Shown here in pieces: positions 1 through 64,000 of a DNA stretch of 64,000 nucleotides (positions within the stretch are counted from its first letter, which is position 1; every line of letters starts with the position of its first letter). Source of the stretch: a virus (taxonomy: Duplodnaviria > Heunggongvirae > Uroviricota > Caudoviricetes); the IMG/VR virus record IMGVR_UViG_3300013121_000008, positions 64,001 through 128,000 of that record; one strand, 5' to 3'. Below the pieces are notes generated by a model. The model searched no databases. It was given only the letters and a program-made list of their open reading frames with translations, and was not told the origin of the DNA. The translations under genes and the position numbers were made by a program.

Positions 1-2
1 TG

Positions 3-794
3 TACGATGCAGAGAGAAATCCCGTTAATTCTGGTTCCGTGACATTAGATTCATTGGTAACTCTTTCAATAAGCATCCACGAAGCTAAAAGCCCCGTAAG
101 AAGCGTAGGCAAAAAAAATGTTTCCGGTTATAGTTCCAGTGCAAGAACTATAGCCGGTTCTATTATTTTTAATATCATCAACGAGCATCCATTAAAGAAA
201 CTACTGGATGAATATAAAGCTCTATATGAACAAATTCCTAGATGGTCTGATTCTAGAGACTTTAAATTGAGTAATTTCACAAAAGAATATGAGAATATTC
301 AATATCCTACTACTCTTCCTCCTTTTAATATAAAAATATTTGGTATTACAGAAATACAAAATACGAAATATGGTTTTAATGGAAGTTCAGACTATCTTTT
401 AGGTCGAGATAATTATACTGATCCAATTAGTTTACCATTTCTAAATGCTTTGATTACTGGTGTTGAGTTTACTGGAAAAAGTTCAACCATAAGTGTTAAT
501 AATATTTTAACTGAAGATGTTTATGAGTTTGTGGCTTTAGATTTTCAAGATTTCTATCTCAATTATGGAGATGTTCCTATTTCGGAATCTGCCCAGGAAA
601 ATCTTATTTATGAGAAAATGTTTCCAGATGATGAAGATACTGTTGACCCCAATATATTAAAAGAACTTAACATGACAAAAGTATCTCCTCCTCAAAAGGT
701 ATTTAATAATAGTTCCTCTTCTAAATACTCTTTAGATGGAAACGATACTTTCTTTACTCAATCTTCAACCGGAAGAAAACACTTAGCTAAATAA
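3..794 (+). CDS. Virion structural protein, tail-tube-like (5'-truncated by the window edge)
   Basis: The frame is open from position 3 (YDAERNPVNSGSVTLD...). The segment SISIHEAKSPVRSVG...RTIAGSIIF resembles tube-type proteins of large myophages, and the gene lies upstream of chaperone-like and giant tail genes. Confidence 0.45.
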   Translation, partial: YDAERNPVNSGSVTLDSLVTLSISIHEAKSPVRSVGKKNVSGYSSSARTIAGSIIFNIINEHPLKKLLDEYKALYEQIPRWSDSRDFKLSNFTKEYENIQYPTTLPPFNIKIFGITEIQNTKYGFNGSSDYLLGRDNYTDPISLPFLNALITGVEFTGKSSTISVNNILTEDVYEFVALDFQDFYLNYGDVPISESAQENLIYEKMFPDDEDTVDPNILKELNMTKVSPPQKVFNNSSSSKYSLDGNDTFFTQSSTGRKHLAK

Positions 795-796
795 TT

Positions 797-1420
797 ATGA
801 AATTTATACCAAATCAAATATATAACTATCATTCTGGCGCGAATACAAGAATAAAACTATTCCATACAAATCAATCAGATAGAAAAGTTTTACTTGGGGA
901 AGTCGCCGCGCTAACTTGGAAGTTAACCCAAAACAGACTGCCTTTATATGGTTATAATGCACCAGAGTTTTCTGCTGTCGCTCACGGTCAAATTATAGTT
1001 ATAGGTAATTTAATACTAAATTATGTATCCCATGAATACCTTTTAGCCGCAATTCGTTCTTCGAATTTAACAGCCTCTGAAGAATCATCTTATAATAATC
1101 TATCTTCTGAAGAATTGGCGTACATGTATCAGACTTCTAACGATTCTGAGGCGGTAAGGGCTCTTAAAGAACGTTATTTTCGTAGTTCTTCTACTATTCA
1201 ACAAAGTCAATTTAATTCAGATTTAAGATATAATTTTGGAAGACCAGATCAACATACTAAAAGTTTAGATATAGAATTATCCTTCGGAGATACTAATTCT
1301 TCAAATTCTACTTTACATGTTATCAAACATGTTTATTTTAACTCCAGAGCCCTATCTGTTATGGCCTCGGAAGATAATATAAAAGAATCTCTAGAATTTA
1401 TAGCTAGGAGTGTAATCTAA
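797..1420 (+). CDS. Virion structural protein, second tail-tube-like paralog
   Basis: YHSGANTRI...LTWKLTQNRLPLYGYNAPEFSAVAHGQIIVIGNLILNY is a beta-rich tube-like pattern; tail-module position. Confidence 0.45.
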   Translation: MKFIPNQIYNYHSGANTRIKLFHTNQSDRKVLLGEVAALTWKLTQNRLPLYGYNAPEFSAVAHGQIIVIGNLILNYVSHEYLLAAIRSSNLTASEESSYNNLSSEELAYMYQTSNDSEAVRALKERYFRSSSTIQQSQFNSDLRYNFGRPDQHTKSLDIELSFGDTNSSNSTLHVIKHVYFNSRALSVMASEDNIKESLEFIARSVI

Positions 1421-2217
1421 TGAAAAGACTTGGTGATGGTAATGTTTTATTTGGAAGTGAAGTTTCTGATCAAGGACGTAAAGCCTTAGAGAAAGTTCCA
1501 AATGCACAACAGATATTTGAGAATATGGAAGATTTAAATTCAGAAATAAAAGATTCTGTAAATCTATGGGGGGTTGAGGAAGATTATGAGGGACCACTTA
1601 AAGAGCCGTTAAAAGTTGAGTCTAAGCCTGCTATCCAAACAAAAAGAACTCTAACTCCCTCCAAAAAAGCAAAACCACAAAATAAAGTTATATCTGTAAC
1701 TAAAGAACAAAAAAGACAAATGGAAAAAATGGAAGACAATAGTTTAGAAAATGAATTAGATGATTTATTGCTCGGCGTTTCTGAAACCGAAGAACAAATA
1801 AATAACAAACAAGTTGAAACTAAAGAAGACCCTAGAGCGTATATTCAATCATTACTTGACAAGCTTGGTGGCCCAAGTGCTAAAGATTTAGCAAACCTAG
1901 AAAATCAATATGGTAAAAATAATATACATATTACAGTATTTTCAGAAACTGAAATATACATATATACCCATTTAACAAGATCAATGTGGATGAAATCTCA
2001 AGAAGCTTTAGAAAAGTTAAAAGATCAACGTCAGTCTGTTGCGGAAGAAGAATTGAAAGAAATAGTCGTTAGACACTGTATGATTTGGCCTAAATTAAGT
2101 TTAGAGTGGAAACATAATTCGAGAGCCGGTATTGTTGGTTCTTTGTTTGACTCTATTTGGTATAATTCTTATTTCTTTACGCCTCAACAGGTAAGTACCA
2201 TAACCTATACTTTATAA
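1420..2217 (+). CDS. Putative tail assembly chaperone
   Basis: Charged low-complexity N-terminus and C-terminal CMIWP...AGIVGSLFDSI motif; sits between tube-like genes and giant tail genes. Confidence 0.4.
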   Translation: MKRLGDGNVLFGSEVSDQGRKALEKVPNAQQIFENMEDLNSEIKDSVNLWGVEEDYEGPLKEPLKVESKPAIQTKRTLTPSKKAKPQNKVISVTKEQKRQMEKMEDNSLENELDDLLLGVSETEEQINNKQVETKEDPRAYIQSLLDKLGGPSAKDLANLENQYGKNNIHITVFSETEIYIYTHLTRSMWMKSQEALEKLKDQRQSVAEEELKEIVVRHCMIWPKLSLEWKHNSRAGIVGSLFDSIWYNSYFFTPQQVSTITYTL

Positions 2218-2218
2218 T

Positions 2219-2884
2219 ATGAAAATAAACTTCTCAAAAAATAATGAGAAGCCTACACATATAGCTGTATTTCCCGATGGCACAGAGATAAGTTTTTGTC
2301 TTCTTACCTTAGAGGAATACAGCTTTTTGGCTTCTTATAAAGAAATTAAAAAACTTGACGATATTTCTTTTTACGAAGAAGTATACAATGTCTGCGTTCC
2401 TAATCTCTACAAAAGATTAGGTGGACAGATAAAAGCTGGCATTCCTTATTCTATTGGTCAATTTATTTGGACTCAATCTTATTCTTATGATAACTTAATA
2501 GAAGAACTTGATCGGGCTAGAAATAACTATGATCCTTCTAATATATATGAATACATGAAAAGTTTGATTATTGTTACTTATAATAATTATAAGTATGAAG
2601 ATTTTGACAAATTGAATAGATTACAAATAATCGATTTGTTTGTAAGAGCGGAAGCACTTGCCCAACAAAAGAATAAAGATTATAAACCCCTTAATCTGAA
2701 GAAAGAATTAAGAAAACAACAAAGAAAAGAATCTGGAATTGATTTTGAAAGAGACAATAGAGAGATAGCTAAAGAGTTTAGAAATAACGGTCAAGATCAG
2801 CTTAATAGTATGGACTTGGTTAGAATCAGAGAGGCTGCCCAGGTAAGACATAACAATAGAATGGAAAGAATGAGAAATGGCTAG
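2219..2884 (+). CDS. Hypothetical protein, possible second tail chaperone
   Basis: Intact 221-aa helical/charged ORF directly before the 1281-aa gene. Confidence 0.3.
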   Translation: MKINFSKNNEKPTHIAVFPDGTEISFCLLTLEEYSFLASYKEIKKLDDISFYEEVYNVCVPNLYKRLGGQIKAGIPYSIGQFIWTQSYSYDNLIEELDRARNNYDPSNIYEYMKSLIIVTYNNYKYEDFDKLNRLQIIDLFVRAEALAQQKNKDYKPLNLKKELRKQQRKESGIDFERDNREIAKEFRNNGQDQLNSMDLVRIREAAQVRHNNRMERMRNG

Positions 2885-5800
2885 TTTTAATCTCGGCACA
2901 AATAATCCTTACTGGAGTAATACTCAACCAGAAAGAGAAAGTAAATTTCTTCCTGGAGCGGCAGGGATTTTGGGTGCCGGAGCTTTTCTTGGAGCGGGCT
3001 TTATTCCTTATGGAAACGGCAATGTTTTCGATATTTATTATAAGGTAGGTAGAGTTGCTGCCCATTCTTTTCCTATGGGTTTATTGGCATCTGTTCGATT
3101 TCCAGAGGCCATTAGCCCATTCATTAGTAGAAGTTTTCAATCTAATAACTTAGGATATGTAGATTTTGGATCGGAGTTTCTCAACTCTCCCCAAAGTTTA
3201 GCTTGGTTATCTAACGTAACAGGACAGTCAGAAGCTCAGTTAGCTAGTCTAGGAGTTGGCTCTGGATCCTCTTTAAGATTCACCAGACATACTGGATTTA
3301 GAGGAATATTTGGTGGAGGTAGATTATCTTTAATCTCTTCTGGAGGTCAATCTGTAAACGTGTCCGATAACATAATGTTATTAGAAAGACAATTAACCTC
3401 CAACGAATACTTTTCAATTAATAGAAATATTAATCAATTCGCTGAAGCTGCCGCCTCAGTAGTAAACGAAAATCTTGATATGAGACAGGCTTTCGTTAGC
3501 AGCCAAAATTCAGACTTAGCTCATAAATATATTCCTTTTCCTTCTTTAACTGGAAGCAATAGATTTTCTTATATTAGAGGTATATTTGCTTTTGAAGCTC
3601 AAAGATTAAACAGGGCTACAGAAACTATAGTAGAAAATATTCCAATTTTAGGCGAAATAATAAAGCCTTATCTTAATACTGAAGGTCTTTTGATCAAGAA
3701 CGGACCTGCCTTAAAAATGTATGCCAGAACACTTGGTCTTACAGGAAAAATAGCAGCGGCTGGTTTGGCTGTTTCTCAATACGATTATTTCATGAGATAC
3801 AAATCAGATAATGCTGCTCTCAAAGAAGCTGGTTATTTATTTTCTTCGGCTGCTGTTGGTTATGGTTTCTTAAGACATTTTAATAAAGTTGCTTCGCCAA
3901 CCTTAAGAAACAAAGCAGGAGCAATTGGTCTTGGTGCCGCAGCTATTTCATATTTAGGACAAAATGTTCTTTCTGGATTTGATAAGGGCTTAGTCGCCGG
4001 TGTCACAAAAACCGCTAGTAATTTAAGTATTTTTAGTTCCGAAATAGGTGAATTTATTGGAGCCTCTGATTTCAGAAGAGAAATAGAAGATGTTTTTCCC
4101 GGCTTTAGTGATGTTACGACTAGTGTTTATTTTGGTTTGGGTACTTTAGGATTATATTCTTTAAGACATCGATCAGAAAATAGATACGTAAAATTTGCCC
4201 AACATATGTCTGCTGAATTAGATAGAGGCGGATTCACTGGAATTAATAGAGCTAAACAAGCTTTAACTAATTTAGATTTACACTATAGATCATGGGAAAA
4301 AGTTGGAGCCAACCTTAGTCCAACAGACGACTTAGATGCTTATAGAGCTATGATTGCCAATGGAGTTTCATTCAAGAATAATGCTCCTGGTAAATTGCTA
4401 AATGAAGCCTTTGAACAAACTTGGCAGGGATACAAGACTAGTGGAGCGGGTGTCTTTATGCGTCTGAAAGGTTTATTTAGTCATTTTTCTTCTTCTTCTT
4501 ATTCTGAGTTTAGAGGCTTTAAGGGAGCGTATGTAGCCTTTGGTTTAGGTTATATGGTTCATGCTCTTGCAACTAGAAGAGTATTTGGTACAGTTGAAAC
4601 TCCAGAACAATTAAGAAAACAGGCCGAAGGAAAAGAATTAATCCCTGTTAGAAAGTCTCGTTTTTGGGGTATGGGTGGTACCCCATATGAAGGCGGTAAG
4701 ATATCTTATTATAAGCCATCTCTAACTGCTACTATTATGTCTGATTCTGAAAATTACGCTAAATGGGGAGAAGATGTTAAAAGATATTCTCCTATTACTA
4801 GATGGTTCTTAGAAAACTTTTCTTATACATTAGAGGAAAAGAATTTCTACGATAGACCGTATCCAATAACATCTCCTGGTTTTGCTAATACTCCATTTTT
4901 TGGTGATTTTTTAGGGGCCACTATAGGTTCCTTAGTTAAACCACAAAAAACAATGCACGTTAACGAATGGCAAAGAATTACTGATACTTTAGAAACAGAA
5001 TATCTAAATGTTCCAAAGAAATTAGATTCAAACCCTTCTATGAGGTTAGGAGGAACTGGTATTAGAACTCCTATAAACCCTTATGATATAAGAGAAGTTT
5101 ACGGAGAAGTTCAATATAAACTAAGAGAAGCTTCTGGTTTGATTGGTTTTATTCAAAATCAATTCCAAAAGACATTTACTGGTTCGGAAACTTATTCAAC
5201 AGATAGACAATACCTTGCTGAGTCTGGAGCTATGTATGACTTAGCTAAAAGTTTTTGGAATTTAGAAATAGGTGGTGCCGCCACTTTGTCTGAAATTCCA
5301 AGACGTTTCCTTCCAAAAGAAAGAGAACAAGCCAGAAATAGATACAACCCTATTCGCAATACAATGCCTTCCTGGCTTCCTGAAGAGTTCAAGAGGGGTG
5401 ACCCTTATACGTCTATCCAGAGTGGCTTTGCAAGGCTCCCAGGCGCCGGATTCGCTGCTCTGCATCCAGAACTGAAAGGTATTGCACCAGAAGATTATCC
5501 TTTATTCTCTAGATATCAAATCTTAGCAAACGTAGCTCCTTATTCTGATGAATATAGAAAAGCTAAAATAAATGTTATGTCTATGAGAAAGAAAGGCCAA
5601 TTAACTGTTGAGCAAGCAGAAGAAGTTGAAACTATAGAAAAACAATTGGCTGCCCAAAGGATTAGAAGAAACTATTTTATAGAATCTAAAGAGCAACAAG
5701 AGCAGCCCGTTATTAAAAGAAAATTAAGAGACTCTTATCTGCATTTCATAGATATGGTTAAAAATATTTCTGCTCCAGTAGAGTATTTGACCTTTGGTGG

Positions 5801-6722
5801 TTTTAGACCTTCTCAAAAATATTTACCAGTTACATCGGCTCTTAGCGATTATGAAAGGTATGCCATCTATGGCTCTGAGACTTCCTTTTGGGATTTATCA
5901 AGATCATGGAGAGATTATTTAGGTCCTGCTTTTTATAGCACTATAAAATTATTAGGTTATAAAGGTGTCCCTGGCGAACTAAGAGAAAGAAGAGATATAG
6001 ATGAGTATTTTGATAAATTAAAATATTATAAGTATATGAAGTTGCATCAAGAAGCCAAAAATAATGGCAACTATGAAGATGCTGCAAGTTACAAGAAAAT
6101 GGCTTCTAAAACCGTTTATGGTGTTAATCCATACGCTCATCCTCTTTCGATCTACTCTGCTTTACCTCAAGCAGAAAAAGATAGATTTGATGGATTCTTA
6201 GCGATAAAAGATCCTAAAGATAGAAAGAGATTATTAGAAATATTACCGGATAATCAAAAACAAATATTTGAAGTTTTATGGAGCAGACAAGACAAAGAGA
6301 AAGGAAGAATAAACGTTCTTTCTGATTCAGAGAAGATGAGTGAATTAGAATTATATTTTTCTAAAAAAGGATTACCAAGAGAAGATTTCATAGGATGGAA
6401 TGCAGAAGTAGATTTAAACGATGTCAAACTAAAATATATTAAGTCTTTAAATTATAGTATTTTTGATTTTGGTTTCTGGCCTAACGATGAAAAACTCATT
6501 GAAAGAAAGCCCTATCTAGAAGGCGCAGAAGAATATCTTGTTCCTCAAAATAGAGTTTATAGAAATGCTGTAAATAAAATTTATAATAATTTGCATATAA
6601 AACATAGATCTATTATAATAGAGAATCATGGATCAATGGCTCCAGGTAAAACTGTAGTTAATATGAACGATAATAGAGAAGGCGAAATCCGTAAACAATA
6701 TCGACTTTGGAATGAGAATTAA
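2877..6722 (+). CDS. Large virion protein (tape-measure/ejection-like) with several Gly/Ala-rich hydrophobic segments
   Basis: 1281 aa at the tape-measure position. Hydrophobic stretches include GAAGILGAGAFLGAGFIP, AGAIGLGAAAISYLG, VYFGLGTLGLYSL and AYVAFGLGYMVHAL. Confidence 0.5.
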   Translation: MASFNLGTNNPYWSNTQPERESKFLPGAAGILGAGAFLGAGFIPYGNGNVFDIYYKVGRVAAHSFPMGLLASVRFPEAISPFISRSFQSNNLGYVDFGSEFLNSPQSLAWLSNVTGQSEAQLASLGVGSGSSLRFTRHTGFRGIFGGGRLSLISSGGQSVNVSDNIMLLERQLTSNEYFSINRNINQFAEAAASVVNENLDMRQAFVSSQNSDLAHKYIPFPSLTGSNRFSYIRGIFAFEAQRLNRATETIVENIPILGEIIKPYLNTEGLLIKNGPALKMYARTLGLTGKIAAAGLAVSQYDYFMRYKSDNAALKEAGYLFSSAAVGYGFLRHFNKVASPTLRNKAGAIGLGAAAISYLGQNVLSGFDKGLVAGVTKTASNLSIFSSEIGEFIGASDFRREIEDVFPGFSDVTTSVYFGLGTLGLYSLRHRSENRYVKFAQHMSAELDRGGFTGINRAKQALTNLDLHYRSWEKVGANLSPTDDLDAYRAMIANGVSFKNNAPGKLLNEAFEQTWQGYKTSGAGVFMRLKGLFSHFSSSSYSEFRGFKGAYVAFGLGYMVHALATRRVFGTVETPEQLRKQAEGKELIPVRKSRFWGMGGTPYEGGKISYYKPSLTATIMSDSENYAKWGEDVKRYSPITRWFLENFSYTLEEKNFYDRPYPITSPGFANTPFFGDFLGATIGSLVKPQKTMHVNEWQRITDTLETEYLNVPKKLDSNPSMRLGGTGIRTPINPYDIREVYGEVQYKLREASGLIGFIQNQFQKTFTGSETYSTDRQYLAESGAMYDLAKSFWNLEIGGAATLSEIPRRFLPKEREQARNRYNPIRNTMPSWLPEEFKRGDPYTSIQSGFARLPGAGFAALHPELKGIAPEDYPLFSRYQILANVAPYSDEYRKAKINVMSMRKKGQLTVEQAEEVETIEKQLAAQRIRRNYFIESKEQQEQPVIKRKLRDSYLHFIDMVKNISAPVEYLTFGGFRPSQKYLPVTSALSDYERYAIYGSETSFWDLSRSWRDYLGPAFYSTIKLLGYKGVPGELRERRDIDEYFDKLKYYKYMKLHQEAKNNGNYEDAASYKKMASKTVYGVNPYAHPLSIYSALPQAEKDRFDGFLAIKDPKDRKRLLEILPDNQKQIFEVLWSRQDKEKGRINVLSDSEKMSELELYFSKKGLPREDFIGWNAEVDLNDVKLKYIKSLNYSIFDFGFWPNDEKLIERKPYLEGAEEYLVPQNRVYRNAVNKIYNNLHIKHRSIIIENHGSMAPGKTVVNMNDNREGEIRKQYRLWNEN

Positions 6723-9700
6723 TGGAAGAGAATAAAAAATCTAGAGGATTTGGCGTTTCAGCTTTAATAGCTTCTCCTTTAGCAATAGGATTAGGAATTG
6801 GAACAAAAGGTTTCTTGGGTGGAGGTTTATCAGCCAACAGACCTAATCCGTCTCCTTTTACTGGTGGTATTCCTGATAGATTAGAAATGATTGGACGTTC
6901 TACCGGAGAAAGTACAAATCAAATAATTGCTAAAGCATTAAATCAATCTAAAAAGAATGTTGCGGCTTTAGATTCGTTTATAAATTCTAAAAGATTTGAA
7001 GAAATGGCTTTCAAACCGGGGCCACAAAGAAATGCTGTCATAGCTGCTTATAAATCTATATTAAATTCTCCTTATCTTGGGTTAACAGAAGACGAGATAG
7101 CTCAAGAAACTGGTGATATTTTAACTGCTTCGTCAACAATGAAAGAACAAGAGTTCGTAGATATGATGAAGGAAAGAATTAATAAAAAAGCTTTAGAATT
7201 TGGTCCAGAAAGAAAAGAAGAATTCTTGAAAGACTTTGTTTCTGAAATTAAATCTCAATTAAAGTTTGAGAAGTTTGCTGTTCAAAGTCCTATGAATTTG
7301 CCGAGCGACACGATTAACTCTAACTTTAAAATAAATACAAAACAAATTAGTTTGTCTGAAATCAATAGTGATTATTCAGAAAGCGGAATGAGGGCAAAGA
7401 AAAATCTAAGCGCCCTGCAAGAAGTTATTAATAATAACTTATCGGGGAACACACATAGAAACTTATCGGTTTATGAAGTATTTGATCAAGGCATTGGTAC
7501 AAAAGCCTATATGGCTAGAGTTCAAGTTGGTAGTGCTTCTTTCGACATTCCATTACTCGCCGGTAGAACTATACTGAGTTCTGATGATAAAATTTTGCCA
7601 TTAAATACAACTGGTGGATTTATATTTAGAGGATATAAAAATAGAGATGGAGTTGTTAACTATTCTTCTAGATTCGGAGGAGCTAGTTATCTTACTTCCT
7701 TTGAGGGCGCCCCTCAAGCAATAGAAAACTATTTCATACAAGCCCTTGGCAAGAGTCTTAGAACTTTAAATTCTGCTAGCCCATTTCAACATAGAGCAAT
7801 AGAAGAAGATTTCTATAACGCTACGTTTAATAGAAACCAATTGGTTGCTCCAGTATTTAGTAGAGCACAAAGATCTAATTTAGTTTTATCTGTATTTAGA
7901 GTTATAAATTCAATAGATAAATTTGTGCCTGGCTCAAGAATGCATGAAATTAAATTAGCTTCTAATAAATATGTAAAGACGGATGATGTTGGTTATTCGC
8001 AACTTTCTACTGGTGAAAGATTTTTAGTCAATGCTCCAACAATAGAAACTAGTTCTCCATACTATAAGCCTGGGGATTTAGATTTAAAGTCTAGGTCTTC
8101 TTCTTTAAGAAAGACAAATACAATTCTTGAGTCTGTTAGAGCTATTAATCCTATTTGGTCAAATAGATCTAATATATTTTTTAGTTCTGGAGATAATTTA
8201 ACCAGAGAGCTTAATACTTTAAATAAAGAAGCAAGAACTAATAGATTAGTCTTTTATCAATTCGAAGAGGACAGTTATTTATCCAGATATAATTTGGACC
8301 TTGGTGCTTATTTGGGCAGAACTATGAGATATAGAACAAATCCCTCTTCTATAAAAGATATAGATTTAACTGGTAACACTAAATTATTAGACTATATAAT
8401 GAAAAATTATGATCCAGAAACTAATCAAGTTTTTCTAACTAGAAAACAATTAATGGAAAACCAAGGTGTTTTAGGTAGACATGTTGGCGGTGCCGTAGCT
8501 ACTTTACCTACGGATCAAGATTTAGATGGCTTATTGGTGACCTTAAGAAATAGTAAGCATAAAGATGCTATATCTCTTTCCTATCAAGTATCAAGAAAAT
8601 CTGGCAGATTTTCAAAGGTCAGAAGTCTTTCTTTGAAGGGCCAAGTCGTTAGAACCAATAAAAATAGATTAATGAGAGAAGCAAGAAGGGCTTTCGGTAT
8701 GTTGGCTAATGATTTCGATTCCTATGGTTTTGATCCTGAGAATATTATTGTCTCCGATACTGATCAAATTTTTAGAGAGAAGTTAGCCCTTAAAAATCAA
8801 ATGGTTTCTGCTTATGCCGATATGTTGAGCAGAAAATCAAAAGATCCTATGGGCGCCCAATATCAAGTGGAAAATTTTATAAACAATGTTGGTAAAAATA
8901 ATTTAGAGCCAGATGATATAGCAAAAACAATCATAAGAGAGATGAAAAAAAATAATTTCTCTAATGCAGAAATATCTGCTGTAGTTGCTGGTCAAGTTAG
9001 ACTTTCAGTAAAAGGCGGAAAACAATATACTGATTTTCTTGATGATCCAAATGATGTTTTGGCTAATGTTTTAAAAAACGCTAAAGGGTTTTATGGAATC
9101 GATACACTTTCATTAGATACTTCTACTACCTTACAAGGTGGTGGTCGTTTAGCTTCCGTTGAAAGAAGAACATTACATGCTCTTGTACAGAATCTAAAAA
9201 GTTCTGGAGTATCTGATTCTGATACTAATAAAGTTTTAGCTGACGTTTTATCGAGAACTGGCTTTAGAAAAAACTGGCAGAATCTTTTAACTAATCAAAC
9301 TTTTCTTACTTCTGCTATGAGCTTTGAAGGTAAAGTGAGTTTAAAAGATTTGGAATCGTTATCTTTAAGATATGATTTACCTTTTACTAGAGGTTCTACA
9401 TCGTTTTCTTTGTTAAGCGATAATATAAGAAGAGGTAAATATTCTGATCCTGGCGATTACATGAGTATATTAAAGAAAAATACTATATTTGAATTAAAGT
9501 TCGATACACAAGCCTCTATTGAGGCCGCTAGAAATGTCTTTGGAAGAGAAAGTATTTTACTTCCTGGCTTCAAAGGGTCTCCCGCATTAAATAGAATATT
9601 GTCAAAAACAAATGGACAAAAAGTAAATCTTGGGTCAGAGTATGAACAAATTATTATGAGAATAATGAAAATGTCTAAAAAAGACATTAAAGGTAATGCT

Positions 9701-11644
9701 GCTGATAGAAATCAATTAGAAGAAGAATTTAAAAAACTAAGATCTATAGTATCTAAAATATCTGCTGAATCAGCTTTGTCTATATCAATTGGTAAAGTTT
9801 CTGGTTCTGTTGCCGCAAGAGCATGGACTCTTAATTCTTTAGAATCGAATAAAGACTCTTATAACAAAATGTACTCTATAGCTTCTAAAGATAAGGGATT
9901 GACTGTTTTCGCTAATGATTCTGCTTTCTTGAATATGATGCAATCTCAAAGAAAGCATTTAAATACAATTGGAGCAGATGATAAACAACATCTAGAAATG
10001 GTCAATAAGATAAGATCTTTCTATTTTGGCGCTGGAGATGACATTGAGAAAGGTGGTGGTATATTCGGATTCTTCGGTAGACATCCCACTCTTGGTGAAG
10101 GCCATGCTGGCGCTGGTGTTGTTAGACGTTATATAGATAAAGAAGAAACCTCTGCTTTATTAAAAAACAATAGAATTAAAAGATTTTTGAAAAAGAATTT
10201 TAAAAAAGATGATCACGAAACTTTTACTTCGTTCTTGTCTGGAAGAATAGGCAACACGCAACAACAATATCAATTCGCTAACATTTTATATAGAAATAAA
10301 ATACAAACTAGTGGAGACGCAACGTTTAGAGTACCAGTATTTTCTGTTAACGTAGCAGTGAATGGCAACAAAAATCCTGTTTTAACTAAGTTTTCTAGAT
10401 TAACTAATATGATTGGTGACGTTGACGGTGACTTGATATCTTTTATTATGCATACTTCTTCTGTTGCTCCCATGAAACAATCAATGCTTAATGACGCGCC
10501 TATTAATTTCTTTAGATCAAATGTTGAGTTTTTAGCTTTAAAAAATCACATTAAAAAGCATCAAGATTCTAAAGTTTTTAATAAGGTTATGAGTACATCA
10601 GAGTTATTAGTCGAAGACGTTATGAAGATGGTTCACTCAAAGAGAGTTGAGAAATTCTCGGTTGCTTTAGATGCCTTAAAAGTTTCTACTTTAGCTAAAG
10701 GAGAAAATGAAGTTAATAATAGAGTAGCTATGCAAGCCTTAGTTCTTATAGAAGAAATGATGCTTAAGTCTAAGAAACAGAAAGTTGCACTAGATATTGC
10801 CGATCAAGTTGCTACTGCAGTCTTTAAAGAAGACAAAGATTCTTTTAAAGCTTTGATGAAAGCGCACATTTTTGGAGACAATCCATTAATAAGTCTAGAG
10901 TATGATATCTCTAACTATGTTTCAGACGCGCCTGCCATGAAGTATGATTTGAACTATGATGAAGTTTTAGATTACATATGGAATAATTATAAATCTCTAA
11001 AATCAGAAGGCGGATTAGATTTAAGAAATATCAAAACGATAGTTAATAAATTGAATTTTGCTGAAGATTTAACTCCAGAAGTATTTCAAAACGTTTCCAT
11101 AATGCTTAAAGATTTATATGAAGGTAAGGGCGGTTTAATTCAAGCTGCCAATGCCGAAGCCGCTGGTATTATAAAGACTGAGAGCGCTGTAAACGTTGCG
11201 AAAGGCGCTGCTAATTCATTGCTTGGCAATATGAGAGGTTTTGCTAAATCTAAAGCTTTTACTCATGGCTTGGCCCCTATTGCTGCTGGTTTGGCCGGAA
11301 CAATAGCTTTAAGTAATTATTTCTCTTCAAATGAAAGATTAAATAACAATACAGAATTATATATTCCTCCACAAAATGAAAATGTTCAAGTACCAAACGA
11401 TCTTCCAATAGATGAAGAATCAAGAGATTATCAATTTATAAATAGAAATAATGTTGTTTCTAATGAAACTTACCTTGAAGATGGTAACCAATCTATAGTA
11501 CAATCTACATTAGAAGATGCCTCTTCTATAAAATATGTTCAAAATATCGTTAATAGTTTTGGCACTAGAAACAATCATGTTTATATTCAGGACAACAGAA
11601 AACCCCTGACCAAAAATTATATAGATTCATTCAGAGAAGATTAA
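6722..11644 (+). CDS. Large virion protein; candidate single-subunit two-barrel (DPBB) DNA-dependent RNA polymerase
   Basis: SKVRSLSLKGQV (K632/K639, nt 8615-8641), GRHPTLG (R1120, nt 10079) and NMIGDVDGDLISF (D1233/D1235/D1237, nt 10418-10432) occur in the order expected for DPBB-B then DPBB-A. Confidence 0.6.
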   Translation: MEENKKSRGFGVSALIASPLAIGLGIGTKGFLGGGLSANRPNPSPFTGGIPDRLEMIGRSTGESTNQIIAKALNQSKKNVAALDSFINSKRFEEMAFKPGPQRNAVIAAYKSILNSPYLGLTEDEIAQETGDILTASSTMKEQEFVDMMKERINKKALEFGPERKEEFLKDFVSEIKSQLKFEKFAVQSPMNLPSDTINSNFKINTKQISLSEINSDYSESGMRAKKNLSALQEVINNNLSGNTHRNLSVYEVFDQGIGTKAYMARVQVGSASFDIPLLAGRTILSSDDKILPLNTTGGFIFRGYKNRDGVVNYSSRFGGASYLTSFEGAPQAIENYFIQALGKSLRTLNSASPFQHRAIEEDFYNATFNRNQLVAPVFSRAQRSNLVLSVFRVINSIDKFVPGSRMHEIKLASNKYVKTDDVGYSQLSTGERFLVNAPTIETSSPYYKPGDLDLKSRSSSLRKTNTILESVRAINPIWSNRSNIFFSSGDNLTRELNTLNKEARTNRLVFYQFEEDSYLSRYNLDLGAYLGRTMRYRTNPSSIKDIDLTGNTKLLDYIMKNYDPETNQVFLTRKQLMENQGVLGRHVGGAVATLPTDQDLDGLLVTLRNSKHKDAISLSYQVSRKSGRFSKVRSLSLKGQVVRTNKNRLMREARRAFGMLANDFDSYGFDPENIIVSDTDQIFREKLALKNQMVSAYADMLSRKSKDPMGAQYQVENFINNVGKNNLEPDDIAKTIIREMKKNNFSNAEISAVVAGQVRLSVKGGKQYTDFLDDPNDVLANVLKNAKGFYGIDTLSLDTSTTLQGGGRLASVERRTLHALVQNLKSSGVSDSDTNKVLADVLSRTGFRKNWQNLLTNQTFLTSAMSFEGKVSLKDLESLSLRYDLPFTRGSTSFSLLSDNIRRGKYSDPGDYMSILKKNTIFELKFDTQASIEAARNVFGRESILLPGFKGSPALNRILSKTNGQKVNLGSEYEQIIMRIMKMSKKDIKGNAADRNQLEEEFKKLRSIVSKISAESALSISIGKVSGSVAARAWTLNSLESNKDSYNKMYSIASKDKGLTVFANDSAFLNMMQSQRKHLNTIGADDKQHLEMVNKIRSFYFGAGDDIEKGGGIFGFFGRHPTLGEGHAGAGVVRRYIDKEETSALLKNNRIKRFLKKNFKKDDHETFTSFLSGRIGNTQQQYQFANILYRNKIQTSGDATFRVPVFSVNVAVNGNKNPVLTKFSRLTNMIGDVDGDLISFIMHTSSVAPMKQSMLNDAPINFFRSNVEFLALKNHIKKHQDSKVFNKVMSTSELLVEDVMKMVHSKRVEKFSVALDALKVSTLAKGENEVNNRVAMQALVLIEEMMLKSKKQKVALDIADQVATAVFKEDKDSFKALMKAHIFGDNPLISLEYDISNYVSDAPAMKYDLNYDEVLDYIWNNYKSLKSEGGLDLRNIKTIVNKLNFAEDLTPEVFQNVSIMLKDLYEGKGGLIQAANAEAAGIIKTESAVNVAKGAANSLLGNMRGFAKSKAFTHGLAPIAAGLAGTIALSNYFSSNERLNNNTELYIPPQNENVQVPNDLPIDEESRDYQFINRNNVVSNETYLEDGNQSIVQSTLEDASSIKYVQNIVNSFGTRNNHVYIQDNRKPLTKNYIDSFRED

Positions 11645-14600
11645 TGTCCGTAATAGAAGAAAACAAGGTATTGCAAATTAACGATATAAATTTTATTGTT
11701 GGTGCATCCTCTATAGATATACAAAAAGAAAACTTATCTTATACCTTTAAGGTGTTAAGAGAAAAATCATCAACTAAGCTTCCAACTGGTAATGGAGCTG
11801 CCGTTGTTACTATTTCTATAGCAATTCCAAGAGAAGATATCGTAAATGTTCATCGTTTAATGGTTCAAGTTAAACGTAATCCATTCATTTATATAGAGAA
11901 CAAATTCATTCGTCATAGTATAGTTCCTCATTGGCCTTTAAATCAAAACATGGCGTTTACTTTGGGCGCTTGTACTTTAGAAAGTATTCCAGGGAACGTT
12001 GGTCTGTTTAATCTTTCTTTACAGTTGAAATGGTTTAATTACTTTCCATACTGTCATAATTTCTTATTTAGAGAAGACTGGAAAACAGATTGGATTAAAC
12101 CTTCCGAAGAAGATAAAGAATTACTTAGAACTTTAGAAATAAATGATGTAAAATTTGTTAAAAAATCAATTTATAATTACATAACAGATTATTGGTATTC
12201 TACTAATTTTCCGCCTAATGGATTTAGCAAAACATTTGAAGACAACTTTGAAGGTTTTAGTGGATTCTTATTTGATTTAATGCCACTCCCTTCTGGTATG
12301 GAAAAAAGTTTTGCCGTATCCGCTCCATCCGAATCTAAAATTTACAAAAGATATTATAATGAACTACAAGCAGAAGCCTTGTTAAACAATTTTAATATTG
12401 ACGTTAAAACAATATTAGGAGATCCTAGCTATTATCAATTATGTCTTTCTGGCGAAAAAACTTTAAATGAAGTTTTGAAAGAACAAAATAGTTTAGATTT
12501 AATAGTTGATAAAATGCTTTCTTACGATTATCTAAAAATATATTTCAATGTATATAAGTTTATAGATCTTCCAGAAAGTCTTAAGACTTCTTTAAGTGAG
12601 AATTTAAATAGTGTTATATTTGATGTTTCTGAATCGACAGCAGCCTTGTCGCATGACGAAGATGCTATGTCTTCTATTCCAGATATTATTAAAAGTAATG
12701 TATCATTTTATGAAAAACTAATAGAATTAAACCCTTACTTTAGAAGTATTTGTTTTTCTGTCATCGAAAAGATGATAAATGGAGATAATTTAACTGGTAT
12801 AAAATATATTAAAAATTCTCCTTATTCGTTAAAGGTTTCAGAATGTGGCCGTTCTCTAAACGCTAATTATGGTTCTGAAACTTCATTCCATAAAATTAAA
12901 TCCCAAGATGGCAATAGTGATTCTTTTGCTATGGATTTAGGCTTACTTAACAATTCTGGACTCGGTAACTTTTTAGATAAAGTTCAAAGTGAAAAAGAAT
13001 TATTGGATAACCATTTAGAAGATGCTCGTAGAATTTTATATTTTCAAATCGACTATGGTTATGTAGTTAATAAATATTTTAAAGGTCAATTATTATGGGG
13101 CGGTAACTTTCAAAAAGCTTATGATAAAGAATCTGCCCAAGCCATGAGTACAAGACTCAATAACGTTAAATCTGTATTAAGCTTTTCAGAACAAGATATA
13201 CTCTTTAAAAGAAATGAATCTGGTCTTCCTCCTTTAAATGACTGGCACAAAATTGTTTATAAGAATTTAGAAATAGGTATAGATCCCGTCCATGTTCAAT
13301 TATATATTCCCGGTGATACCACAAAAGTCTATAATGATTTACAGTCTGGATGGCGTCCAACTTATATCTCTAATGAATATGCCTATAATGATGCTAGTGC
13401 TACTTATAAAAATTCTGATGGATATATAGTTCCTTGGTATAAGGCTTTAGATAAAATTGCTGGTAAACCCCTAACAGATCAAGATCAGGTTTTCTTCCAA
13501 ACGGTAACTAGATTAAAAGATGAGGGATGGACCTACTATACTAAAGATAAGTCTATAAATGGAGTATTTACAAAATTAGTTGAAATCTTAGTTCCTTCTA
13601 CTTCTGGTGCTATACTTTTTAACGACGAAGGTTTTATGGGTTTCTCTGATGGATCTAATAACGATTTAGATACCGTTCTCACGAAAGTCTCTACTTCTTT
13701 AAGACATGTTATAGTAAACATCCCAATAGCCGGACAAGAATGGCCAACTCAACAGCATCTTGGCGGCATTGATCCACAGTTTAATTTTGAATTGGTTACC
13801 GGAGACAGAACAGGTAATCAAGATGGAATTGGAAAATTAGCTCAATTAATAGAGTCAGTTAGAATTTCATTGCAAATGAATGCGACAAATATCAAATCTA
13901 TACATGATTCTTGGATGTGCTCTGTTGACAATTTCGTTAATCGTTTAATGCAAAACTTTTCCGATAACGATTTATTGTCGAATATTTATAATGATAAAAG
14001 CCGTAAAAACATTATCAATTCAACTTCAATCTCTACTATTGAAAAACAGCCAGGACTTTCTGTATTTACTTTACAAACAGAAGAATCTCTTCCATTTATA
14101 GGAGAATCTTTAGTTAAGGTTAATACTGTTTCCCAAAAGAATAAAATAGATATATATAAAAAAATAGTTGCCAAGGCTAAAGAAATAGGTAAGTATAGTA
14201 ATTTATCTGTTAACGAAAGAACATTTTTATCTAATACAGGTATCACAGATAGTATATTTGATTTTCTTGGGTTATCAATATCTAACGATATAAGAGATAG
14301 AGGTAAGTCGAGTGTGTATTCTAGATTAGTTCTAGATCAAACAAAAGTATCTGATTTAACCCAAGAAGAACTGAACAAATTAGAAACCTTTATGTTGTAT
14401 TTCGGCAATATTCAACTTCTTTCTAATTTAATTTTATTTGAAAAAGAATATGGAGGTATGACTAATTTTGGAGATATTTACGGTTTAGAGAGTTTAATTA
14501 AACCAAAGGGTAAAGTTTTCTTAGAGAAGAACTTAAATGAAATCTCACCTTTGACCACTGGTATTCTTGAAGTATTAGCTACTCTTGGTATCATAGCTTT

Positions 14601-17600
14601 TACTGATATTGCTTTTATTTATGCCGCCTACAAGGGGGGAGAGTTTGCTGGTAGTCAAAATCCATTATCCACTCTTACCGGTTCTGAGACTATCAAGTCT
14701 TACCTTGGTACTACTTTTGGAATAATAGGTATTTTAGTTGCTTTACTGTTTACTCCAATAGTTAGTGCTGCTGCAGGTACTACTGCCTATAGTTTAATTG
14801 ATTTAGATAACTCTTCTTTAATTTTGATTCCTAAATATCTAAAAGCTTTAGAAAACGCTACAGGAGATTTAGGAGCGGCATTCTCTGTTGTTCCAGAAAT
14901 TGGAGCTTTCTATATTAAAGATTTCTTATCTTTTGATTCTTCTCCTCTTGTTGATGAACAAGTGTATGGTTTGGCTGAAGCTATCTTTACATATTTAAAA
15001 GCAGTAAAAGAAAAGAAAACATCATTTAAATTAACAAAACAAGAATTTGAAGAAAACAAAATAGAGTTAATTAAAAATAATTTAATTAATACTTTCGATC
15101 AAATACTATATGATCCCTTCTTTATAGAATTTTTTGATATTAAAGAAGAAGTAGCCGCATTAGTTAAAAATAGAACTATGGATAAATCTCAAGCCTTACC
15201 AGATTTAGATTTACCAGTTCATCCATTTTGGAACGAAAACTACCTAACTCCACCAGATTTTTATTATTATAATTTTCATGAAGATGGACAATATTCTAAT
15301 AATCAATATTTAGAAACTTCTTATACAGATATGATAAAAAATAACATAGCTGGAGTAAAATCTTTCTATGATAAATTAGAAAAAGGAGAAAGATTAGAAA
15401 CTTCTTTTGGAGACATAAGTGCTGGAGAACTTTATGGAATCTTCGAAGGCTCTGACAACGCGCCTACCGAAGAATTTAATTCATTTTTAGATACTGGTTT
15501 GGCTTTAGAAAATAGAATTAAAACTAGTGGTTATTCTAATATAAATAAAGACAGTGGTAAACCAGATACCTTAACATTTGACGAAGGAGTTAATTCTTGT
15601 AATTTTCTAGTTTCTAATTTTGATAGAGATGATGTTTATTTGCCACGAACTACAAAATCTATAATAAGCAGATTATCTACTATCGAAGCTCAGTTCGGAG
15701 TTAAAGATGGGTATGCGAACGAAAGAAAAGAAATCCAAAAAGTCTTTCCTAACAAAAATTTCGAATTTTCTTCTTCTGATACTTATCCAGATAGTATGGC
15801 TCATTTTTATTCTCAGGAAACATTAGAGTCGATAACATCTGAATCTTTAAAAGATATTGTTAGTCAAAAAATTACAATGAAGAGAGCTTGGCCTACTTTC
15901 AAATTATATATAATTGAAGAGGATCAAACTGAAGATTTAATATATAGATATGATGATTTTCATCACTACAACGCTATTAAAGAAATAACGATTGTAAAAA
16001 ATAAGTTCATTGCTGCCGATACAGCTATTATTAAATTACAAAATATATCTGGTATACTTGATGGCTCTAAACGATTAATCATAAAAGATACTGATTATTA
16101 TTATGACAATAAGAATGTTTTTGGTAAAACTACTTCCAAAGGAAAGAAAATAGAAGAAGGTAGAAAACCAATAAATGAAGATACCTCTAAGGAAGAACCT
16201 TTTGGTGCCATCGTTTTAAGACCTGGTGTCAATGTTCAAATTAGAACTGGATATGGTAATAATCCTAATACACTAGACGTTAGACTTTCTGGAAGAGTTA
16301 CTGATGTTAACTTTTCTGAAAATAATGATTTGATTGAAATAATAGTTCAATCTTTTGGCGTTGAATTAGAACAACAAGAAAAAGGTTTGGATCCAGACGG
16401 CACGGAAAGATTTAATTTAACTCATAAGTTATTGGGTTCGCTTATGTTTTCTCCGGAATTAAAGCATTTCGGAAGATTTGAAAAAGGAGTTCCTGCTCAA
16501 TATGGAGAAGCGAAAGATTATTCATTAGATTTTAAAGACTATAACCATACTTCATTACTACCCGCCCTAACAGAAATCTTTACTACTCATACTTCTAATA
16601 TTGTTAATAATTTCTTTGAACCTGTTACTGGTAAAAATATATTAGCCGCTGTTGCTTCTCCAGCTTCTTTAACTTATTTATTACCCGCAACTTATGTGAA
16701 CTTTGTTCAAAGTAGTTTGTCTTTCAGTTACGATATAGTAGGTACATATAGTGGCTTAGTATATGGCTTCGCTAAGAAATTGATAACAAATTCTATTCAA
16801 GAAAAGTTTAACTATGCTTTATTGTCTCCTCAAGATGATAACTTATTTCCTCCTCATCCAAAAGATTATCTTGAAAGACCTAATTGGCAGATTGGATTAG
16901 TAAAGAATATTACTTCTGATTTATTAGCAAACGGTTTCGATCTGTCTGATTTGAAGAAACATGCAAGAACAGTTTTGAATACTCTTGTTAATCCAAGATT
17001 AAAGTTTAATGATTTAGAATATAGTGTTCAAAATTCTACTATCTTTCAAGTTTTTCACGAGATGACGTTAAGACATCCTGGCTATACTTATGCTGCATTA
17101 CCATATGGAAATGAGTTAAGATATACAATGTTTTTCGGCGTTCCTTCTCAAAGATATTGGAGTAAACCAGCGCATCCCTTCTTTATTCAAAGAGTAAATA
17201 AATTAAGACAATCTATATCTTCTCCTATGGAAGATACATCTAAAGTAGAAGCCGATAAAATCAGACATTTCTATGAAGTAGATACCTTTGCGGAATTATC
17301 TAATTATATTAAATATAACTCTCTTTTTTCAGATGGCTCTAGTTATTATTTAGATTTAACTAAGGAGTCTGTAAATAATTCCGTTAACTCTGGCGGTGAC
17401 AAGAAAGTTTTTGAAGAACTGAATATATTTTCCCTGCAAGAAGCGTTAATAGAATATTATCAATCTTTAACTCTTAGATTCGAACCTTTCAGAAGATACC
17501 ACTTAGCAAACGATAAAACTGATATCATTTCTAATAATATAACTTTGAACGATTATAATTTTGCTAATGCTGTTGCCGTAAAATACTATGCTAATATAGA

Positions 17601-18531
17601 CGGTAAAGAGAATGAAGATATTGCATTAGTAAAGATTCATGATAAAATGCCAGAAGATCAAATAAAACTCAAGCAAATTGACTATATGAATGTTAATAGT
17701 AAGAACTTAGCTTTGAGATATGGTGTAGGTGAATTGGTACATGAAGTAAAGAAGATGTATAGTGGTTCTATTTTGACCTTGGGTAATCCACGTATGCGCC
17801 CACAAGATTATGTCTATATTATAGATAGATATAATGATATGGCGGGACTAATCGAAATAGAACAAATAGTAGAAAAGATTTCTTTTGAAAATGGTTATTT
17901 TATGGAGATAACCCCTAACGCCGTTGTCTTTGCTAATGAGATAGCTTCTTTCCCTATCGTTGAAGGGTTAAAGGCTGTGGTCGGAGGAATCGCACGAGAA
18001 GAAGCAAGGTTTACGACTAACTTTAAGGGTAACGATTTCTTTAATTTGTTGTTGACTAATAAAGTATCTGAAACCGTAATAGATACTTTAGACTTCATTT
18101 ACGAAGGAAGTATAACAGATGGAACCTCTTTACAAGATATTAGCTCTTATGTTCAATATAATATAAATGAAACAGTAGGTATACCTTCTACTAACTCCGA
18201 TTTAAATACTCTTCAATCTACATTTATGTCTGGCGCTTGGTTGCTTGGTGGTTACTTTTACTTAAATCAAGTCTCTGCGGCTCAGAGTGTAATCATTTAT
18301 CCTTTATTAAAGAATGGAGTTCCTTTTATCTCTGGTATCCCAGCGGCCAGACCAGAAAATCTTTGGTCTATCTTCAGAGGACAAGTTTCGTTATTTGCTA
18401 ACGAAGTTACTAGAGGAAGTGTTGATTTTCTTTCTTATTGGAAATTACTCGGTGTAGAATCTCTAAAAGCATTAGCTTCTGATTCGAAGCTTAATCAAAG
18501 CATAGCAGAAGGATATAGTAGGTCTAAATAA
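11644..18531 (+). CDS. Giant baseplate hub / central tail protein (multidomain, C-terminal gp27/gp44-like hub region)
   Basis: 2295 aa. The C-terminal part has hub-type motifs (ADTAIIKLQN, GVNVQIRTGYG, YSGSILTLGNPRMRPQDYVYI...IEIEQIVEKISFENGYFMEITP). It precedes the gp25-like and baseplate-J genes. Confidence 0.55.
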   Translation: MSVIEENKVLQINDINFIVGASSIDIQKENLSYTFKVLREKSSTKLPTGNGAAVVTISIAIPREDIVNVHRLMVQVKRNPFIYIENKFIRHSIVPHWPLNQNMAFTLGACTLESIPGNVGLFNLSLQLKWFNYFPYCHNFLFREDWKTDWIKPSEEDKELLRTLEINDVKFVKKSIYNYITDYWYSTNFPPNGFSKTFEDNFEGFSGFLFDLMPLPSGMEKSFAVSAPSESKIYKRYYNELQAEALLNNFNIDVKTILGDPSYYQLCLSGEKTLNEVLKEQNSLDLIVDKMLSYDYLKIYFNVYKFIDLPESLKTSLSENLNSVIFDVSESTAALSHDEDAMSSIPDIIKSNVSFYEKLIELNPYFRSICFSVIEKMINGDNLTGIKYIKNSPYSLKVSECGRSLNANYGSETSFHKIKSQDGNSDSFAMDLGLLNNSGLGNFLDKVQSEKELLDNHLEDARRILYFQIDYGYVVNKYFKGQLLWGGNFQKAYDKESAQAMSTRLNNVKSVLSFSEQDILFKRNESGLPPLNDWHKIVYKNLEIGIDPVHVQLYIPGDTTKVYNDLQSGWRPTYISNEYAYNDASATYKNSDGYIVPWYKALDKIAGKPLTDQDQVFFQTVTRLKDEGWTYYTKDKSINGVFTKLVEILVPSTSGAILFNDEGFMGFSDGSNNDLDTVLTKVSTSLRHVIVNIPIAGQEWPTQQHLGGIDPQFNFELVTGDRTGNQDGIGKLAQLIESVRISLQMNATNIKSIHDSWMCSVDNFVNRLMQNFSDNDLLSNIYNDKSRKNIINSTSISTIEKQPGLSVFTLQTEESLPFIGESLVKVNTVSQKNKIDIYKKIVAKAKEIGKYSNLSVNERTFLSNTGITDSIFDFLGLSISNDIRDRGKSSVYSRLVLDQTKVSDLTQEELNKLETFMLYFGNIQLLSNLILFEKEYGGMTNFGDIYGLESLIKPKGKVFLEKNLNEISPLTTGILEVLATLGIIAFTDIAFIYAAYKGGEFAGSQNPLSTLTGSETIKSYLGTTFGIIGILVALLFTPIVSAAAGTTAYSLIDLDNSSLILIPKYLKALENATGDLGAAFSVVPEIGAFYIKDFLSFDSSPLVDEQVYGLAEAIFTYLKAVKEKKTSFKLTKQEFEENKIELIKNNLINTFDQILYDPFFIEFFDIKEEVAALVKNRTMDKSQALPDLDLPVHPFWNENYLTPPDFYYYNFHEDGQYSNNQYLETSYTDMIKNNIAGVKSFYDKLEKGERLETSFGDISAGELYGIFEGSDNAPTEEFNSFLDTGLALENRIKTSGYSNINKDSGKPDTLTFDEGVNSCNFLVSNFDRDDVYLPRTTKSIISRLSTIEAQFGVKDGYANERKEIQKVFPNKNFEFSSSDTYPDSMAHFYSQETLESITSESLKDIVSQKITMKRAWPTFKLYIIEEDQTEDLIYRYDDFHHYNAIKEITIVKNKFIAADTAIIKLQNISGILDGSKRLIIKDTDYYYDNKNVFGKTTSKGKKIEEGRKPINEDTSKEEPFGAIVLRPGVNVQIRTGYGNNPNTLDVRLSGRVTDVNFSENNDLIEIIVQSFGVELEQQEKGLDPDGTERFNLTHKLLGSLMFSPELKHFGRFEKGVPAQYGEAKDYSLDFKDYNHTSLLPALTEIFTTHTSNIVNNFFEPVTGKNILAAVASPASLTYLLPATYVNFVQSSLSFSYDIVGTYSGLVYGFAKKLITNSIQEKFNYALLSPQDDNLFPPHPKDYLERPNWQIGLVKNITSDLLANGFDLSDLKKHARTVLNTLVNPRLKFNDLEYSVQNSTIFQVFHEMTLRHPGYTYAALPYGNELRYTMFFGVPSQRYWSKPAHPFFIQRVNKLRQSISSPMEDTSKVEADKIRHFYEVDTFAELSNYIKYNSLFSDGSSYYLDLTKESVNNSVNSGGDKKVFEELNIFSLQEALIEYYQSLTLRFEPFRRYHLANDKTDIISNNITLNDYNFANAVAVKYYANIDGKENEDIALVKIHDKMPEDQIKLKQIDYMNVNSKNLALRYGVGELVHEVKKMYSGSILTLGNPRMRPQDYVYIIDRYNDMAGLIEIEQIVEKISFENGYFMEITPNAVVFANEIASFPIVEGLKAVVGGIAREEARFTTNFKGNDFFNLLLTNKVSETVIDTLDFIYEGSITDGTSLQDISSYVQYNINETVGIPSTNSDLNTLQSTFMSGAWLLGGYFYLNQVSAAQSVIIYPLLKNGVPFISGIPAARPENLWSIFRGQVSLFANEVTRGSVDFLSYWKLLGVESLKALASDSKLNQSIAEGYSRSK

Positions 18532-19283
18532 TGGAACAAAAATCCTGGTCAAGAACATCTTCTCTTCATGGACCGTATAATATACGCCAAAGAGATATGA
18601 CAAGAAAGAGATTTATAACCTCTACTTTGTATTGTAGAGTTATAGAAATTTTAGATGATTCTCTAAGAGTAAAAGTTTTATTTGATAAAATTGAATTAAA
18701 TAATATTTATAGTAATAATTATTTTTATTTAGATACCGTCTTAGATGATTTTCTTTTAAGATATGGCTCAATAGAAAGCTTCAGAAGTTTATTGAAGGAT
18801 AACCCTCTAAAAGCTAGATTAGTTTTTAATCCCCCTAATATAAAAGAAGGGAAGGTACAGTTAGTAAATGATTACATTTTTATATATGACAATAACGATA
18901 AAACTGATTCTTTTAGTATTGGTTCTCTTATTAATGGTTTCTCTGGAAAGAAGAACGAAACATTTAAAGTAATTAAATTTTCAAATGATAAAGAGTCAAA
19001 TACAGGTATTAAATTTTATGATAAAGCTATACATATCGCTTCCGAATCTGATAAATTCATAGAGGTAAATGATAAAGGTTTAACATTTTCTGGAAATGTA
19101 AGCTTCCAGGCTTCTCCTTCAAATGTTACTTTTGGAGGTCTTGTTACACTCCCTGACTTTTATACAGGAATGATTCCCTCTACAATGAGTACCCCGAATC
19201 CTGTTTTTCACCCAAAATTTCCTACGGAGCTTTTAACTCTTGTTAAAGACTTAAACTCTGTAGCAACCTCTTTAATGATCTAA
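18531..19283 (+). CDS. Putative baseplate spike/assembly protein
   Basis: Lies between the hub and gp25-like genes; N-terminal OB-like CRVIEILDDSLRVKV and beta-rich C-terminus. Confidence 0.3.
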   Translation: MEQKSWSRTSSLHGPYNIRQRDMTRKRFITSTLYCRVIEILDDSLRVKVLFDKIELNNIYSNNYFYLDTVLDDFLLRYGSIESFRSLLKDNPLKARLVFNPPNIKEGKVQLVNDYIFIYDNNDKTDSFSIGSLINGFSGKKNETFKVIKFSNDKESNTGIKFYDKAIHIASESDKFIEVNDKGLTFSGNVSFQASPSNVTFGGLVTLPDFYTGMIPSTMSTPNPVFHPKFPTELLTLVKDLNSVATSLMI

Positions 19284-19284
19284 A

Positions 19285-19698
19285 ATGAGTGACTATATAG
19301 ACAATGATTTATATTTTTCTTTAGACGGAGATTTTATCTTATCGTCTAATAAAGATATTCAAGATACTTCTCAAAATCCTTATCGATCTTTATTCCAAGA
19401 AATAAAGGCTAGATTGGAAGACAGAGACAGTTGGACCAAAGGTTTCGGCGCAAATTTAAAAGATTTTGTTGGAAAGAAATCTTCTGAAGAGTTAGCTGAG
19501 AAAATGAAAGTTCGTATTTTTAATGAATTAACTAAATACTCATTAGTATCTTCTTCAGATTTAAATATAGATATCATTCCTACTTCTCCAACAGATCTCT
19601 TAATTTCTATAAGAGTTAGAACTGTTGGTAATAAATTCATATCCTTCCACGAAAAATTCTCGCTCATGGAGAATGAAACAGCTTCTAGAGAGTCATAA
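19285..19698 (+). CDS. gp25-like baseplate wedge / sheath-initiator protein
   Basis: 137 aa; DLYFSLDGDFIL...FGANLKDFVG...RIFNEL pattern; immediately upstream of baseplate J. Confidence 0.65.
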   Translation: MSDYIDNDLYFSLDGDFILSSNKDIQDTSQNPYRSLFQEIKARLEDRDSWTKGFGANLKDFVGKKSSEELAEKMKVRIFNELTKYSLVSSSDLNIDIIPTSPTDLLISIRVRTVGNKFISFHEKFSLMENETASRES

Positions 19699-20930
19699 TG
19701 GATTTTCAATCAGTAAATTATAACGACTTGTTTAACCAAGTTGCAAAAAAGTTAATCAATAGAGCAGGTATAACTAATATTGGTCCTACCTCTAAAACTA
19801 GTGCCTTAGTAAGCGCCGTCCTACAAGAAGAAAAGAATAAGTTTAATTTAATTAATTCTGTATTAGAATCTTTAAAATTGGAATCTGCCTTCGGAGAAGA
19901 TTTAGATAAGATAGGATTATTCTTTGGTGTTAAGAGACTTGAATCCGCAAGAGCTAAGACTAATATAATAGATAAAAATTTAGAATTTTATGTCGATTCT
20001 GGAACTTTTGGTTCTATTAATAATTCTAATTCATTTACTATTCCAGCGAATACTTTAGTTTATCTAGAAAGTAAAGACTCTACTTCCTCTTCTACTGTTC
20101 AGTTTAGGGTTTTAAACGATATAAATTGCGATAAAGATGCAGCCTCAGTTTATTTTGCAGGAGAAGCTATCGAAACTGGTGCCGCGTCAAACGTTGCGGC
20201 TGGAGCCTTAAATAAGCACGGATTCACTAGTTATACTAATTCCGCTTCCAAACTTTTAAAAGTAAGAAATAATTACTCTATAGTTAATGGTAGAGACTCA
20301 CAGTTAGATTCTTCCTATCGTTATGCAATTTCTAAAGCTATTACTGCTTATTCAGGCTGTAATGAAACAACTCTTAAATTAGCTGTTAGAACATTTCCTG
20401 GAGTCGTCGATTCAAAATTTATAAGAAATTATAATGGAATAGGTAGTTCTGCTATCTTCGTTGATACAATAGAGGGAACAATTCCTGATTCCTTATTAAC
20501 TGCTATTCGAGAGCGTTTAGCATTATTTGCTTCAGCTTCAGAAACCATTTATGTTTATGCGCCTAAATATGTTAAACTTTCTTTAAATCTTGTCGTTAAA
20601 ACAACTAAAGATTTATCAACGGAAGATAAGACAACTCTAACAAATAATATAAATACTACGATTAAAAATTATTTCGCCGCATTAAGAATGGGAGAAACTT
20701 TAGATCTTGAGTATTTATATAACTTTATTATCAAGAATAACACCTCTGTTACTAAAATAGGAAGAAACAATAACGGTAACAAAGCGGAAGAGATATCTGT
20801 ATATTATTCTGATAGTCTTGGTAATTCATTTAATAAAAAATTAATAGAAAATAATCTATCTGTTTCCCAAGAGCAACGTATTGTTTTACTTGAAACTGAT
20901 AACCCAATAACTATATCTATAGAGAAATAA
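19698..20930 (+). CDS. Baseplate J/gp47-like wedge protein
   Basis: AFGEDLDKIGLFFGVKRLESARA, AIETGAASNVAAG and NGRDSQLDSSYRYAI...FPGV match baseplate-J motifs. Confidence 0.8.
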   Translation: MDFQSVNYNDLFNQVAKKLINRAGITNIGPTSKTSALVSAVLQEEKNKFNLINSVLESLKLESAFGEDLDKIGLFFGVKRLESARAKTNIIDKNLEFYVDSGTFGSINNSNSFTIPANTLVYLESKDSTSSSTVQFRVLNDINCDKDAASVYFAGEAIETGAASNVAAGALNKHGFTSYTNSASKLLKVRNNYSIVNGRDSQLDSSYRYAISKAITAYSGCNETTLKLAVRTFPGVVDSKFIRNYNGIGSSAIFVDTIEGTIPDSLLTAIRERLALFASASETIYVYAPKYVKLSLNLVVKTTKDLSTEDKTTLTNNINTTIKNYFAALRMGETLDLEYLYNFIIKNNTSVTKIGRNNNGNKAEEISVYYSDSLGNSFNKKLIENNLSVSQEQRIVLLETDNPITISIEK

Positions 20931-22474
20931 TGTTTGAAACACAAAAATTAGTAAATCACTTTCCTAAAGATAGCTTAATGAGAAAAGATCCATCCTCTTT
21001 TGGATTTAGATTTTTCTCTATCTTTGGAGAGCTTTCTCAAAACTTTGTTAGAGATTTAATAAATTTTAAAAATAGTTATTATCCCTTAACTTATAATAAC
21101 GATAGTTTGTCAACGGCTTATTCTTGGGACATTGGAGATTTTGGTTTTACCTTTACAGATCTAAGTAATAACTCTGTATTCAAAGTGCCAAGCGCTTATG
21201 GAGATTCTGCTCAATTAGAATATGCAAAAGATGATGTTACTTTCATAAACTCTTTACCTAGTGCTTTAAAGTTTATTCAAAGTTTTTCTGGAGCAGAGTA
21301 TGTTGTATATGAATCTGATTTGAATGATAGTTCCTCTATAAATGATTTTGATTTTCCTTCAAAACTTTTCATAGAGTTTTCTGGTGTTTCTAGTTTTTCG
21401 ATTTCTGACGATAGCGACAACGCTTTGGCAAGACAAAAAAATGCTTCTTTACATTTAATTGGTGAAGATTTTTACGGTAATGAAATAGATGAATATATCT
21501 CTCCTTCTGTTAACGGAGTTTATATTACTAAATATTTTTATTCAAAACTATTAGATTTCACTTTGATAAATATTAGCTCTGATGGAAATATTAAAATAAA
21601 ATGTTTAGATTTTAATTTGCTTGAATATATATCAGAGAGTTTCTTAGCTATCACTCCAGAAATTAATACTTTATTAGTTAAAGACTTTGACGAAGACTTC
21701 TTTATTCTAAAATACTATATTTTCCCTCCTGAAAACGGAAAAAGAATTTCAGACGAAAAAGAAACCCTCGCGGAATATAAACTTTTAGATTCAGAGGGCA
21801 ACTATCTTACTATAGAAGATATTACTTTCTCTAAGTCATTAGAAGATTTATATGTTTTATCTTCCGGTAAATTATATATTTATAGAAATTGGCTAGACTC
21901 TTTACTGTTTAACGCTCCCGCACAAGAAAGAACTTTAGAAGTTTTGATGTCAGCCTCTTTTATGTATTCTCATATCGGACTGAATAAAGTTAATGTTTGT
22001 TATATCAATCAAAACTTGCTAAATAAAAAAGTAGATAATTATCAAATCATCCTTATAGACCCCAATAATAATAGATTTTATTTAAATTCTGATTATGAAT
22101 TTGATTCAGATATATATTATTTTCAGAATAACTATTATACGGAAAACGTTAATTACGTTCCTGACTTTTCTTTTGAGTTCGCGCTTGATACTATTGGACA
22201 ATGGGAATTAAATATAGTAGCCGTAGATACCGATGGGAATGAATATATATTTGTATCTAACGTAATGTGTCCTTATTTAGAGCCGGATAAAGAAATTACT
22301 TTAACTAAAAACTATACTGCTATTTCTTATAGCTATGATGGTTACTTATATCTTAAATACAATGACGAAATAGATAGATATAAAACTATAAACAACACTT
22401 ATTTTATAGACTTTACCAATAAAATCTTATATACTACTGAGACATTCTCTAATTTGGAAGTAATATATGAGTAA
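20930..22474 (+). CDS. Baseplate-region structural protein
   Basis: 514-aa acidic, Tyr-rich ORF coupled to baseplate J by a TAATG overlap. Confidence 0.4.
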   Translation: MFETQKLVNHFPKDSLMRKDPSSFGFRFFSIFGELSQNFVRDLINFKNSYYPLTYNNDSLSTAYSWDIGDFGFTFTDLSNNSVFKVPSAYGDSAQLEYAKDDVTFINSLPSALKFIQSFSGAEYVVYESDLNDSSSINDFDFPSKLFIEFSGVSSFSISDDSDNALARQKNASLHLIGEDFYGNEIDEYISPSVNGVYITKYFYSKLLDFTLINISSDGNIKIKCLDFNLLEYISESFLAITPEINTLLVKDFDEDFFILKYYIFPPENGKRISDEKETLAEYKLLDSEGNYLTIEDITFSKSLEDLYVLSSGKLYIYRNWLDSLLFNAPAQERTLEVLMSASFMYSHIGLNKVNVCYINQNLLNKKVDNYQIILIDPNNNRFYLNSDYEFDSDIYYFQNNYYTENVNYVPDFSFEFALDTIGQWELNIVAVDTDGNEYIFVSNVMCPYLEPDKEITLTKNYTAISYSYDGYLYLKYNDEIDRYKTINNTYFIDFTNKILYTTETFSNLEVIYE

Positions 22475-23294
22475 TTATACTACATATGAAAATAAAAAAA
22501 TTTCTACTTGGCTTGATAGCGCTGGGGCTTTATTAGACACAGAGCGCTTAAAAGATGAGACACTATTTCATTATCAGCAAAGACTTATTGATACAATGCG
22601 TAATAGAGCAAGTCCATCTACTTTTGGTCTTAATAATTCTGCGGCAAGACAATTAGGATTGGAAAGAACTCATGTTTTTACTTTAAGTTCGGTCTATCCT
22701 AATCCATATATAAAGATAACCAGTAAGTATATATACTTATATTCTAATGAAGTTTTAGATTTTAAATTCGACTTATATAATAATACTTTTGGTGATTTAA
22801 AAACGTATATAGATTATAATAGTTCTTATTTTAATATAGATTACTACGATGAAGATTTAGAGAATTTAAATTTGAAGTATCTTTCTTATGATAACAACCT
22901 AAAAGGGAATAGTGAAGTTCTTGGCTCTAGCAAGTGTATAATTTTAGAGAAAAGTAATATAAAAGATATTTACTTTCATTCTGATTCTTTTCTTGTAGAA
23001 AAAGATTCTATAGATGAAATTGAGAATTTTGGTGATTTCTATATAGACTATCAATATGGCATTGTTTATTTAAGCGACAATTGCTCTGGAAAGGTAACTT
23101 ATAATTATTATGAAAACCCTTTTAAGTTATTTTATTCTCCTGTAACTTTCTATCCTTTAGCTGATGAAGATATTGACTATTTAATTAAAGATACTATCTA
23201 TAATGGAACGGAAGAAAATTTAATCTTGAATTCTAAAGGTGCCGAAATCATAAACAAAACTCTTGAAGTTGGCCCAACAACAATAGGTAGATAA
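22467..23294 (+). CDS. Baseplate-region structural protein
   Basis: N-terminal LDSAGALLDTERLKDETLFHYQQRL resembles wedge-type motifs; contains the shared GDFYIDYQYG module. Confidence 0.4.
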   Translation: MSNYTTYENKKISTWLDSAGALLDTERLKDETLFHYQQRLIDTMRNRASPSTFGLNNSAARQLGLERTHVFTLSSVYPNPYIKITSKYIYLYSNEVLDFKFDLYNNTFGDLKTYIDYNSSYFNIDYYDEDLENLNLKYLSYDNNLKGNSEVLGSSKCIILEKSNIKDIYFHSDSFLVEKDSIDEIENFGDFYIDYQYGIVYLSDNCSGKVTYNYYENPFKLFYSPVTFYPLADEDIDYLIKDTIYNGTEENLILNSKGAEIINKTLEVGPTTIGR

Positions 23295-25705
23295 TGTATA
23301 GAACAACAGATGCTTACGGCACTAGAGTAATTTATTTAAGTCTTGATGAGGGAGCAAGCGAATATGAGACCACTTCCCTTGATATAGAATTAGATATATT
23401 TGAGTCTACTAAAACTGTTCCTGTTTTGGGAAATTTAGCTAATATCGATCCTCTTAAATGGGATAAAACTATTGTTGCTTCTAGTATAGACCCTGTAGAT
23501 AAATATAATTCCTATACAGAAACAATTGATTTCTCTCTTCGAGATGGAACTTTTATTGACGATTGGCAAAGCGGAACGGTATTAGATTTAGAATTTATAG
23601 ATTTAAAAAATGATTGGGAACCAATCTTTAATACAGGAACTTATTCTTCTAGTTCTGAAACCAGAGGTTTATATTCTGATTACTCATTAGAAGCTTATTT
23701 CTCTCCATATGTTTATGATGACAATAATAGGTATTATGTAGAATTAGACTCTTCCTTTATCGAAGACTCTATTAAAATAAGACAGTTTAAACTATCAAAT
23801 AATTTGTTGTATGAGACTGTTTTGGAATACAATAAAGTAGATTCATTTTCTGATGATACTTATTCTAATGAATTTATTGTAGAAGGCAATAGAATAACCA
23901 TAAACAATAATCCTTTTATAAGAAAAGGTGAAAATGTTCTCCCACAAAATAAAGCCAATATAGAGCAGTATTATAATTTATTAGGAACGGGCAATGATTC
24001 TACTAAGGATTTTTACATTCCTTATTTGCCTATTGATGAGTTTAATATAGAAACTTTTGTAATATATGATGACGACACTACAGAGAAATGGAAAATAGTA
24101 GATAGTTTAGACTTTGCAACTAGAGAAGATACCTATCTTAAATTAGATAAAGAGAAAGGCGTTATTACTTGCGGCGGAAAAAGTTACGATAATCTTGTTT
24201 TAAAAGAATCGATAACCGATTCTGATATTGATATAACATTCTATACAACTAAAGATATAAGTTCTTATCCAAAGAAAGGTATTTTGAATATCGAAGGAGA
24301 ACAGATATTATTTATAGATAGAACTCATAATCAGTTTTTAAATTGTATAAGAGGATACAATGGTAGCATTGCTGCGGCTCACGGACTCAGTGCTTCTATA
24401 GAAATAGAAAGAAATGGTTTTGCAATTCCAGAAGAAGCTTCCCTTTATATATTTTATTATCCAAGTCTTCGAGTAGATTATGAAATCTCGTATTATTCTA
24501 TTAGAAGCTCTGAGATAACAGTAAGACCTTCTTCTCATATAGACGCTAATAAGATAGTTCAAATAGCTCCTAGATTACTAGATTTAGATAGTTTGTATTT
24601 ATATTCTGAAGCTCCAGTTTTAGGGCATGATAGATATGGTCCTCTTTATTATGGAAGCGATACAGCAAGATGCATTGTAGAAGCAAAAGACTCTTATGAT
24701 AATCCTGTTTCTAACTTGAATATAACATTAGAAATTTTGGATCCTATTATTGGAACTTTAGATGGTGAAAATTTTGAAGTCATTAAAGTTTCAGACTATA
24801 ATGGTAGAATATATGCTTATTATAATTCTCCAGTTGATGAAGATAATTTTTCAAAAAAATATAACGAAGTAGAATACAATGATTCTTTAGAGTCTGAATT
24901 TCTTTTTGAAGGTCTTGATGAAGATACAGAATTAGAAGATATATTTATTTTCCAAATTTTTAAACAAGATCCCGTATTTGGATCTTCTGGAATAAAATAT
25001 TCTATAATTAGTCATGGTACGGATAGCACATATACTGAAACTGTATATTATATTGAATTAGAGAATCCTATAGATAGTTCTTATTTAAACGGCGTAGTTT
25101 ACGCTGTCGATTCCAATAATGTAGTTTATACTAGAACTATAAAGTATATATTAAATAATAAAATATTTATAGAAGAAGCCCTTCCAACAGAAACTTATTC
25201 TTATGTTTATATATCTAAACAAGACGATTTAACATGGGATTCAGAAGAATTGAATGGCGTTGCAGTTATTCTTTATCAATGGAACGCAGATGCGGTACAT
25301 CCTATTACTGGTAGTTCTGGCGCTTATACTCCTATATTTCCAGTTTCTATTACAGACGAAACTATTCTTTATCAAGAAACTTTCCCTCAAAGCGAACCAG
25401 AGGATTCCAATAATAATCTTGGTGGTTATATGATAATAGCCCCTAGAACAGTTTATCTTAGAGCTAAAGCTACCGATCCATATTCTGGTAATTTAGTTTA
25501 TTCAAATACAATTGAATTTAAACTTCTTCTTCCAAGTTACTTAACTGGGGTAAGTTTTCAAGACGGTTTGCCTGTTCCTATCGGTTTCAATTTTGCAATT
25601 GATGAAAACAATTATGACACCGGTACTGGATTAGGTGGCTCTAATTTTATTACAATAAACAAATCGGGTGGACTTTACGGTCTTCAACTAAGATTTAATT
25701 CTTAA
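23294..25705 (+). CDS. Structural protein with wedge-like repeat and bacterial Ig-like (Big_1-like) segment
   Basis: KWKIVDSLDFATREDTYLKLDKEKGVIT is wedge-like; ARCIVEAKDSYDNPVSNLNITLEIL...SDYNGRIYAYY is Ig-like. Confidence 0.45.
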   Translation: MYRTTDAYGTRVIYLSLDEGASEYETTSLDIELDIFESTKTVPVLGNLANIDPLKWDKTIVASSIDPVDKYNSYTETIDFSLRDGTFIDDWQSGTVLDLEFIDLKNDWEPIFNTGTYSSSSETRGLYSDYSLEAYFSPYVYDDNNRYYVELDSSFIEDSIKIRQFKLSNNLLYETVLEYNKVDSFSDDTYSNEFIVEGNRITINNNPFIRKGENVLPQNKANIEQYYNLLGTGNDSTKDFYIPYLPIDEFNIETFVIYDDDTTEKWKIVDSLDFATREDTYLKLDKEKGVITCGGKSYDNLVLKESITDSDIDITFYTTKDISSYPKKGILNIEGEQILFIDRTHNQFLNCIRGYNGSIAAAHGLSASIEIERNGFAIPEEASLYIFYYPSLRVDYEISYYSIRSSEITVRPSSHIDANKIVQIAPRLLDLDSLYLYSEAPVLGHDRYGPLYYGSDTARCIVEAKDSYDNPVSNLNITLEILDPIIGTLDGENFEVIKVSDYNGRIYAYYNSPVDEDNFSKKYNEVEYNDSLESEFLFEGLDEDTELEDIFIFQIFKQDPVFGSSGIKYSIISHGTDSTYTETVYYIELENPIDSSYLNGVVYAVDSNNVVYTRTIKYILNNKIFIEEALPTETYSYVYISKQDDLTWDSEELNGVAVILYQWNADAVHPITGSSGAYTPIFPVSITDETILYQETFPQSEPEDSNNNLGGYMIIAPRTVYLRAKATDPYSGNLVYSNTIEFKLLLPSYLTGVSFQDGLPVPIGFNFAIDENNYDTGTGLGGSNFITINKSGGLYGLQLRFNS

Positions 25706-25715
25706 GGATTTTTAA

Positions 25716-27458
25716 ATGGCAGACAAACTTGGATCAACTATAAGAACAAGTATCAATTTCGTTGCTGGAGAAAATGCTCTACCTACGAAATTTACTACAA
25801 TGTTTAATACTTTAAAGAATGCAATTCAAAAATTAGAATTGGCTGTTGGTGATTTACATGATGAAAGTTATCCATATTTCAATAGTACAGATACTCTATC
25901 TCAAGCGACTCGTTCTTCTCTTAAAATAGATTTGGGAGAAGGAGATAAAAAATTAGATATTGTAAATCTATCAAGAATAATTGGCCCGGCCTCTTCTTTA
26001 AACCCATTACATTTGTGTGATATCGAAACTTCTGAAAGCTATGTTACCGAATCAGTTCCTACTGGAAAGATATCTTTCAAATTAAAATATGTTCCTTTCA
26101 GTGGAACCGTTACGTTTAGTGGTTCAGATACAACCTCTTTCGTTAGCGAGAAGGTTTCTTCTGCTACGGCACTAATTGATGGAGATTACTATATCGATTA
26201 TACCACTGGCGAAGTGACAGTAATAAAAGTAACCGTTGCTGGAGCCTCGGTAACCTATAGAGTGTCAACAGTATGGGACGCATTCGCCTCATATCCGAGT
26301 TCTTCTTTCAATGTTATACCAGACCCCTCTCAATCAACCAAATGCTCTGCTACGGGGCCATCAGGCGGTTATTACACTATATCCTTGCCGTTAGTAGAGA
26401 CTCAGGAATTAGACGATACCGGATTAACTTCTACCATAAGTAGCTCTCATGTTAATTATGATTCTCAATTAAAATTACCATATGTACTTGATGGTTTAAT
26501 TTCTGGAGATGTTATCCCTAAAGGCTTCATTTTATTAAGAGATGAAACTACAAATGAATTATTCATGGACGCTATATTTACTTATGATTCTCAAGATAGC
26601 GTTAAAGTTAGTAATGTTACTTTAGACGTTACCCATGGATTTTCTTTATTAACAGTTGGTACTAATATTACTCAGTCCATACAAAGCCTTAATCTAAAGC
26701 TTTGGAGATTAAGAAGAGGTCTTGATACTTATGCTGCGATACCCGCCGCTAACATAGCTAACAAGACTGGTACTTCGTTAGCTTCCGGACAAGAACCTTA
26801 CGTTAAATCTGATTTAGAAAATAATTATTTTCCTCAATATTTACATAGAGACGGCTGGCTTGAAAGTGACGATGGAAACATTAATGATCAAAACGGTATG
26901 AGAGGAGATTTAGTATTATTGTCTTCAAAACGTACTGCGAATTCAAGAAATAATATTTCGTCATCTTCTAGAAAATTATGGTTTGGAAGTCATAGCGACG
27001 GTCCATATATGTACTATATTTATAGTGCGACCGTTCCAAGATTGCAAATTAATGCAAACAGTTTATCTATAGAATTTAGTGGAAATACACACGCTTCCGA
27101 TGGTATCTCTATGGGAGGTATCGGAAGTCCGTGGCCACTCGTTAAAGTTCTTGAAACGTCTGTTACTGTTGATTTCGCCACCGATGGAGCAGCTCGCGAT
27201 TTACTAGATGTTGCAATGCCATCTAATATAGAAACAGAATTAACAGGTAAAACTATTTTATCTGTTGGCGGTACTATTACTTATGGTGGATATATAGTTC
27301 CTTTATACTATACAGAATATAACAATGGCACTTTGGTTACAAGCACCTTGTTCTCAGCATCTATTAAATCTGATTTTTCTGAAATTAGATTTGCTAATTA
27401 TAATCCAATTATAGGTGATGGATTAACCGTTAATTTAATCATATGGTATAAAGATTAA
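25716..27458 (+). CDS. Tail fibre/appendage protein
   Basis: 580 aa, Ser/Thr-rich and beta-rich, preceded by AAGGA; in the structural module. Confidence 0.45.
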   Translation: MADKLGSTIRTSINFVAGENALPTKFTTMFNTLKNAIQKLELAVGDLHDESYPYFNSTDTLSQATRSSLKIDLGEGDKKLDIVNLSRIIGPASSLNPLHLCDIETSESYVTESVPTGKISFKLKYVPFSGTVTFSGSDTTSFVSEKVSSATALIDGDYYIDYTTGEVTVIKVTVAGASVTYRVSTVWDAFASYPSSSFNVIPDPSQSTKCSATGPSGGYYTISLPLVETQELDDTGLTSTISSSHVNYDSQLKLPYVLDGLISGDVIPKGFILLRDETTNELFMDAIFTYDSQDSVKVSNVTLDVTHGFSLLTVGTNITQSIQSLNLKLWRLRRGLDTYAAIPAANIANKTGTSLASGQEPYVKSDLENNYFPQYLHRDGWLESDDGNINDQNGMRGDLVLLSSKRTANSRNNISSSSRKLWFGSHSDGPYMYYIYSATVPRLQINANSLSIEFSGNTHASDGISMGGIGSPWPLVKVLETSVTVDFATDGAARDLLDVAMPSNIETELTGKTILSVGGTITYGGYIVPLYYTEYNNGTLVTSTLFSASIKSDFSEIRFANYNPIIGDGLTVNLIIWYKD

Positions 27459-29521
27459 TGATCTTGAGATTAACTAATAACTCTGCCGAAGCAGAAGAAT
27501 ATCCTCTTTCTTTAGATATTTATGTACATAAAAGATTAGAAACTTTTATTTATAAAAGTGATATCTTTAAACATGATATTCCATTAGTTTACTTTGATTT
27601 CAAGGATATTGAAGCTAACTATAATATTGTTACAGTTGACAGTAGTAATCAATTAGCTGAAAATAATCCTACCAAAACCTTTGATATAAATAACTTTGCT
27701 ATAGTTAATGGAGCGTCTTATACAACTGATTATCCTTACGTGTTGATCACTCATAAAACTTATTATGATAGTTCTGGCAATTTCTTTCCTCTTTTTTACG
27801 GAGAGGAGCTTCCCGAAGGAACTGTAGACGTTAAGTTCGAGCTTTCTACAAACGAAGGCAATAAGCAAATAAATTCTGGATTCATCTTGTCTGATGATAA
27901 GAAAAGAGTTTATTATAGTTTTGAAAATAAATATGATACTGTTACCAATGAGTATTCAATTTATTATATTATCGCAATAACATCTAACGGATTAATAAGT
28001 AAAGGTATTATTAATCCTTCTTCGGCTGTAAGAGAGTCTGAATGGACAGATTTAGATTCAGAAACCGGTGAAGTGAATGTTGATTTTCCTGTGTATTATA
28101 AGGAAAATATAAACAATCAATATACTTTTTATTTTAGCCAAACAAACACTTATTACATAAAAGTAAGAGAAGATTCTTATATTCGTCCTTTAGACTTTTC
28201 CTCTGGTACATCTTCTGATGGTTGGTTCCCGTTATTTTCTCTTGGTTCTTTTTCCCATATAGACGACTTAGGAACACTAAGATATTACTCTATTCCTGAG
28301 TCTAGTAATTCTTACTATAACCCTTATGCTCCTTGGCGTTTCGATTCTTACGCTTCTTACGAACAAATAACAAGTAATTTAATTTTTATTGGCCGCAAAA
28401 GATTAGGAATCAACACTGGTGATCGACCTCTTAATATAATTGTTAGAGATTATAATGATGTCGTTCTTTATGCTTTCACTACTAAAAGCTCTTTAGACGG
28501 AGAAAAATATAGAGATAGTGTTTATTGGTCTACAGATGAAATAGCTTCATGGGATAATTATAATGGTATTATAGAATTGAATATGAATATCAGTGCTTCT
28601 TGGAAGTTAGATATATCATATTATTATGAACAAAATTATTTTTCTTTAAGTTCTGTAAACTTAAATCCAATCTATAATTCTTTGGTTTATAATCATTATT
28701 ATGTTGTTTATTTGAAACCTAATGTAACTAATGATAATGCTTTACAGTATCTTTTAGTTAGAAATGATGGTTTAATTGTCGACACCTCTGATCCAGAATA
28801 CAAACTACTAAATGAAGACGGAACTTATAATTTAAATACTTTTATAGGAATGTACTACAGATTGTTTTTAAATTATAACGAAAATGATTGGACTACAATT
28901 TACTCTACCGGCTATATTAATAATTATCAATTCTTAGTTCTTGCTGAGTATTTCTTTGTGGAAAGAGAAAATATTGAAAATTATGATTATATCTCTGTTA
29001 TGAGATCTGGTGATTGTATTGTTGAAAATAAAAAATCTGATGTAGCTTACCGAAACTTTCGTTTGTTCCATTCTAAATATTTATCAACAGAACTTGGTTA
29101 CCAATACTCTAAAAACAATGTTCTTATATATAGACTTTCCTATAACTTATTGGAAGATTACGGTGGCAGTTTCACTTTAGACGAATTAAAAGAACGTCTA
29201 TACAAATATTTAGCAGCTTCTAAATTAATAGTTTTTGAATGGGAAGAAGATATTAAAGAGATAGATATAGATAATTCTCAATCTAATACGATACAATTAT
29301 CATGGAATTTTATTGGATATGGGTATACATATTATATTTATCGTTCAATCGTTAAAGATTCTGGTTTTGAATTGTTAGGAACCGTAGACTATTCTTATAA
29401 GAATTTGTCTTACACCGATTCAAGTTTAACTTCTGGAAATACTTATTATTATTATATAGTTCCATTCAAGAATGGTGTATATTATCCTCAATCAATTACT
29501 ATAGGCGCAAAGGTGAAATAA
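27458..29521 (+). CDS. Structural protein with C-terminal fibronectin type III domain
   Basis: NTIQLSWNFIGYGYTYYIYRS...YTDSSLTSGNTYYYYIVPFKNG is a classic FN3 pattern. Confidence 0.65.
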   Translation: MILRLTNNSAEAEEYPLSLDIYVHKRLETFIYKSDIFKHDIPLVYFDFKDIEANYNIVTVDSSNQLAENNPTKTFDINNFAIVNGASYTTDYPYVLITHKTYYDSSGNFFPLFYGEELPEGTVDVKFELSTNEGNKQINSGFILSDDKKRVYYSFENKYDTVTNEYSIYYIIAITSNGLISKGIINPSSAVRESEWTDLDSETGEVNVDFPVYYKENINNQYTFYFSQTNTYYIKVREDSYIRPLDFSSGTSSDGWFPLFSLGSFSHIDDLGTLRYYSIPESSNSYYNPYAPWRFDSYASYEQITSNLIFIGRKRLGINTGDRPLNIIVRDYNDVVLYAFTTKSSLDGEKYRDSVYWSTDEIASWDNYNGIIELNMNISASWKLDISYYYEQNYFSLSSVNLNPIYNSLVYNHYYVVYLKPNVTNDNALQYLLVRNDGLIVDTSDPEYKLLNEDGTYNLNTFIGMYYRLFLNYNENDWTTIYSTGYINNYQFLVLAEYFFVERENIENYDYISVMRSGDCIVENKKSDVAYRNFRLFHSKYLSTELGYQYSKNNVLIYRLSYNLLEDYGGSFTLDELKERLYKYLAASKLIVFEWEEDIKEIDIDNSQSNTIQLSWNFIGYGYTYYIYRSIVKDSGFELLGTVDYSYKNLSYTDSSLTSGNTYYYYIVPFKNGVYYPQSITIGAKVK

Positions 29522-29952
29522 TGGCAGCAGAATTAACATGGTATGAAGATAGCTTAGAAGTTGATGAGCCTAGAACAGTTTCTACCACTAAGACCTTTAC
29601 CATAAAAAACGTAGGAGATGAAACGGCTACAGAACTTGGTTTCTATATCTCCGTTGCTTCTTCTAATGGTTCATTTGAATTCCCTTCTACTGATTCACCC
29701 GACATAAATTATTCAGATATTATATCTCAAGGTAATATTGGTTATGGTTTAACTATTCAACAATCGTCTACTACTACAAGAATCTTAAGTGGAGTTGGAG
29801 ATACTTATCCTACTCGTATTCCTTTGGTTCTTGGTTCTGGGACTGCTGGAGACGAACTTGCAGTAAATGAAGAAGTTACGATAGTTGTAACGGTTACTTT
29901 CTCTCCTTCTTTTGGAGCCAAAAATCTTTATGTTGATTTATTTTTAGAATAA
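29521..29952 (+). CDS. Small structural protein (beta-sandwich-like)
   Basis: 143 aa; TKTFTIKNVGDETATEL Ig-like strand; coupled on both sides. Confidence 0.35.
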   Translation: MAAELTWYEDSLEVDEPRTVSTTKTFTIKNVGDETATELGFYISVASSNGSFEFPSTDSPDINYSDIISQGNIGYGLTIQQSSTTTRILSGVGDTYPTRIPLVLGSGTAGDELAVNEEVTIVVTVTFSPSFGAKNLYVDLFLE

Positions 29953-31490
29953 TGATTGTAACTAAAAAAATAAATTTCAAAAGAATTTCAACTGATAAGT
30001 ATTTCCTTAACGTTTACAAAGGTAAAAAGAGTTCCGCATTCTATAACAATAAGATTAAGAATGGAATTCTTAGAACTTCAGAAACAGAAATAACTGGAGA
30101 TCCTTTATCATCTGTTAATTTTAATAAATATATTAACGATATGAAATATAATATTGAGAACATTCAGACTAATTTAAATGAATTGTCTAATGTACTCTCT
30201 TTTGATGATTTCTCATTCGGCAAATCTATATTGCAATTTGCTTATGATTTGAATAATAGATTATCTATTTCTTCCCTAAATAAAGAGAATTATCTATTTA
30301 ATTTTTATCTTGGTAAGGGTTTTGATGACGCCATTCGTTTTGAAGACCCAAGGACTAATTCTATATTAGATAATAATTATTATTTTAGTTTTATAGAAGG
30401 TAAAGGTTTTACTTTACCTATAAAAAAACTTTTAGATATTCCAGTTCTTAATATTGAACCATCGTTTGATTATTCTGAAATTGGTGAGGAAATTATAGAA
30501 GAGATTTATGATTATGAAGATAAATCTTATTCTATTCTTTTTTCTGTTTTAGAAAAGAACCCGGCTGGAAACGCTTTTACAAGTAAAGAAAAATACAAAC
30601 TTGGTATAAATATAAATATAGCTGGTTATCAACAATTGAATAGAATTAAAGTTAATTCTTATAATTCTTTCAATATAGATAGTATATGGTATATGGCTCA
30701 AGACGAAAGCTTAGTTGAACTAAGCGATTTTTCTGTTGTTGATTCTATAGGAGAAACTAGTATAGTTTTTTCTAATATAATAGCTAAATCGATATTGGTT
30801 GTATTTTCCATTAAAAATCCATTTGATTATAAATATGAAAATGAAAAAGTATATAAAATATATTATTTTTCTTTTTCTAAAATTTCATTATTTAAAGATA
30901 AATTTGCTGAATTTGCTTTTTTGAAAACTAATTCTTTCTTACAAAAGAATTTGTCTTCAATTAAAACTTTAATGAATAAAGAATTAAACGAATCAGAAAT
31001 TGTGGAAGATCTCTATGTTCATATACAGAACAGTAGTAAAAAAATTAAAGTGTTATTGAAAGACAACTATCAAACAACTATTAAGCAAAGTTTATATTTT
31101 AGAAATGGAATAGCTGAGTTAGACTTTTATCCATCTTCTTTAACGTTATATAAAAATGGAGAAGAACAGGTTTTAGGAACAGATTATTGGATATTGTCTT
31201 CTATAGTGGATACTCCGCAATCAACACTTACCACTTTGGATTCAGAAAAACAACAAACAATTTCTATAAAATTAAATTATTTTAATCCAACATCTTATTA
31301 TACAATCTCTATAATTCCTGATTTAAATTATAAATTATATGGAGATTTTTACTATACAAATGATAGTGTAGTGTTTAATAAAGAATTAAATAGTAATTTA
31401 TATTTTTCTTATTTCTTAAGAAAGATAAATCCTAAAGTAACTTCTTTACCCATAATTAAAAGCCTAAGTGTAAAATTTAATGTCGCTTAA
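29952..31490 (+). CDS. Structural protein, paralog family member 1
   Basis: 512 aa; N-terminal helical region plus beta-rich body resembling the two following genes. Confidence 0.35.
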   Translation: MIVTKKINFKRISTDKYFLNVYKGKKSSAFYNNKIKNGILRTSETEITGDPLSSVNFNKYINDMKYNIENIQTNLNELSNVLSFDDFSFGKSILQFAYDLNNRLSISSLNKENYLFNFYLGKGFDDAIRFEDPRTNSILDNNYYFSFIEGKGFTLPIKKLLDIPVLNIEPSFDYSEIGEEIIEEIYDYEDKSYSILFSVLEKNPAGNAFTSKEKYKLGININIAGYQQLNRIKVNSYNSFNIDSIWYMAQDESLVELSDFSVVDSIGETSIVFSNIIAKSILVVFSIKNPFDYKYENEKVYKIYYFSFSKISLFKDKFAEFAFLKTNSFLQKNLSSIKTLMNKELNESEIVEDLYVHIQNSSKKIKVLLKDNYQTTIKQSLYFRNGIAELDFYPSSLTLYKNGEEQVLGTDYWILSSIVDTPQSTLTTLDSEKQQTISIKLNYFNPTSYYTISIIPDLNYKLYGDFYYTNDSVVFNKELNSNLYFSYFLRKINPKVTSLPIIKSLSVKFNVA

Positions 31491-34365
31491 CTCTTTCATA
31501 AAATATAAAAAGAATTTTTTAAATGATTCTTTTTCTTTAGCTATTAGAAGTTTAATTAATAGTAATACTCCTTTTGAAGAAACTAATTCATTTGTTGAGT
31601 CTTTAATTAATACTCCTTATAAAGATTTTTTTGATTTGTTTTATATTACAAGCCTTTCCAGTCAAGACCAAATCTTGTTTGAGGTTTTTTCTCAAAACAA
31701 ACTCAATACTTATAATATAATTTTTATTCTTGATTACTTAGCAGAAGAGTTGCATAAAGAATATAATGTTTACTCTTCTTATAAAGAAAAGAAAATAAAT
31801 TATCTTAATAGCTTAAATAAAAGATTGGCGCAAAAAGTTTCTTCTTTAGAGATTAAGAATGGATATGATTATCTCTATTCTTTTAGAGAAGATTTTATTA
31901 ATTCTGACTATTTAGAAAACTCTACGAAAGGGCAAACAAGTAATAGTTTTTTTGTTCTTCCAATAGCGAGTTCATCTTTTATTAGTCCTCAATCTATTTC
32001 TATAGGGAATAAGAGTCAGGGATCGTTTGGTTCCTCAGATGCTGATAACCCAAATGAAAATAATTTATCTCTTTTGTTAAATGGAAAACAAATTCAATGG
32101 GAACAATTAACTAATAATGGCTGCTCTCTTAGCCTCGGTATAACTTTTGATGACACTGTAGTAAATTATATAGAAATATATTTTGAACCTGTCGCTTCAG
32201 TCAATAGCTGTATGTTAAACAGTGTTATCTCTAACTCTAATAATGAACAAAAAACGTTAGTCTCTTCTATAAAATTAGAAGCCGGTTTAAATAAAATATA
32301 CTTTTATCCTATAAAAACTAATTATTTAGAAGTTAATTTACAACAAAACAATTTCTATGTTTTTAAAAATGGAAACAACTCTGTTAAAAGAAAGGTTATT
32401 TCTTTATCGTCTATTAAGATAGGTAAGAATAAATTCAATAGAACTGGAAAATTACTTTCTAAAGGTATTGATTTACCTTCTGGATTGTATTCCGCTACAG
32501 CGAAAGTTAACGTAATAGATTCTAACGAAAATCTTTATACTTTATCTGGTAGATTTTCTTTAGATGATAAGAAGAATTTTTATGATATCAATACGATTGT
32601 TAGCTCTCTCGATATGAATAAACTTTACTATGAGTTATCAATAGAGCGTAATGACGATGCTTTCGAAAACAATATTTCTATAAATTCTAATGAACAAGTT
32701 TTTGATATCTTTTCTCAAACTCAGTATCTTTCTCCATTTAAATCTCCTGGCAATATTCTTCTTGATAAGAAATCTATAGATAATAATTTTATAGTATATT
32801 TACCCAATGTATTTAGAGTTGGAGATATATTTGATTCTTATGAAATCGGAAGAGGAATTGGCGCGAAATTACAGCTTCGATTAAAAGAAGAACTTAATTT
32901 AAAAGATATCCAAAAGGCTATACTATCAGTCGATGGAGAAAAATGGACATACGTTGAGAGTCTTACCGCCGCAACAGCTACTGATAAATACTGGACAATA
33001 TCAAAAGATAATTATAGAGATATTATTTTTGGTGATGATACCAATGGAGCAAGCCCTGTCTCCGGAAGTGTTATCAAATTCTCTATAGCTCCTGAAAAAG
33101 CTACAGTGTCTAAAGGAGAAAGTGGATATTATTTATATATAAATAATGATTTTGATCCAGATATAGAACATATTAAAGCTGTATCGATAGGGGAAAACTC
33201 TACCTTATCTAAAGTTATAGTAGAAAAGAATACTAAGAGTTTTAAATTACCTTATAAAAATATAGTAGAAAACTCTTGTTCCTTTAAAGAGAAAATGCTT
33301 ACCGGAGCTGATTCTGGAACTAAAGTATTTCTTACTCTTAAAACATTTGTAAATGGTTACGATGAGTTAACTACTGCTGGACATTACAGTATTGATTATA
33401 AAAATGGATATATATATAGTTATACTCAAACTCCATTAGACACTATCATTACATGTTCTTTTTCTTATTATCCAACACAAGAATTAAATTCAAAAACTTT
33501 CTCTATAGTTTATGATAAAACTCCAATTGGAATATTTTTAAAACCAAATGATTTACCTGTTTTTAGTGTTACTGATTATGTTAACCCTACTTCTACTAAT
33601 TTATACGAATTAACTTCTGACGGCCTAATAGCCTTAACAAAGGCCGCTCCTAAGATAAACGACTTCTCCTTCCCACTGAGTAGAAATGGCACGATCAAAG
33701 GGACCGTAAACGCTTCTAATTTATTTAATAATACTACAGTTGTGGTTGAGGAATTAGAATACATAGACGGTTACTCTGAGTTCTTGGGATTAATTAAAGT
33801 TGAAAATGAAGTTATATCTTCTTACACTGGCACCGGGGTATATTCATTTACTTTGTTCTCTGGCAGTAGTTTTTATGCTCCTCTAAGTATTACTTTTTCG
33901 GATACAACAGTTTTTGCTACCGAAAAATCTTCCGCTGCTTTAGTTCTCGCTCCTGGAGATTATTATATTTCCGAAAGTGGAGTTGTATCGGTTTATGTAG
34001 ACACGGCCTTAGCTACTGGTATATATTGTTCTTATTACTATAGAAATAATGATTTTGATTATACTAATAAATATAGTATTGATTATAAAAATAATATTTT
34101 ATATTCTTTGACTCAGTTCAAAAGTGGTGGATATATAACTTACAAAGTTGCTAATATTTATTTATCATATAATAAAATTAAAATATTAGACAATTATGAC
34201 TTTGACAGTAATAACAACTTATTAACAATTAAAACTGATAAAATTTTAACTAATTCTGATTTAGTAAAAGTTTCTTATCCAATTAAGAACAAAACGGAAT
34301 CGTTAGAAGAATATAAAGAATACTACTCCCCATTAATTGATTCTATAGATTTTGGATTTAGATAA
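31480..34365 (+). CDS. Structural protein, paralog family member 2, with baseplate-wedge-like repeat
   Basis: 961 aa; KWTYVESL...DKYWTISKDNYRDIIFGDDTNGASPVSGSVIKFS is a wedge-type motif; repeated YSIDYKN modules. Confidence 0.45.
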   Translation: MSLNSFIKYKKNFLNDSFSLAIRSLINSNTPFEETNSFVESLINTPYKDFFDLFYITSLSSQDQILFEVFSQNKLNTYNIIFILDYLAEELHKEYNVYSSYKEKKINYLNSLNKRLAQKVSSLEIKNGYDYLYSFREDFINSDYLENSTKGQTSNSFFVLPIASSSFISPQSISIGNKSQGSFGSSDADNPNENNLSLLLNGKQIQWEQLTNNGCSLSLGITFDDTVVNYIEIYFEPVASVNSCMLNSVISNSNNEQKTLVSSIKLEAGLNKIYFYPIKTNYLEVNLQQNNFYVFKNGNNSVKRKVISLSSIKIGKNKFNRTGKLLSKGIDLPSGLYSATAKVNVIDSNENLYTLSGRFSLDDKKNFYDINTIVSSLDMNKLYYELSIERNDDAFENNISINSNEQVFDIFSQTQYLSPFKSPGNILLDKKSIDNNFIVYLPNVFRVGDIFDSYEIGRGIGAKLQLRLKEELNLKDIQKAILSVDGEKWTYVESLTAATATDKYWTISKDNYRDIIFGDDTNGASPVSGSVIKFSIAPEKATVSKGESGYYLYINNDFDPDIEHIKAVSIGENSTLSKVIVEKNTKSFKLPYKNIVENSCSFKEKMLTGADSGTKVFLTLKTFVNGYDELTTAGHYSIDYKNGYIYSYTQTPLDTIITCSFSYYPTQELNSKTFSIVYDKTPIGIFLKPNDLPVFSVTDYVNPTSTNLYELTSDGLIALTKAAPKINDFSFPLSRNGTIKGTVNASNLFNNTTVVVEELEYIDGYSEFLGLIKVENEVISSYTGTGVYSFTLFSGSSFYAPLSITFSDTTVFATEKSSAALVLAPGDYYISESGVVSVYVDTALATGIYCSYYYRNNDFDYTNKYSIDYKNNILYSLTQFKSGGYITYKVANIYLSYNKIKILDNYDFDSNNNLLTIKTDKILTNSDLVKVSYPIKNKTESLEEYKEYYSPLIDSIDFGFR

Positions 34366-36326
34366 TGAGATATAAAAGTCTGACTAAAAAAAACTTAAAA
34401 CTGGAACTTATCAAGCGCTTTGTCGAAAACAATAATAGAGTTCCTTTTGATTTTGAGATAAATGATTTACTAAAAGAATATTTTAGTAATAATTTGTTTT
34501 CTTACGAGAGTGGTTTATATACGGGTCCAAAAGAAATAGAAGTATTATCTAATATTTCTGCAACACAACTAAACAACAGTTTTAATGATTTATTGTTTAA
34601 TTTTAAAAATATATTATCTAATATAGAAAGCGTTTCTAATACTTTATTTAAAAAGCATAGTGATTTAATAAATTATTTGCAACCAATAGAGAATTATTTA
34701 AAAAAAAGTAATCTTCAAGCAACTCAATTACTATTTAAAAAAGATTATTCTAATAATCTTTTGTATACTTATTTTGAAGATTTTAAATCTTTATCTACTG
34801 TTGTTTTTCCAGATACTACTTGTAGTGTTTCTCAAGGTGGCGCTTATTCTTCAATAAAAGAAATCGAAACTATTTCTAATATTCAATCAGTAAAAGGCTA
34901 TATTTATGGAAACGCAATTCATAATAATATATCTATAACGGGAGATATTAATTCATTACTTAATGAAGATGGTAATTATTATTCAATTAATATTTCTTCT
35001 TCTAATAAAGATACAATAAATTATTATTTAGAATTAACACTTCAAGAAAAGACTTATGTTAATTTATTAAAATTTAGCGGCGAATTTAATTCGCTTGAAA
35101 GTATATATATTTATATATCTGTTGATAAAAACAATTGGACCTTAGTTGAATCTAATTCAAATATATCTAATACTATTAGTATTCCAGTTAATAAAGAATT
35201 ACAATATATAAGAATTTCTTTAACTAAAACTGAATATGATTCTTTTAACGAAACTAATGGCTCTTATAATTATAGTTTTAAATTTGATAGCATTAGTATT
35301 TATAATAATGATTTTAATAGCCGCTCGATCTTAATTGCTGGGCCATATAGTTTTTATGATGAACTTGATGAATTGGTTCCTTTTAATTATATTCAATTAG
35401 AAGTTTGCGAAACTATAAGAAACAATAGCTATATAAATTATTATATATCTACTAACCAAACAGATTGGATTCCTATTTCTCCGAATAAAAAGAATATAGG
35501 ATCATCTTTGATATTTTTAAACTCTAATACTTCTGATTTTCTATCCATTAATAACGCTATCAATAATAATAGGTTAGATTATCAAAACGTTAATGGTTTA
35601 TCGCTCGAAGCGAATCAATCACTTTTGAATATTAAAATACCTATTGAACAAAAAGAATTATTGAATCCTTTAAACTTCAAGATTAAAAGAAACATAAAAT
35701 CAACAGAAGAGGTTTTTGATACTCCTTCTGGTTGGTTTTTAATAACACAAGATGATAAATATTTTTATAAAACAACTATAGAAATAGACAATCTTGAAGG
35801 CTTAACGTTAGATGTTGGTCCTAATGTATTGTTGTTAAATGGTGTAGCGGTTAGTGGAACTGTTTTAATACCTTATGGAGTTAATCAAATTTCAATTAAT
35901 TCTTCTAATTTTATTGAACTTCCTTCTGGAATGACTTCAGAAAAAGATTTTATGGTTAATGATCCTCTTTATCCTTATAATCAGAAAGCCTTAATAGAAG
36001 GTTATAACTATCCCTCTTCTTTTGTTGGAGCCAAAACTTACTTAGGCATAAGTAATTTTCATGGCTATACATTAAAATATTTAGAATATAAAGACTTTTT
36101 GAATAAAAATTCTTTAGATACATTTACAATTATTACAGATAGTGAATATATTTACGTTGTTGTAAACACGAATAAAAACTATAGTGATTGGATAAACGAA
36201 GTATATGATATATATATACCGATAGTAAATCAAGAAATTACTTCGGTTTATTTCAAAGCTGAATTCTTGACAGAGAATCTATTAGATTCTTCTACTTTGC
36301 ACAATTTTACTTTAAAGGTTGGATAA
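34365..36326 (+). CDS. Structural protein, paralog family member 3
   Basis: 653 aa; YIYISVDKNNWTLV...ELQYIRISL is a discoidin-like beta-sandwich pattern. Confidence 0.4.
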   Translation: MRYKSLTKKNLKLELIKRFVENNNRVPFDFEINDLLKEYFSNNLFSYESGLYTGPKEIEVLSNISATQLNNSFNDLLFNFKNILSNIESVSNTLFKKHSDLINYLQPIENYLKKSNLQATQLLFKKDYSNNLLYTYFEDFKSLSTVVFPDTTCSVSQGGAYSSIKEIETISNIQSVKGYIYGNAIHNNISITGDINSLLNEDGNYYSINISSSNKDTINYYLELTLQEKTYVNLLKFSGEFNSLESIYIYISVDKNNWTLVESNSNISNTISIPVNKELQYIRISLTKTEYDSFNETNGSYNYSFKFDSISIYNNDFNSRSILIAGPYSFYDELDELVPFNYIQLEVCETIRNNSYINYYISTNQTDWIPISPNKKNIGSSLIFLNSNTSDFLSINNAINNNRLDYQNVNGLSLEANQSLLNIKIPIEQKELLNPLNFKIKRNIKSTEEVFDTPSGWFLITQDDKYFYKTTIEIDNLEGLTLDVGPNVLLLNGVAVSGTVLIPYGVNQISINSSNFIELPSGMTSEKDFMVNDPLYPYNQKALIEGYNYPSSFVGAKTYLGISNFHGYTLKYLEYKDFLNKNSLDTFTIITDSEYIYVVVNTNKNYSDWINEVYDIYIPIVNQEITSVYFKAEFLTENLLDSSTLHNFTLKVG

Positions 36327-37634
36327 ATGAAATTAAATTCTTTGACTCAAAAATCAAGTCCCCAAATATTGAGGACGTTGACTGGAAATAATTTAATATC
36401 GTTGATTGCTTCTATGAACAGTCTTAACAGCGACTATAATGCTTTAATTTTAGAATGGAATAATAAATTACTTCCAGCTTTAAATTCTTTAGTCAAAGGT
36501 TCGGATGATGAGATTACAGGCTTTTCTTATAATTATATTGAAGATGGCATAAATGGAAATACTGTTTTAGTTAATAGAGAAGCTGATTCTGATTCTGAAG
36601 AATGGGAATTCTCTCCCACGCTGAATAGACAATTAACGATAAGAGAATCTTTAGCTGCTATTTATAATTCTTTATCGAATAAAGTAGATTCTATTGATTT
36701 AAATGTTTCAGCATTTACAGATTTTACTAAAGAATATATTGGTGAAGCCGCTTTTACAGAGGGAGCAGTATCGAATAGCACCTCCATGGATGCAAGATTA
36801 GAAGCTTTAGAATCTGCTACATTTCCATCTTTTACTGATACTTATTTATTATTTGGTGATGGATCTTCAACGCCCGCTACAGATTCTAATTTAGTTTGGC
36901 AAGCTACAACAGCCAGATTAATTCTTACTGGTCAATTAAGAGTTAGTAACTCTATTATATCGACTGGTGGCAATGAAAGAGGAATTGGTGCCGCCGATTT
37001 ACAATACTCTAGAAGCTCTGCTTCTCAAGTTGCATCTGGAGACGCAGCGTTTGTTGCTGGCACAAATAATACTGCTTCAGCAGCACAATCCGCTGCTTTA
37101 AATTCAGGCAATACTGCTTCTTCAAAAAATTCTTTAGCTATTGGTCAATCTACTAGAGCAGCCGGTTCTGCCGCTTTCTCTCATGGTGTAGAGTCTTCTA
37201 CTACTTACCCTTCCTCAAGAGCTTATTCTTCTGGTAAATTAGTTTCTCCTGGAGACTCTCAAGCAATAGAGCTTCATATGAGAGTTTCTACTTCTAACGC
37301 TACCCCAACTTCTCTCTATATAGAAAGCACTGGAACTAAGATTACTACTGAAAATAATACTAGCTATGGCGTTATTGCTAATATAGTGGGAAGAAATGCG
37401 ACTACAGGCGCCTCTTGTTTTTATGTAATTAGGTGTTTGGCCACAAGACAAGCAAGCGCTGCCACATTAAATCTTTCAAGTTTAGATAAAACTGTTGTAG
37501 CAGAGGATGATCCAGCTTTTGATGCCACTATAGTTCCCGACAGTAGCACTGGAACTATAGATGTAAAAGTTACTGGTTTGGCTGGAATCACTGTTCGTTG
37601 GTCTGCTGATATTAAGTTAGTAATGGTGAAGTAG
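36327..37634 (+). CDS. Tail fibre with trimeric autotransporter-adhesin (YadA-head-like) repeats
   Basis: ASGDAAFVAGTNNTASAAQSAALNSGNTASSKNSLAIGQSTRAAGSAAFSHG shows ~14-aa head repeats. Confidence 0.6.
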   Translation: MKLNSLTQKSSPQILRTLTGNNLISLIASMNSLNSDYNALILEWNNKLLPALNSLVKGSDDEITGFSYNYIEDGINGNTVLVNREADSDSEEWEFSPTLNRQLTIRESLAAIYNSLSNKVDSIDLNVSAFTDFTKEYIGEAAFTEGAVSNSTSMDARLEALESATFPSFTDTYLLFGDGSSTPATDSNLVWQATTARLILTGQLRVSNSIISTGGNERGIGAADLQYSRSSASQVASGDAAFVAGTNNTASAAQSAALNSGNTASSKNSLAIGQSTRAAGSAAFSHGVESSTTYPSSRAYSSGKLVSPGDSQAIELHMRVSTSNATPTSLYIESTGTKITTENNTSYGVIANIVGRNATTGASCFYVIRCLATRQASAATLNLSSLDKTVVAEDDPAFDATIVPDSSTGTIDVKVTGLAGITVRWSADIKLVMVK

Positions 37635-38647
37635 TGAAGTTGTTCAATAGTAATCATAATGGCAACACTACTAAAGTTAATAAAAACGAGCCATTAAAAA
37701 AGAGATTAGTTTTAAAACCAGAGCCTTCCTTTAAAAAGTCATCTTTGAAAGATGAAATGGAATTCATCAAAAAGACTTCTATAATCAAAGTTTGTGTCTA
37801 TAGAGGTTGCGGAGGTATAGGCGATATTATTATGGCTACTCCTTTACTAAAAGCAATCAAAGAAGAATACCCAAACTATAACTTATCTTTTGCTGTAGAT
37901 ACCCGAACAGCAGGTGACCTTTATGCTTCTTTAGTAAAGAATGCTCCGTTTATAGATAATGTCATTTCTGCTCAGGGAATAGTAAAAGAGAATTTTAACT
38001 TATTTAAAGATATAAGTTCTGTTTGTCTTCAGTATGAAAATTCCGGTCTTCCCCCGTTGAATAGAATTGATATATTTGCGAACGCTTGTGGGTTTAAACT
38101 AAAAGACCATTTACCTTTTTATAAGGTAGAAGACGATGAAGATGCCTGGGCTAAAGAATTTATTTCTAAAAAGTCCAATAAACCTTTATCTATAATGTTG
38201 CATACAGCTTCTTTTGATATTAAAAGAACTTGGCCAATTAACAAATATACAGAACTTATAAAAGAAATAAATAAAGAAAGAAAAGATATTACTTTCTTTG
38301 TTAATGATTTTCAAAACCACAATCCTAATTGGAATCAATATAAAGATGTTGTAAATATTTCTCAATTTAGTATAAGAGAAATTGGGGCTTTAACTAAAAA
38401 CATGGATTTATTCATTGGTCCTGACTCTGGACCTATGCATATAGCTGGGGCTCTAGGAACCAAGGGAATTATTCTTTTTGGATCTATTCCGCCAGAAGCA
38501 AGAATAAATCATTATCCTTCTTTACAGGGTATGACCGCTGGCTTAGCTTGTTCCCCTTGTTGGTATAAAGGATGTCCTTTTTCTGTAAAGTGTATGTCTT
38601 TAATTAAAGCGGAACATGTAGTGAGAAGAGTTTATGAAATTATTTAA
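37634..38647 (+). CDS. Glycosyltransferase family 9 (heptosyltransferase-like)
   Basis: GGIGDIIMATP, KRTWPINKY and DLFIGPDSGPMHIAGALGTKGIILFG are GT9 motifs; GTG start overlaps the fibre stop codon. Confidence 0.85.
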   Translation: MKLFNSNHNGNTTKVNKNEPLKKRLVLKPEPSFKKSSLKDEMEFIKKTSIIKVCVYRGCGGIGDIIMATPLLKAIKEEYPNYNLSFAVDTRTAGDLYASLVKNAPFIDNVISAQGIVKENFNLFKDISSVCLQYENSGLPPLNRIDIFANACGFKLKDHLPFYKVEDDEDAWAKEFISKKSNKPLSIMLHTASFDIKRTWPINKYTELIKEINKERKDITFFVNDFQNHNPNWNQYKDVVNISQFSIREIGALTKNMDLFIGPDSGPMHIAGALGTKGIILFGSIPPEARINHYPSLQGMTAGLACSPCWYKGCPFSVKCMSLIKAEHVVRRVYEII

Positions 38648-39785
38648 TAGTAAGAAGAACATAGAAGATCCTTTTGTGTTCACTCCTAAAACTAAAAGAA
38701 ATAGACCTATCTATATAACAAAAGAACAATCGTCTACCAGTGAATTACCTTTAGACTTTTCTAATTACTCTAATGAAGATCTTAGAGTTGGTTATTCATC
38801 TACCTGGAAAGAATCTTGTGGCATAGCTGTTTATACAGAAAACTTATCCAATGCTTTATTTAACCAAGGTATTAAAAATTTTATATATTCAAAAAATATA
38901 TCTGTTAGTGAATTATTATCTTGCATAGATAGAGATAGAATTCATGTTTTGAATATTCAATATGAACCATCAATAACTTACTCTTTAGACTCTTTCTTAA
39001 TGCTTGCTTCGGAGTTAAGAAATAGAAGAATTAAACTCTTTTTTACTTTTCATAGTGAGAGCCCTGCAACTAAAAAGCTAATAGACATTAGTAACGGTGG
39101 TATTTTTCATAAGCCACCAACCACTCAAAATCTCAATATGGATAAAGTCTTTATAGTGCCTATGGGCGTTCCTATTTTTGAACCACAAGAGTCTAAAGAG
39201 AGTTTAAGAAATAAGTATGGCTATAATCTTTCTGATAAAATATTAACAACTACAGGTTTTTTATTTACCTGGAAAGGTCACGCTAAAATACTTAATAAAT
39301 TAGTTCCTTTCTTGAAAAAAGATTCTAATTTAAAAGTTCAACTGTTAACAGCTTTTAACAGTATCAATCCTGCCGAATGTATTTTAGAAAATAAAAACGT
39401 TAAAAATGTTATAAATTCAAATGGATTAGAGAACCAAGTTCAACATATAATTAATTTTCTTCCCCAACAAGAACTAAACGAAAGATTATATATATCTGAT
39501 TTAGGTTATTTGTGGGGCGCACTAACTACTACTTCATCTTCTGCTGCATCAAAAGAATTCATAACATCTAGACTTCCATTAGTTGTAACTAATAGTAATC
39601 ATTATCATGATATAAATGAAGGAGCTATTAAAGTTTCTATAGATGAAAACATTTTCGTGAATACTATTATGAACACCGACAGTTCTAGATTGCAAACGTT
39701 ACGAGAACAGATGCAACACAAGTATAACAAGTTAAATAATAATTCTATTATATTAAAACATATAGAAATTTTTAAGGAAAAATAA
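38634..39785 (+). CDS. GT-B fold glycosyltransferase (GT4-like)
   Basis: CGIAVYTENL, LTTTGFLFTWKGH and LPLVVTN patterns; cluster context. Confidence 0.7.
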   Translation: MKLFNSKKNIEDPFVFTPKTKRNRPIYITKEQSSTSELPLDFSNYSNEDLRVGYSSTWKESCGIAVYTENLSNALFNQGIKNFIYSKNISVSELLSCIDRDRIHVLNIQYEPSITYSLDSFLMLASELRNRRIKLFFTFHSESPATKKLIDISNGGIFHKPPTTQNLNMDKVFIVPMGVPIFEPQESKESLRNKYGYNLSDKILTTTGFLFTWKGHAKILNKLVPFLKKDSNLKVQLLTAFNSINPAECILENKNVKNVINSNGLENQVQHIINFLPQQELNERLYISDLGYLWGALTTTSSSAASKEFITSRLPLVVTNSNHYHDINEGAIKVSIDENIFVNTIMNTDSSRLQTLREQMQHKYNKLNNNSIILKHIEIFKEK

Positions 39786-40580
39786 ATGATCTCAATAGGT
39801 ATTCCTACAGTTAATGGCTCTCATAGATTGGAGAGATGTTTAAGTCATATATTCAAAGATAATTCTGTACAAAGATTTAAAGCAGAAGTAATAGTTGTAG
39901 ATGATGGTAGTTCTGAATGGTCAATAGAAAAAAATAAACAATTTTGTGAACAATATGGAGCAAAATTTATAGAACACAAAGAAAGAAGAGGAGTACCCAC
40001 TGCCTGGAACACTCTTGTTAAATCATCTAGTAATGATTTAATTATCCTTTTAAATGATGATATAGAGGTTATGAAAGATTGGCTTGATGTCGTTGTGTAT
40101 ATATTAAATAATAACCCTTCTATCGGAGCTGTAGGACTGAATTCTTTTGAAGGTGTAAGACATGAAATGCCTAGCGTTCCTAGCTATGTAGAAACTAAAA
40201 CTATGTTTGGCAGCAAAAATTCACCTTTACTTTCTTGTTGTGGTAGCGCATTTGCTTTTCGTAAAAACGATTGGCAAAGTGTTGGTGGGTTTGATGAGCG
40301 TTATTTTTGCTTTTATGAAGAAATAGATTTTTGTATATCTTTATTACAAATTGGAAAGAGATCTGCTATGATTTCTTATCCCGTTCTCCATCATTACGTT
40401 GCAGAAACTACAACAACAATTTTATCTGATCCGCAACAAATTATGAAAGAAAGTCAAACTAAGTTTGAAGAAAAGTGGAATTTGAAATGGCCACAAATAA
40501 GAGAGAAATTTAATCATAAAACCATTCCACCTATTCCAGAAGTGGAAGAATGGAACTCTGCATATAAGGTATGGGTATAA
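39786..40580 (+). CDS. Glycosyltransferase family 2
   Basis: ISIGIPTVNG, VIVVDDGS, IILLNDD and VGGFDERYFCFYEEIDF motifs. Confidence 0.9.
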   Translation: MISIGIPTVNGSHRLERCLSHIFKDNSVQRFKAEVIVVDDGSSEWSIEKNKQFCEQYGAKFIEHKERRGVPTAWNTLVKSSSNDLIILLNDDIEVMKDWLDVVVYILNNNPSIGAVGLNSFEGVRHEMPSVPSYVETKTMFGSKNSPLLSCCGSAFAFRKNDWQSVGGFDERYFCFYEEIDFCISLLQIGKRSAMISYPVLHHYVAETTTTILSDPQQIMKESQTKFEEKWNLKWPQIREKFNHKTIPPIPEVEEWNSAYKVWV

Positions 40581-41476
40581 TGTCAAACAAAGTAACAATA
40601 GGAATACCAACGTATAACGGCTGGCTAAGAATTCATCAACTGCTTCAGAATATAGAACAAAGAACCCCTAAAAGTATTCCTTATGAAGTTGTTGTTTGTG
40701 ATGATTCCGGCAAAGAAGAACACAGGGATAGAGTTAAAGGAATTTGTAAAGACTTAGGCGCGGAGTACGTCTTTCATCAGAATAATAGAGGTGTGCCTGC
40801 CGCCTGGAATACACTGTCCCGCTCTACTGATTCTAAACACATTATTTTATTAAATGACGATGTTTTAGTCGCTAGAGATTGGTTACTCTTTCCTTATTAT
40901 GCACTTGAGAATAATAAGAATATAGGATCTTTTGGTTTGCATTGTTATTTTATTTCCCCTGGTGATGTTGCTACTTTACTACAAGGACCAGACGCAAAGG
41001 TTATACCTTTAGACGTAAAATATGTTAATGGAGTTTTAGTTAAAGATCAACGATTTTCTTCTATGCCTGAAAATACGGGAGGAGTACCTGGAAGAACAAT
41101 GTGTCCAACTGGATGCGCTTTTGGTTTTACCAGAGAAGTTTATAATGGTGTTGGGGGTTTTGACGAAAGATACCAAGCGTTTTATGAAGAAACAGATTTC
41201 GGTGTAGCGTGTTCTGTTGCCGGATTACCATCTGTTCAATTACCTTATCCCGGTAACTATCATATCTGGTCGCAAACATTTGCTTCGGCCCCAGAAATAA
41301 ACGCAAGTAAAATTATGAACGATTCTAAAAGAAAATTTGTTCAGAAATGGTCAGAAAAATTAAATTATAAGTTTAATGATGCCCCAGATATTCATAACCT
41401 TATAATGGACAAGATACCACCTTTAGAGCTAAAATGGTTAGACGAGAATCTTATAGAAAAGATTAGTTACGTATAG
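40571..41476 (+). CDS. Glycosyltransferase family 2 (paralog of upstream gene)
   Basis: VTIGIPTYNG, VVVCDDS, RGVPAAWN, IILLNDD and VGGFDERYQAFYEETDF motifs. Confidence 0.9.
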   Translation: MGIMSNKVTIGIPTYNGWLRIHQLLQNIEQRTPKSIPYEVVVCDDSGKEEHRDRVKGICKDLGAEYVFHQNNRGVPAAWNTLSRSTDSKHIILLNDDVLVARDWLLFPYYALENNKNIGSFGLHCYFISPGDVATLLQGPDAKVIPLDVKYVNGVLVKDQRFSSMPENTGGVPGRTMCPTGCAFGFTREVYNGVGGFDERYQAFYEETDFGVACSVAGLPSVQLPYPGNYHIWSQTFASAPEINASKIMNDSKRKFVQKWSEKLNYKFNDAPDIHNLIMDKIPPLELKWLDENLIEKISYV

Positions 41477-41485
41477 GAAAGTAAA

Positions 41486-42718
41486 ATGAAAATATTATTA
41501 TTAGATCATCCTCAATTTACCCATGGTACGTGGATGCTATATGAGGGAATAGTTAGAATTTTTGGAAGAGATTGTATAACTGTCTTTCCTCCCAAACCAT
41601 GTTTTTATGATTCAAATGCAATTAAATTAAGACTTATGGATATAAGATGGTATAGAGAGGTATATAAAAATCTTAATAATTTACCCGTTGGAGTACCAGC
41701 GCTATCTCCTGGAGAAATACTAACTTATAATGATGAAAGAGTTGTTGATTATACAAATGTTATTTTACCTTCGCCAGACAAAAGTTATCAAGACTCTTTA
41801 GACGAAGATGAATTAATATCTTTAATTAATAACAATTATTACGATTTTATTATTTTAGGAAACTCTCACAGAGTTCCTACAATTGCTCTTGCTAGACTTA
41901 GAGATAGATGTAAAAGTTTACCACCAATTATATATTGTGATTTTGGAGAAAGAGACGAGTTCAATGCTCATTGGTGGCATGTATTTAAACCAGCTTTAGT
42001 TTTTAAACAAATATTAACTCCAGAGCTTTTAGAACTCAAGGGAAGTCCTGCAGTACCTTGCGATATGTTTCCTCTTCCTCTTTCAAACCCTAGATTATTA
42101 TTAGATGAGGGTCCGCTATCTAAAAACAAAAATTTTCTTAGAAAAAGAAAAATTGACGTAATAAGTTCTTTTGGCCCCACATGGCCCACTAGACAATTTG
42201 TTCAAGATAGAGTGAAAGAGGTTTGCTCTCAGTTGGATTCTAAATCTTCTTCCTTTAAATCTGTTTTAGACGGTTACAAATTTGATATGCTATCTAAAGC
42301 AAAAATTTGTGTTTCAATGAGAGGATCAGGCAGAGATACAGAAAGATATTGGGAGTTTCCCGCTCATGGAGCCGCTATGATTTGTGACGGTACTATGGGC
42401 TGTATACATCCATTTCCATTTCAAGATAAATTAAACGCCGTCTTTTATAGAAACTTAAATGAATTAGAATCTTCTATTCATTATCTTCTTGGCGATGAAG
42501 AAAATAGATTAATTATAGCAAGAAATGGATACAATCATATAAGAAAGTATCATAGTATAGAAGCTAGAGCTTTATTCTTTTTGGGTATAATAGACAATCG
42601 AATTGGAATAAATTATGACAACGATCAACTATTTAAGTTAAATAGTATATTATCGAAATTAGAATGGGATTCAAGATTGCCTAATTGGAGTGGACCCGTA
42701 GTCGGTTATGATGAATAA
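41486..42718 (+). CDS. GT-B glycosyltransferase (CgeB/Glyco_trans_1_2- or exostosin-like C-terminus)
   Basis: LSKAKICVSMRGSGRDTERYWEFPAHGAAMI...IARNGYNHIRKYHS pattern; cluster context. Confidence 0.65.
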   Translation: MKILLLDHPQFTHGTWMLYEGIVRIFGRDCITVFPPKPCFYDSNAIKLRLMDIRWYREVYKNLNNLPVGVPALSPGEILTYNDERVVDYTNVILPSPDKSYQDSLDEDELISLINNNYYDFIILGNSHRVPTIALARLRDRCKSLPPIIYCDFGERDEFNAHWWHVFKPALVFKQILTPELLELKGSPAVPCDMFPLPLSNPRLLLDEGPLSKNKNFLRKRKIDVISSFGPTWPTRQFVQDRVKEVCSQLDSKSSSFKSVLDGYKFDMLSKAKICVSMRGSGRDTERYWEFPAHGAAMICDGTMGCIHPFPFQDKLNAVFYRNLNELESSIHYLLGDEENRLIIARNGYNHIRKYHSIEARALFFLGIIDNRIGINYDNDQLFKLNSILSKLEWDSRLPNWSGPVVGYDE

Positions 42719-42744
42719 TAATTTAAAACTTAATAAGGATTAAA

Positions 42745-43467
42745 ATGCATAGTGATTTAATTAAAACTTTAATTAAGAATAATTTGATTGATGAGGCCGT
42801 CGCCGATTCTTGGTATAATAAATTATTTCTAACAAAACACGAGCAAAACGCGGCTCCTTGGGATATATTTTTATGTAATCTTTGGAACGAAAAACCAAGA
42901 AATTCTTTTGAGGCTTTGTCTGATTTTTATGAATCTGATTGCTGTGTAGTATTTCAAGGAACTATGTCTGGTACTTGGGATTCGAGTTCGATAAAAGAAA
43001 AATTAGCTCCTTACATAAAACCTGGAACTACTGTTTTAGAGTATGGTTCTGGAGGAGGAAGAGAGGTAATTTGCGCCTTGAAAGAGGGCGCAAAAGTAAT
43101 AGCTTGCGACGTTTCTGAAAGGCTATTAACTGGAGTTAAATTACTTGCAAAAGAGCATGGTTATGAATTAGAAACCATTTTAATAAAAGAAGATATTCCT
43201 TTATTACCTTCTGGTAATGATGTTGTTATTACTATTGATTGTCTTGAGCATGTTGATAAACCAATAGAAATATTAAATGCTCTTTCTAAGTCTTTAAAAC
43301 CGGGCGGTATTATGTATTGCGAAGTTTTTTTTGGGGGACATGAGCTGTCACCTTATCATTTAGAAAAACATTATTATTTAGGAAATAACGAAACTTGGAA
43401 ATCAGTTATGCAAGAAGCTGGTCTTGAACGAATTGATGAAGAAGGTATACTTTGGAAGAAAAAGTAA
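42745..43467 (+). CDS. Class I SAM-dependent methyltransferase (probable sugar methyltransferase)
   Basis: VLEYGSGGG motif I, ACDVS and IDCLEHV...LKPGG. Confidence 0.8.
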   Translation: MHSDLIKTLIKNNLIDEAVADSWYNKLFLTKHEQNAAPWDIFLCNLWNEKPRNSFEALSDFYESDCCVVFQGTMSGTWDSSSIKEKLAPYIKPGTTVLEYGSGGGREVICALKEGAKVIACDVSERLLTGVKLLAKEHGYELETILIKEDIPLLPSGNDVVITIDCLEHVDKPIEILNALSKSLKPGGIMYCEVFFGGHELSPYHLEKHYYLGNNETWKSVMQEAGLERIDEEGILWKKK

Positions 43468-44330
43468 AGTTTACATTATTTATAATGAATGAAAAAGGAT
43501 ATTCGGTATTAAAATCTTTTTTTGACTTGTTTGGAAAAGATCATATTGATAAAGTTATTTCTTCGGAAGATCCTGGACAGGTATCTTTTTTTACTGATAT
43601 AAAAACTTTTTGCGAACAAAAACAAATTACTTTTTTTGATAGAAAAGATCTGAAACAAGCAAAATGGGAATATGCTATTGCTATAGGTTGGAAATGGCTT
43701 TTACCAACTACTAAAAATTTAATCGTGCTTCATGATTCTTTGCTTCCTAAGTATAGAGGCTTTAATCCTTTGGTTTCTCAGTTATTAAATAAAGATAATA
43801 AAATTGGGGTAACTTCTTTGTGGGCTTCAGAAGAAGCAGACAAGGGTTATATTATATCTAGTGATTTTGTTACTATTACATATCCAATAAAGATTCAAGA
43901 AGCCATTGAGCTTATTATTCCTCTATACGTTAGTTTAGTAAACGATATTGTTAAAAATATTATTTCTAATAAAATTCCAATTGGTTGCGAGCAAAACGAA
44001 AAAGAAGCTACCTATAGTTTATGGAGAGACGAAGAGGATTACGAAATCCCTTGGGACTCTTCTTCAGAATACATTAAAAGACTTATTGATGCATCTGGCT
44101 TTCCTTATAGTGGAGCTTATTCTTTTTTGAATTTTAATAAGGTTAGAATTTTAGAGGCAAAAGAAATTCCAGATGAAGTAATTATTAATCGAACACCGGG
44201 AAAAATATTTAAATATATTAATGGTTTTCCAGTAGTAGTTTGCGGCCAAGGACTTATATTATTGGAAAAAATAGTAGATGAACAAAATTCTTCTATTATT
44301 TTGAATAAAATGAGGCTTAGATTTAAATAA
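43452..44330 (+). CDS. N10-formyl-THF-dependent formyltransferase (Fmt fold; probable nucleotide-sugar N-formyltransferase)
   Basis: LHDSLLPKYRGFNP, ADKGYII and C-terminal IPWD...IDASGFPYSGAY; directly upstream of a sugar aminotransferase. Confidence 0.8.
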   Translation: MEEKVKFTLFIMNEKGYSVLKSFFDLFGKDHIDKVISSEDPGQVSFFTDIKTFCEQKQITFFDRKDLKQAKWEYAIAIGWKWLLPTTKNLIVLHDSLLPKYRGFNPLVSQLLNKDNKIGVTSLWASEEADKGYIISSDFVTITYPIKIQEAIELIIPLYVSLVNDIVKNIISNKIPIGCEQNEKEATYSLWRDEEDYEIPWDSSSEYIKRLIDASGFPYSGAYSFLNFNKVRILEAKEIPDEVIINRTPGKIFKYINGFPVVVCGQGLILLEKIVDEQNSSIILNKMRLRFK

Positions 44331-45478
44331 TGATTCCCTTTAATGTTCCCTATGTTTCGAAAAATGAACGTTCTGTTATTTCAAGTGTTTACGCTAAAGG
44401 TAAGTTTAGTGGTAATGGTTACTATACTAGATTTGCTAATCATTTGTTAAGTAAATTACATATCGGTTCAGCTTACTCTTCAAACGATTCTTCTTCTATT
44501 CTTACTACTTCTTGTACAGACGCTTTAGAAATGTCTTCAATATTATATAGTATTGAAGAAGGTGATGAAGTAATATTACCTTCTTATACTTTTGTTTCTA
44601 CTGCTTTACCTTTTGAACTAAGAAAAGCTAAATTAGTCTTTGCTGATTCTGAGCAAGAAAGACCTCATATATCTTATGACTCAGTTAGGAAATTAATAAC
44701 AAACAAAACCAAATTAATTGTTGCGGTGAACTATGGCGGGACTGGAGCTAATCTATTTGCCCTAAAATCTTTATGTGACGAGAAAGGGATATTTCTTTTA
44801 GAAGATAATGCGCAAGGTTTAGGTTCCTCTTTAGGCAAGCATCCCTTGGGTACATTCGGACAGTTAAGTACATTAAGTTTTCATGAAACTAAAAATGTAC
44901 AATGTGGAGAGGGAGGCGCTCTAATAATTAATGATTTATCTTTTGAAGACCGTGCCCATATCTTAAAAGATAAAGGTACGAATAGAAAATGGTTTGATGC
45001 GGGATATCTTCCCGAGTATAATTGGGTAGACGTTGGCTCCTCTTATTTAATGTCAGAAATATTGGCTGCAATTGTGTATTCACAATTAAATGATTTAAAC
45101 CATGTAACTTTAAGAAGAGTTGATATATTTAATGCCTATTTAAATTCATTTCAAGAATTAAAATCAAAAGGCATTTTATTACCAATTGTAAATGAAACTT
45201 ATCAAACTAATGGTCATATATTTTATTTAGTTCTTCCTAGCAAAGAAGAGAGAAACCAATTAATTTCTTTCTTGAAGAAAAAAGAGATTATGGCTGTATC
45301 TCACTATGTTTCTTTACATAAATCTCCTTACTTTATAAATAAATACCAAGGAGAAGAATTAGTGAATTCGGATAAGTTTTCAAACAATTTGGTTAGGTTG
45401 CCATTGTTTTACAATATGACTAATGATGAACTGAATTATATCATAGAAACAATCAAGAAATATTTTGGAGTCGCTTAA
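44330..45478 (+). CDS. wecE: dTDP-4-amino-4,6-dideoxygalactose transaminase-like (DegT/DnrJ family)
   Basis: MIPFN, TTSCTDALEM, SYTFVSTA, EDNAQG, SFHETKNVQCGEGG (PLP Lys) and GSSYLMSE are typical of WecE/RffA. Confidence 0.85.
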   Translation: MIPFNVPYVSKNERSVISSVYAKGKFSGNGYYTRFANHLLSKLHIGSAYSSNDSSSILTTSCTDALEMSSILYSIEEGDEVILPSYTFVSTALPFELRKAKLVFADSEQERPHISYDSVRKLITNKTKLIVAVNYGGTGANLFALKSLCDEKGIFLLEDNAQGLGSSLGKHPLGTFGQLSTLSFHETKNVQCGEGGALIINDLSFEDRAHILKDKGTNRKWFDAGYLPEYNWVDVGSSYLMSEILAAIVYSQLNDLNHVTLRRVDIFNAYLNSFQELKSKGILLPIVNETYQTNGHIFYLVLPSKEERNQLISFLKKKEIMAVSHYVSLHKSPYFINKYQGEELVNSDKFSNNLVRLPLFYNMTNDELNYIIETIKKYFGVA

Positions 45479-46203
45479 TGAAAGGAATTATATTGGCTGG
45501 AGGAACAGGTTCTAGACTCTGGCCCCTAACAAAAGTTACAAATAAACATTTGCTCCCTATATATAATAAACCAATGATTTATTATCCCATAGAATTTTTA
45601 AGAGATTCGGGGATTAAAAATATTATGATTGTTTTAGGGGGTAATTCAGTTGGCGATTTTATTAACCTTCTTGGTGATGGCTCTGGTCTTGGTGTTTCTT
45701 TGACTTATAAGCATCAAGCGAAACCAGATGGTATTGCCGGTGCATTAAAACTGTGTAGAGATTTTTGTGGAGAAGATTATTTTACTGTTTGTCTGGGGGA
45801 TAATATCTTTGAGAAACCTATAGAGAATCTTGGCAAATGGGGTTATGGATGTTCTCCAAGACCTTTATCCAAAATCTTTATACATCCCACCGATAAGCCT
45901 TCAAGTTTCGGTGTCCCAACTTTGAGCGAAAACAAAGTTATTAAAATAACAGAGAAGCCAAAAAATCCAGATTCCAATTATGCTGTAACTGGTTTATACC
46001 AATACGATAAGTATATATGGTCAATGATAGATTCACTAACGCCAAGTCTGCGTGGCGAATTAGAAATTACAGATATTAATAATTGGTATATATCTCAAGA
46101 AGGATTAAAAGCTAAAACTTTAGAGGGTTTTTGGCATGATGCTGGTTCAATAGAATCTTTATTTTTATGTAGTGAGTTAATAAGAAATGCAAATAAGAAA
46201 TAA
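45478..46203 (+). CDS. rmlA: Glucose-1-phosphate thymidylyltransferase
   Basis: MKGIILAGGTGSRLWPLTKVTNKHLLPIYNKPMIYYP, EKP, RGELEITD and WHDAGS. Confidence 0.92.
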   Translation: MKGIILAGGTGSRLWPLTKVTNKHLLPIYNKPMIYYPIEFLRDSGIKNIMIVLGGNSVGDFINLLGDGSGLGVSLTYKHQAKPDGIAGALKLCRDFCGEDYFTVCLGDNIFEKPIENLGKWGYGCSPRPLSKIFIHPTDKPSSFGVPTLSENKVIKITEKPKNPDSNYAVTGLYQYDKYIWSMIDSLTPSLRGELEITDINNWYISQEGLKAKTLEGFWHDAGSIESLFLCSELIRNANKK

Positions 46204-47128
46204 AAAAATAGTCTTAACTGGCGGTTGTGGTTTTATAGGAAACAATTTTATTGACCATTTAATTGAAAAAGAGCCATCTGATATTTTGGTAATAGATAAA
46301 TTAAGTTATGTATCTAATACTGATAAGGTAGACTATTATGGTATTCCATATTTAAAAGCCGAGATAGAAAGTTACGCTGCTTATCAGAACGTAATTAATT
46401 ACAAACCTGATATCATTATTAATATGGCTGCTGAAAGTCATGTTGACGTAAGTATAGAGAACCCTAATCTATTTTTAGATTCTAATGTTTATGGAACCGT
46501 AAATCTTTTAAATGCCGCAAAAGACTTAAATAATACTCCTTTATTTTTACAAATAAGTACAGATGAAGTTTATGGCAGTGTTAGCTCTCCTTCTGTAGAG
46601 TCTGATGGAATGTTTCCTTCTTCTCCTTATTCGGCTTCGAAAGCTTCTGCTGAACAATTTGTTCATGCTTATCATACTACATTTAAAGTTCCATTCTTAA
46701 TTACTAGAAGCTCTAATAATTATGGTCCTTTTCAACATCAAGAAAAATTAATTCCTAAAGCTATTACTAATATTCTTAATGGTGTTAAGATTCCTATTTA
46801 CGGTAATGGAAAGAATATAAGAAATTGGATTTATGTAGATGATAATTGTAAAGGAATCATTAACGTTCTTGAGTCAAACAAAACAAATGAAATCTATAAT
46901 GTTTCTTCAAATGATATCTTTTCTAATTTAGAAATTATATCTTATATCTGTAAGGTAATGAATAAAGATATTTATTCATCTATTGAATTTGTTGAAGACA
47001 GAAAAGGCCATGATTTGATGTATTACCTTTCTAATAAAAAGTTAATTAAAGACACTCCATGGAAGCAAGAGACTTCAATTATTAAAGGTTTAGAAAAAAC
47101 TATTAATTGGTATAGCTCTAAATGTTAA
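46187..47128 (+). CDS. rmlB: dTDP-glucose 4,6-dehydratase
   Basis: TGGCGFIG, AAESHVD, ISTDEVYG, PYSASK and NNYGPFQHQEKLIP. Confidence 0.92.
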   Translation: MQIRNKKIVLTGGCGFIGNNFIDHLIEKEPSDILVIDKLSYVSNTDKVDYYGIPYLKAEIESYAAYQNVINYKPDIIINMAAESHVDVSIENPNLFLDSNVYGTVNLLNAAKDLNNTPLFLQISTDEVYGSVSSPSVESDGMFPSSPYSASKASAEQFVHAYHTTFKVPFLITRSSNNYGPFQHQEKLIPKAITNILNGVKIPIYGNGKNIRNWIYVDDNCKGIINVLESNKTNEIYNVSSNDIFSNLEIISYICKVMNKDIYSSIEFVEDRKGHDLMYYLSNKKLIKDTPWKQETSIIKGLEKTINWYSSKC

Positions 47129-47877
47129 CAGAAAAGTTTAATAAATTGTTTATTGGTGCTTCTGGACTATTAGGTAGAAATTGTATTCCACTATTAGAAG
47201 ATAATATTTTTACACCTTCTAGAATAGAATTAGATATCTCTTCTGAAGAAAATATTAAAAGTTTTTTTAAAGCTTTTCCTATTGAGTTAGATGAAGTTAT
47301 TATTTCTGCCGCCATAACAGACGTAATTGGATGTAACTGTGTTAAGAAAGATCTTGCTTTACAAGTCAATGGGAAGGCGCCAGGAATTATAGCTCGCGAG
47401 GCTATCAAACATAATAAAAATATTCTTATCACTTATATTTCTTCTGATTATGTTTTTAATGGAAACTCTGGAGGATATTACGAATATGAATCTATTAATC
47501 CTGTTTATAATAATTATTATGCTTTCACTAAAGCTGCGGGAGAAATGTCATTAAGTGTTTTTAAAAATGTTAGAATAATTAGAACTTCTTTTTGTGATAA
47601 TATTTGGCCTTATGATAATGCTTTTGAAGATCAATTCACTTCAAGAGATACTATATCTATTATAGGGCCGCTAATAAGCTCATATATCAATTCTGTTACG
47701 ATTGGAATAGTTCACATAGGCACAAAAAGAAAGTCCGTTTATGAGCTTGCTAGACGCCTTAAACCCGATGTTAAGCCTTCCTCTCGTTTAGATGTTATAA
47801 AACGTACCGGAGTGAATATTCCATATGATACTTCTTTACGTTCTTGTTTTAAACTTATAGAAAAAAATAAAGGATAA
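47122..47877 (+). CDS. rmlD: dTDP-4-dehydrorhamnose reductase
   Basis: GASGLLG, ISSDYVFNG and YAFTKAAGE (YxxxK). Confidence 0.8.
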   Translation: MLTEKFNKLFIGASGLLGRNCIPLLEDNIFTPSRIELDISSEENIKSFFKAFPIELDEVIISAAITDVIGCNCVKKDLALQVNGKAPGIIAREAIKHNKNILITYISSDYVFNGNSGGYYEYESINPVYNNYYAFTKAAGEMSLSVFKNVRIIRTSFCDNIWPYDNAFEDQFTSRDTISIIGPLISSYINSVTIGIVHIGTKRKSVYELARRLKPDVKPSSRLDVIKRTGVNIPYDTSLRSCFKLIEKNKG

Positions 47878-47878
47878 A

Positions 47879-48349
47879 ATGTTTAATCTTAATAGAGAAC
47901 CTGAAATAAAATATTTAAATCCATACATGGACACTAGAGGTTATTCCTTTTTTAATATTTATCCCGATATAAAATCTGGACAAATTAATATAGGTAATCT
48001 TTTTGACGACGCCATAAAAGCTTTTCATTATCACAAAGCACAAGATGATTATTGGTTTTGTTTGAAAGGTAATATACATATTATATGCGCTCGCCCCAAA
48101 AACTTAAGTGATTATGAAACGGGAAACCTATCGAAAGAGAATTGTATTATAAAACATTTCTATATAGGTGAAAATAATCCCTGTGTGCTTAAAATACCTA
48201 TATACTGGATGCATGGTTATTGTAATTTAAATAAAGATTCTACTTTATTATATTGGGTAACCGAACCTTATAACCCTAACTGTCCAGATGAATATAGAAT
48301 TGATTGGGATATCTTTGGAAAAGATATATGGAGAAGGGAAAATAAATAA
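47879..48349 (+). CDS. rmlC: dTDP-4-dehydrorhamnose 3,5-epimerase (short cupin type)
   Basis: DTRGY, AFHYHKAQDDYW and IPIYWMHGY; context beside rmlABD. Confidence 0.75.
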   Translation: MFNLNREPEIKYLNPYMDTRGYSFFNIYPDIKSGQINIGNLFDDAIKAFHYHKAQDDYWFCLKGNIHIICARPKNLSDYETGNLSKENCIIKHFYIGENNPCVLKIPIYWMHGYCNLNKDSTLLYWVTEPYNPNCPDEYRIDWDIFGKDIWRRENK

Positions 48350-48350
48350 A

Positions 48351-49331
48351 ATGAAAACGGCGATTGTTACAGGATGTTTGGGGCAAGATGGAAGTTATCT
48401 TGTAGAATATTTGAGAAGTTTAGATTATCATGTAGTCGGAATAACAAGACGAAGATCGTCTGATGCCCTTAGTTACGGATTCCTTTCGGCTCTTAGAAAT
48501 GATCCTCATTTTGAATTATATCATGGAGATATAACTGATCCGGTATTTATTACTGATTTATTATGTAAGTATTTCCCTGATGAGTATTATAACTTAGCTG
48601 CCCAATCTCACGTACATCATTCTTTTTCTAACCCAATAGATACTTTCAATATAGATGCTTTAGCTGTAGTTAATGTTTTATCTTTAATTGAAAAACATTC
48701 AAGAAATACAAAGTTTTATCAAGCTTCTACAAGTGAATTATTCGGTGGTTTAAATTGTCCCTTTAAGGGTTATACAGAAGAATCTCCATTATATCCTAGA
48801 AGCCCTTATGGTGTTGCTAAATTAGCTGCTCATTGGGCTACAATAAATTTTAAAGAAGCTTATGGTCTTTATGCTTGTGCAGGAATACTTTTTAATCATG
48901 GCTCCCCAAGAAGAGGCTTAGATTTTATAGAAAGAAAAATAACAAACACAGTAGCTAAAATAAAGTTAAGAAAGACTAAAAAAATAGTATTAGGTAATTT
49001 AGACGCTTATAGAGATTTAGGTCATTCTAAAGATTATGTTAAAGCTCAACATCTAATGCTCCAACAAGACGTTCCCCAAAATTATATTATTGCTACTGGT
49101 AAAACCTATCAGATAAAAGATATTGTAACCTTAGCTTTTAAAGTAGCTAACATTAATTATCCAGAAGATTATATAGAGTTTGATGAAAGATTTTTAAGAC
49201 CATCTGAAGTTCCTTATCTATTAGGTAATCCAGAAAAAGCTTTAAATGAGTTATCTTGGAAACCAGATTATAATTTAGAAACTTTAATTGAAGAAATGTA
49301 TAGAAATGATTTAGAATTAGAAAAAAGGTAA
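48351..49331 (+). CDS. gmd: GDP-mannose 4,6-dehydratase (start re-assigned to ATG 48351)
   Basis: MKTAIVTGCLGQDGSYL, NLAAQSHV, YQASTSELFG, PRSPYGVAKL, LGNLDAYRDLGH and RPSEV. Confidence 0.92.
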   Translation: MKTAIVTGCLGQDGSYLVEYLRSLDYHVVGITRRRSSDALSYGFLSALRNDPHFELYHGDITDPVFITDLLCKYFPDEYYNLAAQSHVHHSFSNPIDTFNIDALAVVNVLSLIEKHSRNTKFYQASTSELFGGLNCPFKGYTEESPLYPRSPYGVAKLAAHWATINFKEAYGLYACAGILFNHGSPRRGLDFIERKITNTVAKIKLRKTKKIVLGNLDAYRDLGHSKDYVKAQHLMLQQDVPQNYIIATGKTYQIKDIVTLAFKVANINYPEDYIEFDERFLRPSEVPYLLGNPEKALNELSWKPDYNLETLIEEMYRNDLELEKR

Positions 49332-49334
49332 TCT

Positions 49335-50948
49335 ATGAGCGTTTCTATTAATTCAAGAAAATGGGAGAAAGGTCCATTTAAGGGTGAATCTGGATCTACT
49401 TATTATGCTGGTTTTGATGAAAACGGCAATCCAATTTTATTGACTCCAGAAACTCTTGAAGGTCCACAAGGTCCGCAGGGTCCTACTGGTCCTACTGGTC
49501 CACAAGGTCCAGCGGGTGCAGATGGAGCGCAAGGTCCACAAGGAATTCAAGGACCTGCTGGGGCGACAGGAGCTAACGGAGCTAATGGAAATAACGGCGC
49601 TGATGGTAAATCTATTCTTTATGGTGCCTCTAATCCAGGTCCGTCAGATGGGTCTGATGGTGATTTTTGGATAAACACAAGTTCTAATTATTTATTTGGT
49701 CCTAAAGTATCAGGTGTTTGGCCTGCTGGAGTATCTTTAGTTGGGCCTACAGGTCCCCAAGGCTCTAATGGAACATCTGGCGCAGATGGAGCAGATGGGA
49801 AATCTATAAGATATGGATCTTCTGATCCCACTATATCTGATGGAGTCGATGGAGATTTTTGGATTAATACAACATCACATTATTTATTTGGACCAAAGGC
49901 GTCTGGAACTTGGCCTTCGGGGACTTCTCTAATAGCTATTTCTTATGATTACCAAAATATTTCTGGGAATACAACTCTGTCTACGCAACGTTCGTTACTG
50001 TATGTGAGCGCGGCAGCTACTATTACTTTACCGGCTTTGTCTTCTTGGACAATTGGAAAACCAACTAAAATATTTTATAAAGGCACCTCTGCTGTAAGAA
50101 TAATAATTGTGGCAGATACTGTTGGGCCTGATTTAATAGAGGGAGCGGCTAAAGTAGCTTTATATGGTTATGATATAGAAGCCACATTAATTCCTATATC
50201 TAGTAATAGATTCTCTATCTCTGTCTCTAAAGGTGTAGCGCAATGGAGTCATGCTCGTTCAAATTTATCTACAGCGGCCGGCGCCTCGCCCTGGACCATA
50301 AATGGTGTTGTATGGACAGATATAAGTAGTTCCAGTAATTCTGTTTCAGCTTCTTCTGGGTTAAGCCACACCTCTACCGCTGTAAGCTTTTGGGGATCTG
50401 GTCTTGGATCTATTGCTAAGGCACCTTTAACAAACTTTTTAGATGGTTGGTCTAGACCAATTACTCCTAGAACTAAAATGTGGATATGTGTTAAAGAATT
50501 TTTAGCATCTGGAGTTACAACAAATATAGCTTCTAATGTGACATTAGGGGGCACAGCGGGAACTACTACTCCTAAAATCGGGACAACCATGGATCCAAGC
50601 ATAGGACATCGAATGCTTTCTCGTGTAACTTCTACTTATGTTTTAACAGAAGGAACAGCCGTAACGTCCTCTTCTGTTTGGAATTGTATGCTTTGGGATC
50701 CAATTAATAGAAGGATATCAGAAACTATTTATTCTGTATCTCCTTCTGGAACTCCTGGGGTAGACTGGTGGCCAAATGAATATATAACCTCTAAAGGTAT
50801 GGGATATTCACAAGACTCCCTGGCCACTGCCGTAACAGATGGTTGGAAAATAGATGATATAACTCATATTCTTTTATCGCAAACCGGTACGGGAGGTTCA
50901 TTTACCAGAACTGACTGTGTTATAATTTTAGAAACAGGATCATTATAA
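49335..50948 (+). CDS. Collagen-like fibre protein with repeated globular modules
   Basis: Gly-X-Y run at nt 49461-49607, two ~44-aa GKS..YG...DG.DGDFWINT.S.YLFGPK.SG.WP repeats and a Ser/Thr-rich C-terminal domain. Confidence 0.75.
   Translation: MSVSINSRKWEKGPFKGESGSTYYAGFDENGNPILLTPETLEGPQGPQGPTGPTGPQGPAGADGAQGPQGIQGPAGATGANGANGNNGADGKSILYGASNPGPSDGSDGDFWINTSSNYLFGPKVSGVWPAGVSLVGPTGPQGSNGTSGADGADGKSIRYGSSDPTISDGVDGDFWINTTSHYLFGPKASGTWPSGTSLIAISYDYQNISGNTTLSTQRSLLYVSAAATITLPALSSWTIGKPTKIFYKGTSAVRIIIVADTVGPDLIEGAAKVALYGYDIEATLIPISSNRFSISVSKGVAQWSHARSNLSTAAGASPWTINGVVWTDISSSSNSVSASSGLSHTSTAVSFWGSGLGSIAKAPLTNFLDGWSRPITPRTKMWICVKEFLASGVTTNIASNVTLGGTAGTTTPKIGTTMDPSIGHRMLSRVTSTYVLTEGTAVTSSSVWNCMLWDPINRRISETIYSVSPSGTPGVDWWPNEYITSKGMGYSQDSLATAVTDGWKIDDITHILLSQTGTGGSFTRTDCVIILETGSL
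49461..49607 (+). repeat. Collagen-like (Gly-X-Y)16 coding repeat
   Basis: GPQGPQGPTGPTGPQGPAGADGAQGPQGIQGPAGATGANGANGNNGADG read directly. Confidence 0.9.
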
Positions 50949-51272
50949 TTGAATAAAAAAAATATTTTTTCTTCTCCTTCAGAAGAGATAGAAAAATCTT
51001 TTAATAAATTAATATCTATTTTAGATATAGCAACAGGCCCAGACCCTAATGGTAATTCTTTGCAGGAGTCGCAAGAAGCCTTTTCTAATTTTTGTGATCT
51101 TTTAGTTTTGTCAAAAGATGATGATGAAATATTAATTGATATTAAGATGGCTTGGGACTTAACTCAATTAGCTTATAATTCAAAGGGAGAAGGAGCGCCC
51201 TTGTCTAAAATAAAAGAATATCTAGAAAGAGCTAAAGCCAGAGCGATATTGAGAGAAGAAAAGAGAAATTAA
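50949..51272 (+). CDS. Hypothetical protein
   Basis: 107-aa helical ORF with TTG start directly after the fibre stop; last gene of the + arm. Confidence 0.4.
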   Translation: MNKKNIFSSPSEEIEKSFNKLISILDIATGPDPNGNSLQESQEAFSNFCDLLVLSKDDDEILIDIKMAWDLTQLAYNSKGEGAPLSKIKEYLERAKARAILREEKRN

Positions 51273-51490
51273 GTTTCTTCATCATAATTATCTTCTTCTA
51301 AAGATTCTACTTTATCTTCAACTAAAGATAATCTACTTTTTATATCATCTAACTCGGTTTCGAATAAAGTAATAACCTTACTTATAGTCGAAGCTGTAGT
51401 CGTTTTATTCAAGATGGTAAGAACGTCATTTAAAGTCTCTTCAATTAAATTAACTCGCTCTATAAGTCTCGCTTCTTGTTCTGTTGTCAT
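51269..51490 (-). CDS. Hypothetical coiled-coil protein
   Basis: 73 aa with heptad pattern; TAATG-coupled to the upstream gene. Confidence 0.5.
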   Translation of the reverse strand: MTTEQEARLIERVNLIEETLNDVLTILNKTTTASTISKVITLFETELDDIKSRLSLVEDKVESLEEDNYDEET

Positions 51491-51936
51491 TAAGGTTCTC
51501 CATCCTCAGTTGTGCTTCTATATCTTTGATAACTTCTTTCAGGGGCAGAACCACTAGAAGCTGTAGAATGATTTTCACTAATTGTTACTCTTGGCAATAA
51601 AGAAGTAGCTAAGCCTTCATAAGCTTTTACACCACTTAGAATCATAAAACCTACAGCGAATAATAGAATAAGTATTTTTTGAAAATCCTTATAGAAAGGC
51701 ATTTCTTGTTTTTGAGTTTTTTCTTCTAGTTTAGATAGAATATTATTATTTAATTTAGAGAGTTTATCATCAACGCTTTCGGCTTTTGACTCCAGACTTA
51801 AAAGTCTTTGTTGTACCATTGGCATATCTCTTTCGAACAGAAGTAACATTTTTACTTCTATTGAATTTAAATCATGTCCACTGGTTGTCTCTTGAGCTTC
51901 AGTAGACGTATTTTCTTTATTCTTAAGAGGAGGCAT
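51490..51936 (-). CDS. Putative holin-like membrane protein (coiled coil plus one TM helix)
   Basis: RLLSLESKAESVDDKLSKL coiled coil followed by hydrophobic ILILLFAVGFMILSGV; XhlA/holin-like architecture. Confidence 0.35.
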   Translation of the reverse strand: MPPLKNKENTSTEAQETTSGHDLNSIEVKMLLLFERDMPMVQQRLLSLESKAESVDDKLSKLNNNILSKLEEKTQKQEMPFYKDFQKILILLFAVGFMILSGVKAYEGLATSLLPRVTISENHSTASSGSAPERSYQRYRSTTEDGEP

Positions 51937-51937
51937 G

Positions 51938-52005
51938 ACAGTTAATCCCTTTACTACACGATAAATACTAATATTTATACGTTAAATAATAAAGGGATGT
52001 ACTGT
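51938..52005 (-). promoter_or_regulatory. Nested stem-loop occluding the Shine-Dalgarno of the holin-like gene
   Basis: Arms 51938-51953 and 51990-52005 pair at 14/16 positions; inner stem ATAAATA-ctaa-TATTTAT. The 3' arm on the - strand contains AAAGGGA 9 nt before the ATG. Confidence 0.6.
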
Positions 52006-52033
52006 TTGTTTTCTATTGTTTTATAGAAAATAA

Positions 52034-52534
52034 TTATTTTTTATTTTCGTAAGACACAATTAAAACTGGATTCCATAATTCATTCTCTGGACTAAAAGAA
52101 CCAGTAGAATCTTCTATTACATATATTCCACTAAGGTCTACAATGATAGACATAGGAGATTCAATATTAGTTAAATATTGACTGAGTTTTTCTGCTAAAG
52201 CATTTTTCTCGCCGCTTCTCCAAGGAGGTCTTGAGCCAAACTTTTCTAAACTTTTTCTTCTTGGTTTTAACGAATCGACGTTTAATTCACTTATGTCTTC
52301 ATAATCTCCAACTAATGAGATTTCAAATCTTTCAAAATCTTTTTTAATTCTCAACCAATTATAAATTGTTTGATTTAATGTTTTAGCGTTTTGTGTTTCA
52401 TTAAGTGTCGCGCCACCAGGAATTTGATGTACCAATCTTTTAATTTTTGGTTCATTCAAAATCAATTTTACGATTGCTTCTTGATTCTTTTTGTTTGAAA
52501 ACTCAACCTTTGATTTTGCTTCTTCTTTATTCAT
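52034..52534 (-). CDS. Hypothetical protein
   Basis: Intact 166-aa ORF overlapping clpP; no family recognised. Confidence 0.45.
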   Translation of the reverse strand: MNKEEAKSKVEFSNKKNQEAIVKLILNEPKIKRLVHQIPGGATLNETQNAKTLNQTIYNWLRIKKDFERFEISLVGDYEDISELNVDSLKPRRKSLEKFGSRPPWRSGEKNALAEKLSQYLTNIESPMSIIVDLSGIYVIEDSTGSFSPENELWNPVLIVSYENKK

Positions 52535-53183
52535 TTTTCTTATTTACCTCTTTAAAAAATCTTTTTAATTCTTTAATCTTACTTATTTTATAATCTGTTA
52601 GATCAAGTTTCAAAGCATCTTGTGCTGTAAACCAAATATCATTTTTACCTTTAAAAGTTTTTTCCCATTGTTCTTTACTAATCTTTCTTCTTTTTTTGAA
52701 AAAATTAATTAAGTGTTCGTTTATTTTTTTATAGTTTTCAGCAAATCTTTGAACTTCTAAATGTGATTTTATTTCAAGATTAAAATCTGATTGTATCATT
52801 TCATGCCAAAAAAGTAAAGAGTTTTCAAACATAACTCTTTCTGTACAAGCCTGAAAAGCATAGAAAGCTCCTGATCCAGCTACTCCTTGACACAATCCAA
52901 TGGTAGGATTACTCACAGAATTAATAGCGTCTATGATCTTAATTGCATCATAAATAAATCCGCCTGGAGAATTAATTAAAATTATAATTGGTTCTTTTTC
53001 TTCTAAAATAGAAGACGCATAGTATATATCGTCAACAAATTTAGAAGCAGACTCAGTATCTATTTCTTTTTCTAATAATACAATTCCGTTATCAGGATTT
53101 GTATATTTAAAATCTTGAGGCATTAATGGAATTTTAAATAATTCTGTCCCCTGTGTTTCTTCGTTTTTCTTTTGAAGTCTCAT
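52527..53183 (-). CDS. clpP: ClpP-family serine protease
   Basis: LINSPGG, GVAGSG (Ser), WHE (His) and NDIWFTAQDA (Asp). Confidence 0.8.
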   Translation of the reverse strand: MRLQKKNEETQGTELFKIPLMPQDFKYTNPDNGIVLLEKEIDTESASKFVDDIYYASSILEEKEPIIILINSPGGFIYDAIKIIDAINSVSNPTIGLCQGVAGSGAFYAFQACTERVMFENSLLFWHEMIQSDFNLEIKSHLEVQRFAENYKKINEHLINFFKKRRKISKEQWEKTFKGKNDIWFTAQDALKLDLTDYKISKIKELKRFFKEVNKKNE

Positions 53184-53776
53184 TAGTCCTCGAATAAAGT
53201 GTAAGTAAATTTGTCTCCATAAAGTTTTGCTGAATCATTTGTTATATTCATGAACTCTTTAAAATCTAATGGATCCGCTATAACCTGACATCCCGCCGAC
53301 CACTTATCTACTTGAGTAGATTTTTTGCTACTATTAGCTCTATGAATTTGTATTCCACTAAAAGTATCTTTTTCGTTAATAAAATCTAATACATCATTTC
53401 TATTGTTATCTCTATAAACCTTTACTGGTTTAATTTGAACTAAACATTCATATTGTCCTTTATGTAAGCCAAACGAGAATGATTGTTTATATTGTCCTGG
53501 ACAAAGAATGGCTGTTCCTTCTACTCTTCCTGGATTGTTTAAATGATAAGTTCCTGGATCAGTTGTTGCATCGCAAACAAACATTTGCCAATCTTCTCTT
53601 GTTCTGGAGATATTAAATAAAATTCCTATAGCATCATCAAATTTATTTTGTTCTCCAAATATATTTCTTATTCCAAATATATTAATATCTAAATATCCAT
53701 TATATAGTTTATATTTTTTATCTTTATAAAGATTTAAAACATCGTTAATGGTTGTAGAGTTTCTTATATTGCTCAT
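53183..53776 (-). CDS. Putative endolysin / peptidoglycan enzyme with L,D-transpeptidase (YkuD-like) His-Cys motif
   Basis: GIQIH-x14-SAGCQV; also INIFGIRN, TTDPG and PGQY motifs of this phage family. Confidence 0.6.
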   Translation of the reverse strand: MSNIRNSTTINDVLNLYKDKKYKLYNGYLDINIFGIRNIFGEQNKFDDAIGILFNISRTREDWQMFVCDATTDPGTYHLNNPGRVEGTAILCPGQYKQSFSFGLHKGQYECLVQIKPVKVYRDNNRNDVLDFINEKDTFSGIQIHRANSSKKSTQVDKWSAGCQVIADPLDFKEFMNITNDSAKLYGDKFTYTLFED

Positions 53777-53778
53777 AT

Positions 53779-54219
53779 TTATTCCTTTATGTTTTGATCT
53801 ATTAGGGATATTAATTTATTTTCGTCTAATTTATTAATATCTTTATAAGATATTTCTATGAAATTATAACCATGTTCTTCTAATAAACTTTTTTTATTTA
53901 AGTCTCTGCTTTTAATTTCATAAAAATTTAATTCTTTTTGTACTGCTGAAGTATTTGAAAAACTAGTAGGAACATAGTGTTGTATTCCATGTACTTCGAT
54001 ACATAATTTAAACATTGGAATGTACCAATCAATATACAAATTTACATTAGATTCAATTAAATATGATATAGGAACTTCTTGATATGCTTGAACATTCTTA
54101 AAAGATCCATTACATAATATTTCTTTTATCTTGTTATGTAAATTAGAAGAATTTTCTATATCAATATATTTATTTTTTAATGAGTTAATCTTTTTTTTCA
54201 ACTTTAAATTCCTGACCAA
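53779..54219 (-). CDS. PD-(D/E)xK endonuclease-like protein (DUF559/Vsr-like)
   Basis: YIDWYIPMFKLCIEVHGIQHY...RDLNKK...YNFIEISY. Confidence 0.65.
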   Translation of the reverse strand: MVRNLKLKKKINSLKNKYIDIENSSNLHNKIKEILCNGSFKNVQAYQEVPISYLIESNVNLYIDWYIPMFKLCIEVHGIQHYVPTSFSNTSAVQKELNFYEIKSRDLNKKSLLEEHGYNFIEISYKDINKLDENKLISLIDQNIKE

Positions 54220-54487
54220 CGCCTATAGTCAATACTTTTTTATCTATAAAAAACATATATAAGTCTTGCCATAGCTTATCTTCTTCTATTTTTACAAAGA
54301 AATACGGAGCATCAACATATTCTTCTATGTAAATTTTTCCTGTATTTAAATTTTTCAGGGCCATAAAATATCTTTCTTTTGAAATATTAGAACCTGGTAT
54401 CTTTGCCGTCGCGAAATGAACCCAATTTGGTCCGAATAAAGATTCTTTTAATTTTTGTTTAACATCACTTATTAGTACAAAATTCAT
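54185..54487 (-). CDS. Hypothetical protein
   Basis: Intact 100-aa ORF in the operon. Confidence 0.45.
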   Translation of the reverse strand: MNFVLISDVKQKLKESLFGPNWVHFATAKIPGSNISKERYFMALKNLNTGKIYIEEYVDAPYFFVKIEEDKLWQDLYMFFIDKKVLTIGVGQEFKVEKKD

Positions 54488-55185
54488 GGTTTACATATTC
54501 CTATATATTTACATTTTAAATCTGGACAAGGGAATTTAGCTTTGAATGTTTTTATTTCCTTATCTTTTAAAAGATTATTCATAGATTCATTCAAATCATC
54601 TTTAAAATAATTTTTCATATAGTATTTATCTATACGTTCTACAAAAACTTTTTTATTAAATCCTATAACAAATAATTTTGCAGATTGTCCTGGTGCAATT
54701 CCTTCTTTTGTATAGATTTTTTTTAGATATTCCCATTGTGCCATATGAAGTGGTGACCAAAAAACTTCATGTTTAGAGTTTAAATTTGTAAAAACGAATG
54801 CTCTTAAAGCTCCTAAGTTTGTTTTACCGATTCCACTGAAATTAATTAATAAATTATTATCTTCTATTTTTTCTGAAAATAAAATATTATTCATATTTGG
54901 TAAGAAAGATAAATAATCTATTCTCAATCTTTTTACCAGCTTCTCATATATTAATGGAATTTTAAACATAAAGAAATTTCTATAGTCATCGTTGACTTCA
55001 TATTCATTACAAAAATCAGTTATGAGACTTATAGTATCTTTATTTGACATTAAAACAAATCTATTATTGAATAGGTATTCTAAACAATCTATTACGGTAT
55101 ATTTGTTTTCGTTAAAAATTATATCTAGATTATATCTTTTTGCACAATAGATATAATCCATTAATTCTTTTTGATTTAAATTCAT
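54484..55185 (-). CDS. Cas4/AddB-like nuclease-fold protein, possibly degenerate
   Basis: N-terminal YIYCAKRY plus C-terminal CPDLKCKYIGIC give a 1+3 Cys arrangement. Confidence 0.4.
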   Translation of the reverse strand: MNLNQKELMDYIYCAKRYNLDIIFNENKYTVIDCLEYLFNNRFVLMSNKDTISLITDFCNEYEVNDDYRNFFMFKIPLIYEKLVKRLRIDYLSFLPNMNNILFSEKIEDNNLLINFSGIGKTNLGALRAFVFTNLNSKHEVFWSPLHMAQWEYLKKIYTKEGIAPGQSAKLFVIGFNKKVFVERIDKYYMKNYFKDDLNESMNNLLKDKEIKTFKAKFPCPDLKCKYIGICKP

Positions 55186-55189
55186 TCAA

Positions 55190-56068
55190 TTATAATCTTC
55201 CTTTTAATGATAGATTTCCATAATGAGAATTAATATCTGTTTCGTATCCAACGCCTATCCATAAGTTTTCTATTAGTGGTAAGTGATCTCCCAAGTTATA
55301 ATTTACAGGAGTGATACCAAATCTTATAGATTGTTGATTAAAAGATAAATTAGGCTCTAAGAATGACAAATGATATTTATTCCACTCAAAGAATGATAAA
55401 CCAATTATGACTCCAGGTTCTAAATCAGAAGAAACTTTTGCGCCAATATTAATTCTTGGTTTAAAAAACCTTTCTCTATCAGCTAATTTATTTTCGTATA
55501 TTATAGTATCTTTAGTATCTAATGGATGCTCAATATTATCAGCAGAAGATGTAGCTGTTGTTTTAACTATTGTTTTATCTTTTTCTATGATAACTGTATT
55601 TTTAATTTCCAAATCATAAGTATCAAATATATATTCATTATCTTTAACAGAAAACTTAGCTATTGGAATATTATTATTCAAATTAAAAACATATTCTCCA
55701 GGAAGTGTTGTATATCTATTTTGTTCTTGGCCTATTAATTTAATCTTTTCTTTATAAATATATTTTACTTTTTGTTTTTGTTTCTTTAAATATTCTAATT
55801 CGTTTTCAAATTCTTCTTTTTGTTTTCTTAAATTTAGATTTTCCTGTTTAACTATTTCATAATCTTCTGGAATTTCTATTTCTACTATTCCAGCTTGACC
55901 TTTCCATAAATCTATTTCTTCTTTTTGAGAATTAATTTTATCTAATTGAAATAATAATACAGCTATTAAAAAAATAATAATTACTAAAGATTTATTAATC
56001 TTTGAATTTTTCCAAAGTTGTACTATCTTTGTTTTCACTTTTAATATGAATTCTATAATTAATATCAT
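55190..56068 (-). CDS. Putative spanin-like envelope protein
   Basis: N-terminal TM helix LVIIIFLIAVLLFQL, coiled coil and a C-terminal amphipathic beta-strand region. Confidence 0.4.
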   Translation of the reverse strand: MILIIEFILKVKTKIVQLWKNSKINKSLVIIIFLIAVLLFQLDKINSQKEEIDLWKGQAGIVEIEIPEDYEIVKQENLNLRKQKEEFENELEYLKKQKQKVKYIYKEKIKLIGQEQNRYTTLPGEYVFNLNNNIPIAKFSVKDNEYIFDTYDLEIKNTVIIEKDKTIVKTTATSSADNIEHPLDTKDTIIYENKLADRERFFKPRINIGAKVSSDLEPGVIIGLSFFEWNKYHLSFLEPNLSFNQQSIRFGITPVNYNLGDHLPLIENLWIGVGYETDINSHYGNLSLKGRL

Positions 56069-56294
56069 TTTCTTTTAACTCTTCCTGTATTAAATTTTCT
56101 ATCATTTCAGAGGTGGATTCAATCGCATGACAAGAAGTACAGTTGCTTCCAAATTCCATTTCTAAAATAATAACCTTTTTAAATATCATAATATTTTTTA
56201 ATACACAAAAGCTATTATGAATAGCTAAAGAAGGGTTGATATATAAATCAATAGTTTCTTTTATTATTTCTTTTACTAATTTTTCATCTAACAT
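55995..56294 (-). CDS. NifU/NfuA C-terminal-like CxxC protein
   Basis: VIILEMEFGSNCTSCHAIESTSEMIENLIQEEL resembles the NifU domain consensus V.L.GAC.xC.....T....IE..L. Confidence 0.4.
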   Translation of the reverse strand: MLDEKLVKEIIKETIDLYINPSLAIHNSFCVLKNIMIFKKVIILEMEFGSNCTSCHAIESTSEMIENLIQEELKENDINYRIHIKSENKDSTTLEKFKD

Positions 56295-56295
56295 T

Positions 56296-56634
56296 TTATG
56301 TAAACAATTTCTTAGTTTCTTTAGTAGCTAATTCTAATTTCTTTTCTTTAGCTTTTAAATCTCTATTAGTGAGTGGTATCTCTTCTATTTTGGCTTCAAG
56401 ACTGTTTGCTTGTGCTACAGTCATAATTCGACTTGAGTTTTTATCTAATTGTCTATTTTGAGCACCAGAGGTTTTAAACAAACCAAATTCATTTAAATCA
56501 TCAAAACCCTTCATTAAGATAATTTTTTTAAGTCTTTCTAAATTGCTTTCATTTTCTGGAGTATATTCAGTTTCATATACAACAAATAAAGTATTTACAG
56601 ATGGAATATAAATTCCTTTAGTTGATTTATTCAT
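56296..56634 (-). CDS. Hypothetical protein
   Basis: Intact 112-aa ORF in the operon. Confidence 0.45.
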   Translation of the reverse strand: MNKSTKGIYIPSVNTLFVVYETEYTPENESNLERLKKIILMKGFDDLNEFGLFKTSGAQNRQLDKNSSRIMTVAQANSLEAKIEEIPLTNRDLKAKEKKLELATKETKKLFT

Positions 56635-57022
56635 TTTCTCTTATCCTTATTGAATCGCTATCTTCTGAAAAAGTAGATGCTTCTATTAATTCTAGATCGC
56701 CTTTATATGCTATTAATTTATGAACAACAAGAGGTGCCATGACAAACGCTTCTCCCTCTTCTAAGAAGAGAACTTCTCCGTGTTCAGAATTTTTATTATA
56801 AATTTTTAATTTTAGAATTCCACTTTTGACAAATAGTGTTTCATGTTTGTTTACGTGGAAATGAATTGAAGTGCTTTTATTAGATTCAATATATAATAAT
56901 TTCATACAATATTCTTTATTGTAATAAATTAATTCATGCCCCCAAGTTTTATTAATTCTTATTGGAACGTTTGAGGTATTTTTTTCTGATACAAAACCAA
57001 TATTCTCTACTACTTCATTCAT
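56627..57022 (-). CDS. Cupin-domain protein (mannose-6-P isomerase type II-like)
   Basis: KTWGHE, TSIHFHVNKHETLFV and VVHKL...LIEAST cupin motifs. Confidence 0.75.
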   Translation of the reverse strand: MNEVVENIGFVSEKNTSNVPIRINKTWGHELIYYNKEYCMKLLYIESNKSTSIHFHVNKHETLFVKSGILKLKIYNKNSEHGEVLFLEEGEAFVMAPLVVHKLIAYKGDLELIEASTFSEDSDSIRIRENE

Positions 57023-57281
57023 TTAATTTAACTATCCTTCCATAAAATTTAATTTGAGAAAGATTTATTTGCGAATACAATTCTAAATCTTTGTATAAAG
57101 ATTCTAATTGTTTCTTTATATCAGAGTCAACAATATATAAATAATTTTCATCTTTTATAATTTCTTCTTGGTTTTTCCAATAACCTTCACATTCTAAAAT
57201 AGAATACCCATTTGAATATTTCATTATCAAATTATGTATAGATTTTGATTTCTCTGGTAAAATAAATTCGAATCTATACAT
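57015..57281 (-). CDS. Hypothetical protein (small alpha/beta)
   Basis: 88 aa; NGYSILECEGYWKN...ENYLY. Confidence 0.4.
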   Translation of the reverse strand: MYRFEFILPEKSKSIHNLIMKYSNGYSILECEGYWKNQEEIIKDENYLYIVDSDIKKQLESLYKDLELYSQINLSQIKFYGRIVKLNE

Positions 57282-57284
57282 TCT

Positions 57285-57980
57285 CTATTCCTTATTTAAT
57301 AGTGCATTACAGGCCACAGGAGCCTTTTGGAGCACTATCTTTTGCATATCTAAGGCTAAGTCTCTAATTTCTTTTTGAGCGCCTTCATGGTCCCTTAATT
57401 TGATGAAATTAACAATTGCCTCTAACGATGCGGTCCATATGAATTCTGTATAAAAAGATAATGGAATTAATGTTCTTGCTTGTTCTTTTGCTACACCTAA
57501 TTCTATTAATTCTTTATAGTTTGCAAAAGCTTTTCTTATTGATTGAAGGTAATAGAATTCAGCTAATTGTTGTTTTTCTATATAACCATTAGACGCTTGT
57601 TTATTACTTTTACTTTGTGCTCTCCATTGAGAGGGAAGATAAAAGGTGTCATCTAAAACTACATATCTTCCTGATATTTCATTCCAAGCGTGGTCGATTG
57701 TAGTAGAATCTTGAGAAGTATAATTACAACCAATAACATGTTTATAGAATTGTCTTGCTACGAATTCTGGAGTTTTAATTCTGAAAGAGAATTGCGGATG
57801 TCTAAAGGGAGACATATGTTTTTCGCGTGCCAAATATTTAATTAATTTTTCATCGCTTTCGTCAAATGTAATTTTTTGTTTACCAAAAGACACTCGTGCT
57901 GCATTCGCTATTTCTAAGTCTATAAAATTAGGTGCAGACCATCTTAATTCTACTTCGCTATCTGATTTAAATATCATCAC
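57285..57980 (-). CDS. thyX: Flavin-dependent thymidylate synthase
   Basis: AARVS, HMSPF, FVARQFYKH, WNEISGRY, EQARTLIP and AQKEIR. Confidence 0.93.
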   Translation of the reverse strand: MMIFKSDSEVELRWSAPNFIDLEIANAARVSFGKQKITFDESDEKLIKYLAREKHMSPFRHPQFSFRIKTPEFVARQFYKHVIGCNYTSQDSTTIDHAWNEISGRYVVLDDTFYLPSQWRAQSKSNKQASNGYIEKQQLAEFYYLQSIRKAFANYKELIELGVAKEQARTLIPLSFYTEFIWTASLEAIVNFIKLRDHEGAQKEIRDLALDMQKIVLQKAPVACNALLNKE

Positions 57981-59103
57981 TATCCTCTTCGTTGTCGAAT
58001 TTTATTTTTGAAACATTCTTTTTATTTGGTAATACTAAATTAATTATTTCTAATGTTTCTTCTAGATCTTCTCCATAATTAATTTTTTCAATTAAATATT
58101 CTAGATAAGCATAAGTAAAATTATTAAGTTTTTTTTCTTCAATGTTATTAATAACTTCTTCAGATAAATTAGTTTTGTTTTTTAATTCAGACTTTATATA
58201 GTCAATTTTAAGGAAATTTGTTTTAATAAAAGAATCAAATCGTCCTGGTCTTATACCTGGCACATAAAAACTTCCTTGTTCTAATTTATTAGTGTCATCC
58301 ATATATGTTATTAATATTTTAATACCTAAGTTTTGTAAATCTTCTAATAACTGTAAATCTTTTCCTCCGTCTTTTCGAAAAACAATATCATCTATATATA
58401 TTAATTCTGGTTTTAATATTGATAATAATTCTTTATCTACTTCAAAAGAGCTTTTCATATATAGAACTTTATCATATAAAGTAATTATTTTATTTGCGAT
58501 TGTTGTTTTTCCAGAACCGGATGGACCAACAATTATTATATTTTTATTTTTATACTTTAAATTACTTTCATTAAAGTTTAATTCATTTTTAAAATCTTCT
58601 ATTAAAAAAGTTTTTTCAGTATAAGATATTTTTAAATATGATTTATTTTTCCAAAATCCTTTATTTAAAACACTTTTAATATCATATTTTTTTTTGATAA
58701 AAAATTCTGAAGGAATATTATCGTTATCATATAAGCCAACACAAATTAATTCGTTGCCATCGTAAAACAAGCCAAAAGAATTTCCTTTATAAAATTGTTC
58801 ATCAAAAGTTATATTTTTATAAGAAAAATTTTCTTTTAAAATTGAATCTATATAAATATATAACAAAGAATCTTTATCTTTTGTGTTCCAATCTTTTCTT
58901 TTCATAAGGAGATAATATTCTTTTTCTAACATTTTTCTTAAGTCTGCCGAATCAACAAATGATTTATAAGCTAAATATGACTTTAGTATTTCTATTCCTA
59001 TTCCTTTTAAATCTTTTTCTTTGATCTTATCTAAGATTTTAAAATCATATTTAGAAAATTTATAAATAAAAGATTTAATTAATAGACTATTTTTTAGTTG
59101 CAT
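57967..59103 (-). CDS. AAA+ ATPase (classical AAA clade-like)
   Basis: Walker A GPSGSGKT, Walker B IYIDD and second-region-of-homology RPGRFD. Confidence 0.75.
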   Translation of the reverse strand: MQLKNSLLIKSFIYKFSKYDFKILDKIKEKDLKGIGIEILKSYLAYKSFVDSADLRKMLEKEYYLLMKRKDWNTKDKDSLLYIYIDSILKENFSYKNITFDEQFYKGNSFGLFYDGNELICVGLYDNDNIPSEFFIKKKYDIKSVLNKGFWKNKSYLKISYTEKTFLIEDFKNELNFNESNLKYKNKNIIIVGPSGSGKTTIANKIITLYDKVLYMKSSFEVDKELLSILKPELIYIDDIVFRKDGGKDLQLLEDLQNLGIKILITYMDDTNKLEQGSFYVPGIRPGRFDSFIKTNFLKIDYIKSELKNKTNLSEEVINNIEEKKLNNFTYAYLEYLIEKINYGEDLEETLEIINLVLPNKKNVSKIKFDNEEDSDDI

Positions 59104-59116
59104 TTATTTTTTTCTC

Positions 59117-59734
59117 TTAATGTATTCTAAATGTTATATCTTGTTTAGACTTTACTTCTTTAAAACAAAACGTACATTTGGCGCATGTTATTTCTTTATT
59201 CTTTTGGTTTGGACACTGAGCTGAAGACTTCGGTGTATCTGAAAAAGATTGTTTTAAAAATGCTTTTCTCATAAAACTTGGTACATTTTCACTTTCACTT
59301 TCAGAATCTATAGAAGCAAATAATTGTAGATTAGGATTTTTATTTAAACTTTCCAAAGAGGAAATTAAATTTTTAATTCTCCATGATCTTGTATAGGCCC
59401 AAAACTTTTTATTTGGATTTGCTTTTATAATTTCGTTCCATTTATTAATATAATCTTCAGAATAAAAATCTCCAGAGGCGTGTATTCTAATTATTTGTAG
59501 CTTTGGATTTTTTAGTTCTTCATTTATTATATTAACGAAATCTTTAGATTCGGTAATATTAAAATTATCATTAAAGATTTTCTTTATTTTTGGAAACATA
59601 AAGAATCCGCTTGTCGCGTAACATACTTTTTCACATTCGTTTGTTCTTCCTGGACAAGTAGAAACCGCTGGCAAGTTAAAAGAACCTATATGTTTACCTA
59701 ATTTAGAATTAGACGAAACTTTAATTAACGACAT
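59117..59734 (-). CDS. Phage GP88-like protein (radical-SAM-related fold)
   Basis: SFNLPAVSTCPGRTNECEKVCYA, IRIHASGDFYS and FWAYTRS. Confidence 0.7.
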   Translation of the reverse strand: MSLIKVSSNSKLGKHIGSFNLPAVSTCPGRTNECEKVCYATSGFFMFPKIKKIFNDNFNITESKDFVNIINEELKNPKLQIIRIHASGDFYSEDYINKWNEIIKANPNKKFWAYTRSWRIKNLISSLESLNKNPNLQLFASIDSESESENVPSFMRKAFLKQSFSDTPKSSAQCPNQKNKEITCAKCTFCFKEVKSKQDITFRIH

Positions 59735-59918
59735 TTTCTTTTTCCTCAGTTAAAATTTCATGAACTAATGCGCCACAAGCCAAACATCTATAAATAAATT
59801 CTCTTTCTGGTAGATTCAAATTTATAGTATATATATGTTTTAAAACTTCTCTTGGGTGTTCACAAGGCTCAAATGTAGCATCTATGTCAAGACCTATTTC
59901 TGTTAACTTATTATCCAT
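59721..59918 (-). CDS. Small zinc-ribbon-like protein
   Basis: CEHP...YRCLACG. Confidence 0.4.
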   Translation of the reverse strand: MDNKLTEIGLDIDATFEPCEHPREVLKHIYTINLNLPEREFIYRCLACGALVHEILTEEKENVVN

Positions 59919-62431
59919 TATTCATCCCATTCTGTCTCGACTTCATAGCCGAGATTTTCTTCTAATTCTTCCATTTCTTTTCTATTCGCTTCTGGAATTT
60001 GATGACTATTATGTTGTTCCCATTCATTTGCTAATTGACTTGTATCTTTTGGATATAACATAACAGCAGAGTTATCTATATCGTTTACAAGTCTACCTTT
60101 AAATGAGTTGATTTTATTCTTACTAAAAACCCATAATAGTCTTGGTTCTTTCTTACCGTTCTTTAACCAGAATAATTCTGCATTGTCCTCTCCTCTATCT
60201 GCTAAATCATTATAAACATGGAATATAATATTTGGTTTATAAGTCATAGCTCTTGAGTCAGCGATATCATCGTTTTGAGGTAATATCATGGTCTTAGAAG
60301 ATTGTGGTGGAGCCTTTCTATATTCCGTAGTAGCCATTACACAAATTGAGTATTTTGCTGTTAGTCTCTTTTGAGAAGACGCAATCTCTTTCATTCTTTT
60401 ATTTTGGTCCATTTCTGGAAAGTCTTCTAAGTCATGTGTGTTATCTTGAATACACATAAATTTTCTATCTGGATATCTGTTTCTATAATATCTAATAGAA
60501 CGTTCAAATGTTGATAAATTGGGACCATCTAATGAATCGATAATGATTAATTTTTCATCACTAAGTAAATCCATAAATAATTCATCTGCTTTCTTTAAAG
60601 CTCTCAAAACATCTTCATTGTGCTTATAAGCCCAAGGATTTGCTACCATATCCAAAATAAGATGAATATCATCTTTATAGTACATATTAAATAAATTGGT
60701 TTTTAATCTTGGTTCTACTTGACCATAGCTATCATCTATTGTTTGAATTAATACAGAAGCATTTTTATCATGTAAAGCTATATCTGAACCAAGAGCTAAA
60801 CAAGAAAGAGTCTTACCGGAATTTGCTCTGCCGCCTACATATATATGACAATCTCTTGTTAATGGCATACCGCCAGATAAAGCTGACATAAAATTAGTAA
60901 AATGCTTAAATTCAAACATCGCCGCATTTTGATTTTCTGTACTTAAATTTCTTAAGGTTTGTAAATCTTTATATCTTTGTAATTGATAATTAACACCAAG
61001 AACAGAACGATTATATCTTTTCTCTATTTTCTCTATATTATGTTCAAAGTTAGAAATAATAGACATAGCATTTTCTGGGTCAGAGTTTAATGCATAAAGC
61101 ATTTCTTCCCCGGCTGCAACAATAGATTCTCTTTTCTTTTTTGAATCTATGTTTCTAAATGATTCTACATCTGTTTCAATTGCTGCTTGATGAACCTTAG
61201 TAAATTCACTTAACTGCCTTACTAGTAAACTTCTTTTAATAGCAGATACTTCTGTACTGATATAAGGAATTAATTTTTCACAAAGTTCTTGTGGCTCTAA
61301 ACTATTTGAAAGCTTTTTGAGTTTAAACTCAAAGATGGAAGTCTCTTTTAATTTTAAAAAGTCTTCTAATTTATTGTTGTGGAAATATTCATCTATATCT
61401 TTTTCTTTAAATTCTTCTAATATTGATACAGAGAATTCTTTTATATTAGGCATTACGTTATCAATGAATCTCTCGATACCGTTTCTACCCGCATCATCAT
61501 TATCAAATGCTAATATAATTTTATAGAATCCAGCTTTTTTAAGTTCAAAGATTTGTCTTTCACTAAGGTTGGTCCCCAGTGTTGCTGCACAATTCATTAA
61601 TCCATTTGTAATTGCTGCATATAAATCTCCAGCACCTTCAAATAAATATAAAGATTTTTCTTTATGAGAATTTAAATGACCGACAGTCAATAGTGTTTTG
61701 CTCTTATCAAAAACGTCACTATTTAAAGAGTGTATGTATTTGTCGTCATGTTGCGCAGGGTCAAAATCTAAACGCCTTGCATTAAAACCTATAACTCTTC
61801 CATATAAATCTTTAATCGGCATAGTGAATTTATCTTCACCAAACAAAGAAATTTTAATTAAAGAATCATTAGTATCTCTTCTAAACCAATATAATAAATA
61901 AGAATTCTCTATATAGTTTTTATCCCATCCTAAACCATACAGTTTCTCTAATAAAAATTCTAAAGATACTATAGCACCTGGAAGGTCAGTGCTCCAACCT
62001 CTTTCTTTTTTATAATCATTTCCTGTTTCTAAAGTCTCTAATATATTCGAGACATCAGTTAAAAGCTTCATTCTTTGATATCTGATTTTATCGGCCTCTG
62101 TAAGTTCTCCTATTCTAATGTCTAAACCTAACTCTCTACCTATTTCTGGAATAGTTATTTTAATCCATTCACTTCCATTAGTGGGATAATTATCAAATAG
62201 ATTTGCAAAATTAAAAATATCAGCGGTAATACCACAAGAAAAACAATGTGCAGTAGTGTAGTTTGTTCTTGGATTTAGAATCATATTTGGTTTCTTTTTG
62301 TCGTTATGAAAAGGACATAGGAAATGTTTTTTAGGATTGTCTAAATCAATTTTTATTTGTAGATAATCTGTTAATTTATTTTTTAACGTATCTATTGCTT
62401 CTTCTAAATTAGAAATGATTTCTTTTTCCAT
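59918..62431 (-). CDS. Fused DNA primase (CHC2 Zn finger + TOPRIM) / DnaB-like helicase
   Basis: CPFHND...HCFSCG, FEGAGD, AFDNDDAG, Walker A GGRANSGKT and H4-like DIADSRAM. Confidence 0.88.
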   Translation of the reverse strand: MEKEIISNLEEAIDTLKNKLTDYLQIKIDLDNPKKHFLCPFHNDKKKPNMILNPRTNYTTAHCFSCGITADIFNFANLFDNYPTNGSEWIKITIPEIGRELGLDIRIGELTEADKIRYQRMKLLTDVSNILETLETGNDYKKERGWSTDLPGAIVSLEFLLEKLYGLGWDKNYIENSYLLYWFRRDTNDSLIKISLFGEDKFTMPIKDLYGRVIGFNARRLDFDPAQHDDKYIHSLNSDVFDKSKTLLTVGHLNSHKEKSLYLFEGAGDLYAAITNGLMNCAATLGTNLSERQIFELKKAGFYKIILAFDNDDAGRNGIERFIDNVMPNIKEFSVSILEEFKEKDIDEYFHNNKLEDFLKLKETSIFEFKLKKLSNSLEPQELCEKLIPYISTEVSAIKRSLLVRQLSEFTKVHQAAIETDVESFRNIDSKKKRESIVAAGEEMLYALNSDPENAMSIISNFEHNIEKIEKRYNRSVLGVNYQLQRYKDLQTLRNLSTENQNAAMFEFKHFTNFMSALSGGMPLTRDCHIYVGGRANSGKTLSCLALGSDIALHDKNASVLIQTIDDSYGQVEPRLKTNLFNMYYKDDIHLILDMVANPWAYKHNEDVLRALKKADELFMDLLSDEKLIIIDSLDGPNLSTFERSIRYYRNRYPDRKFMCIQDNTHDLEDFPEMDQNKRMKEIASSQKRLTAKYSICVMATTEYRKAPPQSSKTMILPQNDDIADSRAMTYKPNIIFHVYNDLADRGEDNAELFWLKNGKKEPRLLWVFSKNKINSFKGRLVNDIDNSAVMLYPKDTSQLANEWEQHNSHQIPEANRKEMEELEENLGYEVETEWDE

Positions 62432-62433
62432 TC

Positions 62434-63294
62434 TTAAATTTTTCTCTTTGTTTTACAGGTTGCTATTGATTCGTGAACTGATTCTTGACATGTTTCGAAA
62501 GCAAATTCAGAACCTTCTTTAATATGATTTAAAATTTCTTCATTCTTTTCTTGGTCATAATTATAATCAAAAAAGTCAATATCCTTATTCATTAACCAAC
62601 ATCCTAAACTTGATGTAAACATATCTCCAGCGCCACAAGTTGATTCAGCCATTAATATATTTGACTTGGGATTATTCTGAACTGTTTTCTTTACTGTTCC
62701 GTTTTGTTTATAATAAATCTCTACTGGGTTCACTGCATTTGTTTTTATTTCGAAATCAATTAATAAACTATTTGTTTCTTTATCTGTACCTACGGTTGTT
62801 CTTTTAATTAAAATATCTGAATGTTGTTTTAGGAAAAGTAAATCTGTATTACCATATCTTGAATCTAAAATTATAAAATCATAATGTGGAAATTCATTTT
62901 TATAATTTTTTATAACATAATCTACAAACCCTTTATTATAATCTGAAACTATTAAACCTAAATAATTTGTTTTATTTAAACTATTAAATATTTTATTATT
63001 GAATATTTTATTACTAACTTTTAATGGATAACTTTCGTCATTATAGTCAGTAATCTCTTTTCCTAATTCGCTTTCTTCTATTAAATATTTTTTATGAGGA
63101 ACAAGATTTTCATGTTCAAATGGATCCATGAAATAACTTTCAACCTCTATTCCTGTAGCCGAAAGTAATTGTTTGGAATTTTCCCAAACGTTTGCCGCTC
63201 CACCATATAGTTTAAAATTATCTTCAAATAAAATCCAATTGTCTATTAGAGGGTCGCCCAATATATGAAGATTCTTAGTTAACTTTTTTTCCAT
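62434..63294 (-). CDS. PfkB-family kinase, HldE/RfaE heptose-7-phosphate kinase-like
   Basis: ILGDPLID, GGAANV, VSDYNKG and TCGAGD match the HldE kinase domain consensus. Confidence 0.75.
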   Translation of the reverse strand: MEKKLTKNLHILGDPLIDNWILFEDNFKLYGGAANVWENSKQLLSATGIEVESYFMDPFEHENLVPHKKYLIEESELGKEITDYNDESYPLKVSNKIFNNKIFNSLNKTNYLGLIVSDYNKGFVDYVIKNYKNEFPHYDFIILDSRYGNTDLLFLKQHSDILIKRTTVGTDKETNSLLIDFEIKTNAVNPVEIYYKQNGTVKKTVQNNPKSNILMAESTCGAGDMFTSSLGCWLMNKDIDFFDYNYDQEKNEEILNHIKEGSEFAFETCQESVHESIATCKTKRKI

Positions 63295-63295
63295 T

Positions 63296-64000
63296 TTACT
63301 CCATGGGTTTGTTTTCGTAGTAAGTAGAATTACTAACTTTATTTAATTTACAATTTATAGGATTTAAATGAATGAAGTCAGAACCTCCAATATATGAAAC
63401 TGTTGACTTTAAACCATTTAAAAAGTAATTTGCTTTTTCTAATAATGGTTCACCAACTTTAATTTTTTTAGATACTCCTTCAGCAACACCATTTCTTATA
63501 TAGCCTATATGTTCTTTTTGAAAGTCTGCCGAAGCCTGACCTCTATGAAGCTTATTACCCTCTTCGTCTAATTTAGCTGGTGAGTCTATACAGTTAGCAA
63601 AGGCAGTGCCTACCATACACCCTGTAGCTCCAGCAATTAGGTACTTACCAATATCACCAGGATAAATAATTCCACCGTCTGCAATTATATTTACCTTTCT
63701 TTTAAAAATAAAATTACTATTATGTGTTTTTGATTCTAATTCTTTAGAATAAACTTTATTAAATATTTCAAATATTGCATATAGATTAGGAACACCAACA
63801 CCAGTTATCAATCTTGTAGAACACATTTTACCTGGGCCTATTCCTACTCTCAAATGCGTAACTCCATATTTAATTAAATCCAGTGCCGCTTCTGATGTCG
63901 CAATTGAACCAGCCATTATATTAATTTCACGTTCTCTAGAATCTGCAATTGTTTTTAATTTTTTAATAAGTTTTAAAGAAGTATCTGTCCATCCATGAGC
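63296..64000 (-). CDS. IMP dehydrogenase / GMP reductase family (5'-truncated by the window edge)
   Basis: The frame is open to the window end (AHGWT...). Motifs RVGIGPGKMCSTR, GVGVP, IIADGGI and EGVS. Confidence 0.88.
   Translation of the reverse strand, partial: AHGWTDTSLKLIKKLKTIADSREREINIMAGSIATSEAALDLIKYGVTHLRVGIGPGKMCSTRLITGVGVPNLYAIFEIFNKVYSKELESKTHNSNFIFKRKVNIIADGGIIYPGDIGKYLIAGATGCMVGTAFANCIDSPAKLDEEGNKLHRGQASADFQKEHIGYIRNGVAEGVSKKIKVGEPLLEKANYFLNGLKSTVSYIGGSDFIHLNPINCKLNKVSNSTYYENKPME

Follow-up and report, generated by a model that had tools for sequence, protein, structure and literature searches.

Layout of the glycan island

The window, a stretch of 64,000 nucleotides from the 158-kb genome of an uncultured contractile-tailed phage (myovirus), carries a glycan island of 13 contiguous open reading frames, all on the + strand, at 37634-49331. 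The ORF listing confirmed that they lie between two fibre genes, as an earlier note on this DNA had described. Five of the genes are for glycosyltransferases and the other eight for a methyltransferase, an Fmt/ArnA-like N-acyltransferase, a WecE-type aminotransferase, RmlA, RmlB, an RmlD-like reductase, a cupin and Gmd. The island and its flanking genes are as follows.

34365-36326, +, conserved structural protein (653 aa), context gene just upstream of the fibre; weak PF00754 (F5/8 type C, discoidin) match, below cut-off
36327-37634, +, distal tail fibre (435 aa); top Foldseek hits phage tail fibres/tailspikes at low TM; a homolog carries PF05658
37634-38647, +, GT9-family glycosyltransferase, conserved anchor gene of the island (PF01075, AF2 model, Foldseek, synteny)
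38634-39785, +, GT4-like glycosyltransferase of GT-B fold (383 aa); ESM Atlas structure; 58% ortholog in relative L060
39786-40580, +, GT2 glycosyltransferase (PF00535, 73 bits)
40571-41476, +, GT2 glycosyltransferase (PF00535, 53 bits)
41486-42718, +, Glyco_trans_1_2 (CgeB-like) glycosyltransferase (PF13524, 42.5 bits, cut-off 25)
42745-43467, +, SAM-dependent methyltransferase (family match)
43452-44330, +, Fmt/ArnA-like two-domain N-acyl (formyl) transferase (Formyl_trans_N and Formyl_trans_C)
44330-45478, +, WecE-type dTDP-4-keto-6-deoxyhexose 4-aminotransferase (NF008687)
45478-46203, +, RmlA-type glucose-1-phosphate thymidylyltransferase, short form (241 aa; PF00483)
46187-47128, +, RmlB, dTDP-glucose 4,6-dehydratase (TIGR01181, 346.6 vs 365.1 bits)
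47122-47877, +, RmlD-like short-chain 4-ketoreductase (251 aa; best match 2ggs)
47879-48349, +, cupin related to the C-terminal epimerase domain of CapF
48351-49331, +, GDP-mannose 4,6-dehydratase, Gmd (PF16363, 343.7 bits)
49335-50948, +, collagen-like fibre protein (537 aa; G-X-Y tract)
50949-51272, +, 107-aa ORF without family match, last + arm gene before the convergent replication arm

The GTG start of GT9 overlaps the stop codon of the fibre gene (TAGTG, 37632-37636), and 3 nt (49332-49334) separate Gmd from the collagen-like fibre gene, both as noted before. Junctions within the island range from -17 to +26 nt. The start of Gmd was revised to the ATG at 48351, downstream of the ribosome-binding site GGAGAAGGGA, and with this start an apparent -62 nt overlap disappeared. 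Operon-like packing continues without a break across the fibre gene, the 13 enzyme genes and the collagen-like fibre gene, and no terminator signal above chance was found over this interval. In codon usage, the transferase and sugar-enzyme genes correlate best with the tail genes (r 0.98-0.99).

The 435-aa fibre consists of a conserved N-terminal anchor of ~90 aa, a helical shaft, YadA-head-like beta-roll repeats and a C-terminal beta-sandwich knob. Its earlier description as a Ser/Ala-rich tail fibre stands as far as the fibre is concerned; the Ser/Ala richness is largely that of the beta-roll repeats. The second flanking protein, described as a Ser/Thr-rich collagen fibre, does have a Ser/Thr-rich C-terminal domain, together with a duplicated GDFWINT...LFGPK module, but its collagen tract is short (~17 G-X-Y triplets; there is also a second short tract) and contains few G-X-T triplets. 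Comparison of the relatives' fibres revealed no lineage-wide Ser/Thr enrichment, an observation that counts against fibre glycosylation.

None of the 13 island proteins has a membrane-spanning segment, and all are soluble. The absence of a flippase, polymerase and priming transferase from the cluster was borne out and extends to the whole 158-kb genome, in which lipid-carrier machinery, an ADP-heptose (heptose-donor) pathway and a ThyA-family dCMP/dUMP hydroxymethylase were not found either.

Predicted sugar pathways and the GT9 transferase

Family and fold matches upheld the earlier assignments of the GT9, GT4-like, two GT2 and CgeB-like transferases, the methyltransferase, WecE, RmlA, RmlB and Gmd. 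The 383-aa GT4-like protein has no Pfam hit; its ESM Atlas model has a GT-B/GT4 fold (TM 0.73-0.80 to GT4 clusters). The WecE-type protein passes NF008687 (418.6 vs 375), matches E. coli WecE best among solved structures (4piw, E 5e-82) and has its nearest named homologs in Gram-negative Bacteroidota. The other assignments were revised or qualified. The supposed RmlC falls under the PF00908 cut-off and matches the CapF C-terminal cupin instead (PF14667; PDB 2zkl), and we rejected it as a classical RmlC. The RmlD call holds as an RmlD-like reductase, but at a TIGR01214 score below cut-off (81.5 vs 224). The proposed formyltransferase has both expected domains as well as His94 and Asp130, but Val92 occupies the position of the canonical catalytic Asn; in a bacterial Wzt-type O-polysaccharide locus, the gene of a homolog is coupled to that of a DegT aminotransferase.

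With gene functions taken from family matches, we infer the following chemistry. RmlA and RmlB would produce dTDP-4-keto-6-deoxyglucose, which transamination by the WecE-type protein and acylation by the Fmt/ArnA-like one would turn into a dTDP-4-acylamido (probably formamido)-4,6-dideoxyhexose. The CapF-type cupin and RmlD-like reductase would yield a rhamnose-type 6-deoxy-L-hexose from a dTDP or GDP keto-sugar, and Gmd would supply GDP-4-keto-6-deoxymannose. The methyltransferase probably O-methylates a sugar. GDP-mannose, glucose-1-phosphate, one-carbon and methyl donors and the GT9 donor must come from the host, and the earlier term 'self-contained' was thus an overstatement.

The 337-aa GT9 matches PF01075 at 74 bits (cut-off 22). 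In its AF2 model (pLDDT 86), disordered residues 1-34 precede a GT-B fold, for which Foldseek returned 3tov, 1psw, WaaC and TibC. Its best NCBIfam matches are LPS heptosyltransferases I, II and III, all far below cut-offs (e.g. 57 vs 185 bits), and the model of the BAHT family, TIGR04414, gave no match at E <= 0.001. The fold search does not tell WaaC/HepII and TibC apart. These three observations count against fibre glycosylation. The GT9 belongs to a phage-specific clade of >270 homologs (40-64% identity, on phage-sized contigs), and cellular GT9s are <=26% identical to it. The predicted catalytic and donor-binding motifs are invariant, with conserved GD and DSGPMH motifs; a four-Cys knuckle (C-x2-C-x4-C-x5-C) is found in ordinary cellular GT9s too. 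Given the phage-specific clade and the invariant motifs, the predicted GT9 looks like a core gene of the morphogenetic module and not a recent host-derived accessory gene. In unrelated phage lineages, its homologs adjoin a helicase or a head protease, which again counts against a role in fibre glycosylation.

The acceptor lobe of GT9 is as conserved as the donor lobe, a point against fibre glycosylation, since it excludes recognition of the fibre's hypervariable part. What GT9 recognises must be conserved too, which leaves the N-terminus of the fibre, some other structural protein or the LPS core.

The fibre-GT9 junction in related phages

The phage is a member of an uncultured lineage of myoviruses, newly recognised here. 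No similarity of this lineage to cultured phages was detectable, and PHROG matches were weak. The earlier note had suggested a co-occurrence survey in related phages. At least 15 distinct relatives share the gene order s961, s653, fibre, GT9; the 653-aa structural protein has orthologs in the same position in all relatives, and the fibre and GT9 genes are -13 to +15 nt apart in 12 of the 12 relatives measured. The fibres themselves range from 423 to 2918 aa and are alike only across the first ~90 aa, the remainder being hypervariable. Genes 3' of GT9 are swapped between relatives (N-formyl vs N-acetyl amino sugars, sulfotransferases, methyltransferases), similar to the exchange seen at O-antigen loci.

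In the closest relatives both island flanks, GT9/GT4-like and Gmd/collagen, are conserved. Gmd orthologs with 59-77% identity close the island there, and collagen-like genes follow Gmd in three of the four informative close relatives, including L002 and L061. Within the close lineage, GT9 is never parted from the fibre 3' end while the fibre body and the island are replaced by recombination. A more distantly related group (L020-L028) has the GT9 island on the other genome arm, where it runs with the replication genes. The arm junction of relatives also holds unrelated accessory genes (response-regulator, histidine-kinase, AhpC, thioredoxin) and has undergone small inversions (m73 and the L020 island). 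The position of the L020-L028 island and the accessory genes at the junction count against fibre glycosylation.

We conclude that this phage carries its own local variant of a glycan island found lineage-wide, built like a cassette and placed at the distal end of the tail-fibre module. The lineage-wide placement of a predicted GT9 directly after the fibre gene, with swapped downstream genes, is new here, and the relatives' synteny strengthens the putative link of the island to the fibres.

Candidate acceptors of the glycan

We favour the reading that the island O-glycosylates the phage's own virion fibre proteins over remodelling of the host LPS/LOS core, and give it about an even chance of being right. 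Its support comes from the unbroken packing, the conserved fibre-GT9 order, the phage-specific GT9, the swapped island, the tail-like codons, the soluble proteins and the lack of lipid-carrier machinery in the genome. Glycosylation would take place in the host cytoplasm during virion assembly. GT9 would transfer the first sugar from a host-supplied donor onto the conserved acceptor, the GT4-like, two GT2 and CgeB-like transferases would extend the chain, and the methyltransferase would cap it.

Several known systems resemble parts of this scheme. TibC and Aah (BAHT; PDB 4rap, 4rb4), of GT9-type GT-B fold, O-heptosylate beta-helical adhesins encoded adjacent to them (PMC4358343). The phage GT9 shares this fold (Foldseek E ~1e-9, TM ~0.6) and the adjacency to the gene of a beta-helical adhesin-like candidate substrate, and we propose for it the same cytoplasmic action on serine without lipid carrier. 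Unlike these enzymes, it lacks an N-terminal beta-barrel domain and a TIGR04414 match, and its four-Cys knuckle is spaced differently from the TibC iron finger. The collagen-like surface fibre BclA of the Bacillus anthracis and B. cereus exosporium bears L-rhamnose and anthrose, a 2-O-methylated, N-acylated 4-amino-4,6-dideoxyhexose (PMC6222408). The island encodes a matching set (Rml-type enzymes, 4-aminotransferase, N-acyltransferase, methyltransferase) beside a collagen-like protein, but in a phage context, with a short collagen tract poor in G-X-T triplets, a different priming enzyme and probably formyl in place of the 3-hydroxy-3-methylbutyryl of anthrose. Glycosylated capsid and tail-tube proteins are described for mycobacteriophages (Freeman 2023, as quoted in PMC12619734 and PMC12801897). 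There too, the glycosyltransferases lie in or adjoin the structural operon of a tailed phage and virion proteins are the proposed acceptors; as quoted, however, those glycans sit at the C-terminal ends of the capsid and tail-tube subunits, whereas our candidate acceptors are fibres, and the island combines five transferases with dTDP/GDP deoxysugar, aminosugar, N-acyl and methyl tailoring pathways of its own. Megavirinae (Mimivirus, Moumouvirus, Tupanvirus) make clade-specific fibril glycans from their own clusters of 6-33 genes, with transferases and nucleotide-sugar pathways for rare bacterial-type amino/deoxy sugars (PMC10117803). They differ in being eukaryotic giant viruses with capsid fibrils and verified chemistry.

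Possibly, with a probability well short of even, the island instead remodels the host envelope. Deoxy and amino sugars made by the phage would be used by GT9 and the other soluble transferases to extend or alter the LPS or LOS core, or another glycolipid intermediate facing the cytoplasm; the product would be exported through the host's MsbA and Lpt, and the change would block superinfection or keep progeny from binding cell debris. Soluble transferases acting on lipid A-core suffice for LPS/LOS core extension, and the GT9 family does this. Since no priming transferase, flippase or polymerase is needed, their absence fits a host target as well, and the main earlier argument for a virion glycan, drawn from these missing enzymes, does not tell the two targets apart. 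The link to the fibre comes from a lineage-wide, fibre-packed GT9 and tail-like codons. The phage GT9 resembles WaaC, WaaF and WaaQ (PDB 2gt1, 1psw) in family, fold and GD and DSGPMH motifs, and its conserved acceptor lobe would be expected for a conserved inner core. The Bacteroidota homologs of WecE, the Fmt-like/aminotransferase pair in a bacterial O-polysaccharide locus and the replication-arm island of the L020 group also agree with an envelope target. Pelagimyophages and large cyanomyophages, likewise marine myophages, have a hypervariable region of varying content that mixes tail-fibre genes, LPS-type glycosyltransferases (GT8 being the most represented family) and deoxysugar enzymes, and its genes are read in print as host O-chain modification (PMC7029224; PMC12801897), which counts against fibre glycosylation here. 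Those phages are T4-like, however, and a conserved fibre-coupled GT9 is not reported in either paper. Against an envelope target stand the heptosyltransferase equivalog scores far under cut-offs, the low identity of the phage-specific clade to cellular enzymes, the location of the GT9 gene in a structural operon and the missing heptose-donor pathway. A GT9 fixed against the fibre in every relative examined would be unusual for a host-tuning accessory gene, and a late-operon position with tail-gene codon usage fits an early superinfection block poorly.

Another cytoplasmic acceptor, such as a conserved virion protein (capsid, sheath, baseplate), a host protein (pilin, flagellin) or a soluble or secreted glycoconjugate, appears unlikely. 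Fibre adjacency would then only reflect that the junction of the two genome arms tolerates insertions, as the accessory genes and inversions found there, the GT9 homologs in non-fibre contexts in other lineages and an acceptor lobe compatible with any conserved protein would allow. The retention of GT9 at the fibre 3' end despite recombined fibre bodies and islands, and the collagen-like genes after Gmd, speak against it. We consider it very improbable that the transferases serve to protect phage DNA from restriction by hypermodifying it with sugars, an alternative already raised in the earlier note. Phage glycosyltransferases that put diverse glycans on hydroxymethylated bases are known (Pyle 2024, as quoted in PMC12619734), but the hydroxymethylase is absent from this genome, the GT9, GT4, GT2 and CgeB types are not DNA-glucosyltransferase families, and the cluster lies in the structural module, not in a nucleotide-metabolism module.

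If the island does glycosylate the virion fibres, the swapping of its middle genes would give each phage of the lineage its own fibre glycan.

Gene content and setting of the island

The genes listed for 37634-49331 in the earlier note (GT9, GT4-like, two GT2, CgeB-like transferase, methyltransferase, formyltransferase, WecE, RmlA, RmlB, RmlD, RmlC and Gmd) were borne out as 13 ORFs, with four refinements. The TAGTG overlap of GT9 with the upstream fibre gene and the 3-nt gap between the end of the island and the collagen gene are also present. Gmd most likely starts at an ATG at 48351, preceded by a GGAGAAGGGA site, so that an apparent 62-nt overlap vanishes. The features discussed below are:

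36327-37634, + strand, upstream fibre (435 aa)
37634-38647, + strand, GT9, first gene of the island
38634-39785, + strand, GT4-like protein (383 aa)
43452-44330, + strand, Fmt-like protein
from 48351, + strand, Gmd, last gene of the island
49335-50948, + strand, downstream collagen-like fibre (537 aa)

The window covers bases 64001-128000 of a 158,130-bp IMG/VR virus record, complete according to CheckV and AT-rich (~30% G+C). Since it encodes a portal protein, a major head protein, a tail sheath protein and a baseplate wedge protein, the phage is a myovirus. PHROG matches of its proteins were weak and generic, and among 50,697 deposited phage records a 15.5-kb region gave no megablast match and the baseplate wedge protein no tblastn match. 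No T4-like backbone was detected in comparison with these records, which sets the locus apart from the host recognition cluster of T4-like pelagimyophages and cyanomyophages. The structural genes run almost gap-free on the + strand from ~800 to 51272 and converge on a replication arm with primase, ThyX and ClpP. The codon usage of the island is close to that of the tail genes (r 0.98-0.99), and a scan for sigma-70 promoters and terminators gave no excess over shuffled expectation. On the - strand of the replication arm, just beyond the junction with the fibre genes, the ORFs at 51490-51936 and 55190-56068 encode proteins with highly hydrophobic stretches (Kyte-Doolittle 19-residue maxima 2.18 and 2.40), which are candidate holin or membrane proteins. 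The ORF at 56627-57022 (- strand) encodes a small cupin with weak matches to D-lyxose isomerase and the mannose-6-phosphate isomerase C-terminus, and could be linked to sugar metabolism, although its place is in the replication arm.

The upstream fibre combines a helical shaft and YadA-head-like beta-roll repeats with a conserved segment at the N-terminus and a beta-sandwich, predicted with confidence, at the C-terminus. One homolog carries PF05658, and in the structure search the fibre came nearest, at low TM, to phage tail fibres and tailspikes. The downstream fibre contains a collagen-plus-GDFWINT module in two copies, ~17 G-X-Y triplets and a C-terminal domain rich in Ser and Thr; its matches to many PHROG tail-fibre families come via the collagen tract. 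Ser and Thr make up ~24% of both flanking proteins compared with ~15-19% of most other structural proteins, much of the share in the upstream fibre stemming from structural repeats. Lineage-wide Ser/Thr-rich fibres were considered and rejected, as the enrichment is not consistent across relatives.

None of the cluster products is a membrane-spanning protein. The reported lack of a flippase, polymerase and priming transferase holds for the whole genome, in which PF02397, PF00953 and PF04932 are absent; in these respects the island differs from a Wzx/Wzy- or ABC-dependent O-antigen or capsule locus. The GT4-like protein has no Pfam match, but a GT-B/GT4 fold was supported by the ESM Atlas structure search on which the fold call rests (TM 0.73-0.80). 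Only a single true ortholog of this protein came out of a local iterative HMM search. The N-termini of GT9 (37634-37651) and the GT4-like protein (38634-38651) both read M/V-K-L-F-N-S, with an identical MKLFNS, and have a charged extension of ~45 aa. MKLFNS was considered as a targeting signal, but the N-terminus of GT9 is not conserved among 29 homologs, and it was therefore not counted as one. This N-terminus is disordered in the model.

The GT9 protein and the sugar pathway

GT9 matches Pfam PF01075 with 74.3 bits (cut-off 22). Its AF2 model (pLDDT 86.4, pTM 0.84) has the GT-B fold with two Rossmann lobes, and the best Foldseek matches are 3tov, 1psw and 2gt1 (E 1e-11 to 1e-14). D64, H190-S193, K197/R198, W200 and G262-G266/H269 show little or no variation among 29 homologs. 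The N-lobe GD motif with its Asp, the Lys of HTxS...K(R)xWP and the donor-binding motif DSGPMH may correspond to WaaC D13, K192 and D261, by motif likeness and not by structural superposition. The protein shares PF01075 with the LPS heptosyltransferases I, II and III, but scores below all three equivalog cut-offs (TIGR02193, 57.5 versus 185.3 bits; TIGR02195, 42.4 versus 134.6; TIGR02201, 40.4 versus 170.2), and it gave no match to the NCBIfam BAHT model TIGR04414 at E ≤ 0.001. BAHT enzymes have an N-terminal beta-barrel, a beta-hairpin thumb and an iron finger (Cys339/342/358/370), and form a dodecamer (PMC4358343). In the GT9 model the GT-B lobes follow directly after the disordered residues 1-34, so that the phage protein, unlike TibC and Aah, has no N-terminal beta-barrel. 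Its four-Cys motif was considered as a counterpart of the TibC iron finger. The spacing differs, and because the motif is common to ordinary cellular GT9s, it was rejected as a discriminator of BAHT enzymes.

More than 270 homologs of GT9 have 40-64% identity, many of them on contigs of 140-206 kb, and cellular GT9s reach at most 26%. Only two 'genome' matches exceed 40%, and both are phage contigs binned into metagenome-assembled genomes (MAGs). L064 is a 111.8-kb phage contig of the lineage (PBLS01000003.1, also the contig of locus L013) inside a 'Magnetovibrio sp.' MAG, and L063 a 1.8-kb fragment inside an 'uncultured archaeon' MAG. Their placement is probably binning contamination, and as a hint of the host it is at best weak.

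From the family assignments, RmlA and RmlB would produce dTDP-4-keto-6-deoxyglucose. Both are clear matches below the NCBIfam equivalog cut-offs (RmlA, 211.8 versus 360.65; RmlB, narrowly, 346.6 versus 365.1). The aminotransferase passes the WecE equivalog NF008687 (418.6 versus 375), and the nearest solved structures are WecE (PDB 4piw, E 4.9e-82; 6blg, E 2.9e-81). Being nearest to E. coli WecE, it places dTDP-4-amino-4,6-dideoxyhexose at the end of this branch; the sugar would be Fuc4N, going by the nearest equivalog, with Qui4N as an alternative. All nearest named homologs of this WecE belong to Bacteroidota (46-48% identity), which hints weakly that the host, or the donor of the gene, was a Gram-negative flavobacterium.

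The formyltransferase of the earlier note has the Pfam N and C domains (Formyl_trans_N fold family), but its catalytic Asn is replaced by Val92. His94 and Asp130 align to ArnA His104 and Asp140 and Val92 to ArnA Asn102, so that the Asn-His-Asp triad of sugar N-formyltransferases (ArnA N-domain, VioF, WbtJ, WbkC) is incomplete. Val is the consensus at this position in the family of two-domain, ~295-aa Fmt-like proteins with invariant His and Asp (alignment A4; 372 representatives, E<1e-30). In the phage the Fmt-like and aminotransferase genes overlap, and so do the gene of a 49% identical homolog and a DegT aminotransferase gene in a bacterial Wzt-type O-polysaccharide locus on a 528-kb contig (L143:7001-9027); the two genes thus form a conserved cassette. 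The product is likely an N-formylated, or otherwise N-acylated, amino sugar, formyl transfer being suggested by the coupling to the aminotransferase. Judging from the sequences, the chemistry of the family may differ from that of the classical sugar N-formyltransferases.

The 156-aa protein designated RmlC, which fills the RmlC position of a dTDP-L-rhamnose pathway, proved to be a cupin whose closest counterpart is the epimerase domain at the C-terminus of CapF (PF14667; PDB 2zkl), and it falls below the PF00908 cut-off. It follows the RmlD-like reductase (81.5 bits versus an equivalog cut-off of 224) in the domain order of CapF, and the pair could generate a 6-deoxy-L-hexose from a dTDP or GDP keto-sugar. 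A dedicated partner gene for Gmd is missing from the phage. In the related loci L002, L061 and L062, its ortholog (59-67% identical) lies beside a DegT aminotransferase and a PglD-like acetyltransferase, as would be expected of an N-acetyl-perosamine-type pathway.

Contrary to the earlier note, the island is not self-contained: GDP-mannose, cofactors and any GT9 donor are host-supplied, the last because matches to the heptose-donor families PfkB and SIS_2 are absent from the whole genome. Two CTP_transf_like nucleotidyltransferase ORFs elsewhere in the phage genome (G000:C1:137847-138248 and 20477-21511) do not make up an ADP-heptose pathway, since they come with no PfkB kinase and no SIS isomerase. 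The ORF at 62434-63294 (- strand) matched no Pfam family at E ≤ 0.001.

Related loci and exchange of the sugar cassette

Queries with single proteins (fibre, baseplate wedge, GT9, WecE) retrieved no relatives. Related loci were obtained with an alignment of 29 GT9 homologs, and their contexts from five exact-protein look-ups. In at least 15 distinct relatives, genes for a 687-aa, a 143-aa, a ~700-aa, a 961-aa and a 653-aa protein are followed by the fibre gene, GT9 and the island, beyond which lies a convergent arm with ClpP. Across relatives the first ~90 residues of the fibre are conserved and the remainder is hypervariable, with total lengths from 423 to 2918 aa. The gap between fibre gene and GT9 was -13 to +15 nt in all 12 loci measured. 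Exceptions are L002 and the P0018 contig, with one small ORF between the two genes, and L061, with fibre-like genes after the island. The content downstream of GT9 varies wholly among relatives:

Genes downstream of GT9 in related loci
L012: three tiny ORFs
L004: second GT9, methyltransferase, HAD-like protein
L061, L062, L002: GT4, aminotransferase, acetyltransferase, Gmd, with or without sulfotransferase and collagen gene
P0018 contig: GT4-like, three GT2, methyltransferase, CgeB-like, acetyltransferase, aminotransferase, RmlA, RmlB, RmlD
L060 (closest relative): GT4-like, GT2, GT2-methyltransferase fusion, CgeB-like, two RmlD-like reductases, RmlA, intein-bearing RmlB, cupin, Gmd

In the closest relatives the GT9/GT4-like and Gmd/collagen flanks are kept and the middle is exchanged, a pattern known from the O-antigen loci of bacteria and from Megavirinae clades (PMC10117803). 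For more distant relatives, a tally of Pfam families in 80 island ORFs gave TylF-type and other methyltransferases, HAD hydrolases, GT25, GT32, Gmd and sulfotransferases, together with unrelated accessory genes. The islands of L007-L018 (alignment A2) carry a response regulator and histidine kinase, AhpC/thioredoxin/redoxin and DUF5658 at the arm junction. Small inversions at this junction were seen in relatives (m73), and in L020 the whole island is inverted. Inteins occur in the 680-aa RmlB of L060 (L060:13955-15997; homing endonuclease, LAGLIDADG_3 match) and in the 741-aa Gmd of L023 (L023:12818-15043; Intein_splicing, Hom_end and LAGLIDADG_3 matches). GT9 is present as two tandem genes at L004:10001-11933 and as two stretches of one ~660-aa protein at L020:10001-11980. 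L023:9899-11884 is grouped with it, and the ~680-aa GT9 ORFs of L008, L014, L017 and L018 are probably the same tandem fusion.

The co-occurrence survey suggested in the earlier note thus recovered the fibre-GT9 order in at least 15 relatives, but other contexts in the L020-L028 group and in unrelated lineages. In L020-L028, the tandem-fused GT9 and the island run with the replication arm and still abut the fibre genes tail to tail. In unrelated phage lineages the contexts of GT9 homologs are mixed, some adjoining a helicase or a head protease, and a constant association with fibres was rejected for these lineages.

The acceptor of the glycan

The proposal that the glycan is placed on virion fibres, by O-glycosylation, has about an even chance of being right. 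GT9 is a phage-specific core gene, packed against the fibre gene and kept there across relatives; the island has a late-operon place between two fibre genes; and all of its enzymes are soluble, while the whole genome lacks lipid-carrier machinery. GT9-fold BAHT enzymes heptosylate beta-helical adhesins encoded beside them (PMC4358343), and BclA, a collagen-like fibre, bears rhamnose and a methylated, N-acylated 4-amino-4,6-dideoxyhexose (PMC6222408). Mycobacteriophage capsid and tail-tube proteins bear glycans (as quoted in PMC12619734), and the fibrils of Megavirinae are a further precedent. In the phage, transferases and sugar pathways lie in the structural module with lineage-specific content, as expected of a virion glycosylation system of the mycobacteriophage or Megavirinae type.

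Other observations speak against virion proteins or for a host target, and we consider remodelling of the host LPS or LOS by the island a real if somewhat unlikely alternative. The acceptor lobe of GT9 is conserved as much as the donor lobe, which calls for a conserved acceptor and rules out the variable fibre body. The best NCBIfam scores of GT9, though below cut-off, are those of LPS heptosyltransferases, and Foldseek ranks TibC and the LPS enzymes alike. The lack of a flippase and a priming transferase is not decisive, because extension of an LPS or LOS core needs soluble transferases only. The replication-arm position of GT9 and island in L020-L028 and the helicase or head protease neighbours in unrelated lineages likewise speak against virion proteins or for a host target, and for the fibre-region glycan genes of pelagimyophages and cyanomyophages the literature favours host O-chain modification (PMC7029224, PMC12801897). 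Glycosylation of another acceptor is improbable. Phage DNA, an alternative raised in the earlier note, is a most improbable acceptor, since the genome has no ThyA-type hydroxymethylase.

Taking the fibres as the acceptor, we tentatively propose, at slightly less than even chance, that uncultured aquatic myoviruses of a widespread lineage glycosylate their own fibres, GT9 priming and a recombining sugar cassette extending 'serotype-like' fibre glycans. These glycans would differ between related phages, with amino-deoxysugars in N-formyl or N-acetyl form and with sulfation or methylation.

Earlier publications describe glycan genes in the fibre regions of marine myophages, and glycosylated virions both of phages and of giant viruses. 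New are the pairing of GT9 with a fibre gene, conserved across a myovirus lineage not described before, the exchange of sugar-pathway cassettes between conserved flanks, and this particular enzyme set. Whichever acceptor is used, the locus is a compact source of rare-sugar enzymes, such as those of a 4-acylamido-4,6-dideoxyhexose pathway, in which the Fmt-like enzyme is atypical, and a split CapF-like epimerase/reductase, and GT9 plus fibre is a testable pair for heterologous expression. If the host envelope is the target, the island would amount to seroconversion by a lytic phage, with a conserved core enzyme as its basis. Should the glycan be placed on the fibres, it could protect them from proteases, antibodies or grazers, tune adsorption or mimic host surfaces, and its cassette-like turnover would mean a further level of phage diversity, invisible to protein comparisons. 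Tailed phages of Gram-negative hosts would then possess a virion counterpart of bacterial O-antigen diversity, and host recognition by abundant aquatic phages would routinely involve protein glycosylation as a component open to evolution.
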